Shown here: piece after piece, positions 1 through 64,000 of the stretch
Layout: every line of letters starts with the position of its first letter
Numbering within the stretch: the stretch's first letter is position 1
NCBI RefSeq assembly: GCF_963921235.1
Contig: NC_086108.1
Location: 22,382,001-22,446,000, forward strand
Length of the DNA stretch: 64,000 nt
DNA from: Mobula hypostoma
Lineage: Eukaryota
Reading direction: 5' to 3'
Program-made: the position numbers and the translations under genes
Notes under the pieces: generated by a model
Database searches by the model: none
The model's input: the letters and a program-made list of their open reading frames with translations, nothing else
Told to the model about the DNA's origin: nothing

Positions 1-1620
1 AAAAACAGTGTAGAGGTCTCAGCACATATCACCGTGGAACATCATTGGTCACTGATCTCCAGGCAAGATATGCTCTGCCTTTTGTGGGCAAGCCAATTCT
101 GAATCCATGCAGCCACGTTTCCCTGGATCCCATGCCTCCTAACTTTCTGAAAAAACCTATTCTAGGAAACCTTGTTACTTGCTTTACTAAATCCATATAC
201 ACGACATCCACTGCTCTATCTGAATCAATTTGTTTGATGACTTCTCAAAGAACTCAGGCTCATGAGGAACAACCTACCCCTCAAAAAGCCATGCTGACGA
301 TTCCTAATTAAGTTATGCTTCTCCAAATGCTCATAAATCCTGTCTTCGAAAATTCTCTCCAATAGTTTGCCCACTACTCACTGGTCTATAATTCCCAGGA
401 TTATCCCTAAAACCTTACTTGAAGAAAAGAATAACATTTTCCATCATCAATCTTTTGGTAATACTCATATGGCCACCAAGGATACAAAGATTATCACCAT
501 TGTTACAGCAATCTGTTCACTTGCTTCCCATAGTAACCTTTTGGTATATCACGTCCAACCGTGGGACTTGTATATTGTAATGATTTTCAGAGTTTCAGCA
601 TATCCTCTTTTTTTCACATCAAAGTGTTCCATAAATCATTCTGTTTTATGATTTTATCACATTTAACAAGTTTCTCTCACTGGTGAATACTGAAGCAAAT
701 GTCATTAAAGACCTCCTCTAACTTAAGGCACATTTCCTCTTTTATCCCTGATTGGTCCTACACTCACTCTAGTCATCCTTGTACTCTTCACGACTTGTGG
801 AACACCTTAAGGTTTTCCTTAATCCTACTTGCCTTCTCATGTCCCTTGAAGCTCTCCCTAAGTCCTCTCTTAAGCTCCTTCCTGGCTACTTTGTAATTCT
901 CAAGAACCTTGTCTGATCCTTGCTTCTTAAACTTTATGTAAGATTCTTTCTTCCTCTTGACGAGATGTTCCATCTTTCTTGTCAACCATGGTTCCTTCTC
1001 CCTGCCATCCTTTCCCTGCCTCAATGAATCAAACCTTTGCAGAACTCCATGCAAGTGCTTCCTAAGCATATTTCCTTTGTATATTTCCCTGAGTATATCT
1101 GTTCTCAATTTATGCTCCCAAATTCATTATAATTCCCTCTATTCCAATTAAATACTTTACCATACCATCTGCTCCTGACCCTTCCCAAGTCTATGGTAAA
1201 GATCAAGAAGTTGTGATTACTATCTCTGAAATGCTCACCCATCAAGAGATCTATTAATTGACCAGGTTCATTGCTTAGTACCAGATCCAGTATAGCTCTG
1301 CATTAATCGGTCTGTCTGCATATTGTATAAGGAATCCTTTCTGGGCACACCAAACAAATTCTGTCCCATCTAAACCTTTTGCATCAAGTAGGTGCCAATC
1401 AATACCAGGGAACGTGAAGTCACTGAATACAACAACCCTGTAATTTTTTTGCACCTTTCCAAAAATTTGCCTCCTGATCTGTTCCTCAGTGACGCTGTTT
1501 CTGTTGAGGTATCTATAGATACTCCCAGTAGAGTGATTACACCTTTCCTGTTCCTGACTTTCACCCACATTGGATCAGTAGACAGCCCTTTCATAATGTC
1601 CTCCCTTCCTGCAGTTGTGA
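1..1620 (-). mobile_element. CR1-clade LINE, decayed ORF2 (APE endonuclease to RT) fragment
   Basis: Minus-strand fragments DVVYMD (29-211), EPWLTRKMEHLVKRKKESY (788-1108), WVKVRNRKG and SDFTFPGIDW (1275-1594); many stops and frameshifts. Confidence 0.9.
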
Positions 1621-1659
1621 TACCACCCCCTGGTAATCAATGCTGCCTCCCCAGATCTT

Positions 1660-2180
1660 TTAAGACCATAAGACAGTGGGGCAGAAATAGGCCATTCAGC
1701 AATTGATTCTGTTCTGACATTTGATCGTAGCTGATCCATTTCCCGCTCAACTATAATCTTCTGCCTTCTCCCCCTACCTTTCACGCCCTGAATAATCAGG
1801 AACCTATCAATCTCTGTGGTAAATAATCACAATGACCTGGCCACAGCTGCCTAAGGCAACAAATTCCACGGATTCACGGCCCTCTGGATAAAGAAATTCC
1901 TCTTCATCTCCATTCTGAATGGATGTTCCCCCATTCCGAAGTTTGCCCTCTGGTCCTGGATGCCCCCACTAATGGAAACACCCTCTCCACATCCACTCTA
2001 TCTAGGTCCTTCAATATTTGATAGGTTTCAATGAGATTCCCCCCCCCCCCCCCATTCTTCTAAATTCTGACGAGTACAGGCGCAGAACCAAAAACGTTCG
2101 TCATTGGGTAAGCCTTTCAATCCCAGAATCATTTTTGTGAACCTCCTTTGAACCCTTTCCAATGTCAGCACATCCTGTAC
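1660..2180 (-). mobile_element. CR1 LINE 3' end with tail
   Basis: LERVQRRFTKMI motif in ORF 2028-2291; taagaccataagac tail repeat at the left end. Confidence 0.85.
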
Positions 2181-2196
2181 CATTTGACCTTTTTTT

Positions 2197-2327
2197 TTAC
2201 AAGGCCGAGTAATTAGCTGAATGGTCAACCCAGCACAATAGAAAGCATGCAAGGAGCCAGCCAGATTCAACCTCGGGACCATTTGTCTCAAAGTCCATTG
2301 CCGATGCCACTACACAACCAGCCAGCT
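2197..2327 (-). mobile_element. tRNA-derived SINE, diverged copy of the 28227-28406 family
   Basis: Minus strand shows A-box and B-box-like motifs and aligns by eye to the 28.3 kb copy. Confidence 0.7.
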
Positions 2328-2329
2328 AT

Positions 2330-4760
2330 AGTAATTCTCTTTACTCAACTGTAAACTGACACATCTGACTTTATCTTCGCCTCTCAAGTTGCAGGGTGAA
2401 TTTTATCATATTACAATCACGCTTCCAAAGGGCTCTTAATCAAATCTGGTTCATTATGCAACATCCAATCCAGAATAGCTCATCCCCTAGTGAGCTCAAC
2501 CATAACTGCTCTAAAAAGCTATTTTATAGGCATTCTACAAATTCGCTCTCTTGGGATCCAAAATCAGCACAAACCTGATTTTTCCAATCTACTGAAATAT
2601 CCCATGACTGTTGTAACATTGCCCTTTTGACATCACTTTTCTGCTTTCTATTGTAATTCGTAGCCCACATCCTGGCTACTGTATGGAGGCCTATATAACC
2701 ATATAACAATTACAGCACGGAAACAGGCCATCTCGGCCCTTCTAGTCCGTGCCAAACTCTTACTCTCACCTAGTCCCACCGACCTGCACCCAGCCCATAA
2801 CCCTCCATTCCTTTCCTGTCCATATAGCTATCCAATTTAATTTTAAACAACAACGTCGAACCTGCCCCAACCATTTCTGCTGGAAGCTCGTTCCACACAG
2901 CTACCACTCTCTGAGTAAAGAAGATCCCCCTCATGTTACCCCTAAACTTTTGCCCTTTAACTCTCAACTCATGTCCTCTTGTTTGAATCTCCCCCACTCT
3001 CAATAGAAAAAGCCTATACACGTCAACTCTGTCAATCCCCTTCATAATTTTAAACACAATCTATCAAGTCCCCCCTCAACCTTCTACGCTCCAAAGAATA
3101 AAGACCTAACTTATTCAACCTCTCTCTTTAACTTAGAAGATGAAACCCAGGCAACATTTTAGCAAACCTCCTCTGTACTCTCTCAATTTTATTGACATCT
3201 TTCCTATAATTCAGTGACCAGAACTGTACACAATACTCCAAATTTGGCCTTACCAATGCCTTACACAATTTCAACATTACATCCCAACTCCTATACTCAA
3301 TGCTCTGATTAATAAAGGCCAGCATACCAAAAGCTTTCTTCACCACCCTATCCACATGAGATTCCACCTCCAGGGAACTAGGCACTATTATTACTAGATC
3401 CCTCTGTTCTACAGCATTCTTCAATGCCCTACCATTTACCAGGTATGTCCTATTTTGATTAGTAGCATCTCACATTTTTCAGCATTAAACTCCATCTGCT
3501 ATCTTTCAGCCCACTCTTCTAACTGGCCTAAATCTCTCTGCAAGCTTTGAAAACCTACTTCATTATCCACAACTCCACCTATCTTAGTATCAGCTACATA
3601 CATAATAATCTAATTTATCGCCCCATCATCCAGATCATTAATATATATGACAAACAACATTGGACCCAGTACAGATCCCTGAGGCACACCACTAGACACC
3701 GTCCTCCAATCTGACACACAGTTATCCACCACTACTCTCTGGCGTCTCCCACTTAGCCACTGCTGAATCCATTTTACTACTTCGATATTAATGCCTAACG
3801 ATTGAACCTTCCTTACTAACCTTCCGTGTAGAACCTTGTCAGAGGCCTTACTGAAGTCCATATAGACAACATCCACCACTTTACTCTCGTCAACTTTCTT
3901 AGTAACCTCATCAAAAAATTCATTAAGATTTGTCAAACATGACCTTCCACGCACAAATCCATGTTGACTGTTCCTAATCAGACCCTGTCTATCCAGGTAA
4001 TTATATATACCATCACTAAGAGTACTTTCCATCAATTTACCCACCACTGACGTCAAACTCACAAGCCGATAATTGCTAGGTTTGCTCTTAGAACCCTTTT
4101 TAAACAACGGAACCACATGAGCAATACACCAGTCCTCCGGCACCATCCCCGTTTCTAATGACATTTGAAATATTCCACACTAACTTCCCTCAAGGTCCTA
4201 GGGAATATCTTGTCCGGACCTGGAGACTTACCCACTTTTATATTCCTTAAAAGTGCCAGTACTTCCTCTTCTGTAATCATCATACTTATATAACTCCAAT
4301 GATGATCTTTTCACCTTTGTAGTTCCTTAACTCTGCCCACAATCATCCCACATTTTCTGAGCCTATGTCAGTTCTTTATAAGGATTTCATTTTTTACCAA
4401 CAGAGCCACACCATCCCCTCTGCCTACCTGCCTGTGTTTTTGATACAATATGTAACATTGGATGTTAAGCTCCCAACTATAATCTTCTTTTAGCACGACT
4501 AAGTGTTGTCCACAACATTGTACCTGTGCTACAAGATTATCTACCTTATTTTGTACACTATGTGTATTCGGATATACACCTTCAGCCTTGTATTTGTCAC
4601 CCTTTTCAATTTTGACCCCTATTACACTGCATTTCATCCCACCCACTGCAATTTTGCTCTGTCATCTGCCTGTCCTCCCTAACCGTCTCACTACAGACTG
4701 ACTCTGCTTGTATACCAACTATCCCATCCTTAGTCCTATCACTCTGGTTCCCATCCCCCA
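2330..4760 (-). mobile_element. Older CR1 endonuclease region interrupted by a younger CR1
   Basis: EN-like sequence at 2330-2691 resumes at 4295 (ORF 4368-4646, YSWELNIQCYILYQKHRQVGRGDGVALLVK). Confidence 0.8.
2700..4286 (-). mobile_element. 5'-truncated CR1 LINE (RT plus 3' tail)
   Basis: ORFs 3610-4164 ([22 protein letters not shown]), 3128-3424 and 2770-3057; gttatatg-type tail; flanked by tatataac at 2692-2699 and 4287-4294. Confidence 0.95.
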
Positions 4761-4779
4761 CCAAATCAGTTTAAACCCT

Positions 4780-5500
4780 CTAGTAAACTCCCTCTTGGGT
4801 TCAAGTATAACCTGTCCCTTTTGTACAAGTCATTCCTTCCCCAGAAGATATCCCAATGATCCTGGAATCTGAAACCTTGCCCCTAAAATAGTTCCTCAGC
4901 CACGCATTCATCTGCCAAATCAAGATTGCTACCATGAGGTCCTGCTTTTCAGCTTTCTACCTTGCTTCATAAATTTGCTCTCCTTCCTTTTCCTACCTAT
5001 GTCATTGGTGCCAATATGTATTAAGACTTCTAGCTGCTCACCCTCCCCCTTTAGAATGCTGTGGACCCTGGCACCTGGGAGGCAACATGCCATCCAGGTG
5101 TCTCTAGCACATCCATAGAAGGTTATATCTACTCCTTTAACTATGGAATCTCCTATCACTACTGCTGTCATCTTCTCCCCCTTCCCTTCTGAGCCACAGC
5201 ACCGAACTTTGTGCCTCCCTCCTTCCCTGTCCCTTTTGAAACATCTAAACCCTGGAACATCCAGCACCATTCCTGCCCTTGTGACAGACAAGTCTCTGTA
5301 ATGGTCACAACATCATAATTCCATGCTCTAAAATCATCACCCTTGTTCCTAATACTTCTTGCATCAGAATTGACACATTTCAACCCATCCAACAATTTGT
5401 GCCCAGTCTACTGCCTCACAGTCAGTCTACAAGCTGCATCTACTTTTCAACTAACAGCACCATCCTTTGATGTATTGCTCTGGCTCCCATCTCCTTTCCC
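4780..5500 (-). mobile_element. CR1 ORF1 SGNH/esterase and EN-start fragments (rearranged)
   Basis: VVIGDSIVKG...CCLPGARV...IHIGTNDIG (4929-5291); ARSIRNKGD...YDVVTITET (5168-5395). Confidence 0.85.
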
Positions 5501-5693
5501 AAAAAAAGCCTCATCCTTTGAACCGATGAGGTAGGAGCTGCTAGAAAGCAATAGCATTTTCACAAGTGACAGGGTAGGAAGAAGTATGGTCAAGGTAACT
5601 GAGAATCAATACTTTGGTAAAAGATGTCAGTGGATAGTCTTCCTCCAGAGATGGAGACAGAGACTAGCAAATAGGTGGTTTAATATGTCACTT

Positions 5694-5780
5694 GTTGAAG
5701 CATGGTAGAAGATACAAAATTATTCTATCTGTAGTGTGACCTTTCATGCTGAAATCAAATTTGTTGCTCTTAATACTTTT
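5694..5780 (+). repeat. ~85-bp intronic segment, copy 1 (copy 2 at 8141-8222)
   Basis: gttgaagcatggtagaagata...attctatctgtagtgtga...gttgctc is shared with 8141-8222. Confidence 0.85.
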
Positions 5781-5784
5781 ACAG

Positions 5785-5847
5785 AGATGCGCAGATGTTC
5801 GCCAAACACAAAAGTGACAGATGAAGTTGATTGTAGTCCAGTGAAGA
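5785..5847 (+). CDS. TOR1AIP1: Candidate upstream exon of the LAP1/TOR1AIP gene (63 nt, phase 1-1)
   Basis: ttttacAG acceptor and GTatgt donor; open in phase 1 (MRRCSPNTKVTDEVDCSPVK) and frame-compatible with the downstream exons. Confidence 0.6.
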
Positions 5848-6519
5848 GTATGTATTGAACATTTCAATTTGTTATACACTGTAAAGTTTATAAATTATAC
5901 ATGTTTTAATTGCTTGTTGATGCATTATGATCCTGTTATTTGGCTAGGTTGAAACATGTAGAGTAAATGTAAAATGCTATTGATAATTTTGATATACCAA
6001 AAGCACAAGACAGGTAACAAAGGACTGCTGTGATGTGTAATGAAGGACTGCATTTGCTGTGATGTGGAAATGTGGCAGTCATTTGGGGAAAGGACAAGCT
6101 CTGGAAAATTATGAAAGATTTGATTTGTTAAGTTTAATTAATTGGACTCTGGGTGCTTCTAGCAACGCTGGCATTTACTGCTCCATCCTAATGGCCTTTG
6201 AGCTGACTGCCTTTTTGATGAAGGGAAACATTTACATTGCTGTTGGTTATTGAGTTAGGTTTGGAATCAGCAATGTCAGAGGAGTGGTGGGTAGTACTGG
6301 CCTCCTCATCAATAGTTGTGCTCCCACTGCTATTTTAAAGATGTGTGTCTGTAAAAACACGTTTTGGGTTTTCTTGGAAACTGGTATTTTTGCATAAACT
6401 GACAAACCTACAACTTCTTTTAACCCACAGTTTTTCACCATTCTCACATTTCTGATGTGGCTAGTTTTCTCCATCAATTTCTTCAGATTTTACCATCTCA
6501 TGGTTGCAAAATGTGATTG

Positions 6520-7150
6520 GAATTGATTTGTTATTGTGACATGCACTGAGATAAAGTGAAAAGCTTGCTTTGCATTCGATGCACAGTATGCTGAAGTAGT
6601 AACTGTTAAAACAATAGCAATATAAGTTACACAGAAAGTGCAATGCAGGTAAACTATTAAGTGCAAGATCATAGCAAGGTAGATTGTGAGGTCAAGGATC
6701 CAACTTATGATATTCTATAACCATTTAATATACATATTAACAGGATAGAAGGTCTCCTTGAGCCAGGTGGTATGAGTTTTCTGGCTTTTGTGTCATTTGC
6801 CTGACGACAGAGATGTGGGTGAGGTCTTTGATTACGCTGGCTGCTTTACTGGGGCAGCAAGAAATACAGGCAGGATCCATGGAAGGGAGACTTGTCTCAG
6901 TGATGTACTGAGCTGTGTCCACAGTTCTTTTCAGTTTCTGATGATCCCAAGCAGCGTCATTGTCAAATCAAAGACAGATAGGATGCTTTTTATGGTGCAC
7001 CTGGAAGGGGACACGCCAAATTTCTTTATCTTCCTGATGAAATATAGATGTTGGTGGGTTTTCTGGGCTGTGGCATTAATGTTATGTGACCAGGAAAGGC
7101 TATTGGTGATGTTCACCCCCAGGAACTTGGAAGTTCTCAACTCTTTCGGC
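6520..7150 (-). mobile_element. Rex1/Babar-like LINE 3' fragment
   Basis: KFLGVNITNSLSWSHNINATAQKTHQHLYFIRKIKKFG (6931-7221) plus a typical 3' UTR. Confidence 0.8.
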
Positions 7151-7862
7151 CTCAGCCGTGGGTTGAGTAATTTGTGATGATCGGATGGAGAGAAAAATAT
7201 GTAGAACAAATGATTGGTCAATTATTGAGTATTTTGCATAATCATTAGAATTAACATAAGGTACAGTTTGATACTTAAGGTACATTGGTAAATTAATGAG
7301 TGGATTAGATTATCTCTTTTTCACTAGAGTTGGTTCTTCTGAGCTCACAAAATTAAATCTGACATGGAGAAACCTTAAAGAGAGAACAAAGGTTTGGCAG
7401 CTCTGACATTCATGGTGGGATTCTATCATAAAGTCACAGATTTAAATTTGTCTCTTTTTATGTGAGTTTTGGTATATCATTCGCTCACTGCACAGCAGAA
7501 TAACTCCTGACATCTGGAACAAAACATTGGTAAGATGTCAAGACTAAGAGAGTTATAAATGGCCTGCAATTTGTTTTTTTTTTGTTTGGAACTTAGGAAT
7601 TTTGTGTGTGGTGAAAAGGATACTTAAAAGATTCTTAGTTTTAGTGACTTGAATCAGTTTCTTCAAGATGGACCTTGGCCAATTAACAATAGCAGTTGGA
7701 GTTGATGGATTCTGCAGACTGCCTATAAATCTGCTATTCAAACTGGGATATTGATTTAGTTTTTATTGTTAAAAAGGTAGACATCAACACGAGCTAAAAA
7801 TGAATCATTAATGGTGGTTAAGATGGAATGTTCTACAGCACTATTAATAATGTGTGTATGTC

Positions 7863-8090
7863 ACACACACAAAATGCTGGAAGAACTCAGGCGGTCAGGC
7901 AGCATCCACGGAAATGAACAGTTAATCTTTTCAGCAAAGGCCTTTCTTCATGACTGAAAAAGAAGGGGGAAGATACCAGAATAACTTTCTATTCTGTTCA
8001 TCTCCGTGGTTGCTGCCTGACCTGCTGATTTCCTTCATCATTTTCTGTATGTTGCTTTAAATTTCCAGCATCAGCAGAATTTCTTATGTT
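7863..8090. mobile_element. Penelope pLTR-derived inverted-repeat fragment
   Basis: acacacaaaatgctggaagaactcag...gcagcatc followed by its reverse complement; contains a decayed hammerhead core. Confidence 0.75.
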
Positions 8091-8140
8091 TATTTTGTGT
8101 GTGTGTGTGTGTTTGTTTTTATATATTAAAATAATGACAC

Positions 8141-8222
8141 GTTGAAGCATGGTAGAAGATATGAAGTCATTCTATCTGTAGTGTGATCTTTCGTGCTGTG
8201 ATCGAATCGTTGCTCATAACAC
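8141..8222 (+). repeat. ~85-bp intronic segment, copy 2
   Basis: Direct, diverged copy of 5694-5780. Confidence 0.85.
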
Positions 8223-9082
8223 TAATAAATATATATTTGTTTACTAGTTAAGGATCAGTGTTGGAGCTGTTATTTGTCTTGCGTATTAACAATGTGAATA
8301 TGAATGTAGTGAGTACAGTTAGTAATTTCATAGTTGACATGAAAATTATGGGTAATGTGCAGGGGATATTCCAAGGTACAGGATGATATTCTTCAGTTGA
8401 TGAAATGGGTTAGGGATATGAGGTTTGGAGGGTATTTGAAGGTTTTTTTTATCCACAGGATAGACGGAATATCACATGTGCCGGGGGGATGGTGAAAGTA
8501 GAGACGCATAGATGACTAGAATTGCAAGCCATTAGAGGTTATGGACTAAGTGCTGGAAATTGAGATTAGTATTGATTGAGTGTTTCAAGACTAGCATGGA
8601 CAAGATAGCTGAGGTGCCAGTTTCTGTGTTGTATGAATCTGACTTTGACTCAAACTCCCAGAGGGATGAAGGAATAACATCTGATAAACAGAATGACTAT
8701 GTTTGGAGTTGTGTTCAGTAATATTATAGATTTTAAAAAATGCAGGAGGAAATTTTGCAGACGATCGATTGTATACTCTTCAAGTTACTGATGCTGAACC
8801 AAGTAGTAGAATCGTGAGCTTCTTCCAAAAGTGATCTTTTATAGATCAAAGTATCAGCAATAAATGGTAACTACATTAAAGACAGTTATGTTCTGATATG
8901 CTTCCTCTTCTCCCCTTTTGCAATTCTATCTCAAATTAAGTAGTTGCCTTGTTTGGAAAGTTAGGTGAATTCTTCCACATCATCTTGTCATTGGGTAAAA
9001 GTTTTATATATGTATAATTCTGTATTTCTGATGATTCCTTGGTATGTGCTTCAGCATCTGAAGTATGTTTCTTTTCTTTTAG

Positions 9083-9127
9083 ACATGAGTCCTGAAAGTG
9101 AACCTGACTCTAACCAGTCAGATGAAG
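9083..9127 (+). CDS. TOR1AIP1: LAP1/TOR1AIP exon (45 nt, phase 1-1)
   Basis: tttcttttcttttAG acceptor and GTaagc donor; encodes MSPESEPDSNQSDE. Confidence 0.8.
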
Positions 9128-9280
9128 GTAAGCGCATGTGCATAAAATGTTTGTCTTTTTTAATCTGATGTTCACCTTTAGTTATTGGCAAAATCTGGCT
9201 TTGAGGAAATCAGTGGCTTTCTAATTTCCAGTAGAGATCCATCAATACTGATGCTTTTGATTTTTTTTCTCTTTTTGTAG

Positions 9281-9376
9281 AAACCAGTGACTCACCTTTG
9301 GATCTGGGAGCAGCTGGGGATTCACCAATATTTAGCAGGACTCGCTCTCGCACCTCAGGGATAGAATTCTCACAGA
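9281..9376 (+). CDS. TOR1AIP1: LAP1/TOR1AIP exon (96 nt, phase 1-1)
   Basis: Long pyrimidine tract ending gtAG, donor GTgagc; encodes ETSDSPLDLGAAGDSPIFSRTRSRTSGIEFSQ. Confidence 0.8.
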
Positions 9377-9628
9377 GTGAGCACATTTAGCCTCACTCCA
9401 GAAAACTGGCTTTTTCATTTCAAGTGTCGATGCTAGCATGTATATAGTAGAATTATTGGTGATTGTGTGTTAACTTATCATTGGATCAATACATCAGTGA
9501 TTTTCCTCCCTAATCAGATTGATGGACAATCAGCTTCACTGCTTGAGGAATGTGCAGCTGGTTTTGGACTTAGTGGCATTTTTTATCCATTCCATCCCTC
9601 TAATTCCCATTTCCCCTCCCTTACTCTT

Positions 9629-10044
9629 TCGGGTAGATGGAGCTCGTCAGCCTGGGAAGGCAGTCCATCTAAGAGAGGGAAAACTTAGATTTCAAACCTC
9701 CGCTGCCTTGCAGCCATACCCACTAATGGGAAAGGCTGCGGGAGTAAACCCTGAAGACAAATCCGGAGCTGGAGTCCCTAAGGCAGTCCGACGTTGCCTT
9801 CAACCTCGTTCTGGCAACTCCTGCAACGACACTGGTGCCAGTCTGTATCGGCCCTTGCCCTTCCCTTGGACAACATTGGTGTTGTGGAGAAGGGAGACTT
9901 GCTGCGTGGGCAACTGCTGGTCTTCCATACAACCTTGCCCAGGCCTGTGCCTGGAGAGGACACTCCAGCGTCGCTTCACCACGACAGCACAACACGGAAA
10001 AGACTTTCCAGGCGCAGATCCTGGCGAGTGGACAAGATGCCACC
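9629..10044 (+). mobile_element. Short non-autonomous retroelement resembling an RTE/Vingi-type 5' UTR
   Basis: GC-rich island in an AT-rich intron; motif cagcctgggaaggcagtccatctaagagagggaaaact; flanked by actctt at 9623-9628 and 10045-10050 (candidate TSD). Confidence 0.55.
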
Positions 10045-10175
10045 ACTCTTGTCCTATTTTTCATAACAGATGACCACAGAGTTAGATTTTTTAAAAGGAG
10101 CTGCCAGATAGCTATTGGGTATTAGATTCTTGACCAATGTTTTTCTTTTTCTTTTTTAACTTTTTGAAGGCTAAT

Positions 10176-10850
10176 ATTAGATTATGAGGACACGCAGTCC
10201 TCTTTTATTGTCATTTAGTAATGCATGCATTAAGAAATGATACAATGTTCCTCCAGAATGATATCACAGAAACACAAGACAAACCAAGATTTAAAAAAAC
10301 TGGAAAAAACCACATAATTATAACATATAGTTACAACAGTGCAAAGCAATACCGTAATTTGATGAAGAACAGACCATGGGCGGTAAAAAAAAAAGTATCA
10401 AAGTCTCTTGAAAGTCCTATCATCTCACGCAGACGGTAGAAGGGAGAAACTTTCCCTGCCATGAGCTTCCAGCGCCGCAAACTTGCCGATGCAGCATCCT
10501 GGAAGCACCCGACCACAGTCCGACTCTTGAGTCCATCTGAAAACTTTCAGCCTCCAACCAGTCCTCCGACACCGAGCACTGAGCACCATCTCTGCCGAGC
10601 GCTTCAACCCGGGTCCCGGCAACAGGCAGTAGGCAAAGCCAAGGATTTGGGGCCTTCCCCTCCGGAGATTCTCGATCGCACAGTAGCAGCGGCAGTGAAG
10701 CAGGCATTTCAGAAGTTTCTCCAGATGTTCCTCTGTGCTTCTCACGTCTGTCTTCATCAAATCAGGATTGTGCACAGCCCCTATTTAACAAATACAATAT
10801 CATTTCGGAGCGGCCACGCACACTGCGTCGTGCTGCCATCTCCTCTTCCC
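10176..10850 (-). mobile_element. ~670-bp non-autonomous non-LTR element (same family as 42462-43134)
   Basis: Reverse complement aligns end to end with 42462-43134; gagatggc-type 5' end, aataaa and (ctaat)n tail. Confidence 0.8.
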
Positions 10851-11029
10851 TTCCCCGGTTCTATCAGTTTTAATGTCCTTGAAGGCAGATCTCGAAATAT
10901 GCTTTTATTCAGTTTTCTGTGGATTGCTATTGAGAAAACTCAGTAACAAATGCCTGTGTACATGTACAGGAATTTGAATTAAACAGTTGAGCTTAACTTG
11001 CTGATGAACTTGTATCCATATTTTTGCAG

Positions 11030-11083
11030 ATCAAAATCTCCAACAGCCTAACTTAAGCAGAAGACCGCTTCGTTCATCTCGAG
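11030..11083 (+). CDS. TOR1AIP1: LAP1/TOR1AIP exon (54 nt, phase 1-1)
   Basis: tttttgcAG acceptor and GTtggt donor; encodes NQNLQQPNLSRRPLRSSR. Confidence 0.75.
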
Positions 11084-12566
11084 GTTGGTGTCTTGTTATT
11101 TGAGTGTGGTAAAGTGATAGTTGTATAGAGAGGATGTCACTGAGTGTTGAAATGGCCGAGCAAATCTCATTCAAGTGCTCTTTACTTATCAGATTACTAA
11201 CCACTGTTTAACCTGTTCAGTTTGCAAAGTTATAAAATCATATAGAACAAGAGAGAGAGAGGTATTTGACATACTATGCACATGCTGACCCTTTGAGAGA
11301 TCTATTCAGATCGCAAATATTACTGAACTTACCAATCAAATGGGGGCCTAGAATTGGAAGAACACAGAATTAGGGTTGAAGTAGGGCCAGAGAAAAAAGA
11401 AGGTATAAGTATCTCCATGTGATTTCATTTTCATCTTCTTATCCAAGCTAATTGTCACATTTCCTAATTCTAGTGTATGGAGCCTTGTGCCAGATTTTAT
11501 CAGCTAAATCGACAATGATGTGCCTTGGAATATCATAAAACTTTAAAGGCTCTCTCTCAATAATTTATATAATAAGTTTTTGTAGGGAAAGAGTCTGAAA
11601 GCCAAATATGGAAACTAGAATGTTTAAGTTGCAGAAGTGTTTTTGCATAGTTGTGTCATTATAATGAATGCACTGTCAAGGGCAAGTTAAATTTCTGCGA
11701 TCAGGCAAAGGTAGGTGAACTAAATAGGAAAGTACTATCTTTGTTTGTGATTGGAAATAATGCCTTTCCGTATTCTATAAAATAAATTCTGTTGAAATTT
11801 GTCAATATTGAGTTTTGAAATCTGGGTAAAATTGTGTTTGAGAATATTTTCAAGCAGGAATGATTGAATGAATGATGTATGCAGTGGATTGTGTTCCTGA
11901 GATGCTGGAACTTTGGCTATTTCATGGTAACCAGATTCATGAACTCTAAATTGCAAGCATCAGAATAACTTTCATTTGCCTTTGGAATACGAAGGGGAGG
12001 GAGGGGGATCTTTTATCTTTTTTCAACAAAAGATGGCATAGTTGGATAGAATTGGGCTCTTCATCTTAAGCATAAAATTGCACATAAAATAAGTTAAGAT
12101 AATGCTGAAGTCCCACATTCACATGTTAAGACAAAAAACCCTTGATCTGTTTCAAGAGTCAAAATGCTTTCTTTTCTAGGAACATTTCTGGCTGTCTTTT
12201 AGTTTAATCTTTCAAATGTTTGAACACATTGCAAATGAGAATGAGCACAGTGGTGAAGTCCTGTCCGAAACGTCTATGCTTTTTTCTTCTCTCAGATGTG
12301 GCCTGACCTGCTGACCATTTCCAGCATTTTCTGTTTTAGATTTCCAGCATCGACACTTCTTTAAATTTTCAGTTGAGTTAGCTTGTGACTAGTTTTAAAA
12401 ATTAAGCTAATCTATAATGTGTAATAAATTGAATCTAGCTTTCTGCTTGAAATTGCCCAGGAGGAGTTTTAGTACTCAAAGTTTAAAATCTTTGAACTAT
12501 CTCAATCACTTCATTATATACATGTACTTGCAAATATTGTTAACCCATTTAATTTTTTTCCTGTAG

Positions 12567-12623
12567 GTCAAAAGGATGATGTAACTGCATCAAACAAAGT
12601 TAATACTAAGCGTGTACCTCCAG
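12567..12623 (+). CDS. TOR1AIP1: LAP1/TOR1AIP exon (57 nt, phase 1-1)
   Basis: tttttttcctgtAG acceptor and GTaaag donor; encodes GQKDDVTASNKVNTKRVPP. Confidence 0.8.
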
Positions 12624-13436
12624 GTAAAGCAAAACAGTATTTTGTTGTGATTTTTTTCTTCTATTTTGTTCATGTTGAGTTTTGAGGAGAATTTTTTTAA
12701 AGTACAGGACACTGCACAGGTTAGTGAGTGTTTTGTTTCTGAGAACTGTCAGTTATCTGAAGTTTTAGGAAGTTGGAAAGCCGTTGTCTGAGATTCCTAA
12801 AGTTACACTCATGAATTAATTAGGAACAGATTAGTTTAGATCATTATTATATCTTAGTTAGAATTAGTTTAATTAGTACAGATCTGTACTGCAGATTTAT
12901 TGTATGCTGGACCAGAGAGTTCCAACCAATATTAAGTGATTAAAATAAATAATTTGGGTTTACATTCTAATTTTAGAATTGTACTCCATTGGGTGTTTAG
13001 CATTTGGGGTATCATAAAGATCTGAGAGTTGCTCTACAGTTTCATGTTCTTCTTTAATTGTCTATCTCTGTCTCCTATTGTGATAAGTTTACTATTCAGC
13101 ACTCCAACGGGTTAAAGGAGTTCTTATTTCAACAAGAGGAAATCATGCCAGGTTTATTTCATCATAGAGCATTTCCTGATTTTCAAGACATTCGGCAAAT
13201 GATTTACACTTGGCTAATATATGTTGTGTTTTTGACTTTTAAGTGCGACTGAGAATTATTGCAGACAAGAGAATAATTGATTTGGTGATCTGGGTTTATC
13301 TTGCATTATAACTGGGTTTACTGTCTGGATGTACGTCTGTGTTGATGTTGTAATGGTATTTGCGATATCACAGAGAATGCAGCGGTTTGTTGCTTTCAGC
13401 AGCCTCATGTTTACTTTTGGTTGTTTATTTCTACAG

Positions 13437-13499
13437 TACTGCCTTGCACTGAGCCTTCCCCAAAGAAAGATGAAAGAAGCAGAGGACTTGCACAGGAAG
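13437..13499 (+). CDS. TOR1AIP1: LAP1/TOR1AIP exon (63 nt, phase 1-1)
   Basis: ttgtttatttctacAG acceptor and GTattg donor; encodes VLPCTEPSPKKDERSRGLAQE. Confidence 0.8.
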
Positions 13500-13859
13500 G
13501 TATTGGATTAATCAAATTATTCGATATTGAGTTTATGCCAGGAGTAGAAGATATGTAAAAAGTTTCCTGGGCTTCACTGACAAGAATTTAAAGTCTGGAT
13601 TGGAGTGTTTAAAATTTAGGGTAATAATGCAGTTTGTAAGTAATTGTTGAAAGAAGCAGCCAATAGTTAATGTGAAATTTTGCAGCTGTAGAAAGTTCAC
13701 CAACTGACTGATCTGTTTGTTTATGTCAAGTCACTTATGCTCCTTTTTAAAACCCAGAATAACGTGATCATATGTGGATGTTGTAAATTGTAATACTTTT
13801 AATATCTTGCCTCCTTCAAGTGTTGATTCGACCCGAACAAATTTTTGGAAATAATAGCA

Positions 13860-14600
13860 GGAAACTGTTTGCATTGACAATCAAGCAGCATCAGTGTGGA
13901 GTGAAACAGTCAACATTTTAGGTCAAAAGCTCTTCATCAGATGTAGAAAAATGAAGAGAGTGAGTTGTAGCGAGAAGGAGGGATGGTGGGGAGTTCTGAG
14001 GTGGAGTGCAGACCAAAGATGGCAAGCCATCAAGCATTTTAAATGCTGGCACTGTCTTCAGGTTAAAACTTTGTCCATTTCTCTTTGTACAGCCGCTGCC
14101 TGACCTGCATCTGCAGATTCTTGATCTGGGGTGGGGAATAAGCAATTGAAAACGGGAAAATTAAGAAATTAAATTGTGAAATTCAAGATTTGATCCCCAG
14201 GGCTGCATTGCATCCTCTTGTGAAACTGTTGTGCTTCCCCTCATGCCTATATTCAGTAACGCAAGATAAAATGTACATGGGACAGAAAATTAAAGTGGCA
14301 GGCAGTGGAAGCTCAGGTTTGTAAAATAGTTACCCGAATCTGTGGTTAGAGTTTCTGATGTGGACATGATCACATTATGAGGACTTGATCTAATACAGTG
14401 AATTGGAAAAAGTGCATGTGAATTGCTACTTCATCTGGAAGCTCAGTTTGGGTCTGCAAGAGGTAGGCAGGGAAGACATAAAAGATCAATGTTGAACGTC
14501 CTTAAGTTGTGTGGAAAAGTGCTTTGAGAAGGAGATGACTTAGCAGGGATGGAGGATGGAGGAGTTAAATGGAGAGTTGTGGATAGAAAGGTCCCTTTGT
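13860..14600 (-). mobile_element. Old Penelope remnant (pLTR plus GIY-YIG region)
   Basis: Degenerate match to the Penelope copies at 28.5 and 29.7 kb. Confidence 0.55.
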
Positions 14601-15024
14601 AACACTGAGCGGTCTCACTTGCACATTGGCTCTGTGTGTACTATGACCTAATCACTTGGATAAGGTGGAAATAGTCCATTCATAATATGAAAGTTATTTG
14701 TCAAGGCACAGGGTTTTCTGTTTTTCAAAGCTGTCAATTTCTTTTTCATGTTTTTGAATGTCCTTGTTAAGTATTTGAAACCTACTACAGGTTAATAGTG
14801 CATAATTAAACTGGGACAGATAGGTTGGGTTTCAACTTGAAACATCAACAATACCTTTCCTCCCTGCAGATGATGCTTGACTCACTAAGTTCTTCAAGCA
14901 GATTGTATGTTAGTCCAGATTCCAGCATTTGCCTTCTCTTTGTCTGCACTTAAGTTGGCAGCTGCTGGCTGAGCTGACAGAATCCTGCAGAATTTGGCTG
15001 CCAGTTTGAGTCTATGACAACTAA

Positions 15025-15475
15025 CATCAAATTCAAGTTTATTGTTGTCATTGGCATACATGCAGCACCAGCACAGGACGAGGACAAACATGAGTTAACA
15101 TAAACTTAAACTAATATAAATTATGCATGTGTGGAAAATAAACAACAAAATAAATAATGACACCAGTGCAAAATTGAGAGACAGAAAAGTAATAGTCCAT
15201 GATAGTGTTAAGGTTTCTCAGACTATTCAAGAACCTGATGGCAGTGGGGAAGCTGTAGAAACTTGGACTGAGTCTCCAGGCTCTTGCACCTACCTACTGG
15301 TAGTATTGAGAAGATGGCATGGCCTGGATGATGAGGGTCCCTGAAGATGGATGTTGCCCGTTATAGATGTCCTCAGTGGTTGACAAGCCCACTGTTCTCT
15401 AGCCTTTTACATTCCTGTGCAGTTAAGTTTCCATACCAGACAGTGATGCAACCAAAGTTCCTTCACAGTACATCT
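15025..15475 (-). mobile_element. Rex1/Babar-like LINE 3' fragment
   Basis: aaattcaagtttattg tail and the ttccataccagacagtgatgcaacc motif shared with other Rex copies. Confidence 0.65.
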
Positions 15476-15789
15476 GAGTGTAATATCTTGTCTTATCCTT
15501 AAATATTTCCATGTAGGGAGTGCATCAGTCCAAGATGGTCGTGGTAACTGCCACACATTGCTTGTGGCCCCGCCTTAATGTTGACCAGCATTACCCCAAT
15601 GCTAAACTGAAAAGATGGAGAGCAGACCGAGCAATTCAAAACAAACATCTCCGAACTGTTGTGGTCCATTAGTAGTGTATTTGTTTATCATCAGTGTGTA
15701 ACCTCATTCCCCAGCATAGCTGTTACTCTCAAGAGAGGGGACCGATGCAGGTTTAATAAAAAAGTTAATAAATGTTAGTAGATGGATCA

Positions 15790-16030
15790 TAAGTCATACT
15801 GTAGGACCAGAAATAGGCCACTTGACCCATTGAGTCTGCTCCACCAATCAACCATGGCTGATTTATTTTCACTCTTGTCCTTCCTTTTCCCAATACCACT
15901 GGTGCTCTTAGCAATCAAGAACCTCCACTTTAAATACTGTATACCCAGTAACCTGGCCTCCACAACCATCTGTGGCAATGAATTCCGCAGATTCACTACC
16001 CTCTGGCAAAAGAAATTCTTCCTCGTAACC
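15790..16030 (-). mobile_element. CR1 3' tail fragment
   Basis: NLRNSLPQMVVEA followed by a CR1 3' UTR. Confidence 0.75.
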
Positions 16031-16521
16031 AGGTAAGTTTAAACTTGAAACAACAGCTGAATGCTACAGTTTAGAATTATGTCTATGCTAAACAGTGAAT
16101 TCCTTCACAACGACTACAGTAATGTAAAAATCAGCTCACTAAAGGTGATTATGAATCTCAGTGATCCCCATGTACCTGAATGAGGAAAAAGTAAACTGAT
16201 ACAGAGTGGGAATATCTTTGAGGAGGTTAGGAATTCATACTGCATTTACTCTATATGTGGTCTCTGGCTGACTATTGGGAGTAAGTGTCATCTTGCATTG
16301 AGAGGTACCGGTTTCGTCTCAGTATTCTAACATCCCATATAGTCTGGTACAGATGTCCCAGTGGCCACATGCCTTCAGGCAGGTATAATCTTAGTATGCT
16401 AACGTACACAGTTTCAGTTGCCAGTGTGGTACTATTAACTGTGAGGTCCTGTGCAGTAAGGTGCAGGTGACTGGCTATTTAAACATTCATTGATTTTTCT
16501 GTCTCTTTCATTCCTCTTTAG

Positions 16522-17303
16522 GGAGTGCCGATACCTCAAACAGGAGTGTGATCTTCATTCTAATGATTGTAGCGGTGGTTTTCTCTGTGTTGTTCCTGAT
16601 GAGTAAGCCCCAGTCTGTTACTTTGGTGAAAAGAACAAAGCTAACTGTATTTTTAGACAAGTTTGAGCAGGTTCAGGCCCTGTTCTACGGGCAGCAGTCA
16701 GCACTGTGGAAGAGAAGCAGGATCACACTGTGCAACCACATTAATCTGACCCGGCATGAGAAACCTGCCATCCTGATGTTTGTAGCTGCATCGGATGGGC
16801 AGAAGACCATGAGGTGCCTCACTCATCGGATTGCAGATGCTTACTCCGCAGCCCTCAATGCTACTGCAGCGGTGGAAGTCAACGCAACTGTTAGTAGTGG
16901 CCAAAACAGTGATGGTGTGAAACTGGAGGTGGACACCCAGCTGTCATCTGGGTTTGACAAAGGCAGCAAGGTAGCGGTCATTCACCACTTCCAGGATCTT
17001 CCCCCATTGTCCACCCTGATCTTCTACAAGTACTGTGACCATGAGAACGCAGCCTATAAGGCAGTTGCCCTGCTGATCACTATTCTCCTGGATGAGGAGA
17101 AATTGGCACCAGACATTAGCCTGAAAGTCTTAGAAATGAAGGTCCGTGACTTTCTGATAAGGAGGTTTTCTGCTTCTGAAGGTAGTCAAGGCATGGACAC
17201 TGACAAACTGAGCGGCCTGTGGAGTCGCATTGCCCATGTTGTGCTTCCAGTGGCACCAGTTCGTGAGATAGAGGAAGGAGGTTGTGTTTTGAAAGGGCAC
17301 TGA
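16522..17303 (+). CDS. TOR1AIP1: Terminal coding exon of a torsin-1A-interacting protein (LAP1/LULL1 family): TM helix plus luminal AAA+-like activator domain
   Basis: tctttcattcctctttAG acceptor in phase 1; TM segment VIFILMIVAVVFSVLFLM; hallmark motifs TLIFYKYCDHENAAYK and DKLSGLWSRIAHVVLPV (arginine finger); stop at 17301-17303. The family call is secure. TOR1AIP1 over TOR1AIP2 rests only on the many-small-exon layout. Confidence 0.95.
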
Positions 17304-19144
17304 AAGTGATCCATGGGAAGTGAAGTCAAAGGGAAGTTTAAACACTTGCATTTGGTTGCCTTTTCCTCATCCGTAATCTCCCTCCTCCTGTTTCCTCTCC
17401 ACCTGTTTCTGTCAGGTGTACAAGTACAGAAATCTCAAATGATGAGTCATGGGTGAGGGAGGCTGATCCCAGTCAGAAATGTATCACTGAACAGGAATGC
17501 AAACACCGAAGTAGAAACCTCTCGTCAACAAGAATAGATATCGCCTTCTGTTTTTACTGGAAAGGACAGTTTACAAATCTTAAGTTAGAAACAAATTAAA
17601 ATTGTGATATTATGTGTTAAAATATTAATTGGCTACTTTGTGTTGTAACAAAAAAGGAGGTTCTATATGCACAGACCCTCCCACTTTCCTAATTCATAAT
17701 GCACTATTTCATCCGATGTACCATGAGCTGAGTCTTGCATTAGACAGTTTGGTTGGGGCCCTCATGCCGGTGATGAGCATCCATTTAATGCCAAGTTTTA
17801 CTTGTGTGGTGATGGCTAGTTGTTGTATCACAGCATTAAAGACCATCTCAACTAATATGCAGTGATTTAAAATAGAAATATGGATATAGGTGATATTGGA
17901 CACACTAGCAGCTGATGTGAATGATTTGGTGGGTCAGCTAGCTTTTCATTTGGGTTGGATGCATGAAATAGATTAAGGAACAGATTTAAAAAAAGGGCAA
18001 GATGGATAGACCTTTCCCCCACTTTGATCCCAGAAATAACCATTGGCAGGAAGTAGATCAACAGAGTTACTAGTTGTCAGTCATACAAAAAGAGTTATCT
18101 CACTAATTGAATACAATGCTCAATCAACCACTTCCAATTCTTCTTGAAATGGAGTTGAGCAGAGTGGAGTGCAGATCAAACAGACTGTAATAAGTAGACC
18201 ACTGTTCATTGATAAGTCTTAATTCTACTTAGAGAATTAGGAATCCTCCTAAAGCCCCAACTTCATGTTGTGACTTACGAACTCTGCCAATAATTATATA
18301 ATCCAGAGGTAATGCGTGAACTGTTAGTTCCCATCTCCCTTCCCACCACACCAACCACTCTCCTCTCCCACTTCTAAACCCCCAGGAAAAGTCAATAGCT
18401 TAATGGTTTTATTTTTGCAGCACTATGAATGTAACCCTTTGCTTGATCATGTTTTATGTCATGTCTGCACGTGCCTTAAGTTGAATGGGAATTGGTGGCA
18501 ATGGTTGATTAGACAGGGTGGGGTTGCCAGCAATATTGAACTACATGTTAATTTTTCATACAAGCTAAATATTTTGAATCACATTCATGCTGTTTTATTG
18601 AATCCTGTTTAAACTTTCTCTACTACATGGTAGTATGATTTCTGTAACAGCCTCTACAAAATTAAGAGTAATTTGTATTTTTTTTAAAAATCCAAAAGCT
18701 GGAATTTTAATTGCAAGTATTACTAATCTGTTTAACTTGAGCGGGCTTAATTTTCTTTCCCCAAGAAAAAAACAGAAAAAAGATTTAAAGCAAATGTAGT
18801 AAAATAACACTCAAAGGAACAGTCCTATTTAGGCACTGGCTGCTTTGTTAAACCCAGCAAATGTATGGAGCAAAATGTTGACCTGAAGACCATCGCTATA
18901 AATCTTTTGTTTGTGGAAGTTCCCTGTCTTTCAATTTCTTAGGACTTCTCAAAATGCCTTGTACTAGATTCATTGTTGAAAGACAGTCAATAAATACACT
19001 AGAAAGTTTCACGGCATGTAATTTTGCTCCTTTTTATTCAAACGTAGAAATAAGAATTCTAGTCTTATGATACCTTACCTCTAAATGTGACATCTACTTT
19101 TACGATGACTGCATTTTTGTGTAGTAAGAATTTGTGTTAACAAA

Positions 19145-19150
19145 AATAAA
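19145..19150 (+). promoter_or_regulatory. Candidate polyadenylation signal (alternative AATAAA at 18989-18994)
   Basis: AATAAA followed by T/GT-rich sequence at the end of a ~1.85-kb region after the stop codon in which no repeats were recognised. Confidence 0.55.
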
Positions 19151-20039
19151 AGTTGTATTTTTAAAAAATTATGTTTATCTTAGTCTATGAGCATGAGTCC
19201 ATCTGCTGGTTTCTAAAGCGTTGGTTCCTTCATGTTGAATTGCACAGCTTTCATCAGTTTCAGATGCATTGTAGCCAGCTGCAGTAGCAGGAGCTTCATA
19301 CTGTTTTTAAGGGGGATCTTGAGAGACTGGAGGAGAAATGGAACAATCATGTGATATCAGAGGAATCAATGAAAAACATTGCTTCCAAGACCTGTTATCC
19401 TGACTTGAGATCCTGCTGTTCCGCTGTTGTCACTGTGCCACATTCTTGGAATTACAGTACTTAAAAGCTTTGCAGGAATACCTTGGCCGTATGAGCTACG
19501 TTGCCTTAAAGATACTCGCTACCACCATTTCAAGAGCAGCTGAGTTATGGCCAATAGATGGTGACCTTTGCCAGTGATATTTGTCTCAGTGAATGAAGTT
19601 TAAAGGTGATTTGAAAAGAAAGTCCTTCAATTGAGCAAGGGGATATTCAGGAGGATGTCTTTGAGTTCCCAGCCAGGAATCATTCCCTCTATGTTTGCTG
19701 TCTAAAGTTGAACAAGTTCAGTTCAGAATCTGCATCCTAATGACTATCAACACAATTTTGGGTAGAGGAAACATGATGAGCTGGATGTTTAATGGCCTAA
19801 ACAAACAAATGGGTTTCACCTTGTGATTATTACTGAGATGTGGTGGCAGTGTGATCATTGCTTTAATTTATATATTCCATGGTTCTTGACTTCGACATTT
19901 ACAGATAATCAAGAATAACATGGAATTGACTTCCTTGCTGTGTGTAAGAAGTTGGATTATTCTGCTTTTCCATTCTGTTTCCCCGAAATATAATGGTTAA
20001 ATAAATTAGTATCTTCTCAGCCATACAATATGCACTCCT

Positions 20040-20260
20040 GCACTCCATACCCATTTTCCCTCAAATCTAAATGTATTTGCTCCGCAACTGGTCAAAACCT
20101 TTTGCATCTAACTTCCTCCTTTAAGTCACTCCTTAAAAAGTATCTCTATTCAAGCATTTGGTTACCTGTTTTAATATTTCCTGCTGACATCACCATCAAT
20201 TTTTAAACAATAGTATTTCTGTATGATTTTGCTGCATTAAAGGGCTGTGTAAATCGTTTT
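20040..20260 (+). mobile_element. Ancient L2-like LINE 3' end
   Basis: tcctttaagtcactccttaaaaagtatctctattcaagcatttggttacctg...ttaaagggctgtgtaaat resembles L2 3' termini. Confidence 0.5.
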
Positions 20261-20300
20261 CTGATGCAGCATGATCTGGTACTGGTGATATACATGAAAA

Positions 20301-20319
20301 CAGCCACAAGGGGGCACAA
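20301..20319 (+). promoter_or_regulatory. Candidate CTCF binding site
   Basis: cagccacaagggggcacaa closely matches the CTCF core CCACNAGGGGGCRC. Confidence 0.45.
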
Positions 20320-20989
20320 TTGAGTTATGTGAGGAAGACCCCAGATTCCAGCATCCACTCATATTTTGCTTCAGAATGGCATGTTGCCTTACTTTGAATC
20401 TTCTTTTAGTACACTATCAAATTGAATGTTTATTTAGTCCTGCCACTTAGTTAGACAGACTTGCATATGAACTTCGTGGTCCATGCAAACACTTGGTGTT
20501 TGAAGAATAAGCCTATTTTATCAAACTTCCAGATTTTTATTTTTATATATATACACGTACACATTATATAGCTGACACATTTAAAGTTAGTTTGAATTCA
20601 AGATGAACAGTAATTCAAAATGAAAAACTAATACCCATGATGTGCTTTATTTAATATGCAGAATGATTATTGCTTCCCCAGCTGAAAAATGATGGCTTAG
20701 ACTTAACACAGGATGTACTGTTATTGGATGATATGTGTGTGTGCTGATATACACATATTATGCAAGTGACAACAGTTTGTCACTCTCCCTGTCACTAAAG
20801 ATGAACAATTGTGAAGCCAATTTCATATGAGCTGCAGTATAGTAGCTTGTATCTCATATACTGCAAATAGTCCAATTTACCAAAACTAATCTGATCTGGT
20901 GTTTATATTCTTACTTTCAGTATCTCATCTTAAACTTGCAACATACTTCTTTACTCCTCATCTGCAGTCGCTTCACTTCCTATGAAAAG

Positions 20990-23285
20990 CAGTGCCATGA
21001 AAATGTATTCAGCTTCCACAACTATTTTCATGTTAATGTCTCAATTTCTGAATGTAAAGTATATTGAAGTAGAATTTTTGAGGTAACCTACAAAACATTG
21101 TGCATCATATCAAATCAAAAGAAAGATTACAAAACCAAAATTGTGAGGCTAAAAAAAGTTTGTCCCTTTTGGAATTACTATGCTAACTTTCCTCAGGTGC
21201 AGTACTGTGTACTTCCTCACCAACTCACCTAATTTGTTGATTTAGAAAATCAGAGGATCACCTAAATAAATACCCTCTCTCTAAGGTCCAACTGCATGGT
21301 AGATTTTCAACAACCAAACCAAAATGAAGACAAAATCAAGGCAAGCCAGAGATGTAGTAATGGAGGAGCAGAAATCTGGGAAGAGTACAAGGGCACAGAG
21401 CATACCTCACAGCTCATCATAGTCCATTGTGAAAAAGGTGGGAAAAGTAAGAACCACGGCCACACTGCCTAGGTCAGCTGTCCCTCTAAATTTGGTGACC
21501 AAAGAAGAATAGCTGTTCCTCTAAGTTTAGTGACCAGAGAGGCTACTGTGATGGAAACAGTCACTCTGAGTGACCTGTAGAGGTCAGTGGCTGCAACTGG
21601 AGATGAACTTCACAGCTCCACAATCTCTAAAGCCTTGCACAAAAAGGGTATTTATGGAAGAATGGCAAGGAAGAAGACCTGGCTGAAAAAAAAGCATAAC
21701 CTTGCCCATAAAGACTTTGGAAAGCATCATTTGAGAGATTGTTCATGACTAGACTGAGCTCCTGCCTCAGCAAGGACCTGGACCCATTGCAATTTGCCTA
21801 TTGCCACAATAGGTCAACGGCAGATGCAGTCTCAATGGCTCTTCATATGACTTTAGACCACCTGGACAACACAAACACCTATGTCAGGATGCTGTTCATC
21901 AACTATTGCTCAGCATTTACTGCCATCATTCCCACATGATCCTGATTGAGAAGTTGCAGAACCTAGGCCTCTGTACCTCCCTCTGCAATTGGATCCTTGA
22001 CTTCCTAACCGGAAGACCACAATCTGTGCGGATTGGTGATAACATATCCTCACTGACGATCAACACTGGCGCACCTCAGGGGTGTGTGCTTAGCCCACTG
22101 CTCTGCTCTCTATATACCTATGACTGTGTGGCTAGGCATAGCTCAAATACCGTCTCTAATTTGTTGGCAATACAGCCATTGTTGGTAGAATCTCAGGTGG
22201 TGACGAGAGGGCGTACAGGAGTGAGATGACAACTAGTGGAGTGGTGTCGCAGAAGCAACTTGGCACTCAACGTCAGTAAGACAAAAGAGCTGATGGTGGA
22301 CTTCAGGAAAGGTAAGACGAAGGAACACATACCAATCCTCATAGAGGGATCAGAAGTGGAGAGAGTGAGCAGTTTCCAGTTCCTGGGTGTCAAGGTCTCT
22401 GAGGATCTAACCTGGTCCCAACATATCAATGCAGTTATAAAGAAGGCAAGACAGCAGCTATACCTCATTAGGAGTTTGAAGAGATTTGGCATGTCAACAA
22501 ATACACTCATAAACTTCTGTAGATGTAATGTGGAGAGCATTCTGACAGGCTGCATCACTGGTGGGCGGGGGGGGGTGGGGGGTGCGGTGCTACTGCACAG
22601 GACCGAAAGAAGCTACAGAAGGTTGTAAATTTAGTCAGCTCCTTCTTGGGTATTAGCCTACAAAGTACCCAGGACATCTTCAAGGAGTGGTGTCTCAGAA
22701 AGGCAGTATCCGTTATTAAGGCCGTCCAGCACCCAGGGCATGCCCTTTTCTCACTGTTACCATCAGATAGGAGGTACAGAAGCCTGAAGGCACACACTCA
22801 GCGATTCAAGAACAGCTTCTTCTCCTCTGCCATCCAATTCCTAAATAGATACTGAACCCTTGGACATTGCCTCACTTTTAAAATATATAGTATTTCTGTT
22901 TTTGCACGATTTTTAATTTATTCAACTGTAATTGATTTACTTATTAATTAGTATTATTTTATTTTGTTTTCTTCTATATTATATATTGCATTGAAATGCT
23001 GCTGCTAAGTTAACAAATTTCACGTCACATGCTGGTGATAATAAACCTGATTCTGATCCTGACTTACAAGATCTGGAAGGAAGTCTTGTGGTCTTGGATG
23101 AGACTGAAGTGGAACTTTTTGACCCCAACACTAAGCAGTATGTGTGGCATAAATCTAATACTGTGCATCAGCCAGATAACTTCGTCCCTGTTAAGTATCA
23201 TGCTATGGAGATGCTTTTCAGCAGCAGGGGCTGGGAATCTTTTCCAGATTGATGTGTTGGATATTGAATACTTTACAAGGCACTG
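20990..23285 (+). mobile_element. Tc1-family DNA transposon, internally deleted and split by a LINE
   Basis: TIRs cagtgccatgaaaatgtattca and tgaatactttacaaggcactg+TA; transposase remnants LHKKGIYGRMARKKTWLKKKH (21.6-21.7 kb) and WKEVLWS/DETEVELF/MLWRCFSAAGAG (23.07-23.25 kb). Confidence 0.85.
21739..23062 (+). mobile_element. Rex1/Babar LINE, 5'-truncated (RT plus tail), inside the Tc1 element
   Basis: [21 protein letters not shown] and FLGVKVSEDLTWS; aataaacctgattctgat tail. Confidence 0.9.
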
Positions 23286-23799
23286 TATATAAACCACTTG
23301 CCTCAGTTGTTGCATTTGACCTGTCTTTTCAAAGGGCAGTCAAACTTCTTCAGTATGGCGTTATTTGCGAGCTGCCCCAGCACATCTGCAGACTATTGGT
23401 TGTTCACGCAAATTTCATATTTCACTGTATGTTTTGATGTACATGTGACTATTAAGTCTAATCTTGACTCCTTCATTTCCAGAAACAGCTTTGTAAAGAT
23501 CCCTACATGTTCATGACATGAGTTTATATTGGATGTATTTTTGGACATCATGTTCAACTGGGGTTACCTAACATAATTTGTTGCTCTGAAGTGGTTATAT
23601 TCTGATTTCCTTATAGCACCAAGTGAGCCACTAGATGATGTGATCTTGACACAGATATGTGACATACGGAGATCTGGATCAGAGCCAGAATGATTATGAA
23701 TGTTGCCCTCTTGAGGCAGCACTGGATGTAGATACTACGAATGGTGAGGAGAGACGTGCCTGGGATGTGTTGGTCTCTGAACTTTGCTAGTCCATTCAA

Positions 23800-24035
23800 T
23801 GATGCAGTTTAAAACTTTAGTCATTTAAAAAGGCATTCACTGAAAATGCAGAAAAGAGTAACTTTTCAAAAAGTGTGACTAACATGGTAGTGTTAAAGAT
23901 GTCAGAAGCAGAAGACACTGACAGCAATCCCTGTTACCATTTTACATTTGAAACCTGCTTTGCTGTGGCTGGTGACCTGTCATAGCAGTTCCTTTGGACA
24001 AAATCCAAAGGAAAGAGAAGCAGAGTAAAGGTAGG
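23800..24035 (-). mobile_element. Highly decayed Vingi/ingi-like RT fragment
   Basis: Manual minus-strand translation GF..RNCYD..KAGFKCKMVTG resembles Vingi RT (recalled); appears to continue across the CR1 from 27535. Confidence 0.35.
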
Positions 24036-24041
24036 AAGGTG

Positions 24042-27000
24042 TACCTCAATACAAGAAGTATCAGGAACAAAGGTGATGAACTGAGAGCTTGGATACATAC
24101 ATGGAATTATGATGTAGTGGCCATTACAGAGACTTGGCTGGCACCAGGGCAGGAATGGATTCTCAATATTCCTGGATTTCAGTGCTTTAAAAGGGATGGT
24201 GGGGGGAAAGGGGGAGGAGGGGTGGCATTACTGATCAGGGATACTATTACAGCTACAGAAAGGGTGGGTAATGTAGTAGGATCCTCTTTTGAGTCAGTAT
24301 GGGTGGAAGTCAGGAGCAGGAAGGGAGCAGTTACTCTATTGGGAGTATTCTATAGGCCCCCTGGTAGCAGCAGAGATACCGAGGAGCAGATTGGGAGGCA
24401 GAGTTTGGAAAGGTGCAAAAATAACAGGGTTGTTATCATGGATGACTTTAACTTCCCTAATATTGATGTAAGGGGTTTCCTTTTTTTATGTCACTGTGTA
24501 GTCTAATTAAAATGGCTTCTTTGTTATGTTATAATTGAAAGGGCTTCTTTGTTATGTTAACTGCTGAGAAAGTCCTTCCTGCTAGCAGTTTGTTTGAATC
24601 ACATTACGGATAAGAAGATGTTATGAACCAATTGCGACAGTTATTATGTTCTTGGTGTATCTGTAAGATATTGTATGCGTGGGGTTTTGGGGCAGAAGGC
24701 GGGAGAGAGAGAGACAGAGGATGGACCAGGTGCTGTGAGTCCGCTAACAGGGTCGGACCCCAAGTGAGGTGTTTGGCGAGGAGAGGAGATGGAGATGGAC
24801 TTGTGTGGAGCGTCTGGTCGACCATCGTTGTTGGTCCCAGGTGGCTGGTCGAGGTGGTCTGAGGGGTCGCAGGGTGAAGAAGAAGGGTCCTGAGCTCCAA
24901 TTGTTTGTGCACGAAGAGATTGAACTTTGATAAGTGTGGCGCCTTTGATTTTCCTTTTATATTTTATTCTCTATTAATTATATAGTTCCAGTAATATCTA
25001 TAAACTGTAAATCATTTAATCGTATCTGGTGTATTGTCTGTCACTTGGGCGGGGTGGGGTAAATCACACAGCATCCACTCAATCTGATTCCCCAGTTTGG
25101 CGGGGCCGAGGGCTGTTTCCCTAGACGACAGTGAGCCGAGCGACCCTGAGGCTGGCCAGGGGGGGCTACACCTGATTAGTTCCAAGGGTTTGGATGGGGC
25201 AGAGTTTGTTAAGTGTGTCCAGGACAGATTCCTGTCACAGTATGTTGACAAGCCGACTAGGGGCAATGCCATACTAGATCCAGTATTAGGTAACAAACCA
25301 GGTCAGGTCACAGATCTCTCAGTGGGTGAGCATCTGGGGGACAGTGACGACTCCTCCCTGGCCTTTAGTATTATCATGGAAAAGAATAGAATCAGAGAGG
25401 ACAGGAAAAATTTTAATTAGGGAAGGGCAAATTATGAGACTATAAGGCTAGAACTTGCAGGTGTGAATTGGGATGATGTTTTTGCAGGGAAATGTACTAT
25501 GGATATGTGGTGGATGTTTAGGGATCTCTTGCAGGATGTTAGGGATAAATTTGTCCCAGTGAGGAAGATAAAGAATGGTAGGGTGAAGGAACCATGGGTG
25601 ACAAGTGAGGTGGAAAATCTAGTCAGGTGGAAGAAGGCAGCATACATGAGGGTTTAGGAAGTAAGGATCAGATGGGTCTATTGAGGAATACAGGGAAGCA
25701 AGAAAGGAGCTTAAGAAGGGCTGAGAAGAGCAAGAAGGGGGCATGAGAAGGCCTTGGTGAGTAGGGTAAAGGAAAACCCCAAGGCATTCTTCAATTATGT
25801 GAAGAACAAAAGGATGACAGGAGTGAAGGTAGGACCGATTAGAGGTAAAGGTGGGAAGATGTGCCTGGAGGCTGTGGAAGTGAGCGAGGTCCTCAATGAA
25901 TACTTCTCTTCGGTATTCACCAACGAGAGGGAACTTGATGATGGTGAGGACAATATGAGTGAGGTTGATGTTCTGGAGCATGTTGATATTAAGGGAGAGG
26001 AGTTGTTGGAGTTGTTAAAATATATTAGGACTGATAAGTCCCCGGGGCCTCACGGAATATTCCCCAGGCTGCTCCACGAGGCAAGGAAAGAGATTGCTGA
26101 GCCTCTGGCTAGGATCTTTATGTCCTCGTTGTCCATGGGAATGGTACCGGAGGATTGGAGGGAGGTGAATGTTGTCCCCTTGTTCAAAAAAGGTAGTAGG
26201 GATAGTCCGGGTAATTATAGACCAGTGAGCCTTACGTCTGTGGTGGGAAAGCTGTTGGAAAAGATTCTTAGAGATGGGATCTATGGGCATTTAGAGAATC
26301 ATGGCCTGATCAGGGACAGTCAGCATGGCTTTGTGAAGGGCAGATTGTGTCTAACAAGCCTGATAGAGTTCTTTGAGGAGGTGACCAGGCATATAGATGA
26401 GGGTAGTGCAGTGGATGTGATCTATATGGATTTTAGTAAGGCATTTGACAAGCTTCCACATGGTAGGCTTATTCAGAAAGTCAGAAGGCATGGGATCCAG
26501 GTAAATTTGGCCAGGTGGATTCAGAATTGGCTTGCCTGCAGAAAGCAGAGGGTGGTGGTGGAGGGAGTACATTCAGATTGGAGGGTTGTGACTAGTGGTG
26601 TCCCACAAGGATCTGTTCTGGGACCTCTACTTTTCGTGATTTTTATTAACGACCTGGATGTGGGGGTAGAAGGGTGGGTTGGCGAGTTTGCAGACGACAC
26701 AAAGTTTGGTGGTGGTGTGGATAGTGTAGAGGATTGTCGAAGATTGCAGAGAGACATTGATAGGATGCAGAAGTGGGCTGAGAAGTGGCAGATGGAGTTC
26801 AACCCGGAGAAGTGTGAGGTGGTACACTTTGGAAGGACAAACTCCAAGGCAGAGTACAAAGTGAATGGCAGGATACTTGGTAGTGTGGAGGAACAGAGAG
26901 ATCTGAGGGTACATGTCCACAGATCCCTGAAAGTTGCCTCACAAGTAGATAGGGTAGTTAAGAAAGCTTATGGGGTGTTAGCTTTCATAAGTCGAGGGAT

Positions 27001-27532
27001 AGAGTTTAAGAGTCGCGAGGTAATGATGCAGCTCTATAAAACTCTGGTTAGGCCACACTTGGAGTACTGTGTCCAGTTCTGGTCACCTCACTATAGGAAG
27101 GATGTGGAAGCATTGGAAAGGGTACAGAGGAGATTTACCAGGATGCCGCCTGGTTTAGAAAGTATGCATTATGATCAGAGATTAAGGGAGCTAGGGCTTT
27201 ACTAAGAGGAATAGATAGAGTGAACAGCCAGCGCCTCTTCCCCAGGGCACCACTGCTCAATTCAAGAGGACATGGTTTTAAGGTAAGGGGTGGGAAGTTT
27301 AAGGGGGATATTAGAGGAAGGTTTTTTTACTCAGAGAGTGGTTGGTGTGTGGAACGCACTGCCTGAGTCAGTGGTGGAGGCAGATACACTCGTGAAGTTT
27401 AAGAGACTACTAGACTACTATGGAGGAATTTAAGGTGGGGGCTTATATGGGAGGCAGGGTTTGAGGGTCAGCACAACATTGTGGGCCAAAGGGCCTGTAT
27501 TGTGCTGTACTATTCTATGTTTTATGTTCTAT
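24042..27532 (+). mobile_element. Young CR1 LINE, near-complete ORF2 (APE + RT), interrupted by a solo LTR
   Basis: EN in ORF 23994-24506; 483-aa RT ORF 25754-27205 with [10 protein letters not shown] and FADD; premature stops at 25.4-25.7 kb; (ttctatg)n tail. Confidence 0.97.
24467..25170 (+). mobile_element. Solo LTR (704 bp)
   Basis: TGTA...TACA termini; internal 18-bp direct repeat ggcttctttgttatgtta; interrupts the CR1 EN between PNID and LISSKG. Orientation is tentative. Confidence 0.75.
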
Positions 27533-27534
27533 TG

Positions 27535-28090
27535 TGCTGGGAGGAAATTGGTGATAGTGTCAAACAGGTGGCAGAGCAAACAATTTCATAAGCCTGCTGG
27601 TGACTGAGGGATAACATGATTGGTAGTTCCATTCTCTGGTGTTCACATTGACTTCAAATGAGCAATAGTGATTGTCTGTTTCTAGCTTGTTGGCCCTTCT
27701 TCAGCCACATGGACTCATAAAAAAAAATACAACCAGATGGTTCTTTCAGGTCTTTTGAGATTCTGGATGAACGTCATTGGCACTTAAAAGACTTAAAAGC
27801 TTTTGGTCTCCAATAGTATAACATTGGCCTTTTTAGATGATGTAGAGGAGAGTGGAGATTCCTCTTTCCTTTCCTGTAGTTTCAGAAAAGTTCCTGCTCA
27901 ACCTGTTGGGGAATGTTATCCGTAAGGCCTTTCTACTGAACAGAAGATGAGAGATGACTGCATTGTGCTCACCTTCGCCCGCGGATCATTTAGCATGCAG
28001 GGTCTGCCTGGGGCTGACGCTATGCAGATGGATTGTGTGAAATCAATGTTTTCAAATGTTTGTTTCCACTTTTCTAAACTGAATATTTCA
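27535..28090 (-). mobile_element. Highly decayed Vingi/ingi-like LINE fragment
   Basis: Manual translation EKWKQTFENIDFTQS...PERTIWLYFF...KQTITIAHLKS, with stops, resembles the pre-RT region of Vingi elements (recalled). Confidence 0.45.
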
Positions 28091-28226
28091 TGTTCTCAAG
28101 TCCTTGAAACTTATTGCTTATTTATTTATTGTTATTATTTCTTTTTTCTTTGGTATTTGTTCACTGTCTTTGGCTCTACACACTGGTTGGCTGCTCCTTT
28201 GGTGCAGTCTTTCATTGATTCTATTA

Positions 28227-28406
28227 GGTTGTTGTTCTTCCTTTTTGCACCTCTTTAGCAGTTTTGTCTTTGTTTTTTTACGAGGCTGAGTTGCTAGCTC
28301 GACGCTCAACCCAGCATGGATGGAAAGCGTGCAGTTGGTGGCCGGATTCGAACCCAGGACACTCGCCTCGAAGTCCAGTGCGGATACCACTATTCCACTG
28401 GCCTGC
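28227..28406 (-). mobile_element. tRNA(Arg)-like SINE, 180 bp, inserted in a Rex 3' tail
   Basis: Minus strand ggccagtggaatagtgg...gacttcgag...ggttcgaatcc; 11-bp TSD tgattctatta at 28216-28226 and 28407-28417. Confidence 0.85.
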
Positions 28407-28496
28407 TGATTCTATTACGGTTGTTGGATTTATTGAGTATGCCCACAAGAAAATGAATCTCAGGGTTGTATATGATGACATATATGTACTTTGAAC

Positions 28497-29215
28497 AAGA
28501 GAAAATCTGCAGATGCTGGAAATCCAAGCAACACACTCAAAATGCTGGAGGAACTCAGCAGGCCAGGCAGCATCTGTGGTTAAAAGCACAGTTGATGTTA
28601 TGGGCCGAAACCCTTTGGCAGGACTGGGGGAAAAAAGCCGAGGAGTAGATTTAAAAGGTGTGGAGGGAGGGGAGAGAGAACCGCCAGGTGATTGGTGAAA
28701 CCTGGAGGGGACGGAGTGAAGTAAAGAGCTGAGAAGTTGATTGGTGAGGTGAGGGAGGGAAGGGGGCGGAGGGAAATGGAGAAGGGAGAGAGGGGTTGGG
28801 GGCATTACCGGAAGTTTGAGAAATCGGATGTTCCTGCCATCAGGTTGAAGGCTACCCAAACGGAATACATGGTGTTGTTCCTTCAACCTAAGTGTGGCCT
28901 CATCATGACAGTGGAGGAGGCCATGGATCGACGTATTGTAATGGGAAAGGGAAGTGGAATTAAAATTGGAAGCCATTGGGAGATCCCGGTCGTTCTGGTG
29001 AACGGAGCGCAGGTGCTTGGTGAAGCAGTCTCCCAATCTATGTCAGGTCTCACCGATATACAGGAGACCACACCAGGAGCACCGGACACGGTAAGTGACC
29101 CCAAAAGACTCACAGGTGAAGTGTCGCCTCACCTGAAAGGACTGTTTTGAGCTCTGGATGGTAGCGAGGGAGGAGGTATATAACGTGTAGCACAGAGTGG
29201 TGGGTGCCAGGGGAG
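28497..29215 (-). mobile_element. Penelope-like element 3' part (GIY-YIG endonuclease plus pLTR)
   Basis: GVTYRVRCSWCGLLYIGET and LRLKEQHHVFRLGSLQPDG. Confidence 0.9.
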
Positions 29216-29680
29216 GTGGCAGAAGCAGATATGGTAACAATGTTTAAGATGTTTAATTGGATGTGTGAGCAGCCCAGGAATGTAGGGGTATGAGTGGTGT
29301 ATAGGCAGATAGAATTAGTTTAAATTGACAGCATGTTTGTATTTTTATTAAAGATTCAGTACAAACAGGTCTTTCCAGCTCAATTAGCTGTGCCACACAG
29401 CAACCCTAGCCTAATAGGACAATGTACGATGACCAATCAACCTGCTATCTTCTATCAGTTAAAAGTTCTGACAAGCTTCTGTCGATGTGTGGTGGAGAGT
29501 ATATTGACTGGCTGCATCATAGCCTGGTGTGGAATACCCTTGAATGGAAAATCCTACAAAAGTAGTGGATGTGGCCCAGTCCATCACAGATAAAGCCCTC
29601 CCAACCAATGAGCACACCGACACAGAGTGTTGGTGCAGGAAAGCAGCATCCTTCATTAGAGACCCCTACCACCCAGGTCA

Positions 29681-31546
29681 CACACATTAAAAATGCTGGT
29701 GAACGCAGCAGGCCAGGCAGCATCGATAGGAAGAGGTACAGTCGACATTTCGGGCTAAGCCCCTTCATCAGGACTAACTGAAAGAAGAGATAGTAAGAGA
29801 TTTGAAAGTGGGAGGGGGAGGGGGAGATCCAAAATGATAGGAGAAGACAGGAGGGGGAGGGATGGAGCCAAGAGCTGGACGGGTGATTGGCAAAAGGGAT
29901 ATGAGAGGATCATGGGATGGGAGGCCTAGGGAGAAAGAAAGGGGGAGGGGAGCCCAGAGGGTGGGCAAGGAGTATAGTGAGAGGGACAGAGGGAGAAGAA
30001 AGAGAGAGAGAAAAAATAATTTTAAAAAATTAATAATAAAAAAATAAATAACGGATGGGGTACGAGGGGGAGGTGGGGTATTAACGGAAGTTGAAGAAGT
30101 CAATGTTCATGCCATCAGGTTGGAGGCTACCCAGACGGAACATAAGTTGTTGTTCCTCCAACCTGAGTGTGGCTTCATCTCCACAGTAGAGGAGGCCGTG
30201 GATAGACATGTCAGAATGGGAATGGGATGTGGAATTAAAATGTCTGGCCACTGGGAAATCCTGCTTCCTCTGGCGGACAGAGCGTTGGTGTTCAGTGAAA
30301 CAATCTCCCAGTCTGCATCGTGTCTCGCCAATATATAGAAGGCCACATCGGGAGCACCGGACGCAGTATATCACACCAGCCAACTCACAGGTGAAGTGTC
30401 GCCACACCTGGAAGGACTGTCTGGGGCCCTGAATGGTGGTGAGGGAGGAAGTGTAAGGGCATGTGTAACACTTGTTCTGCTTACAAGGATAAGTGCCGGG
30501 AGGGAGATCGGTGGGAAGGGATGGGGGGGACGAATGGACAAGGGAGTCGCGTAGGGAGCGATCCCTGCGGAAAGTGGGGGGGGGGAGATGTGCTTAGTGG
30601 TGAGATCCTGTTGGAGGTGGCAGAAGTTACGGAGAATAATATGTTGGACCCGGAGGCTGGTGGGGTGGTAGATGAGGACGAGGGGAACCCTATTCCTAGT
30701 GGGGTGGCGGGAGGATGGGGTGAGATCAGATGTGCATGAAATGGGAGAGATGCGCTTGAGAGCAGAGTTGATGGTGGAGGAAGGGAAGTCCCTTTCTTTA
30801 AAAATGGAAGACACCTCCTTCGTCCTGGAATTAAAGGCCTCATCCTGAGAGCAGATGTGGCGGAGACGGAGGAATTGCGAGAAGGGGATAGCATTTTTGC
30901 AAGAGACAGGGTGAGAAGAGGAATAGTCCAGATAGCTGTGAGAGTCAGTAGGCTTATAGTAGACATCAGTAGATAAGCTGTCTCCAGAGACAGAGACAGA
31001 AAGGTCAAGAAAGGGGAGGGAGGTGTCGGAAATGGACCAGGTAAACTTGAGGGCAGGGTGGAACAACATACATCAAAGTTGCTGGTGAAGGCAGCAGGCC
31101 AAGCAGCATCTAGTTGGAGGCAAAGTTAATAAAGTCAACGAGCTCAGCATGTGTGCAGGAAGCAGCGCCAATGCAGTCGTCGATGTAGCGAAGGAAAAGG
31201 GGGGACAGATACCAGTACAGTCCTGGAACATAGATTGTTCCACAAAGCCAACAAAAAGGCAGGCATAGCTGGGACCCATACGGGTGCCCATAGCTACACC
31301 TTTAGTTTGGAAGAAGTGGGAGGAGCCAAAGGAGAAATTATTAAGAGTAAGGACTAATTCCGCTAGACAAAGCAGAGTGGTGGTAGAGGGAAACTGATTA
31401 GGTCTGGAATCTAAAAAGCAGCGGAGAGCTTTGAGACCTTCCTGATGGGGGATGGAGGTATATACGGACTGGACATCCATGGTGAAAACAAAGCAGTAGG
31501 GGCCAAGGAACTTAAAATCATTAAAACAATTCAGAGCTGGAGAAGT
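29681..31546 (-). mobile_element. Penelope-like element (RT + GIY-YIG + pLTR), 5'-truncated
   Basis: TMDVQSVYTSIPH, KGVAMGTRMGPSYA, LPFLDLSV, YYKPTDSHSYL and VIYCVRCSRCGLLYIGET. Confidence 0.95.
29740..29775 (-). ncRNA. Minimal type I hammerhead ribozyme in a Penelope pLTR (stem III C>T)
   Basis: Minus strand agtc-CTGATGA-aggggcttagccc-GAAA-tGTC-gact. Confidence 0.7.
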
Positions 31547-31939
31547 GTCATGCTGTTTTCTCACTGCTGCTGTCAGAAAGAAGGTACAGGAGCCTTGGGA
31601 CTCACACCACCAGGCTCAGGAACAGTTATTATCCATCGACCATCAGGCTGTTCAACCAGAGACGATAACTTCACTTGTCCAATCACTGAATTGTTCCTAC
31701 AACCTATGGATTCACTTTCAAAAACTCTTCATCTCATGTTCTTGATATTTATTGTTTGTTTGACTGTTTATTATTATTATTATTTTCTTCTATATTTGCA
31801 CAGTTTGTTGTCTTTTGCACACTGACTGTTGGTGCGGTCTTTCACTGATTCTATTATGGTTATTGGATTGATTGTGATTGCCCACAAGAGCATGAATCTC
31901 AGGGTTGTATATGGCGATGTATGTGTATCTTGAACTGGA

Positions 31940-32060
31940 GCATCTTTGGGCTGTGGGAGGAAGTCTGAGCATGCAGAGGAAACCCACTCAGTCACGGGGA
32001 ACTCTGCTGCCCCGAGCTGTAGTGGCGGTGAGCTAACCGCTATGTTACCGTGGCGCTGGT
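31940..32060 (-). mobile_element. HE1/V-SINE-like fragment
   Basis: tgtgggaggaagtctgagcatgcagaggaaacccac resembles the V-SINE core in antisense. Confidence 0.6.
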
Positions 32061-32179
32061 CTGCTGAAGGCACTATATTCATCATTGTTCTTGGGGAAAG
32101 AGTCCAAACTTCACTTTCACTTCTAGAAATCATATGCTAACCTCTGTCACTTTAAGGTTTGAGATGAAAGGATTCTCAC

Positions 32180-32750
32180 ATAGTCATAGTCATAGTCATA
32201 CTTTATTGATCCCGAGGGAAATTGGGTTTCGTTACAGTTGCACGAACCAAAAATAGAGTATAAATATAGCAATATAAAACCATAAATAATTAAATAATAA
32301 TATATAAATTATGCCGGGAAATAAGTCCAGGACCAGCCTAGTGGCTCAGGGTGTCTGACCCTCCAACGGAGGAGTTGTAAAGTTTGATGGCCACAGGCAG
32401 GAATGACTTCCTATGACGCTCTGTGTTGCATCTCGGTGGAATGAGTCTCTGGCTGAATGTACTCCTGTGCCCACCCAGTACATTATGTAGTGGATGGGAG
32501 ACATTGTTCAAGACGGCATGCAACTTAGACAGCATCCTCTTTTCAGACACCACCGTCAGAGAGTCCAGTTCCATCCCCACAACATCACTGATCTTACGAA
32601 TGAGTTTGTTGATTCTGTTGGTGTCTGCTACCCTCAGCCTGCTGCCCCAGCACACAACAGCAAACATGATAGCACTGGCCACCACAGACTTGTAGAACAT
32701 CCTCAGCATTGACCGACAGATGTTAAAGGACCTCAGTCTCCCCAGGAAAT
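32180..32750 (-). mobile_element. Rex1-like LINE 3' end, (tatgac)n tail subfamily
   Basis: ORF 32338-32709 (FAVVCWGS...ERHRKSFLPVAIKLYN); near-identical to 44949-45318. Confidence 0.9.
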
Positions 32751-33004
32751 TGGAGAATGTAACAGGGCATTAAGCTACATTATAAGGTGTGAAGCATTGT
32801 TACATTGACAACCAATTTACTGGTGAGACACACTCTGCATTTTATTGTGTGATTGATGATTCCTTTAGAATTCAGCTCATGGAAAATGATGTGTTTGGCT
32901 GTATTAGTTTCCCTCCCCTTCCCTCACCTCCTCTGCCAGTGGAAATAAGGAGGGGTGTGGTTAACCAGTTCCTCAGCTCTGTCCTGTGTACTAGCATTGG
33001 CCCC

Positions 33005-33750
33005 AAGTGGTTCAAGATTGTTCAATATTGTTTCCAGTATACAAGTGTAAAGGAGAACGAAATAATTATTACTCCAGATCCAATGCAGCATTAAAAAACA
33101 CAACAAGACAAAGAATACAACACTAATTTAAAAAAAACACAATGGATATGAATCTGTAAGATAGCATATATACATAGATTGATTGTATATCCATAAAATG
33201 ACGCTAGGCACGGGAGTGTCTGTACAGAAGGTGACTAACAAGAAGTGAAGTAGTGGTGATTGGGGGTGTGGTGGGGTGGATTGGTGGGTGGAGGTGTTGA
33301 TCAGACTGACTGGGGAAAGTAAGTGTTTTTGAGTCTGGTGGTCCTGGCATGGATGCTGTGTAGTCTCCTCTCTGAAGGGAGTGGGACAAATAGTCCATGA
33401 GCTGGGTGGGTGAGATCCTTCATGATGTTACTGGCCCCTTTCCGGCACCCCGATGGAAATATGTCCTTGGTGGCGGATAAGCTGGTGCCAGTGATGTTTT
33501 GGGCAGGTTTCAGTACCCATCGTAGAGCCTTCCTGTCCACAGAGGTGCAGTTTCCCTACTGTGCAGTGATGTCATTTGTTAGGATGCTCACTGTTGTGCA
33601 TCTGTAGAAGGACATGAGTATAGATGTGCGTAGTCCAGCTCTATTCAGTCTCCTCAGAGAGTAGAGGCAATGGTGAGCTTTCCTGAGAGGTTATGTGAGA
33701 CGTAACATAAACAGGAGTTTGAAATTGCTCACAGTTTCCACTTTTGTCCT
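33005..33750 (-). mobile_element. Rex1/Babar 3' fragment
   Basis: AQNITGTSL...HPAHGLFVPLPS...TTRLKNTYFP. Confidence 0.8.
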
Positions 33751-35394
33751 TCGGTTGTGACGTTAACACACTTGCGTGATTTGTACACACAGTATGTTAC
33801 CAATGCATTATTTAATTCTAAGTAAGATGTCTCTGCACCATCCATTTCATTGCACCCTGATGTATGTATATGATAATAAACTAATCTAATCTAATCCAAA
33901 CTGACTCTTGGATTTCTGATTACTGCTATAATTAAAACTTTGATCGTGCTTTGGCTTTTTCATCTATCATTTATGCAGCCCCTTTCCTAACCATTCTGGT
34001 GAAGCTTTTCCCTGAAAAGACTTTTGCTGTAATGTTTTACGAAAAGCTAAATTATTAGTCAGGATTAAATATCTAAGCTATAAGGTGTCATCTCTCCTGA
34101 GTAGTGCATTTGCTGGCTTGGATTTCCAAACAGGATCACTATGGTATGAAGTGTTTAGTTGCATGGTGTATTAATTGAGACGCTTTCACACTGAGATCTA
34201 GGCTTGGCTTTAATTTTGAAATGCAGAAAGATGGCAATTGATTATTCTGATAGTTATGTCCATCAGGAAAATTGCCTGCAGCATCACTCACCTCCATCAT
34301 CTGCTCCTACAATTGTTTGTGTATTCTTGTTATTTTGGATTCCATCTGCTGAGTGTCAATCTCTTTTGTCCACCTTCCATAAGTTGAAGCTATGTCCTAA
34401 CTCAGACCAAATCCAGTTTACTGACTTTACCTCTTGGTCCTTCATTGCTTTTGCTTTTTTATCTCTCCTCCAGTGGTGAAGCACGCATGGAATAGTGGTG
34501 TCATGTTTTACAGGATAGAAATTCAGAGACATCTGTCATGGTGGAAGATTTAGTATCCATGCCTTTGATTGGTTTAGCAACACCACTACATGCTTAGCTA
34601 TCTGCCTCCTGAAGGGTACAGCGGATCTCCTGGTTCGCATTCGATGGTGACTAGGCAGATATGAACAATAAACACATTTCACCTTGTCCTCAAACATCCA
34701 TTTGCTGCAGATAGTACTATCCACTGAATACCTCTGGGCAGTCAACACGGAGATAAACGTTTACTTTCACAACAAGATCTCCCGCTGTGGTGATGTGTGG
34801 CCCTACCATAGCACTGAATCGAATAACTTCTGTACAGGTATGATGTCTCAAACTGAGCTTCCATGGAATGTTGTGATCTATCAGCAAGAGAATCACAATG
34901 CACTGTCTACTGGCTGGGATATAAACTCCAAACCTCTCTTTACTCTTCCTTTACTGTCACATTAATTGATCGATTCTGATTCAATGTGAAGTGCAAAAGG
35001 ATCTGAGGAAGGTGATGTTCGGCAATCATAAACTTCATGCCAGTCCGACAAAAGTGGCAGCTTAGCAGTATACAAATGTCTCATAGAGAGCGGATCAGAT
35101 CAAAGCTCTGCAGCCTTGTCACACTTAGTTGTAAATGTTTGGAGAACCTAGAGAGCAACTGGGAGTAAGAAGCTTCATGAATATTCTCAACCCATACATC
35201 CCCCTATTTCTTCACTACCACACAGTCTAAATTGTTTTATGTGAATAAGATGACTGCTGCACAAGAACAGTGGCCCTACTTCTAGACATTAACTTAATTC
35301 GTTTTTTTATTGGCCTTTGGACAGCTCCAGTTTAGACTATCTCATCACAAGCCTTTGTAACCACCAGCCTCCTGTTATTTAAGACATTGAACCA

Positions 35395-38380
35395 GAGTCA
35401 GAATCAGGTTTAATTTCATTGGCATATGTCATGAAATTTGTTGTTTTGCGGCAACAGTATATTGCAATATATACAAACGTAGTAATAAAAATGATAGATC
35501 AATACATTACAATGAGAAGAATATATACTTAATTAAATAAGTTGTGCAAAATGAGAGGGGAGAAAATAGAATACTGAAGAAGGTTTCGTGGGTTCATTGT
35601 CCATTCAGAAATCTGATGGCGGAAGGGAAGAAGCTGTTCCTGAAATGTTGAGTCTGTGTCTTCAGGCTCCCCTACCACCAACTTGATGGCAGCAATAGTC
35701 CTGGTTGATGGGGTCCTTAATGATGGATACCAGCTTTCTGAGCCATTGCCTTTTGAGGGTGTCCTGGACACTGGGGAGGCTGTGCTCATGATGGAGCTGG
35801 CTGAGTTTCCAGCTTTCTGCATCTTTTTTAGATCCTGTGAGATGGCATTTCCATACCAGGCGGTGATGCAACCAGTTAGAATGCTCTCCACAGTACACCT
35901 GTAGAAATTTGAGAGTGTTTTTGGTGACGTGCCAATTCTCCTCAAACTCCTGAAATATAGTCACCATCGTGCCCTTTTTGTAATTGTATTAATATTTTTG
36001 GCCGAGGATAGATCTTCAGGGATGTTGACATCCAGTAAGTTGGAACTGCTCACTCTTTCCACTTCTGATCCCTCAATGAGGACTGGCGTGTGTTCCTTCA
36101 GCTTCCCTTCCTGAAGTCCACAATCAGTTCTTCGGTCTTATTGAACATTGAGTGCACGAACGTTGCTGCAACACCACTCAACCAGCTGATCTATCTAGCT
36201 CCTGTATGCCTTCTCATCACCATCTGAAATTATGCCAATAATTGTTATGTCATCAGCAAAATTTATACATGCTGCTTGAGATGTACGTAGCCACGCATTT
36301 GTGGGTGTAGAGAGTAGAACAGTGGGCTAACCTGGCACCCTTGAGGTGCACGAGTATAAACTATCAGCAAGGAGATGTTATTTCTGATCTACACGGACTG
36401 TGATCTTCTGGTGAGGAAGGTAAGGATCCAGTTCCAGAGGGAGGTACAGATGCCCAAGTCTTGGAGCTTTTTGATTAGAACTGAGGGTATGATTGTGTTG
36501 AATGCTGTAGCTGTACCTAAGTTTCTATATTTATTTCAAGCATTGCCAATTTTTATTCCAAAATCCTTTTTTGATAATGTTGATTCAAAAATTTCCTCAT
36601 ACCTGTGGCAGAATAAAAATCCTAGATTAGGTAAAAGACACTTACAGAAGCCCAGAAAGGAGGGTGGCTTAGCATTGCCAAACTTTAGATTCTACTATTG
36701 GGCGATTAATATTCATTATTTAAAATTTTGGACATGGAATTGGGATACAGTTTCAAGTCCACTATGGGTTAATCTTGAATGTAATTCTGTTTCAGGATTT
36801 TCATTGGGTTCTATTTTAGGGACCCCACTTCCTTTTGACTTTTCTAAACTGGACAAACAAATGGATAACCCAATAGTTAAATATACTCTTCGAATATGGT
36901 TTCAGTTTTGAAAATTTTTTGGACTGAATCAATTCATTTTAACTAGCCCTATTATATCTAATTTTCTTTTTCAACCTTCCTTTTTGGATCAAGCATATTT
37001 GGTTTGGAAAACAAAGGGTATAATATGTTTTTCTGATTTATTTTCAGATAATTGTTTTATGTCTTTTGAACAATTATCTAATAAATATAATTTACCTAGA
37101 TCACATTTTTTTTAGCTATCTACAGATCAGAAACTTTTTAAATACTGTTCTTACTACCTTTCCGATTTCATATTCTCTTGATATATTGGAAAAAATTTTG
37201 GATTTAAACCTTTTTCAGAAAGGTTCAATAGCAATTATTTATAATATGATAAGGAAAATAAATCCAGATGTTTCCAATACAATTAAGAATGACAGGGAAA
37301 GGGAACTTAAGCTTACCTTACCTACTGAGAAATGGCAAAAATTTTTTCAATTAGTTAATTCTTCCTCTATTTGTGCTAAACATGCATTGATACAGTTTAA
37401 AGTTGTACATAGGACTTATATGTCTAAGGATAAATTAGCTTGTCATTACTCTCATATAAACCCTGTATGTGATAGATGTCATTCAGAGATAGCCTCATTA
37501 ACTCATATGTTTTGGTCTTGCCCTTTATTGAAGAAATATTGGGACGATATTTTTGATATTATTTCCACTGTTTTGAACATTGATTTACAACCTCATCCTT
37601 TTACTGCTGTTTTTGGTTTACCAATGATTGAAAAACATCTCTTGACCCTTTCAGTTTGTCAGATGATCGCTTTTGTTACTTTAATGGCTAGAAGATCTAT
37701 ACTATTGAATTGAAAAGAGATTAATCCTCCTACAACATTTCATTGATTTTCTCAAGCTATATCTTGTTTAAATCTAGAAAAAATTAGAAGTGTTATTTTT
37801 GACCCATCTATTAAATTTGATGAGACTTGGAGACCATTTATTCAATACTTCCACATGATGTAATCTGTCCCTTGTCAATCTATCTTGTGATTTCAATATA
37901 TGGGGAGAGGAGCGGAAGTGGTGACACTATTGGTTCTATCTGAGATATCATAATAGCCCTTTCTTTTCTTTTTTTCCATAGTTTTCTTTAGTTTGGGTAT
38001 TTTTTTAGGGTTTTTTTTTCTTTTTCTCTTTTTACGATATTTTATATTTTATGTATACTCTTTCTATTTTTTTGTTAATCTGTCTGATTTTGGGATGTTT
38101 CTAACTATTTGCTACCTGACTGTAAACTTTAATAATTATTATCAATTAACACAATCCCAGTTATTACGTACTTTTTTGTAACGTGTTTGTTCTTGAATCT
38201 AATAAAAAGATTGAAAAAGAAAAGAATGCTGTAGCTGTATTCAATGAACAGCAGGCTGACATGAGCATTACTACTGTTCAGGTGATCCACAGTCAAGTGA
38301 AGAGCCAGTGATACTGCAATGCTATAGACCACTGTAGCATTAAGCAAACTGCAGTGGGTCCAGTTCCTTGCTTCTGGCCA
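35395..38380 (-). mobile_element. Rex1/Babar LINE split by an L1 insertion
   Basis: FYRCTVESILTGCITAWYG (35529-35945); the Rex sequence resumes at 38240 (ALHLTVDHL...VSLLFIEYS). Confidence 0.85.
36516..38223 (+). mobile_element. L1-clade LINE, 5'-truncated ORF2 C-terminus with poly(A)-like end
   Basis: [25 protein letters not shown] and zinc knuckle CDRC...HMFWSC; aataaa plus A-rich tail; 16-bp TSD gaatgctgtagctgta at 36500-36515 and 38224-38239. Confidence 0.95.
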
Positions 38381-38397
38381 TTGTTCAGGCATCTTTG

Positions 38398-38716
38398 GGA
38401 GTTAGGGTATACAGCAAATATTAATTTCACCAGCAACCAATCTTCAGATTTCAATGTGGATTGCAGATTAGATTCAAAACACAGCTCAGAACAATTAGAC
38501 CTCAGACGCCTGCACATGCGGCCCAGTGTCAGTGGAGGTCAACAGTCACTTTGGGTGTCTGGAGTGTGGGTGCAAAGAAGGTGGTGTGTGATAACCATAT
38601 GTAATTCAAAGGAAGCATTGCAGATAGATTGTAACCAGAGAATTATCCTGCTGTTACTTTTGATCTTTAGCATATAAGAATATCACGTAATATTGGGTTG
38701 AGAGGCCTCTCCTTAC
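38398..38716 (+). repeat. Unclassified ~320-bp element, copy 1
   Basis: Colinear with 44427-44771. Confidence 0.85.
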
Positions 38717-39019
38717 GATTCTGTGGTTGTGTTGGAAGCTCTGTGGAGTGGGTGATTATAGTGGCAATTCCACGTGCTGCAGGTGATGAAGGAGCAAAAT
38801 TTCTCATTAAGCCATATTTAAGCCTTATGCTAATGGTACATATGCAAACCAAATCTCATTCATCCACACAAGGCAGTTTTGCATACAATCTACCTCTATT
38901 TTTATACCCACATCTATTTATTCTTTTCTCTGTCCCATATATTTTAGATTTCTGCATCTTTATGCCAACACTCTGCTTTTCTCTCTTGCTATCTACTCAA
39001 AAAGACACAAAAATATATG

Positions 39020-39959
39020 CAACACACACACACACACACAAAATGCTGGTGGACACAGCAGGCCAGGCAGCATCTATAGGAAGAGGTACAGTCGACGTTT
39101 CAGGCCGAGAACTTTTATCAGGACTAACTGAAAGAAGAGATGGTAAGAGATTTGAAAGTGGGAGGGGGAGGGGGAGATCCAAAATGATTGCGGGTTTTAT
39201 AGTAAGGTTAGGATTGGTGCGGAGGGAGTGGAGAACAGAGCGTTCCGAAGGAGTGGGGTTGGAATTGGAACAAGGTGTGGTGAAGTCGAGACGTTTGATG
39301 TCCTGTCGGCAGTTAGCAATAAACAGATCCAGAGCAGGCAGAAGACCAGAGCGGGGTGTCCTTGAAGGTGGAAGAAGGGGTCATCGGTGGGGGCGGAAGA
39401 GTCCTTGCCGAAGAAGTAGGCTCGAAGACGGAGCCGGTGGAAGAAGAGTTCAGTGTCATGGTGTACGCGGAACTCACTGAGATGTGGGTGAAGGGGGACA
39501 AAGGTAAGGCCTTTACTGAGGACAGAGCATTCTGCCCCAGAGAGTGGAAGGTTGGAGAGGATAGTAAAGACCCGGCACGGATGAGAGCTGGGATCAGAGG
39601 GGGGAGGCAGAGGGAGGCTGGTGGTGTCAGTAGAGAGGGGAGGATTGGGGTGAGAGGAAGATGGAGCCTCTGAGGGCCCAGGAGCTGACGGTGGGATCTG
39701 AGGGAGACGGGGCTGCAGAGTGGTGGTGGGGGAAGGGGAGACGGGAGTCACAATAGCAGCACGTGAAGACCTGGCCTGGAGTTCAAGGCTGGAGTCGCAG
39801 TTGGTGTTTGCGCAATCGCTTTGAAGGTGTCCATGGTCATTGCTGGAGTCCGGGTTTTGAATATGCCCTGAGGTGTTGGAGCCACTGAGATTGATTTCGT
39901 CAGAGCTGGCAGGCTCTGGGGCCTGTGGATGTAAGATCTTGCGATCCTTGTCTAACATG
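39020..39959 (-). mobile_element. Internally deleted Penelope element (ORF N-terminus fused to the pLTR)
   Basis: SVLSKGLTFVP...FFHRLRLRAYF joined to the pLTR near 39190; 13-bp TSD acaaaaatatatg at 39007-39019 and 39960-39972. Confidence 0.85.
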
Positions 39960-40345
39960 ACAAAAATATATGTACAGAATATGTAAATGCTGTACAGTAA
40001 AGAGCATTTGAACTTTATATTCATGCATTTGTATACTGTTCCCATTGAGTCGTTAGTTAGTGAGTTATCCAGCTTAGAATGAGGTCATTTGGCCTGTTTG
40101 GCTTATGCCAGCTATTTGAATGTGTTATTCGATTGGTCTCATTCCCCTCTGTTTCCCCGTATCCTTGCAGAATCCTCCATTATTTGTGTAATTCTGCTTT
40201 GAAAGTTGGTATTAAATCTGCTTTTGCCCATCTTTAAGGCCCTGGAGAGGATGCAAAGAAAATCTGCAAAATCTGATTTTAAAAGTGTGAATTGATATAT
40301 CATAGGTCTGGTTTAAGTAGGGAACAGCAAAACAACAAAAATTGT

Positions 40346-40379
40346 GTCCTGACGAAGGGTCTCGGCCTGAAACGTCGAC
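40346..40379 (+). ncRNA. Minimal type I hammerhead ribozyme with intact core
   Basis: gtc-CTGACGA-agggtctcggcct-GAAA-cGTC-gac; predicted cleavage after 40376. Confidence 0.8.
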
Positions 40380-40481
40380 TGCACCTCTTCCTAGAGATGC
40401 TGCCTGGCCTGCTGCGTTCACCAGCAACTTTTATGTGTGTTGCTTGAATTTCCAGCATCTGCAGAATTCCGGTTGTTTGCG
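40346..40481 (+). mobile_element. 136-bp Penelope pLTR-only insertion
   Basis: 12-bp TSD aacaaaaattgt at 40334-40345 and 40482-40493. Confidence 0.9.
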
Positions 40482-40656
40482 AACAAAAATTGTAGTTACC
40501 TTAAATCTGAATTTGAATTTAAATCTGTGGTTCTATTTGTGTCAGATAGTGTCTGTGGAGAGAAGCACAGAGTTAATGAGATCAGTAACCCTTTGTCAGA
40601 AATGCACTCAGTGGCCACTTTATTAGATACTTCTTGTACCTTTTGCTTCTATAGCC

Positions 40657-41871
40657 CAGGGGTCCCCAACCTTTTTTTGCACTGCGGACTGGTTTCATAT
40701 TGACAATATTCTTGCGGACCGGCCGACCGGTGGGGGCGGGGGGTGGTGGAGGGTAGGGTTGCCAACGGACAAGAGTAGCAGTCAAATACGTTGGGTTTAC
40801 CCAGAGAAAGACTACAATGACCATGAAGCCTTGCGCGGGCACAAGTGCGCATGCATGACTTGTACATTCGTGTACGTGCCGATTTTTTTCTACAAATCGC
40901 TTTTGCCGATTCTGTTCGGGGGTGGGGTGTTAATCACGACCGGAATATAGGTGATAAGTGGCTAATACACTCACTTTCGTTTCTAAAAGGGTTTATCTAA
41001 TGAATTTAATATTAAACACACAGCACGTATTTTCCTCACATGAATATAGTGATAAGTCAATTACCAGGGGAGGACAGGGGAGCTTGAAGTAAGTGTTGAA
41101 AGAACTTCCAGTAGAAGTGGTAGAGGCAGATTCGATATTATCACTTAAAGAAAAATTGGATAGGTATATGGACAGGAAAGGAATGGAGGGTTATGGGCTG
41201 AGTGCAGATCGGTGGGATTAAGTGAGAGTAGCGTTCGGCACTGACTAGAAGGGCAGAGATCGCTTGTTTCCGTGCTGTAATTGTTATATGGTGATATGGT
41301 TATATAAGTCAATAGCATCATAACATTTTAAGTAACGTTTGGATATTAAACACATAGCATGTATTTTCCCCATATGAACATATAAAATCATTGCAACACA
41401 CCAGTATCGCTGAATCAGTGGGAGTCCTGGGCTTGTTTCCCTGCAACAAGACGGTCCCATCGAGGGGTGATGGGAGACAGCGATACTCGAAGGAGGTTCC
41501 TTATGTCCAGTCTATTCTGCAATTTAGTTTTCGTTGCATTCATTGCAGAGATATGTTGGAAATGGAAGTAACGTTTTCAGTGCTTTTGTGGCTATCTCAG
41601 GATATTTAGCCTTGACTTTGATCCAGAATGCCGGAAGAGATGTTATGTCAAACATACTTTTCAGCCCGCCATCATTTGCAAGCTCGAGGAGTTGATCTCC
41701 TTCCCGCGCTGAAGTGGATGATGCGCAGGTAATGACCTCGCGTGCGTTCAAGCTCAACAGTGGGTGTGACAGGGAATGAGGAAAGGTGCAGCTGACTCAT
41801 ATCGTCAAATCATATCGTTTCCTCGCGGCCCGGTAGCGCATGCTCTGCGGCCCGGTGGTTGGGGACCGCTG
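40657..41871 (-). mobile_element. hAT (Charlie-type) non-autonomous DNA transposon
   Basis: TIRs caggggtccccaacc and ggttggggaccgctg; 8-bp TSD ctatagcc at 40649-40656 and 41872-41879; dimerisation-domain remnant FWIKVKAKYPEIATKALKTLLPFPTYLC. Confidence 0.93.
41062..41303 (+). mobile_element. CR1 3' tail inside the hAT element
   Basis: Matches the 3' end of the 2700-4286 CR1 family; TSD ataagtcaat at 41052-41061 and 41304-41313. Confidence 0.85.
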
Positions 41872-42329
41872 CTATAGCCCATAAACTTCAACAACCGACA
41901 TGTGTGTTCAGAGATGCTCTTCTGCACACCACTGTTGTTACGCATGGTTACTTGATCTACTGTTGCCTTCCTGTTAGCTTGAACTAGTCTGGTCATTGAC
42001 CTCTGTCATTAACAAGGCACTTTCACACACACTGCTCACTAGATGTTTTTTTATTTGTTTCTCTTACCATTCTTTGGAGACTGTTGTGCGTGAAAATTAC
42101 ATGAGATTGGTAGTTTCTGAGATACTCAAACCACCCCATCAGGCACCAACAATCATTCCAATGTCAAAGTCACTTAGATCATATTTCTTCCCCATTCTGA
42201 TGCTTGGTTTGAACAACAACTGAACCTCTTGGCCATTTCTACACGCTTTTATGCATTGAGTTGCTGCCACATGATTAGCTGATTAAATATTTGCATTAAC
42301 AAGCAGATGTACTGGAGTGCCTAATAAAC

Positions 42330-44100
42330 CTCACCCATATCTCCTCCATTTCCTACACATCTGCCATTACCCCATCCTCCCATGATCATAACAGGGATAG
42401 GGTTCCCTTTATCCTTAACAACCACCCCCCAAGTCTCTGTATGCAGTGCATCATATACAGTGAGGAGGAGAAGATGACGGCGCAACGGCAGCGCGCGCGG
42501 CCACTTCGGTGATGAATATCTGTTATCTGTCAAGTAGGGGACTGTGCACAATTCTGATTTTATGGAGACAGACGTGAGAGTACGGAGGAACATCTGGAAA
42601 ACTTCTGAAATGCCTGCTTCGCTGCCACTGCTATTGTGTGGTAACTGGAATCTCCGGAGCAGAAGGCCTTGAATCCTCGGCTTTGGGTGTTTCAGCGGCT
42701 GGGCGAGGTCGAAGGCGCTCGGGAGGCTGTATCGGAGAGGCTGGTCGGAGGCTCGAAGTTTTTGGACGGATGGACTCAGCGTCGGCTGTGGTCGGCTGCT
42801 TCCAAGGCGTCGGCAAGTTGATGGTGCCTGGAGGTTTATGGCAGGGAGTTTCTCTCTTTTGCCGCCTGCTATCGGGGACTCAGGAGTCGATCGACTCGGG
42901 ACTTTGAGACTTTTTTTTACTGTGCCTATGGTTCATTCTGCATCAAATTATGGAATTCCTTTGCACTGCTGTAACTATATGCTATAATTATGTGGTTCTG
43001 TCAGTGTTAGTCTTTGGTTTGTCCTGTTTTCTGTGATATCACTCCGGAGAAACATTGTATCATTTCTTAATGCATGTATGCATTTCTAAATGACAATAAA
43101 AGAGGACTGAGTGTTCTCATAATCTAATCTAATCATTTCCATAACTCCTGTCATCCCCAACGGGATCCTATCACTAAACATATCTTTCCCCCTCCTCGCC
43201 CCTCCTCCTGCTTTCAGTTGGGATTGCTCTCTATGTGACTCCCTTGTGCACTAGTTCCTTTCCGCTGATCTCCCTCTTGGCACTTATCCCTGCAAGTGGG
43301 ACAGATGCTACATGTTCTCCTACCCTCCTCCCTCACCACCATTCAGAGCCGCAAACAGTTCTTCCAGGTAAGGTGACACTTCACCTGGATGTCTGTTGGG
43401 GACATCGGTTATATCCATTGTTCCCAGTGTCGCCTCCTCTATAGACCCGACATAGATCAGGGGACTACTTTGTCAAGCAACTTTGCTCTGTCCATCGCCA
43501 AGAGCAGGATATATTGGTGGCTACTGATTTCAATTCGATTTCTCATCCCCTTTCTGATATGTCTATCCATGGCCTCCTCTACTGACATAATGAGGCCTCT
43601 GTCAGGCTGGAGAAGCAACACCTCACATTCTGTTCCAGGCAGCCTCCAACTTGGATGGCATGAACATCGCTTTCTCCAACTTCTGTTAATTTCTTCTCCC
43701 CTCCTCCCTTCTCTCTTTTTGCCATTCCCCATTCTGGTTACCCTCTCTATCCCTTCTCTTCTCCTCAGCTTCCTATCACCTCCCTCTGGTTCCCCTCCTC
43801 CCCTTTCTTCCACAATGCACTGTGCTCTCCTTTAGCCCTTTATCTCTTCCATTTATCACCCCCCTCCCCAGCTCCTTACTTCATCACTTTTCCCCACACA
43901 CCCACCTTTCCCCTCACCTGGTCTGGTCCATCACCTGCCAGCTTCTACTCTTCCTCTCACTCCCCCCCTCAGCTTCGTATCCTGGTTTCCAGTCCCGATG
44001 AAGGGCCTCAGCTCGAAACATCGCCTGTTTATTCCCCTCCGTAGATGCTGCCTGACGTACTGAGTTCCTCCAGCATTTTATATGTGTGTTTGATTTCCAG
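42330..44100 (+). mobile_element. Penelope 3' part (RT C-terminus, GIY-YIG, pLTR), interrupted
   Basis: RDRVPFIL and GYIHCSQCRLLY; degenerate hammerhead at 43990-44027. Confidence 0.8.
42462..43134 (+). mobile_element. ~670-bp non-autonomous non-LTR element
   Basis: gaagatgacggcg 5' end, aataaa and (ctaat)n tail; homologous to 10176-10850. Confidence 0.8.
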
Positions 44101-44426
44101 AAAGAGGAATGGTTGAGATTCCGAAGGGGATGTGTACAATGTAGCTGAGACTGAGAGGGAATGGAAATTCAGATGGTGGGGGTTCCGCCTGAGCAAGGTG
44201 GTGAAGGCTTGTTAATTGTCGTTGATGAGCCTGGAGGACGTTCTAAGAGAATGGGATGAATGAAGACAGAGAGAAGTTAAAATAAAGAAAGCTAGAACTA
44301 TGCAGGACTAAACACAGTTTCTGGAAATCTAAATGAAAGAGAATGTTAAGAGGAAGGCAGGTAGCATTTCTGCATAGAAAATCTGATTGATATTGGTGAC
44401 TTTTCATCAGTGTTGGGGTGCATGCC

Positions 44427-44771
44427 GGAGTTAGGGTATCTAACAAGTATTAATTTCACCAGCAACCAATCTTCAAATTTGGATGTGGATTGCAGACTGG
44501 ATTTAAAACACAGCTCAGATTAATTAGACCTCAGACACTAGGCTGTATGTGAAGATTATCCATGCCATGTTAATCAGTGGAGATTAACATTCATATTGGG
44601 TGTCTGGAGTGTGGGAGCGAAGAAGGAGGTGTGAAAACGATATGTAATTCAAAGGAAGCATTGTACGTAGATACGTTGTAATGACAGAATTTCCCTGCAT
44701 TAGGGCGTTAGCCTTTGATCTCAAGCATATAAAAATATCATGTAATACTGAGCTGGAAGGCCTTTGCTTAC
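44427..44771 (+). repeat. Unclassified ~340-bp element, copy 2
   Basis: Colinear with 38398-38716. Confidence 0.85.
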
Positions 44772-44948
44772 AAAAGATTCTCAAGTAGCTGCCTGTTGTG
44801 CTGAATAAACTTCTAAATCCACTACCTTCAGTGTCTGACCAGTGACTTTGTTCACAATACAATAATCAGAACAGACCAGTTTTCACAAGAACAAATTGGA
44901 AAGGCTGGCTACCTGTCTTGCTGTTCCAGGATTTGACCAGGCAGCCAG

Positions 44949-45318
44949 ATGGAACTGGACTCTCTGATGGTGGTGTCTGAAAAGAGAATGCTGTCCAAGT
45001 TGCATGCCATCTTGGTCAATGTCTCCCATCCACTACATAATGTACTGGGTGGGCACAGGAGGACATTCAGCCAGAGACTCATTCCACCAAGATGCTACAC
45101 TGAGCGTCATATGAAGTCATTCCTGCCTGTGGCCATCAAACTCTACAACTCCTCCCTTGGAGGGTCAGACACCCTGAGCCAACAGGCTGGTCCTGGACTT
45201 ATTTCCTGACATAATTTACATATTACTATTTAACTATTTACGGTTTTATTACTATTTAATTATTTATGGTGCAACTGTAACGAAAACCAATTTCCCCCGG
45301 GATCAATAAAATATGACT
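44949..45318 (+). mobile_element. Rex1-like LINE 3' end
   Basis: ORF 44949-45209 is nearly identical to 32338-32709. Confidence 0.9.
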
Positions 45319-45429
45319 AAGATGTCTCAAAGGAGAGGTTTGATTTCGAGGTGATGTTGGTAGAGAACCAATGTAATTGCTGCAAAATTATCAGGTGTGT
45401 GAAATTGGTGACAATGGGGTATGAAACAT

Positions 45430-45900
45430 CATTGAATTCCCAGTTAACGTTCCTGACTTCATCATCCCTGAGGCCTGACATGATCATTCTGTCAGAAACC
45501 TTGAAGCAACTGACAGTGCCTTGGGAAGACCAGATTGAGGAGGCGTTTGAGTATAAGAAAGCCAAATCCCAGGAGCTGGTAGGGCAGTGCCAGAGACCGG
45601 GGTGGAGGGCATGATGTGAGCATGTAGAGGTGGGGTGGGGTGTAGATGTTTTGCTGGCTGCTCGCTCTGGAATTATGGGGTTGCAAAGAAAGGAGCCTTC
45701 AGGACCGTCACAGGGGCTGCTGAACGAGCCTCCACATGGCCATGGATCAAGAGGTGTGACCCGTGGACCAATGCTGCTGGGGTCTGATCAACCTGGGCGA
45801 AGGTGTCTGATGTTGAAACACCCAATGACCCCAGGTCACATCGGTCATGATGTGTCCCAGAGTATCCTAGGATGTAGCTCAGTGTCATTAATTCCCATAA
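45430..45900 (+). mobile_element. HERO-like (restriction-like endonuclease) non-LTR retrotransposon 3' end
   Basis: SLRPDMIILSETLKQLTVPWEDQIEEAFEYKKAK: an RPD...LTVPWE...K.AK RLE motif. Confidence 0.75.
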
Positions 45901-46545
45901 TGCTAGCACACAGGCACAAGCATTTAAGTGCTCTGGTAAACTAATTTACATTTCATACAAAGAGAATTTTATTGGCATAAAGAAAGCTGCATTCCTTTGT
46001 ATTTTGGATACTGTTCATGACAGTGTGCATGTAAAGAGTAACTAAACTATCACAGGTGAGAGGAATAACAGATTTCTCTTGAATTATTACAGGGATGAAA
46101 CTTAAAGCTGCAATTTTTACCAGTAATTCATCAGAGCAAGCTTGATTCTCTTTGGATGGACCCTTAAGTATTAATGGCCTTGGCTGTAAAAATTGCAAAC
46201 ATCTGGCACACTAATGAATTCATCACTCACTGCAAGAACCTCTGTGAAGAAAATTTTCTTATTCTCTTTCTGTACATGGTGAAGGAGCTGCCTGCCGGGG
46301 CGAGAGAGGCCGAAACATTCCTTTCAAACCCGTCTGAATAAAGCCAAGGAATTCTTGGGGAAAGTCAAGTTTAGGGGAGGCAGGATGGTGGAAATGTGAT
46401 GCTTTGGCTCCAGTAAACTAAATCTTACAGGCCAGACATATTTGGTATCATAGTATGCGCCGGACTACAGGGGCTCAGTATTTTTGCCTTGTCACTATTC
46501 AGACAAGGTCAGTATTTGAGATGAGATTCAATCGTTTTAGGGGGC

Positions 46546-47069
46546 TGTAATGCGAGGGGTTAGCTTACTTGCCAGTCAGAAGCCACTTTTCCTGTGGTGG
46601 GTGCCGATTGACCTGTTCCGCTGTATGCAGATGCTGTCTCCCTTTGGCTGGCTTTTGCACCACTGCATCAGCTTCTGGTTTCGGGCATGCCAGGGGTATT
46701 AGAACAGTGTGCACAAGACAGTCTGTCTCTTAGCTAGGGGCTCCCTTCAGGCTGGGCCTGAAGAACCATTGGGAAAGTGTGTTGTCGAAGGAGGGCCCAT
46801 GTACACACTTAGCTGAGTACCTGTTTGTTGGAAGTTTAGCGTCTTTGTAACTTGAGATTTAAGGAAGTACCTTTTTGAGTTAGAAATGTTATTGAATGTT
46901 TAGTGCTATAGTTTTGTGACCTGGAGGGTGGGCCTAGATAAGAACTTGTTTGACTTGGCTGCTCGGTTGTGTTTCACAGTTTGCCTGTAACTGAACAGTT
47001 AATGTGCTTACTCACAGTAGGTGTCTTCTCTTCCGCTTACCTAATCTGTGAATATGCTTTTGCATAACA
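46546..47069 (+). mobile_element. Retroviral LTR (524 bp)
   Basis: TGTAATGC...GCATAACA (7/8 inverted repeat); preceded by agggggc and followed by a PBS. Confidence 0.8.
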
Positions 47070-47071
47070 TA

Positions 47072-47092
47072 TGGCATAGTTGACAGGGTTCG
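47072..47092 (+). promoter_or_regulatory. Primer-binding site, tRNA-Ser-like
   Basis: TGGCATAGTTGACAGGGTTCG versus the recalled tRNA-Ser complement TGGCGTAGTCGGCAGGATTCG (17/21, all transitions); starts after a 2-nt spacer following the LTR. Confidence 0.75.
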
Positions 47093-47099
47093 GTGAGTG

Positions 47100-49245
47100 T
47101 AACAGGAATTTAAAATGTTCAGGGGTAAGAGCGAATGAGGTACCCCCTTGTATGAGGAGTGCCAAGTCCTGGGCTTGGCGGTCTCAACAATCTACTGGCA
47201 AGTCACGGCACGCCGGACTGGGATTGGACGACAAGTTGGAGTCCCACGGGGAGAAGATCAGACACAATATTGTGTCTGTGTTAAATGAAGTAGGGGTCAC
47301 AGACAAGAAGGAGAGCTAAAGGGGTGCCTTTAGGCTGCTGGCAGCCATCATAAAGCACTAACACCAGATGACCACACAGAGAGAGCTGGAAATAGCAGGG
47401 TGGGAGCTGGGGATATCTGGCTGCATGGTGAGGATGGGGAGGAAAGAGTAGAGCAGGTTCCTATGAACCTCCCTCAAAATGATCGACCTCCCCCCCCCCC
47501 CACGCACCCGAGGAAATACAGGCCAGAGTGGTGACCACGTGGTCCCATACCTGGCGTGAGAGGCTTCAGCCCATGACCCCTCTTGACCCTCATGGGACAG
47601 GAGGTGAATGAGGAATGTGGGGGGGTAGTACAACGGACCCCTCCGATACGACAGAGATCAAGGAGTTCTCCGCCAAAGAACTGGCAGGATTCGGAGGAGT
47701 AAATACTGGCAGAAGCTGAGAGAACCTCCGGCCATATGGTTGTTGAGGATATGGGATGGAATGGTACTGGAGTGAGTTTATCAAATAGAGAGATGGCACC
47801 CTATCGTGGCTGTCAGCCCAACAAGCGGTCAATAGCGCCCTGAGGGTGCAGCCCGCTGCCATGAGGGGAATAAATTCTTCTGGGATCGGGTGGCAGTGGT
47901 GGTCAAGGCCGGGTACTCCTCGGTTCTTGTGGGATAAAGCCCCAGGCAGAGTAAAGCACAGTAGAGGAAGGGACCAGAGCCCTTGCCAGTGGGCTCCAAT
48001 TACAGGTGTATACAGTGATAGACCACCAGAGGATTCTGAACTAACCCCTGCCTTGGTAGGGCACTTGGTTAATACAGCAGCTCCCCACTTGAAAGGGGTA
48101 GTGCTGTCTTTGATGGGGCTGGCATTCAGGGGTACTGTAAGTGCACTGATTTGGTTGGAGTACATGGGAGAAGGCATGCCCATCTGGGTCTAGAAGCCGG
48201 ATAAACAGATCAGGAGCATGGGATGCTGTGTGACTGCTTTGGGCAGGTCGATGGGATTCCCACTCTTATCCTCTATGTGATGTGGAGAGAACAGTGTGAG
48301 GAGACATTTGGCAAGGGAGGGAGCTGTTAAGTGGGGGGGGGGTGGTGGGATCATCTTCTAAGCCCTACCCGAATGAGGGTTTGTTTTATCCCTCGCTAAT
48401 TTCCTTGTCTTGGAATTAGGGTTCCCTATATCCCTCACTGGAGGCCCTACGAGGGGCAATGGTGGCCCTCCAGTGGCTGCAGGGGTCCAACGCTGGGTGG
48501 CACCTTCCCAACCCCCTCACCTAGCGGTGAGGTTGAGGGTCCCTGCGGATATGCTTGGCAGCTGGGGGAGCCAGAGGCTTTGTGTACACATTGAGGTACA
48601 TTGGAGGAAAGGAAAGGTACAGCGATGAATGAACACCGTGAGCGAGCATAAAATCATTCCAGGTAACCCCGATATGGTGGGGTCCCAGGTTACAATTGGG
48701 GATTTAGGGGGTTCCCTTCTTCCCAGCTGGGAGGTTACCCTGCAGCTGACCATTGGACTAGGCCAGCCAGTACCCATGAATGTCTCAGTGGCAGCATCCC
48801 CTGTGCACTCTGGGTATGAATATGCTGAGGAGTAGATCCTGCAAGCAAGTAAAGTTTTTTTTTACCTTTGGGGTAGGCCAGGCGAAGGTACTGGTGGGTT
48901 TGGCCAAATGTGAGCGTTTGGTGTTTCCACTCCCCTCGAGGCTGGTCAGGACTAAACAGTACTGCACCACAGAGACTGGGGAGATTGTAGATGCCCTTTT
49001 GTGGGAGGGAGTAACTTGCCCTGCCACCTCCCTCTCTAGCTAGTGCGGAAGGGGGATGGAACATGGTGCATGATGGTCAATTATTGACGGATGCACGGCC
49101 TCTCACAGCTGTGTCTCAGATGCGGTGACCATTATCGAGGAACTAGGGAGGATGGAGGGGGAAGCATTGGCATGTGATAGTGCACCTCAGCAGTGTCTTT
49201 TTCTCCGTTCTCTGAGTCCAGTTCACCTTCATGTGGGACGGTCGG
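47100..49245 (+). pseudogene. Decayed gag-pro-RT(N-terminus) of a class III (ERV-S/ERV-L-like) endogenous retrovirus
   Basis: Gag: EFSAKEL...KYWQKLREPPAIWLLRIWD (47642-47763) and PEDSELTPALVGHLVNTAAPHLKGVVLSL. Pro: HIEVHWRKGKVQR*MNTVSEHKIIPGNP. RT: LPSRLVRTKQY, VRKGDGTWCMMVNY, HLSSVFFSV and QFTFMWDGR. Confidence 0.82.
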
Positions 49246-49259
49246 TGAGGAGGTACTGT

Positions 49260-52200
49260 AGCCTTTCTGGGAATTGGCGGGCTACAATCCTGGTGGGGCA
49301 ATGTGAGGTTTCAAAAGAGCTTGGGGCATTTTGGAACTTTTTGATGGGCTGCAATCATAATGATCTTTTAGGCACTCAGCTGGGGCAGATAAAAAGTGAG
49401 GTGTAAGCTGAGTGGCCATTGTTGGAGTGAACAGTGTTAGAGTGGCCAGGCTTTGGTTCAACAGGCTTGGGTGAGAACAGACACAGGCTCGAACTTAAGC
49501 TTGAGAAGTTAGAGACATAACAAGTGTAGGCAGGATGATGGTTAGGTCAGTGGAATGTTCCTCCTGTGAGATGTGGGATTTCAGGGTACCTTACAATCTC
49601 CCTGATGACTACATCTGAAGGAAATACATCCAACTGCAGCTCCTGACTGACGAGGTCAAGGAACTTGGGCTGGAGCTGGGTGCACTCACGATCATCTGGG
49701 AGCTGAAAACCTCATAGATGAGACTTTTACTGAGGTGGTCACACCCAGATCGCAGGCTTCAGATAGTGGACGTGTGACCAATGGGAACGTAAGGGGAGTA
49801 AGCAGTCAGTGCAGGGTCCCCCTGTGGATATTGCAAACGGCAACGGGTATCCCCTTTGGGTACAGTTGGGGGGAGGGAAATGGCCTCTCAGGGCTCAGGG
49901 CACAGCAGCAGCAGCCAGGCCAGTGACATCATGTTTGGCACTGAGGCTCAGCAGGGAAGGGTGAAGTCAGGCAGAGCAGTATTGATAGGAGACTCAATCG
50001 TTAGGGTGAGGTACAGGAGATTCTGGCCGGGAAAGAGAAGCCAGGTTGATGTGTTGCCTCCCAGCTGTAGTGTCCAGGATGTCTCAGAGCAGCTGCAGAA
50101 TCTTCTCAAAAGGGAGGGTGAGCAGCCAGAGGCCATGGTGCACATTGGCACCAATGTCACAGAAGGGGGGAACAGGTTCTGAGTAGTTTGTACAGGGAGC
50201 TAGGGAAGAGACTGAAAAGGCAGTGATCTCTGGATTACTCCCAGTGTCACAAGCTAGTCAGGCCAGGAACAGAATGATAGTACAGGTGAATGAGAAGCTA
50301 AGGAAGTGGTGTAAAGGACAGGGTTTCAGTTTCCTGGATCATTGGGATCACTTCAGGGAAGGTATGACCTGTAGAAAAAGAATGGGTTACATCGAAACCG
50401 AGGGGGACCAACATCCTTGTGGGCAGGTTCGCTCGAGCTTTTGGGGAGGATTTAAACTAATTTGACAGCGGGATGGGGCAGATGGTATACAACTCGATAC
50501 AGTGTGCAGTGAGACTGTGAGGAAGGACAGGCAGATGATAGGGCAAAATTGCAGTCAGTGGGATGAGTTGAAGTGTAACATGGGGGCAAAATCAAAAGGA
50601 TGATGAATACAGGATTGAAGATGTTATATTTAAACACGCACAGTATACAGAATAAGGTCGATGATTAAAAATGATTAGAGGAATTAGAGATTGGCAGATA
50701 TTACACTGTGAGCATCACTGAGTTGTGGCTGAAAGAAGGTCATAGTTGGGAGCTTAACATCCAAGGATACACACTGTATCAAAAGATCAGGCGGGTCAGC
50801 AGAGGGGTTGAAGTGACTATGTTGGTAAAAAAAAATGAAATCAACTCCTTACAAAGAGGTGACATAGGTTTGGAAGATGTAGAATCCTTGTGGGTAGAGT
50901 TAAGAAAATGCAAGGGTAAAAAGACCCTGGTGGGAATTATATACAGGTCTCCAAACAGTAGTCAGGATGTTGGATATAAATTACATTGGGAGGTAGAAGA
51001 GGCATGTAAAAGGGGCAATGTTACAATAGTCATGGGGGATTTCAATATGCAGGGAGATTTGTGAAAATTAGGTTAGTGATGGATCCCAAGAGAGGAAATT
51101 TGTAAAGTGCCTGCAAGATGGCTTTTTAGAGCAGCTTGTGGTTGATCCCACTAGGGGAGAGGGAATTCTGGATTGGGAGTTGTGTAATGAACCAGATTTG
51201 ATTAAGGAGTTTAAGGTAAAGGAACCCTTAGGAGACAGTGATCATAATATTAAAGAATTCACCCAGTTTGAGAAGGAAAAGATAAAATCAGATTAACAAT
51301 GTCAGTATTATAGTGGAGTAAAGGGAATTACAGAGGCATGAGAGAGGAGCTGGCCAAAGTTGTTTGGAAAGGGATACCAGCAGGAATGACAGCAGAGGAG
51401 CAATGGTTGGAGTTTGTGTGGGCAATTCAGAAGGCACAGGCTAGATGCATCCAAAAGATGAAGAAATATTCTAAAGGAAGGATGAGGCAACCAGGATGAC
51501 AAGAGAAGTCAAAGACAGCATAAAAGCAAAGAAGAGGGCATACAATATAGCAAACATTAGTGGGGAGTTAGAGGATTGGGAAGCTTTTAAAAACCAACAG
51601 AAGACAACTAAGAAAAGCCACAAGGAGAGAAAGAATGAAATATGAAGGTAAGCTGGCCAATAATATAAAAAAGGATACCAAAAGATTTTTTAGATATGCA
51701 GTATAAAGAGTAAAAGAGAGGTGTAAGTGGATGTTGGACCACTGGAAAACGACTTGGGAGTCCTTGTGTAGGATTCCCTGAAGGTTAACTTGCAGGTTGA
51801 GTCAGTGGTATGGAAGGCATTCATTTTGAGAGGACTGCAATGTAAAAGCATGTAATACAAAGGCTTTGTAAGGCATTGGTCAGACCACACTTGGGAGTAT
51901 TTTGAGCAGTTTTGGGCCTATTATCTAAGAAAAGATGTGCAGGCATTGGAGAGGGTCCAGAGGATGTTCATGAGAATGATTCCGGGAGTTAAATGCTCAG
52001 TGAATGAAAAGCATTTGATTGCTCTGGGCCTGCACTCGCTGGAGTTTAGAGGAATGAGTGGAGATTTCATTGGAACCTGTCGACTATTGAAAGACTTAGA
52101 TTGAGTGGATGTGGAAAGGATGTTTGCTGTAGTGGGTAGTCTAGACACAGCCTCAAAATAGAGGGATGTCCATTTAGAACAAAGATAAGGAGGAATTTCT

Positions 52201-52430
52201 TTAGGCAGAGAGTGGTGAATCTGTGGAATTCAATGCCACAGACGGCTGTGGAGGCCAAGCCATTGAAAGTATTTAAAGTGGAGGTTGATAGGTTCTTGAT
52301 TAGTCAGGGTTACAGGGAGAAGGTAGGAGAATAGGGTTGTGAAAGATAATAAATCAGCTATGATGGAATGGTGGCACAGACTCGATGGGCCAAATGGCCT
52401 AATTCTGCTCCTATCCATGTCTTGAGGTCT
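49260..52430 (+). mobile_element. CR1 LINE with 5' UTR, ORF1 (zinc finger/leucine zipper + esterase), EN and 3' end; most of RT deleted
   Basis: VECSSCEMW...QLQLL (49.55 kb), VLIGDSIVR, VHIGTN and IVMGDFN; jumps to the 3' end near 51750. May be a composite of two copies. Confidence 0.85.
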
Positions 52431-52499
52431 AAAAACAGTATGTAAGAATGACATCCTTGGAGGATTGTCCAGTGAGGCCATATGGGTTGAACTTGGAGT

Positions 52500-53545
52500 T
52501 TATAGTTTATACTGATGAATGTGAGACCAAGTATAGTTCCAATGCTATATTTAAGTTTGCTGATGACACCACTGTTGTTGGCAGAATCGAAGGTGGTGAT
52601 AAATCAACATATAGGAGGGAGATTGAAAACCTGGTTGAATGGTGCCACAGCAAGAGCTTCTAACTCAACGTCAGCAAAACCAAAGGGCTGACTATTGACT
52701 TTAGGAAGAGGAAACCAGAAGTCCATAAGCCAGTCCTCATAAGGAGATTGGAGGTGTGGAGAGTGTCAGTAACTTTAAAATCCTTGGCGTTATCATTTTA
52801 GAGGATCTGTCTTGGGAAATGCATGGAATTGCCTTTACAAACAAAGCACGGCAGAACCTTTAATGTTCATAGAAATTTGTGCAGATTTAACATGTCATCT
52901 GAAACTCTGACAAACTTCTATAGATGCACAATGGAGAGTATACAGCTTGCATCATGGCCTGGTATGGAAACACCAATCCTCATGAATGGAAAAGCCTACA
53001 AAAAGTGGTGGACACAGCCCAGTCCATCGCAGCAAAGCCCTCCCCGACATTAAGCACATCTACAAGGAGCACTGCCCAGAACAGCAGCATCCATCATCAA
53101 GGACCCCACCATCAAGATCATGCTCCCTTCTCACTGCTGCCATTGGGAAGGAGGTGCTGGAGCATTAGGTCCCACACCATGAGGTTCAGGAACACTTATT
53201 ACTCTTTAACCTTCAAGCTCCTGAGCCAACATGCATAATTTCACTCACCTCAATACTAAAGTGATTCCACAACCTATACACTCAGTTTCAAGAAATCTGC
53301 TACTCATGTTTTCAATATTATTTATTTATTTATTTATTATTTGTTTCTTTTTCTATTTGCACAAATTGTCTTCTTTTGCACATTGGTTGTTTGTCTGTTT
53401 TAATTTGTGTGTCACTTTTCATTGATTCCATTATATTTCTTTGTATCTACAGTGAATGCCCACAAGAAAATAAATCTCAGGGTAGTACATGCTGATGCAT
53501 ACGTACTTTGAAAATAATTTTACTTTGAATTTTGAACTTTGAAGT
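52500..53545 (+). mobile_element. Rex1/Babar LINE 3' half
   Basis: IFKFADDTTVVG and ACIMAWYGN; (tttgaa)n tail. Confidence 0.9.
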
Positions 53546-53889
53546 CCGATTTGAATTTGAGGAGCAGGTGTGTAGCGAAATTGTTCATAGTGGTAAGACT
53601 TGCATTAGTGGGAGATTTCAATTTCCCTCGTATTGACTGGGACATGATGTGTTAAGGGATTGAGTGGAAATGAATTTGTGAAATGTGTAAGGGATCAATT
53701 CCTGAGTCAATCTATTGAGGCTTTCCTCAGGGCAAGTAAATGAGGTGGTAGTCAGGGAGCACTGAGGTCTAGTGACCACAATTCTGTTGGTTTTAAGACA
53801 GTGATGAAAAACAGTAGAACAGCTCCACAGCTTAGGGTCCTAAACTCTAGCTGGGGTAATTTTTGGGGAGTTAGCCAGGATCTGGCAGA

Positions 53890-56800
53890 GGTTAAGAAAT
53901 TGGAGCTGGAACCGGATGAACTCCAGATCAATTTGGAGGCGGGGGGGGGGTGGTAATAAATAGGACATATTGAGAAGGAGTTACACCCAAGGTGCAGGAC
54001 ACAGGAAACTGGGTGACTGTCAGGAAGTGGAAAGGGGTTCAGGAGCCAGTGCAGAGTTACCCTTGTGGCCATCCCCCTCAACAACAGGCATATCACTTTG
54101 GATACTGTTGGGGGGGGGGGCGGTGGGGAAGGAATGACCTAGCAGAGGAAAGTCACAGCGGGCAGGTCTCTGGCACTGAGTCTGGCTCTATAACTCAGGA
54201 GGGGAGAGGGGAGAAGGGAGAGCTATGGTGATAGGGAATTCATTAGTTAGGGGAACAGAAAGGAGGTTCTGTGGATGAGAACGAGATTCCCAGATGGTAT
54301 GTTGCTTCCTGGGCGCCAGGGTCTGGGATATCCCAAAATGAGTCCTCAGCATTCTTAAGTGGGAGGAGAGCAGTGAGAGCTCATGGTCCATGTAGGTACC
54401 AATGACTTAGGTAGGAAGACTAATGAAGTTCTGCAAAGTGAGTTCAGGGAGTTGGGTGCTAAGTTAAAGGGCAGGACCTCCAGGGTTGTGATCTCAGGAT
54501 TGCTACACCTGCCATTTGCTAGTGAGGCCAGAAATAGGAAGATCATCCAGTTTAACATGTGGCTAAGGAGTTGGTGTAGGAGACTTTTGGATAATTGTGC
54601 TCTCTTCCAGGGAAGGTGGCACCTGTACAGAAGAGATGGTTTGCATCTGAACTGGAAGGCAACTAATATCCAAATGGGAAAGTTTGCTAGTGCTGCACAG
54701 TGGGGTTTAAACTGGTGTCGCAGGATCCCAGAGCTGTGGCCTCCATCACACCACTCCCACAGAACAATGACTGAAACTGTGAGCACACACATGCACACAC
54801 AAGGATTCAAATACATGCACTAATGGCACTTTGTGCATTACTGTGATATTCTGGTGCTGCTGCAACTTATTTTCTGCTACTTATCTATTTAATACTGTTT
54901 TTCTATTACTGTCTTGTTTTTATCTACCGGTTTATTTAATTGCCTGAGAGGAAGCCAAACAGAATTTCATTGTACCTATGTATAATGACAATAAAGATCA
55001 TTCAATTCAATTCAGTTCAATTCAATTCAATGGGAACCAGAATGCCAGAACAGATAGAGGAGAGATTGTAGAGACAGATGTTGTTAAGACCTCAGACAAA
55101 ATCAGGAATCAAAAGTTGAGCATGGATCGACTAATGTTCTGAGCTGTGTATATTTCAACGCATGAAATGTCGTAGGAAAAGCACATGAGCTCAGGGCATG
55201 GATCCGCACATGGAAGTATGATATTGTAGCCATTAGTGAGACTTGGTTGCAGGAGGGCCAGAACTGGCAGCTCAGTATCCTGGCGTTCCATTTAGACACG
55301 ACAGAGTGAGAGGGATTAAAGGAGGAGGAGTGGCTTTACTAGCCAGGGAAAATATCATGGCAGAGTCCACTCAGGACCAACTGGAGAACTCATTTAGTGA
55401 GGCGTTGTGGGTGGAACCGAGGAATGAGAAAGGTAATGGGGCTATATCACACACCGCCACACACTCCGCGGGATTGACAGGAACAAATTTGCAGAGATCG
55501 CAGACTGTTGCAAGAAACATAAGGTTGTTATAGTAGGTGATTTTAACTTTCTGCATATTGACTGGGACTCCCATACTGTAAAAAGGATTAGATGGGATAG
55601 AGTTTGTCAAATCTGTTCAGGAAACTTTCCTTAATCAGTACATAGAAGTCCCAATAAGAGAGTGTGTGATACTGGATCTGCTATTAAGGAATGAGGCAGG
55701 GTAGGTGACAGAAGTTTCTGTAGGAGAACACTTTATATCTAGCAATCATAATTCCATTAGTTTCAAAGTAAATATGCAAAAAAAAAAATAGGTCTGGCCT
55801 GTGGTTCAGATTCTAAATTTGAGAAAGGCTAATTTTGAGGGTACCAGAAAGGGTCTGGCAAGTGTGGATTGGGACAGGCTGTTTTTGGTGTACTTGGTCA
55901 GTGGGAGGCCTTCAAAAGTGAAAAATGTAAGAGTACAGAGCCTGTATTAGCCTGTCAGAATAAAAGGTAAAGATAACAGGTGTAGGGAGCCATGGTTTTC
56001 AAGAGATATTGAGGCCCTGGTTGAGAAACAAAGGAGATGCATGTATAGATGCAGGTATAGGCAGGCCAGAACAAAGGAGATGTTTATGGACTATAAGAAA
56101 TGCAAGAGAACACTTAAGAAAGAAATCATAAGGGCTAAAAGAAGAGATCAGGTTGCCCTAGCAGACAAGGGGAAGGAGAGTCCTTATACATCCGACAGAT
56201 CTGTTAAGAGAGAAAGGATTGCAAAGGACAAAATTGGTCCTCTGGAAGATCAGAATGGTAACTCATGCGTGGAGCAAAAAGAGATGTGGGAGATCTTAAA
56301 TGAAATTTTTGCATCTGTATTTACCCAGGAAATGGACAAAAAGTTTATAGAAGTGAGGCAGAGTGGCATCAACTTCATGGACCCTATACAGAGGAGGAGG
56401 TGTTTGTTGTTTTGAGGCAAGTTAAATACCCAGGGCTTGACAAGGTGTTCCCTCAGACCCTGTGGGAGGCAAGTGCAGAAGCTGCAGGGGCGCTAACAGA
56501 GGTATTTAAATCATCCTTAGCAACTGGTGATTGGAGGATGGCCAGTGTTGCTGTTTAAGAAAGGCTCTAAAAATAAACCAGGAAATTATAGGCCGGTGAG
56601 CCTGACATCAACAGTGGGAAGATTATTGGAAAGTATTTTAAAGGACTGCATATATGAGTTTTTGGATAGACATAGACTGATTAGAGATTGTCAGCATGGT
56701 TTCATGCATGGTAGGTCATATCTAACCAATCATGTAGAGTTTTTCGAGGAATTTTTAAGGAAAGTTGATGAAAGCAAGACAGTGGGTGTTGTCTACGTGG

Positions 56801-57946
56801 ACTTTAGCAAGACATTTGAAGGTCTTGCATGGGAGGTTGGTCAAGAAAGTTCAGTCACTCAGCATTCAAGATAAGGTAGTAAATTGGATTAGCACTGGCT
56901 TTGTGGGAGAAGCCAGAAGGTGTTAGTAGATGGTTGTCTCTCTGTGGAGGCCTGTCACTAGTGGAGTGCTGCAGGAATCAGTGCTGGCTTTATTGTTGTT
57001 TGTCATCAATGTCAATGATATGGATGATAGTGTGGTTAACTAGATCCAAGATTGGGTGTGTAGTGGACAGCGAGGAAGATGATCATGGCTTATAGCGGGA
57101 TCTGGACCAGTTGGAAAAACGGTCTGAAAAACGGCAGAGGGGAATTTAATGCAGACAAGTGTGAGGTGTTGTATCTTGGTAGGACCAACCAGGATAGGTC
57201 TTACACAGTGAATGTAAGGGCACTGAGAAGTGCTGTAGAACAAAGGGATCTGGGAATACTGGTCTATAGCGTATTGAAAGTGCCGTCACAGGTAGATAGG
57301 GTCGTAAAGAAAGCTTTTGGTGCATTGGCCTTCATAAATGAAAGTATTGACTACAGGAGATGGGATGTTATGTTGAAATTGCTTAAGACATTGGTGAGGG
57401 TTAATTTGAATGTGTGCAGTTTTGGGCATCTACCTACAGGAAAGATGTAAACAAAATTGAAAGAGTACAGAGGAAATTTACAAGGATGTTGCCAGGACTG
57501 TAGGATCTGAGATATAAAGAAAGATGGAATAGGTTAGAACTTTATTTCCTAGAATGTAGAAGATTAAGAGGAGATTTAATTGAGGTATACAAAATTAACA
57601 GAGTTATGGATAGGGTAAGTGCAGGCAGGCTGTTTCCACTGAGAATGGGTGGAACTACAACTAGAGGTCATGGGTTAAGGGAGAAAGGTGAAAAGTTTAA
57701 GGGGAACATGAGGGGAAACTTCACTCAGATGGTGGTGAGAGTGTAAAATGAGCTTCTAGCGCAAGTGGTGATTGCGAGCTCAATTTCAATGTTTAAGAGA
57801 AGTTTCGATAGGTAAATGGATGGTAGGGTTATGGAGAGCTATGGTCCTGGTGCAGGTTGATGGGAGTAGGGAGTTTAAATTGTTGTCACGGACTAGATGG
57901 GCCAAAGGGCCTGTTTCTCTGCTGTACTTTTCTATGACTCTATGAC
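53890..57946 (+). mobile_element. Near full-length decayed CR1 (ORF1 esterase + ORF2)
   Basis: VHVGTNDLG...RDGLHLNW and PGNYRPVSLTS; (ctatgact)n tail; short Rex-like tail inserted at about 54720-55030. Confidence 0.9.
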
Positions 57947-58571
57947 TGAGTGAACCCATGTGAAAGATTGGAATGAATAGCATGTGAGAAGCTTTTGAGA
58001 GTGTGATATCAAGTGTCCAGGAGCAGCATGTTCCTGTTAGGGTGAAGGGTAAACCTGGCAAGTTTAGGGAGCCTTAACTGATGAGAAATATTGAAGTTCT
58101 AGTTAAGAAAAAGAAGAAAGCACACATTGGATTTAGGAGGTCAGAATCAAGTCAATTCCTTGACGACAAAATCAAGATTAAGAAAATTCTTAATTGGAAA
58201 ATTAGGTGAGCCAAGGGATGCTATGAGATGGATATGGCAGGTAAGGTTACGGAAAATCCCAAGAGGTCATATTGCTGTATTTAAAATAAAAGCGTTCCTA
58301 GCAAGAGAGCAGGTCCCCTTAGAGATCAGCAGAGCTGGTTCTGCCTCGAGCCAGGGTGGGGGTGGGGGCAAAATTTTAACATATTTCTCCCCGCCCTTTA
58401 CTGATAAGAAAATTATGGTTGCTCAAGGTATAAAGAAAACAAGTGGAGATATTTTGAGGAACATTCATATCATCTGGAAGGAAGTATTTTCAGTCTGACA
58501 GCACATCAAAATGGGTAGTGGTCCAGGGCCTGACAGAAGTCCTTGTGGGAAACTAGAGAGGAAATTGTGGA

Positions 58572-58651
58572 CGCATAAAAATTGCTGGTGAACGCAGCAA
58601 TTTTTATGTGTGTTGCTTGAAATTCCAGCATCTGCAGATTTCCTCGTGTTT
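58572..58651 (+). mobile_element. 80-bp fold-back Penelope pLTR micro-insertion
   Basis: 14-bp TSD gaggaaattgtgga at 58558-58571 and 58652-58665; internal inverted repeat. Confidence 0.85.
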
Positions 58652-58879
58652 GAGGAAATTGTGGAGGCCTTTGCAGAGACATTTGTTTCATCATTAACTA
58701 CTGGTGAAGTTCCTGAAGACTGGAGGTGGTGAGTTTTGTTCTGTTGGTTCAGAAGGGTAGCAAGGATTGGCCAGGGAACTATAGTCCAACCAGCCTGAAA
58801 TGGGTAATGGTGGAGCTACTGAAGGGAGTTCTGAGGGGTAGAATATACAAGCAATTGTTAGACAGAGTCTGACTAGAAT

Positions 58880-59670
58880 AAGTTTGAAAGATTACAGAGA
58901 AAAATTGGCCTGAGTTATAAGGAAAGATTAAGCATGTTAAGACTTTATTCCTTGCAATGTCGAAGATTGAGAAGAGATTTGATAGAGCTATGAGATGTAT
59001 AGATAGGGTAAATGCAAGAATGCTTTTTCCACTGAAGTTAGGTAGGACTATAACCAGGGTTCATGGGTTAAGGGAGAAAGGTGAAAAGTTTAAGGGGAAC
59101 ATGAGGGGAAACTTCTTCACTCAGAGGATGGTGACAGTACAGAACGAGCTGCCTGTGCAAGTGGTGCATGCAAGCACAATTTCGTATTTAACAGAAGTTT
59201 GGTTAGATACATGGGTGGTAGAGTTATGGAGGGCTGTGGTCCTGGTGCAGATTGATGGGAGGAGGCAGTTTAATGGTTCGGCATGGATTAGATGGGCCAA
59301 AGGGTTTATTTCTGTGCTGTAGTTTTCTATGACTCTATGACTCTAAGTGTTTAAAATGATGAGAGGCATAGATAAGCTGGGTGTTAACAGTCTACCCTCT
59401 GGGGTAGAGGAGCCCAAAACTGTGAGGCATGGAATTAGGGTGAGAGGGAAAATATTTAAAAGGGATCTAAGGGGAAACCTTTTAACGCAGAGGGTAGTGA
59501 GGGTATGGAACAAGCTGCCAGAAGAAGTGGTTGAGGCATACACAATAGTATCATTTATAAGTATGTGGAGGGGCAGGACATAGAGGGATATGGGCCGAAT
59601 GCAGGAAATTGGGACGAGCTGGAGAGCCTGTACCAGTGCTGTACTACCATCTTGGGATTTGTACACTGTC
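58880..59670 (+). mobile_element. Two CR1 3' ends in tandem
   Basis: ORFs 58957-59322 and 59347-59583 (RGN..TQR.V..NEL/KLP). Confidence 0.85.
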
Positions 59671-59914
59671 AATTCTGACAGGTGACAATCAATTTCCTTG
59701 TTCATCAATTTCTAGGTGAGCATGTAAACTGCAAGGTAAGTAATAATGAACATAATGCAAGAAGATTCCTCTTGATTAATGGCCCTCTCACCTCCATTGT
59801 TGTTAACGCCCTTGGACATTCTGTATTCAATCTTTTCCCTTAAGATTAAGGTTTGGCAAGCATTTGAACCAAGACATTAAGTCACTCTGGTTGTTGTCTC
59901 TAAAATTTGTAAAT

Positions 59915-60410
59915 TAGTTTATTATTGTCACATGTACCAAGATACAGGGTAAAACTTTGTTTTACATGCCACCCACACAGATCATTTCATTACAACAGTG
60001 AATTAAGTTAGTGTAAGTGAAACAATAATACAATGCAGAGTAAAGTGTTACACTTACAGAGAAATGCATTGCAGGCAGATAATAAGGTGCAAAGCCACAC
60101 TGAGGTATATTGTGCAGTTAAGATTCCATCTTATTTTACCAGGGAACTATTCAGTAGTCTTACGACAGTGGAATAGAAGCTGACCTTGATCATGATGGCA
60201 CGTTTTCAGGCTGTTGCATCTTCTGCCTGATGGAATGGAGAAGAAGAGGAAATGTCTGGAGAGAATGTGGTCTTTGATTACATTGGCTGCTTTACCCAGG
60301 CAACAAGGTGTAGACAGCGTCTTTGGAGGGGAGGCGAGTTTCCATGATGTCCTCAGAAAGTATTGTTGGCTGTGATGTCAATGTGGTTGGACCAGTCAGG
60401 TTATTGGCAT
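59915..60410 (-). mobile_element. Rex1/Babar 3' tail
   Basis: Homologous to 6520-6900. Confidence 0.7.
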
Positions 60411-61049
60411 ACATCCCTCTGCATTAAATCTCTAAGAAATTTTGCTCAGTTTGACAGATGAAGCAGAACATTTTTTTGAGTCTTAAGGAAATCCAAACAA
60501 CCATTGAGTTCCTGTAACATCAATTAAGATCTGCATCTCTAAAGTGCTTTACCTCTGTTGGTAGCTAAGTCAAGTCCAATTTTTCCATTCCAAAGACTCC
60601 ACCAAATTTGATGGTTTATTTTGAAATTTAATTTTGTCAGTGCTGTATGGGCAAAAGAAGGCTTGTCAGTAATAATTCTGGTCTTGGATGGTTACTTTAA
60701 ATATTTCTTCAAAGCAAATAAAAAATGTCTCCTCTCTTCCTTGTTCTCACCAGCTTTAGTTGGAAAACATATAACAGCAAACTGATCACAAATGAGATGC
60801 TTCCAAAAAGATCCACCTAAAAGGTATGTGAAGTACTGTAACATGCTGTACAACAAGTGTGATCAAGAGCCCTTTTGTATACTGAGGTACATGAAGACTT
60901 AAACCCTATTCATCCATGGTTAGCATTTTCATTTGTAAGTCTTTGGGACTGAAGAAGCCATGTTCTTTTTTGGCATGACTATCATTCAGCTGATAGATTG
61001 AGTCAGCCTAGTTGTTGAGAAGATGTGTTTCACATCATTCAGAGTTTCC

Positions 61050-62540
61050 TTCAGATTATTCACCAAAGCAACTGGTGTGGCAACATGGGCATGTTAGACC
61101 AGATCTATTGTAATGTTGGACTCTGGAGTCCTTCTGAGATTCCTACTATCACAGAACCCAATCTTCAGTTAATTCAATTCACTCTGTTCAATATCAAGAA
61201 ATGGCTGAGAGAATTAGACACAGGGGGAAATGGCAGCACCAGGCAATATCCCAGCTGTAATACTGATCACCTGCACTATAAAACTCGTTGCACCATTCAG
61301 CCAAATTTTTTCTGTGCTTATCTGACAACTTGGGCAACTGCTTGGCTATGTTCTGTTTGCCAACGAACAGGAAATATCTAATCCAGTATTTACCACCCAA
61401 TCACCCTACTCATCTTGCTTGTGACAATGTGACTGAAGCGTCATCCCAGTGCTATCAAGTGACACCAATAACCTACTCACTGACGTCAGTTTTTCTGTCT
61501 CAGGTCCTGTCCTCATTATTGACCTGGTTGAAATATGGACCAAAGAGCTGACTGTCAGTGGTAAAGTGAGAGTGACTTCCCATGATACAAAATGACTTCA
61601 GGAATCATTGTAAAACCGATGGTTAGAGTCATGCCTTACACAAAGCACCATCATGATGGTTGCCAGAGATTGGTCATCTCATCCCCTTGACACCTAATGC
61701 AGGAGTTCTTCCGGGAGGAATCCTAATCCTAACTGCCATCAGTAGTTATTTCAATGCCATCACAAGCGGAAATGTTCGCAGATGGTTTCAGAAAGTTCAT
61801 TTCTATTTACAACTCTTGAGCAAATGAAACAGTCTTTGCTGGCACCAGCTGGCTCTAATCAGCATTAAGGGATGGACTAAAAGTGACAAAAAGAGTATTC
61901 ACTCTACAAAAATGCGAGACACTGACCACCTCCAACAAGCAAGAATCTAATCATTCGTCCTTGTCATCATCAGGTTCCCTGGGGATGATGGGGAGTGGGG
62001 ATTCATCTGAACCAACTCCGGAAATACAAGAGCAGATCAGAGTAAGTGACTCTGTTACTGATGTCCAAAGCTTTATCACCGTCTACAAGGTGTGGAATGC
62101 TCTCTACTTGCTGGGCTGGGTGCAGCTCCAACAACATTGAACAAGCTCAATGCCATCTAGCATAAAATAGTTTGCTTGGTTGGCATCCCATCAACCACAC
62201 TAAATATTAGTTCTCTCTACCACCGACTCTCGGTGATAGCAGTGAGCACCATTTACAACATGCACTGCTATATTCACCAAGGCTACTCTGACAGCTCCTC
62301 CCAAACTCATAAGTTCTAGGACAAAGGACGAGGACAGCAGAACACCTTCACCTGCAAGTTCCTTTCCAAGTTGTACACCATCCTGATTTAGAAATATATT
62401 GCTTGTCTTTCATCATTATTGGGTCTTAATTCTGGAACTTCTAACCCACCCAAGGTGATGGCCTACCACCATGTATTCAAGGGTATTTAGGGTCGGGCGG
62501 TAAAAGCTGGCAATTCTGTGATGTGCCCATTCTAAACAAA
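61050..62540 (+). mobile_element. Ancient CR1/L2-group LINE, heavily decayed
   Basis: LQLIQFTLFNIKKWLRELDT; 3' end caccatgtattcaagggtatttaggg...gctggc is related to 19515-19600. Confidence 0.6.
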
Positions 62541-62764
62541 GAATTGATCAAGCAAACCTATATACTGATTACATATCTCATTCTTGTTGAAAATTTCTGT
62601 TCATCCACATATGTCTGGATAGTGATCAGGAGAGACTGTTTTGCTCTTACCCAGTCACCATTAAAAGGGTCACTTGTACCATTATGATATCCCTTCTTTC
62701 CTCCCCTTTGTGTGTCCTGTATGAAACTGGGACTTTAGCATATATGTGATTTGTATATTGCCAT

Positions 62765-64000
62765 TCAAGTTCAGGTTCAAGTTTATTGTCATCTAACCAT
62801 ACTTATATATTGTAGAACTGAACAAAACAATGTTCCTCTGGACGATGGTGCACCCACATGACATACATCGTACACAGCACATAATCCAAAAATATCATAC
62901 TATCAATAAGTTAATAAAAATAATTCTAAATGCATGTAGTAGAGCGCAGCACAAGTAAACAGAAAACAGCTTGCTCTACTAGTGGCGAGACCTCGATGGT
63001 GATGGGGTATTCACTAATCTCACAGCCTAAGGGAAGAAGATACTACCCAGTCCGGCACTCCTAGTCCTAATGCTTCCATACCTCCTTCCTGATGGTAGTG
63101 GGTCAAAGAGATTGTGGGATGGATGATGGGGATCCTCAATAATGCTTTCAGCCCTTCATCTGCAATGCTCCTGATAAATGTCACAAATAACGGGGAAGGA
63201 GACCCCATTGATTCTTTTGGCAGCTGTAGGGTTTTTCAGTCTGACGCCCTTAGTACCACACCATGATGCAGCTAAACAGGTCACTGTCCTTAGTGCTCCT
63301 GTAGAAGGTTGTTAGAATGGGATGGAGAGCCTTGCATACCCTCATTGTCTCCTCAGAAAGTGTAGATGCTGCTGTGCCTTCTTACTAGTGAGGAAGTGGT
63401 GTGAGTCTAGGTTAGATCAACTGTTATGTGCACACCAAAGAACTTTGTGCTCTTCACTCTCACCGTGGCAAAGGTGTTGATGTGCAATGGAGAGAAGTTG
63501 ACGCATGCCAATTGTCTTTTTTGTCTTTTTCATGTTGAGACCCAGGTTGTTGTTCTTGCACCATTTTGATAAGCCTCTCTACTTCCTCTCTGTATCCTGA
63601 CTCATTGTTGTTGATGAGGCTAACCTTTGTTGCATCATCAGTGAACTTGATGATATGGTTTGAGCTGGGTCTGGTTGTGCAGTCATAAGTCAGCAGCGTG
63701 AAAGGCAGTGGACTGAGAACATAACCCTGGAGGACATCAGTGCTCAGCGTGACGTTGGCTGCCAACTTGGACTGACTGGGGTCTTTCCACTGTAGACAAA
63801 CTGGAAGGAGTCCAATGTAGCTGGAAGATTGGAATTTATGCAATCCATCCACCAGACGTTCAAAGCACTTTATGATTGTTGAAGTCAGTGCCACTGGCCG
63901 ATAATCATTTAGGCCATTTAACGTTGCTCTCTTGGGCACTGGAATGATGGTGGCTGCCTTGAAGCCTGCAGGGACATTGGACTTTTTTAGAGAGATATTA
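62765..64000 (-). mobile_element. Rex1/Babar LINE
   Basis: [29 protein letters not shown] and IKFTDD; ttcaag-type tail. Confidence 0.9.

Follow-up and report, generated by a model that had tools for sequence, protein, structure and literature searches.

Within the 64,000-nucleotide stretch of the Mobula hypostoma genome that was analyzed here (the window), positions 46546 to 49245 very probably hold a dead, 3′-truncated class III provirus, which derives from a batoid family within the branch related to ERV-L and ERV-S. All of its surviving parts were located on the + strand in the sequence long terminal repeat (LTR), primer binding site, gag, protease, and N-terminal third of reverse transcriptase (RT), which is the correct order already proposed in the initial annotation of this DNA (Table 1). 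The Gag and protease motifs quoted there are present in the sequence, and the coding parts, described there as broken up, carry stops and frameshifts along a frameshift-aware path.

Table 1. Positions of the proviral parts and of the adjoining sequences in the window
Feature	Position	Strand	Remark
5′ flank, single-copy	45900..46545	.	Served for orthology test of the insertion
5′ LTR, 524 bp	46546..47069	+	TG...CA ends, imperfect 8-bp terminal inverted repeat
Primer binding site, tRNA-Ser type	47072..47089	+	14/18 matches, 2 nt past LTR
gag	47115..48520	+	Split over several frames; 3′ end approximate
Aspartic protease remnant	48556..48815	+	Active-site motif degenerate; boundaries approximate
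Reverse transcriptase, N-terminal part	48816..49245	+	Stops short of catalytic YxDD region
High-copy LINE remnant, outside provirus	49291..52300	+	Follows truncation; 3′ end approximate

The termini of the LTR (TGTAATGC...GCATAACA) are complementary at 7 of the 8 terminal bases, and in 3 of 4 sequencing runs the contig depth rises in the bin that contains the 5′ edge. An AATAAA signal and a TATA box were looked for in the LTR, and neither is recognizable now. The primer site was compared with one tRNA type, using an 18-mer complementary to human tRNA-Ser (PMC3299991); it is the top match on both strands of the whole window, with 4 mismatches compared to 5 for the next two sites. The gag ATG at 47115 lies 25 bases past the primer site, and the encoded Gag begins with Met-Phe, without Gly-2. 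KELAGFG...YWQK, PEDSELTPAL, VDGIP, and SLYPSLEA were found as Gag motifs, with a YPSL motif at 48429, and the protease remnant is interrupted by an in-frame stop at 48626.

The extent of the decay was assessed against an intact relative. A frameshift-aware path from 47409 to 49245 against a stingray protein model (P0027) reached a score of 369, with identity at 201 of the 561 aligned residues, while 15 shuffles scored 51 or less. Depending on the penalty, this path contains 7 to 9 stops and 8 to 17 frame changes, and this variation implies that some of the frame changes are alignment artifacts. RT homology stops at 49245, upstream of the catalytic core, and neither integrase nor env was found in the window. 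Comparison with 7 Pol proteins gave no grounds for an internally deleted RT continuation past 49245 (22 to 83% of shuffles were equally good), and this possibility was discarded. The LINE that follows the truncation, which is putatively CR1-like from its motifs, displayed a several-hundred-fold-higher contig depth of 5000 to 9000, and contig pieces begin at 49291; a weak match to a GDSL esterase and an RT-type match at 51739 to 52289 were observed in this region. LINE remnants occupy most of 49291 to 64000, which would also suit a provirus that was interrupted and not truncated, nested LINEs having pushed its 3′ LTR, the remainder of pol, and an env, if there was one, past the window end. We consider this unlikely, as it would take over 14 kb of nested insertions, and the search of the 64-kb window, including the 14.7 kb downstream of the element, revealed neither a second LTR nor downstream pol. 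The observed-to-expected CpG ratio is 0.32 inside the element and 0.31 across the upstream 46.5 kb, which represents the genomic background. No intact protein can be encoded by this truncated copy, which is most likely inert today and has most likely decayed neutrally since the truncation.

Two further pairs of repeats were observed upstream. Direct repeats at 38398 to 38629 and 44427 to 44672 are 87 to 89% alike and lie about 6.0 kb apart; the latter extends as far as an AATAAA near 44805 and may represent an LTR that belongs to a different element. An inverted pair (32274 to 32575 and 44948 to 45249; 302 nt, 93% complementary) probably reflects a dispersed repeat that is present here in two young copies.

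Sequencing data were used to follow the insertion in other genomes. Parts of the window are contained in 14 of 20 sequencing runs, which stem from five studies and five organisms (A to E, with A as the probable source); contigs were compared from four runs (organisms A, B, C, and D), and C, D, and E have small word shares. Summed contig depth in organism A ranged from 13 to 347 over the element compared to 13 to 17 in the flank and was raised likewise in organisms B and D. Therefore, related copies exist and the family is multi-copy, the depth itself not being a copy number. In organism B, one contig joins the flank to the LTR, and a second one extends from gag over the truncation into the LINE. 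Since both junctions are spanned, insertion and truncation predate the split between A and B. Dating by orthology, as suggested in the initial annotation, thus yielded an insertion that organism B, another species, has in common with the source of the window; over 3536 bases, the two differ at 65 (1.8%). With assumed shark rates of 0.5e-9 (PMC10699275) and 2.2e-10 (PMC4422223) per site per year, the A-B split was calculated by hand to lie roughly 18 to 42 million years back, which serves as a rough minimum for the insertion. Element-internal contig pieces of organism D differ by about 5 to 8%. A flank contig from one run of this organism (X13; 45907 to 46548) ends within three bases of the first base of the LTR, and its end at 46548 could mark a site of variation or a locus that is polymorphic for the insertion (filled or empty).

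Retention of the insertion in two species could also point to co-option of the LTR or of a piece of gag by the host, and rodent Fv1 is known to have arisen from an ERV-L gag (PMC8922424). For this locus, however, such a role is highly unlikely: gag is broken throughout, the promoter and polyadenylation hexamers are unrecognizable, and the divergence to organism B, taken per contig, is not lower over the element (1.4 to 2.4%) than in the flank-containing contig (1.7%).

Searches with the decayed sequence itself did not constitute an informative approach to its classification. Pfam searches with 7 natural and 4 read-through frames returned nothing relevant and no spuma domain, PDB sequence searches with window translations gave no match, and a protein atlas search with one natural gag frame returned bacterial hypothetical proteins only, which is uninformative. 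Translations of the window, when used directly as queries for homologues, detected 0 of 126 candidates, 0 of 1502 candidates, and nothing among 1.84 billion representatives; these blanks reflect limits of sensitivity, because a related stingray protein was present in the searched collection. The relatedness signal emerges only against intact relatives.

Therefore, class placement relied on a panel of references. A scan of metagenome contigs for the ERV-L-type motif, with which the class III panel was seeded, yielded 8 loci (0 in viral contigs), 4 of which are MuERV-L and 2 of which carry a galliform class III element. The MuERV-L loci contain a dUTPase and show DTG at position 54, DYRKLN at 210, and YIDD at 312 of Pol, the positions that Table 2 of PMC8278194 lists for ERV-L. 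With the galliform protease-RT as the query, 72 proteins were collected among 2198 candidates; 3 are batoid, and others belong to lungfish, bichir, killifish, mudskipper, amphibians, turtles, and birds, with a Gypsy-type tail. Scans of viral contigs (31 plus 8 loci) supplied gamma, foamy, epsilon, delta, and snakehead-type references. The foamy and gamma labels derive from Pfam Gag domains at one locus each and from motifs for the remainder, and the Gypsy label was assigned from Pfam domain lists. The snakehead retrovirus (SnRV; a single reference), epsilon, and delta sequences are presumed to be such from their genome lengths and motifs. Placement within class III was made against the MuERV-L reference.

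All comparisons of the protease-RT region pointed to the same group. In a blastx search of the element against the 72 proteins, 19 were matched, with the three batoid proteins at ranks 1, 2, and 5, and none of the Gypsy-type proteins (P0060 to P0078) was hit. The frameshift-aware panel scored 75 of 82 references (7 lacked an anchor motif and were dropped): stingray P0027 reached 280, electric ray models 197 to 201, a caecilian sequence 199, the galliform element 192, and MuERV-L 185, with more distant bird class III proteins low as well (41 to 93). The shuffle maxima were 31 to 49, and the SnRV (43), five foamy (40 to 45), five gamma (32 to 43), 11 Gypsy (28 to 48), and three epsilon (38 to 65) references stayed far below MuERV-L, as did the delta references, which remained at shuffle level. 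Such an alignment had been proposed in the initial annotation, and among the groups named there that were run, MuERV-L thus scored 185 and foamy, SnRV, and Gypsy scored at most 48. An ERV-L-like profile built from 16 sequences, none from rays, matched three unguided frames in four colinear segments (27, 22, 6, and 9 bits), while profiles of foamy, gamma, SnRV, and Gypsy elements gave nothing above 3 bits and that of epsilon elements gave 4.9. The RT tree, likewise proposed beforehand and covering the N-terminal part of RT here, placed the element in the ERV-L-like clade and not with Gypsy or class I. In its 31-row version, for which the frame path of the element was guided by the mouse sequence and which covers the N-terminal third of RT, the element was found inside this clade with MuERV-L at a support of 99/99 and next to the stingray and electric ray elements at 94/85, just below the starred threshold; its branch is very long (2.04), and its composition is odd. 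A 51-row RT-only quick tree recovered the same ERV-L-like clade, with the batoid link not resolved.

Approximately unbiased (AU) tests rejected a grouping of the element with SnRV (p = 1.4e-4), foamy (p = 3e-5), and class I (p = 1.6e-3) sequences. These results support the element as an ERV-L/ERV-S-related class III member and not a class I, foamy, or snakehead-type element, and they bear out the initial annotation in its distinction from gamma and epsilon types (panel, profiles, 99/99 clade, and the class I test). Class III lineages resembling SnRV or foamy viruses have been reported in cartilaginous fish, including the elephant shark (PMC4422223, PMC4977317); however, an origin from one of them is very improbable, since both groupings are rejected by the AU test, their scores are at shuffle level, and the zinc knuckle of the SnRV reference Gag was not seen in the element. 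A Ty3/Gypsy LTR retrotransposon remnant, which would fit the dominance of Gypsy/DIRS in batoid LTR content (bioRxiv 10.64898/2026.10.27.761883) and is not rejected by the AU test (p = 0.097, with the best tree placing the element elsewhere), is largely refuted and retains almost no probability, because all 11 Gypsy references scored at shuffle level, neither the Gypsy profile nor P0060 to P0078 matched, and Gag resembles MuERV-L and not Gypsy; as Gypsy fails the similarity tests and long branches attract, we read the p value as long-branch attraction. Thus, the earlier exclusion of Ty3/Gypsy stood in every similarity test, although the AU test taken alone does not reject a Gypsy grouping.

Placement of the element with ERV-L was also seen in Gag. 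Four of 16 Gag references exceeded their shuffles, namely, two from stingray (137 and 153), one from electric ray (82), and MuERV-L (82, with a shuffle maximum of 52). The galliform class III Gag did not (48 versus 50), which indicates a limited sensitivity of this test. Over the first 90 residues of Gag, the electric ray reached 79 and the stingray 68, with maxima of 100 shuffles of 46 and 49, and the stingray Gag itself matches MuERV-L Gag with an E value of 1e-36. No CCHC pattern of a Cys-His box was detected in three frames of gag, a weak absence given the decay of this copy, and the pattern is absent in 13 of 13 members of the stingray cluster. Table 2 of PMC8278194 describes the ERV-L/ERV-S-related Gag as devoid of a Cys-His box and of the myristoylation glycine. 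No Pfam match to dUTPase was obtained in the ray models P0027, P0079, and P0099, and no env was seen in any protein model; the catalytic YIDD motif is present in P0027.

The element shares homologous Gag, protease, and RT, as well as the 99/99 clade, with MuERV-L and ERV-L, whereas ERV-L carries a dUTPase and the corresponding region of the element is missing. The primer of ERV-L proper is tRNA-Leu, unlike the Ser-type site of the element. A Ser primer site is common to the element and ERV-S, which is without dUTPase according to the discussion in PMC8278194, as are the ray relatives. Primer type has been described as a poor classifier (PMC8922424), and a bullfrog relative of XtERV-S has a Leu primer site (PMC8278194). 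XtERV-S from Xenopus tropicalis combines, as the element does, a Ser primer site and an ERV-L-type gag-pol with a Gag that lacks a Cys-His box and a myristoylation signal, but it is intact and has a dUTPase and a class I-type env, neither of which regions survives in the element (PMC8278194). The Ser site and the lack of dUTPase in ray relatives are ERV-S-like, yet XtERV-S pairs a Ser site with a dUTPase. With neither the dUTPase nor the env region surviving, the element is placed with ERV-L/ERV-S as a group and not with one of the two.

From these features, a history of the provirus can be proposed. Transcription of the ancestor would have been driven by the LTR, and tRNA-Ser would have primed minus-strand synthesis. 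Its Gag would have lacked a myristoylation glycine and a zinc knuckle, as in ERV-L and XtERV-S, and may have used a YPxL late motif; protease and Pol would have been made thereafter. Entry into the germ line would have been followed by spread to several copies. In this copy, everything past the first third of RT was lost, beside the LINE insertion, before the A-B split.

The closest sequences found were XP_072891825.1 of Hemitrygon akajei and XP_069782200.1 of Narcine bancroftii, each with a cluster of similar models. These are automatic RefSeq gene models and not described viruses. Both sets are collinear with the element over Gag, protease, and RT, but the nearest ray models are only 36% identical to the decayed copy, which therefore probably belongs to a separate family. 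The batoid affinity of these nearest relatives lends indirect support to the cartilaginous-fish host presumed in the initial annotation. The H. akajei cluster comprises 13 models (P0027 and P0079 to P0090), 5 of which are named "Friend virus susceptibility protein 1-like." The 12 other members are 90 to 98% identical to P0083 and have open gag frames; judged by this similarity, the stingray class III family is young, and the lineage would have been active recently in rays. Intact gag copies, for which the initial annotation had asked, were thus found as open frames in stingray relatives, while the gag of the element itself is broken. That one ray gag has been co-opted as an Fv1-like restriction factor has only a slim chance of being true, the sole basis being the automatic name given by NCBI. 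Beyond residue 529, the long stingray Gag-Pol models diverge from P0083, a model with Gag only, and the fusion is therefore probably a gene-model splice. The 14 models of N. bancroftii (P0053 and P0091 to P0103) are 95 to 98% alike, and one of them (P0099) matches only positions 1 to 99 of the 205-position RT profile, a pattern that suggests either a family with an internal deletion or a gene-model artifact common to its members.

ERV-L-like Pol proteins were also found in killifish, mudskipper, bichir, and lungfish (P0019, P0039, P0021, and P0010). In the 31-row tree, the killifish sequence groups with amphibian and owl sequences and that of the lungfish with galliform, frog, and tortoise sequences, and host phylogeny is thus not followed. 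In one metagenome contig (L001:3737-5764), a primer site of the Ser type was observed together with a class III pol whose RT passes abruptly into integrase. Whether the decayed family, two red-stingray lineages, and one electric-ray lineage constitute an undescribed batoid radiation, forming a clade beside MuERV-L and lacking dUTPase, is a tentative proposal on which we lean marginally to the negative.

According to the initial annotation, the lineage is best known from amniotes, so that a batoid member would bear on its age and aquatic history. The novelty implied there does not hold, since whale-shark, lungfish, bichir, killifish, and amphibian members exist, and the aquatic question is not newly raised by the element, having been addressed by published surveys (PMC6001957, PMC11089739). 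HERVS/L-like elements were reported in nearly all tetrapods tested, and the elements given for the elephant shark are SnRV-like and epsilon only (PMC4977317). Frog ERV-L-like elements have been described (PMC8278194; bioRxiv 2024.07.05.601823), and 2,843 clade III RT loci were counted in 6 chondrichthyan genomes, with sublineages not named in the account (PMC11089739). Xu et al. 2018 described a clade, Huo, across all major vertebrate lineages (PMC6001957), and in S2 Fig of that work, whale-shark Rh_ty_ERV3 and killifish No_fu_ERV1 adjoin HERVL, Murine_ERVL, and HERV-S in leaf order only. Rh_ty_ERV3 has a cartilaginous-fish host, but a shark and not a ray. Its Gag (S2 Data of PMC6001957) contains SELQDLGSRFKQK, PDQEAFTAGM, IDGIP, and SLY.SLEE in the same motif order as in the window, a comparison made by eye over the first ~400 residues. 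The little-skate ERVs of the same study, seen as the starts of 3 of 5, do not look ERV-L-like (PMC6001957). Our literature search, the scope of which did not extend to subscription journals, Repbase, Dfam, and bioRxiv supplements, returned no description of ray ERV-L/S families, and ray families of this lineage seem not to have been described previously.

The locus itself is a neutral fossil whose value is that of a marker: through it, rays join the known hosts of the lineage behind mammalian ERV-L, ERV-S, and the Fv1 restriction gene. Of greater interest than the window itself are the young stingray copies with their automatic "Fv1-like" names and open gag frames, which also constitute better material for dating the lineage. 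At least four batoid lineages may form one clade. If the stingray and electric-ray elements truly are mutually closest, the lineage would have split before or independently of its hosts, and such a split would suggest that it has long existed in the sea and has invaded the germ line repeatedly.
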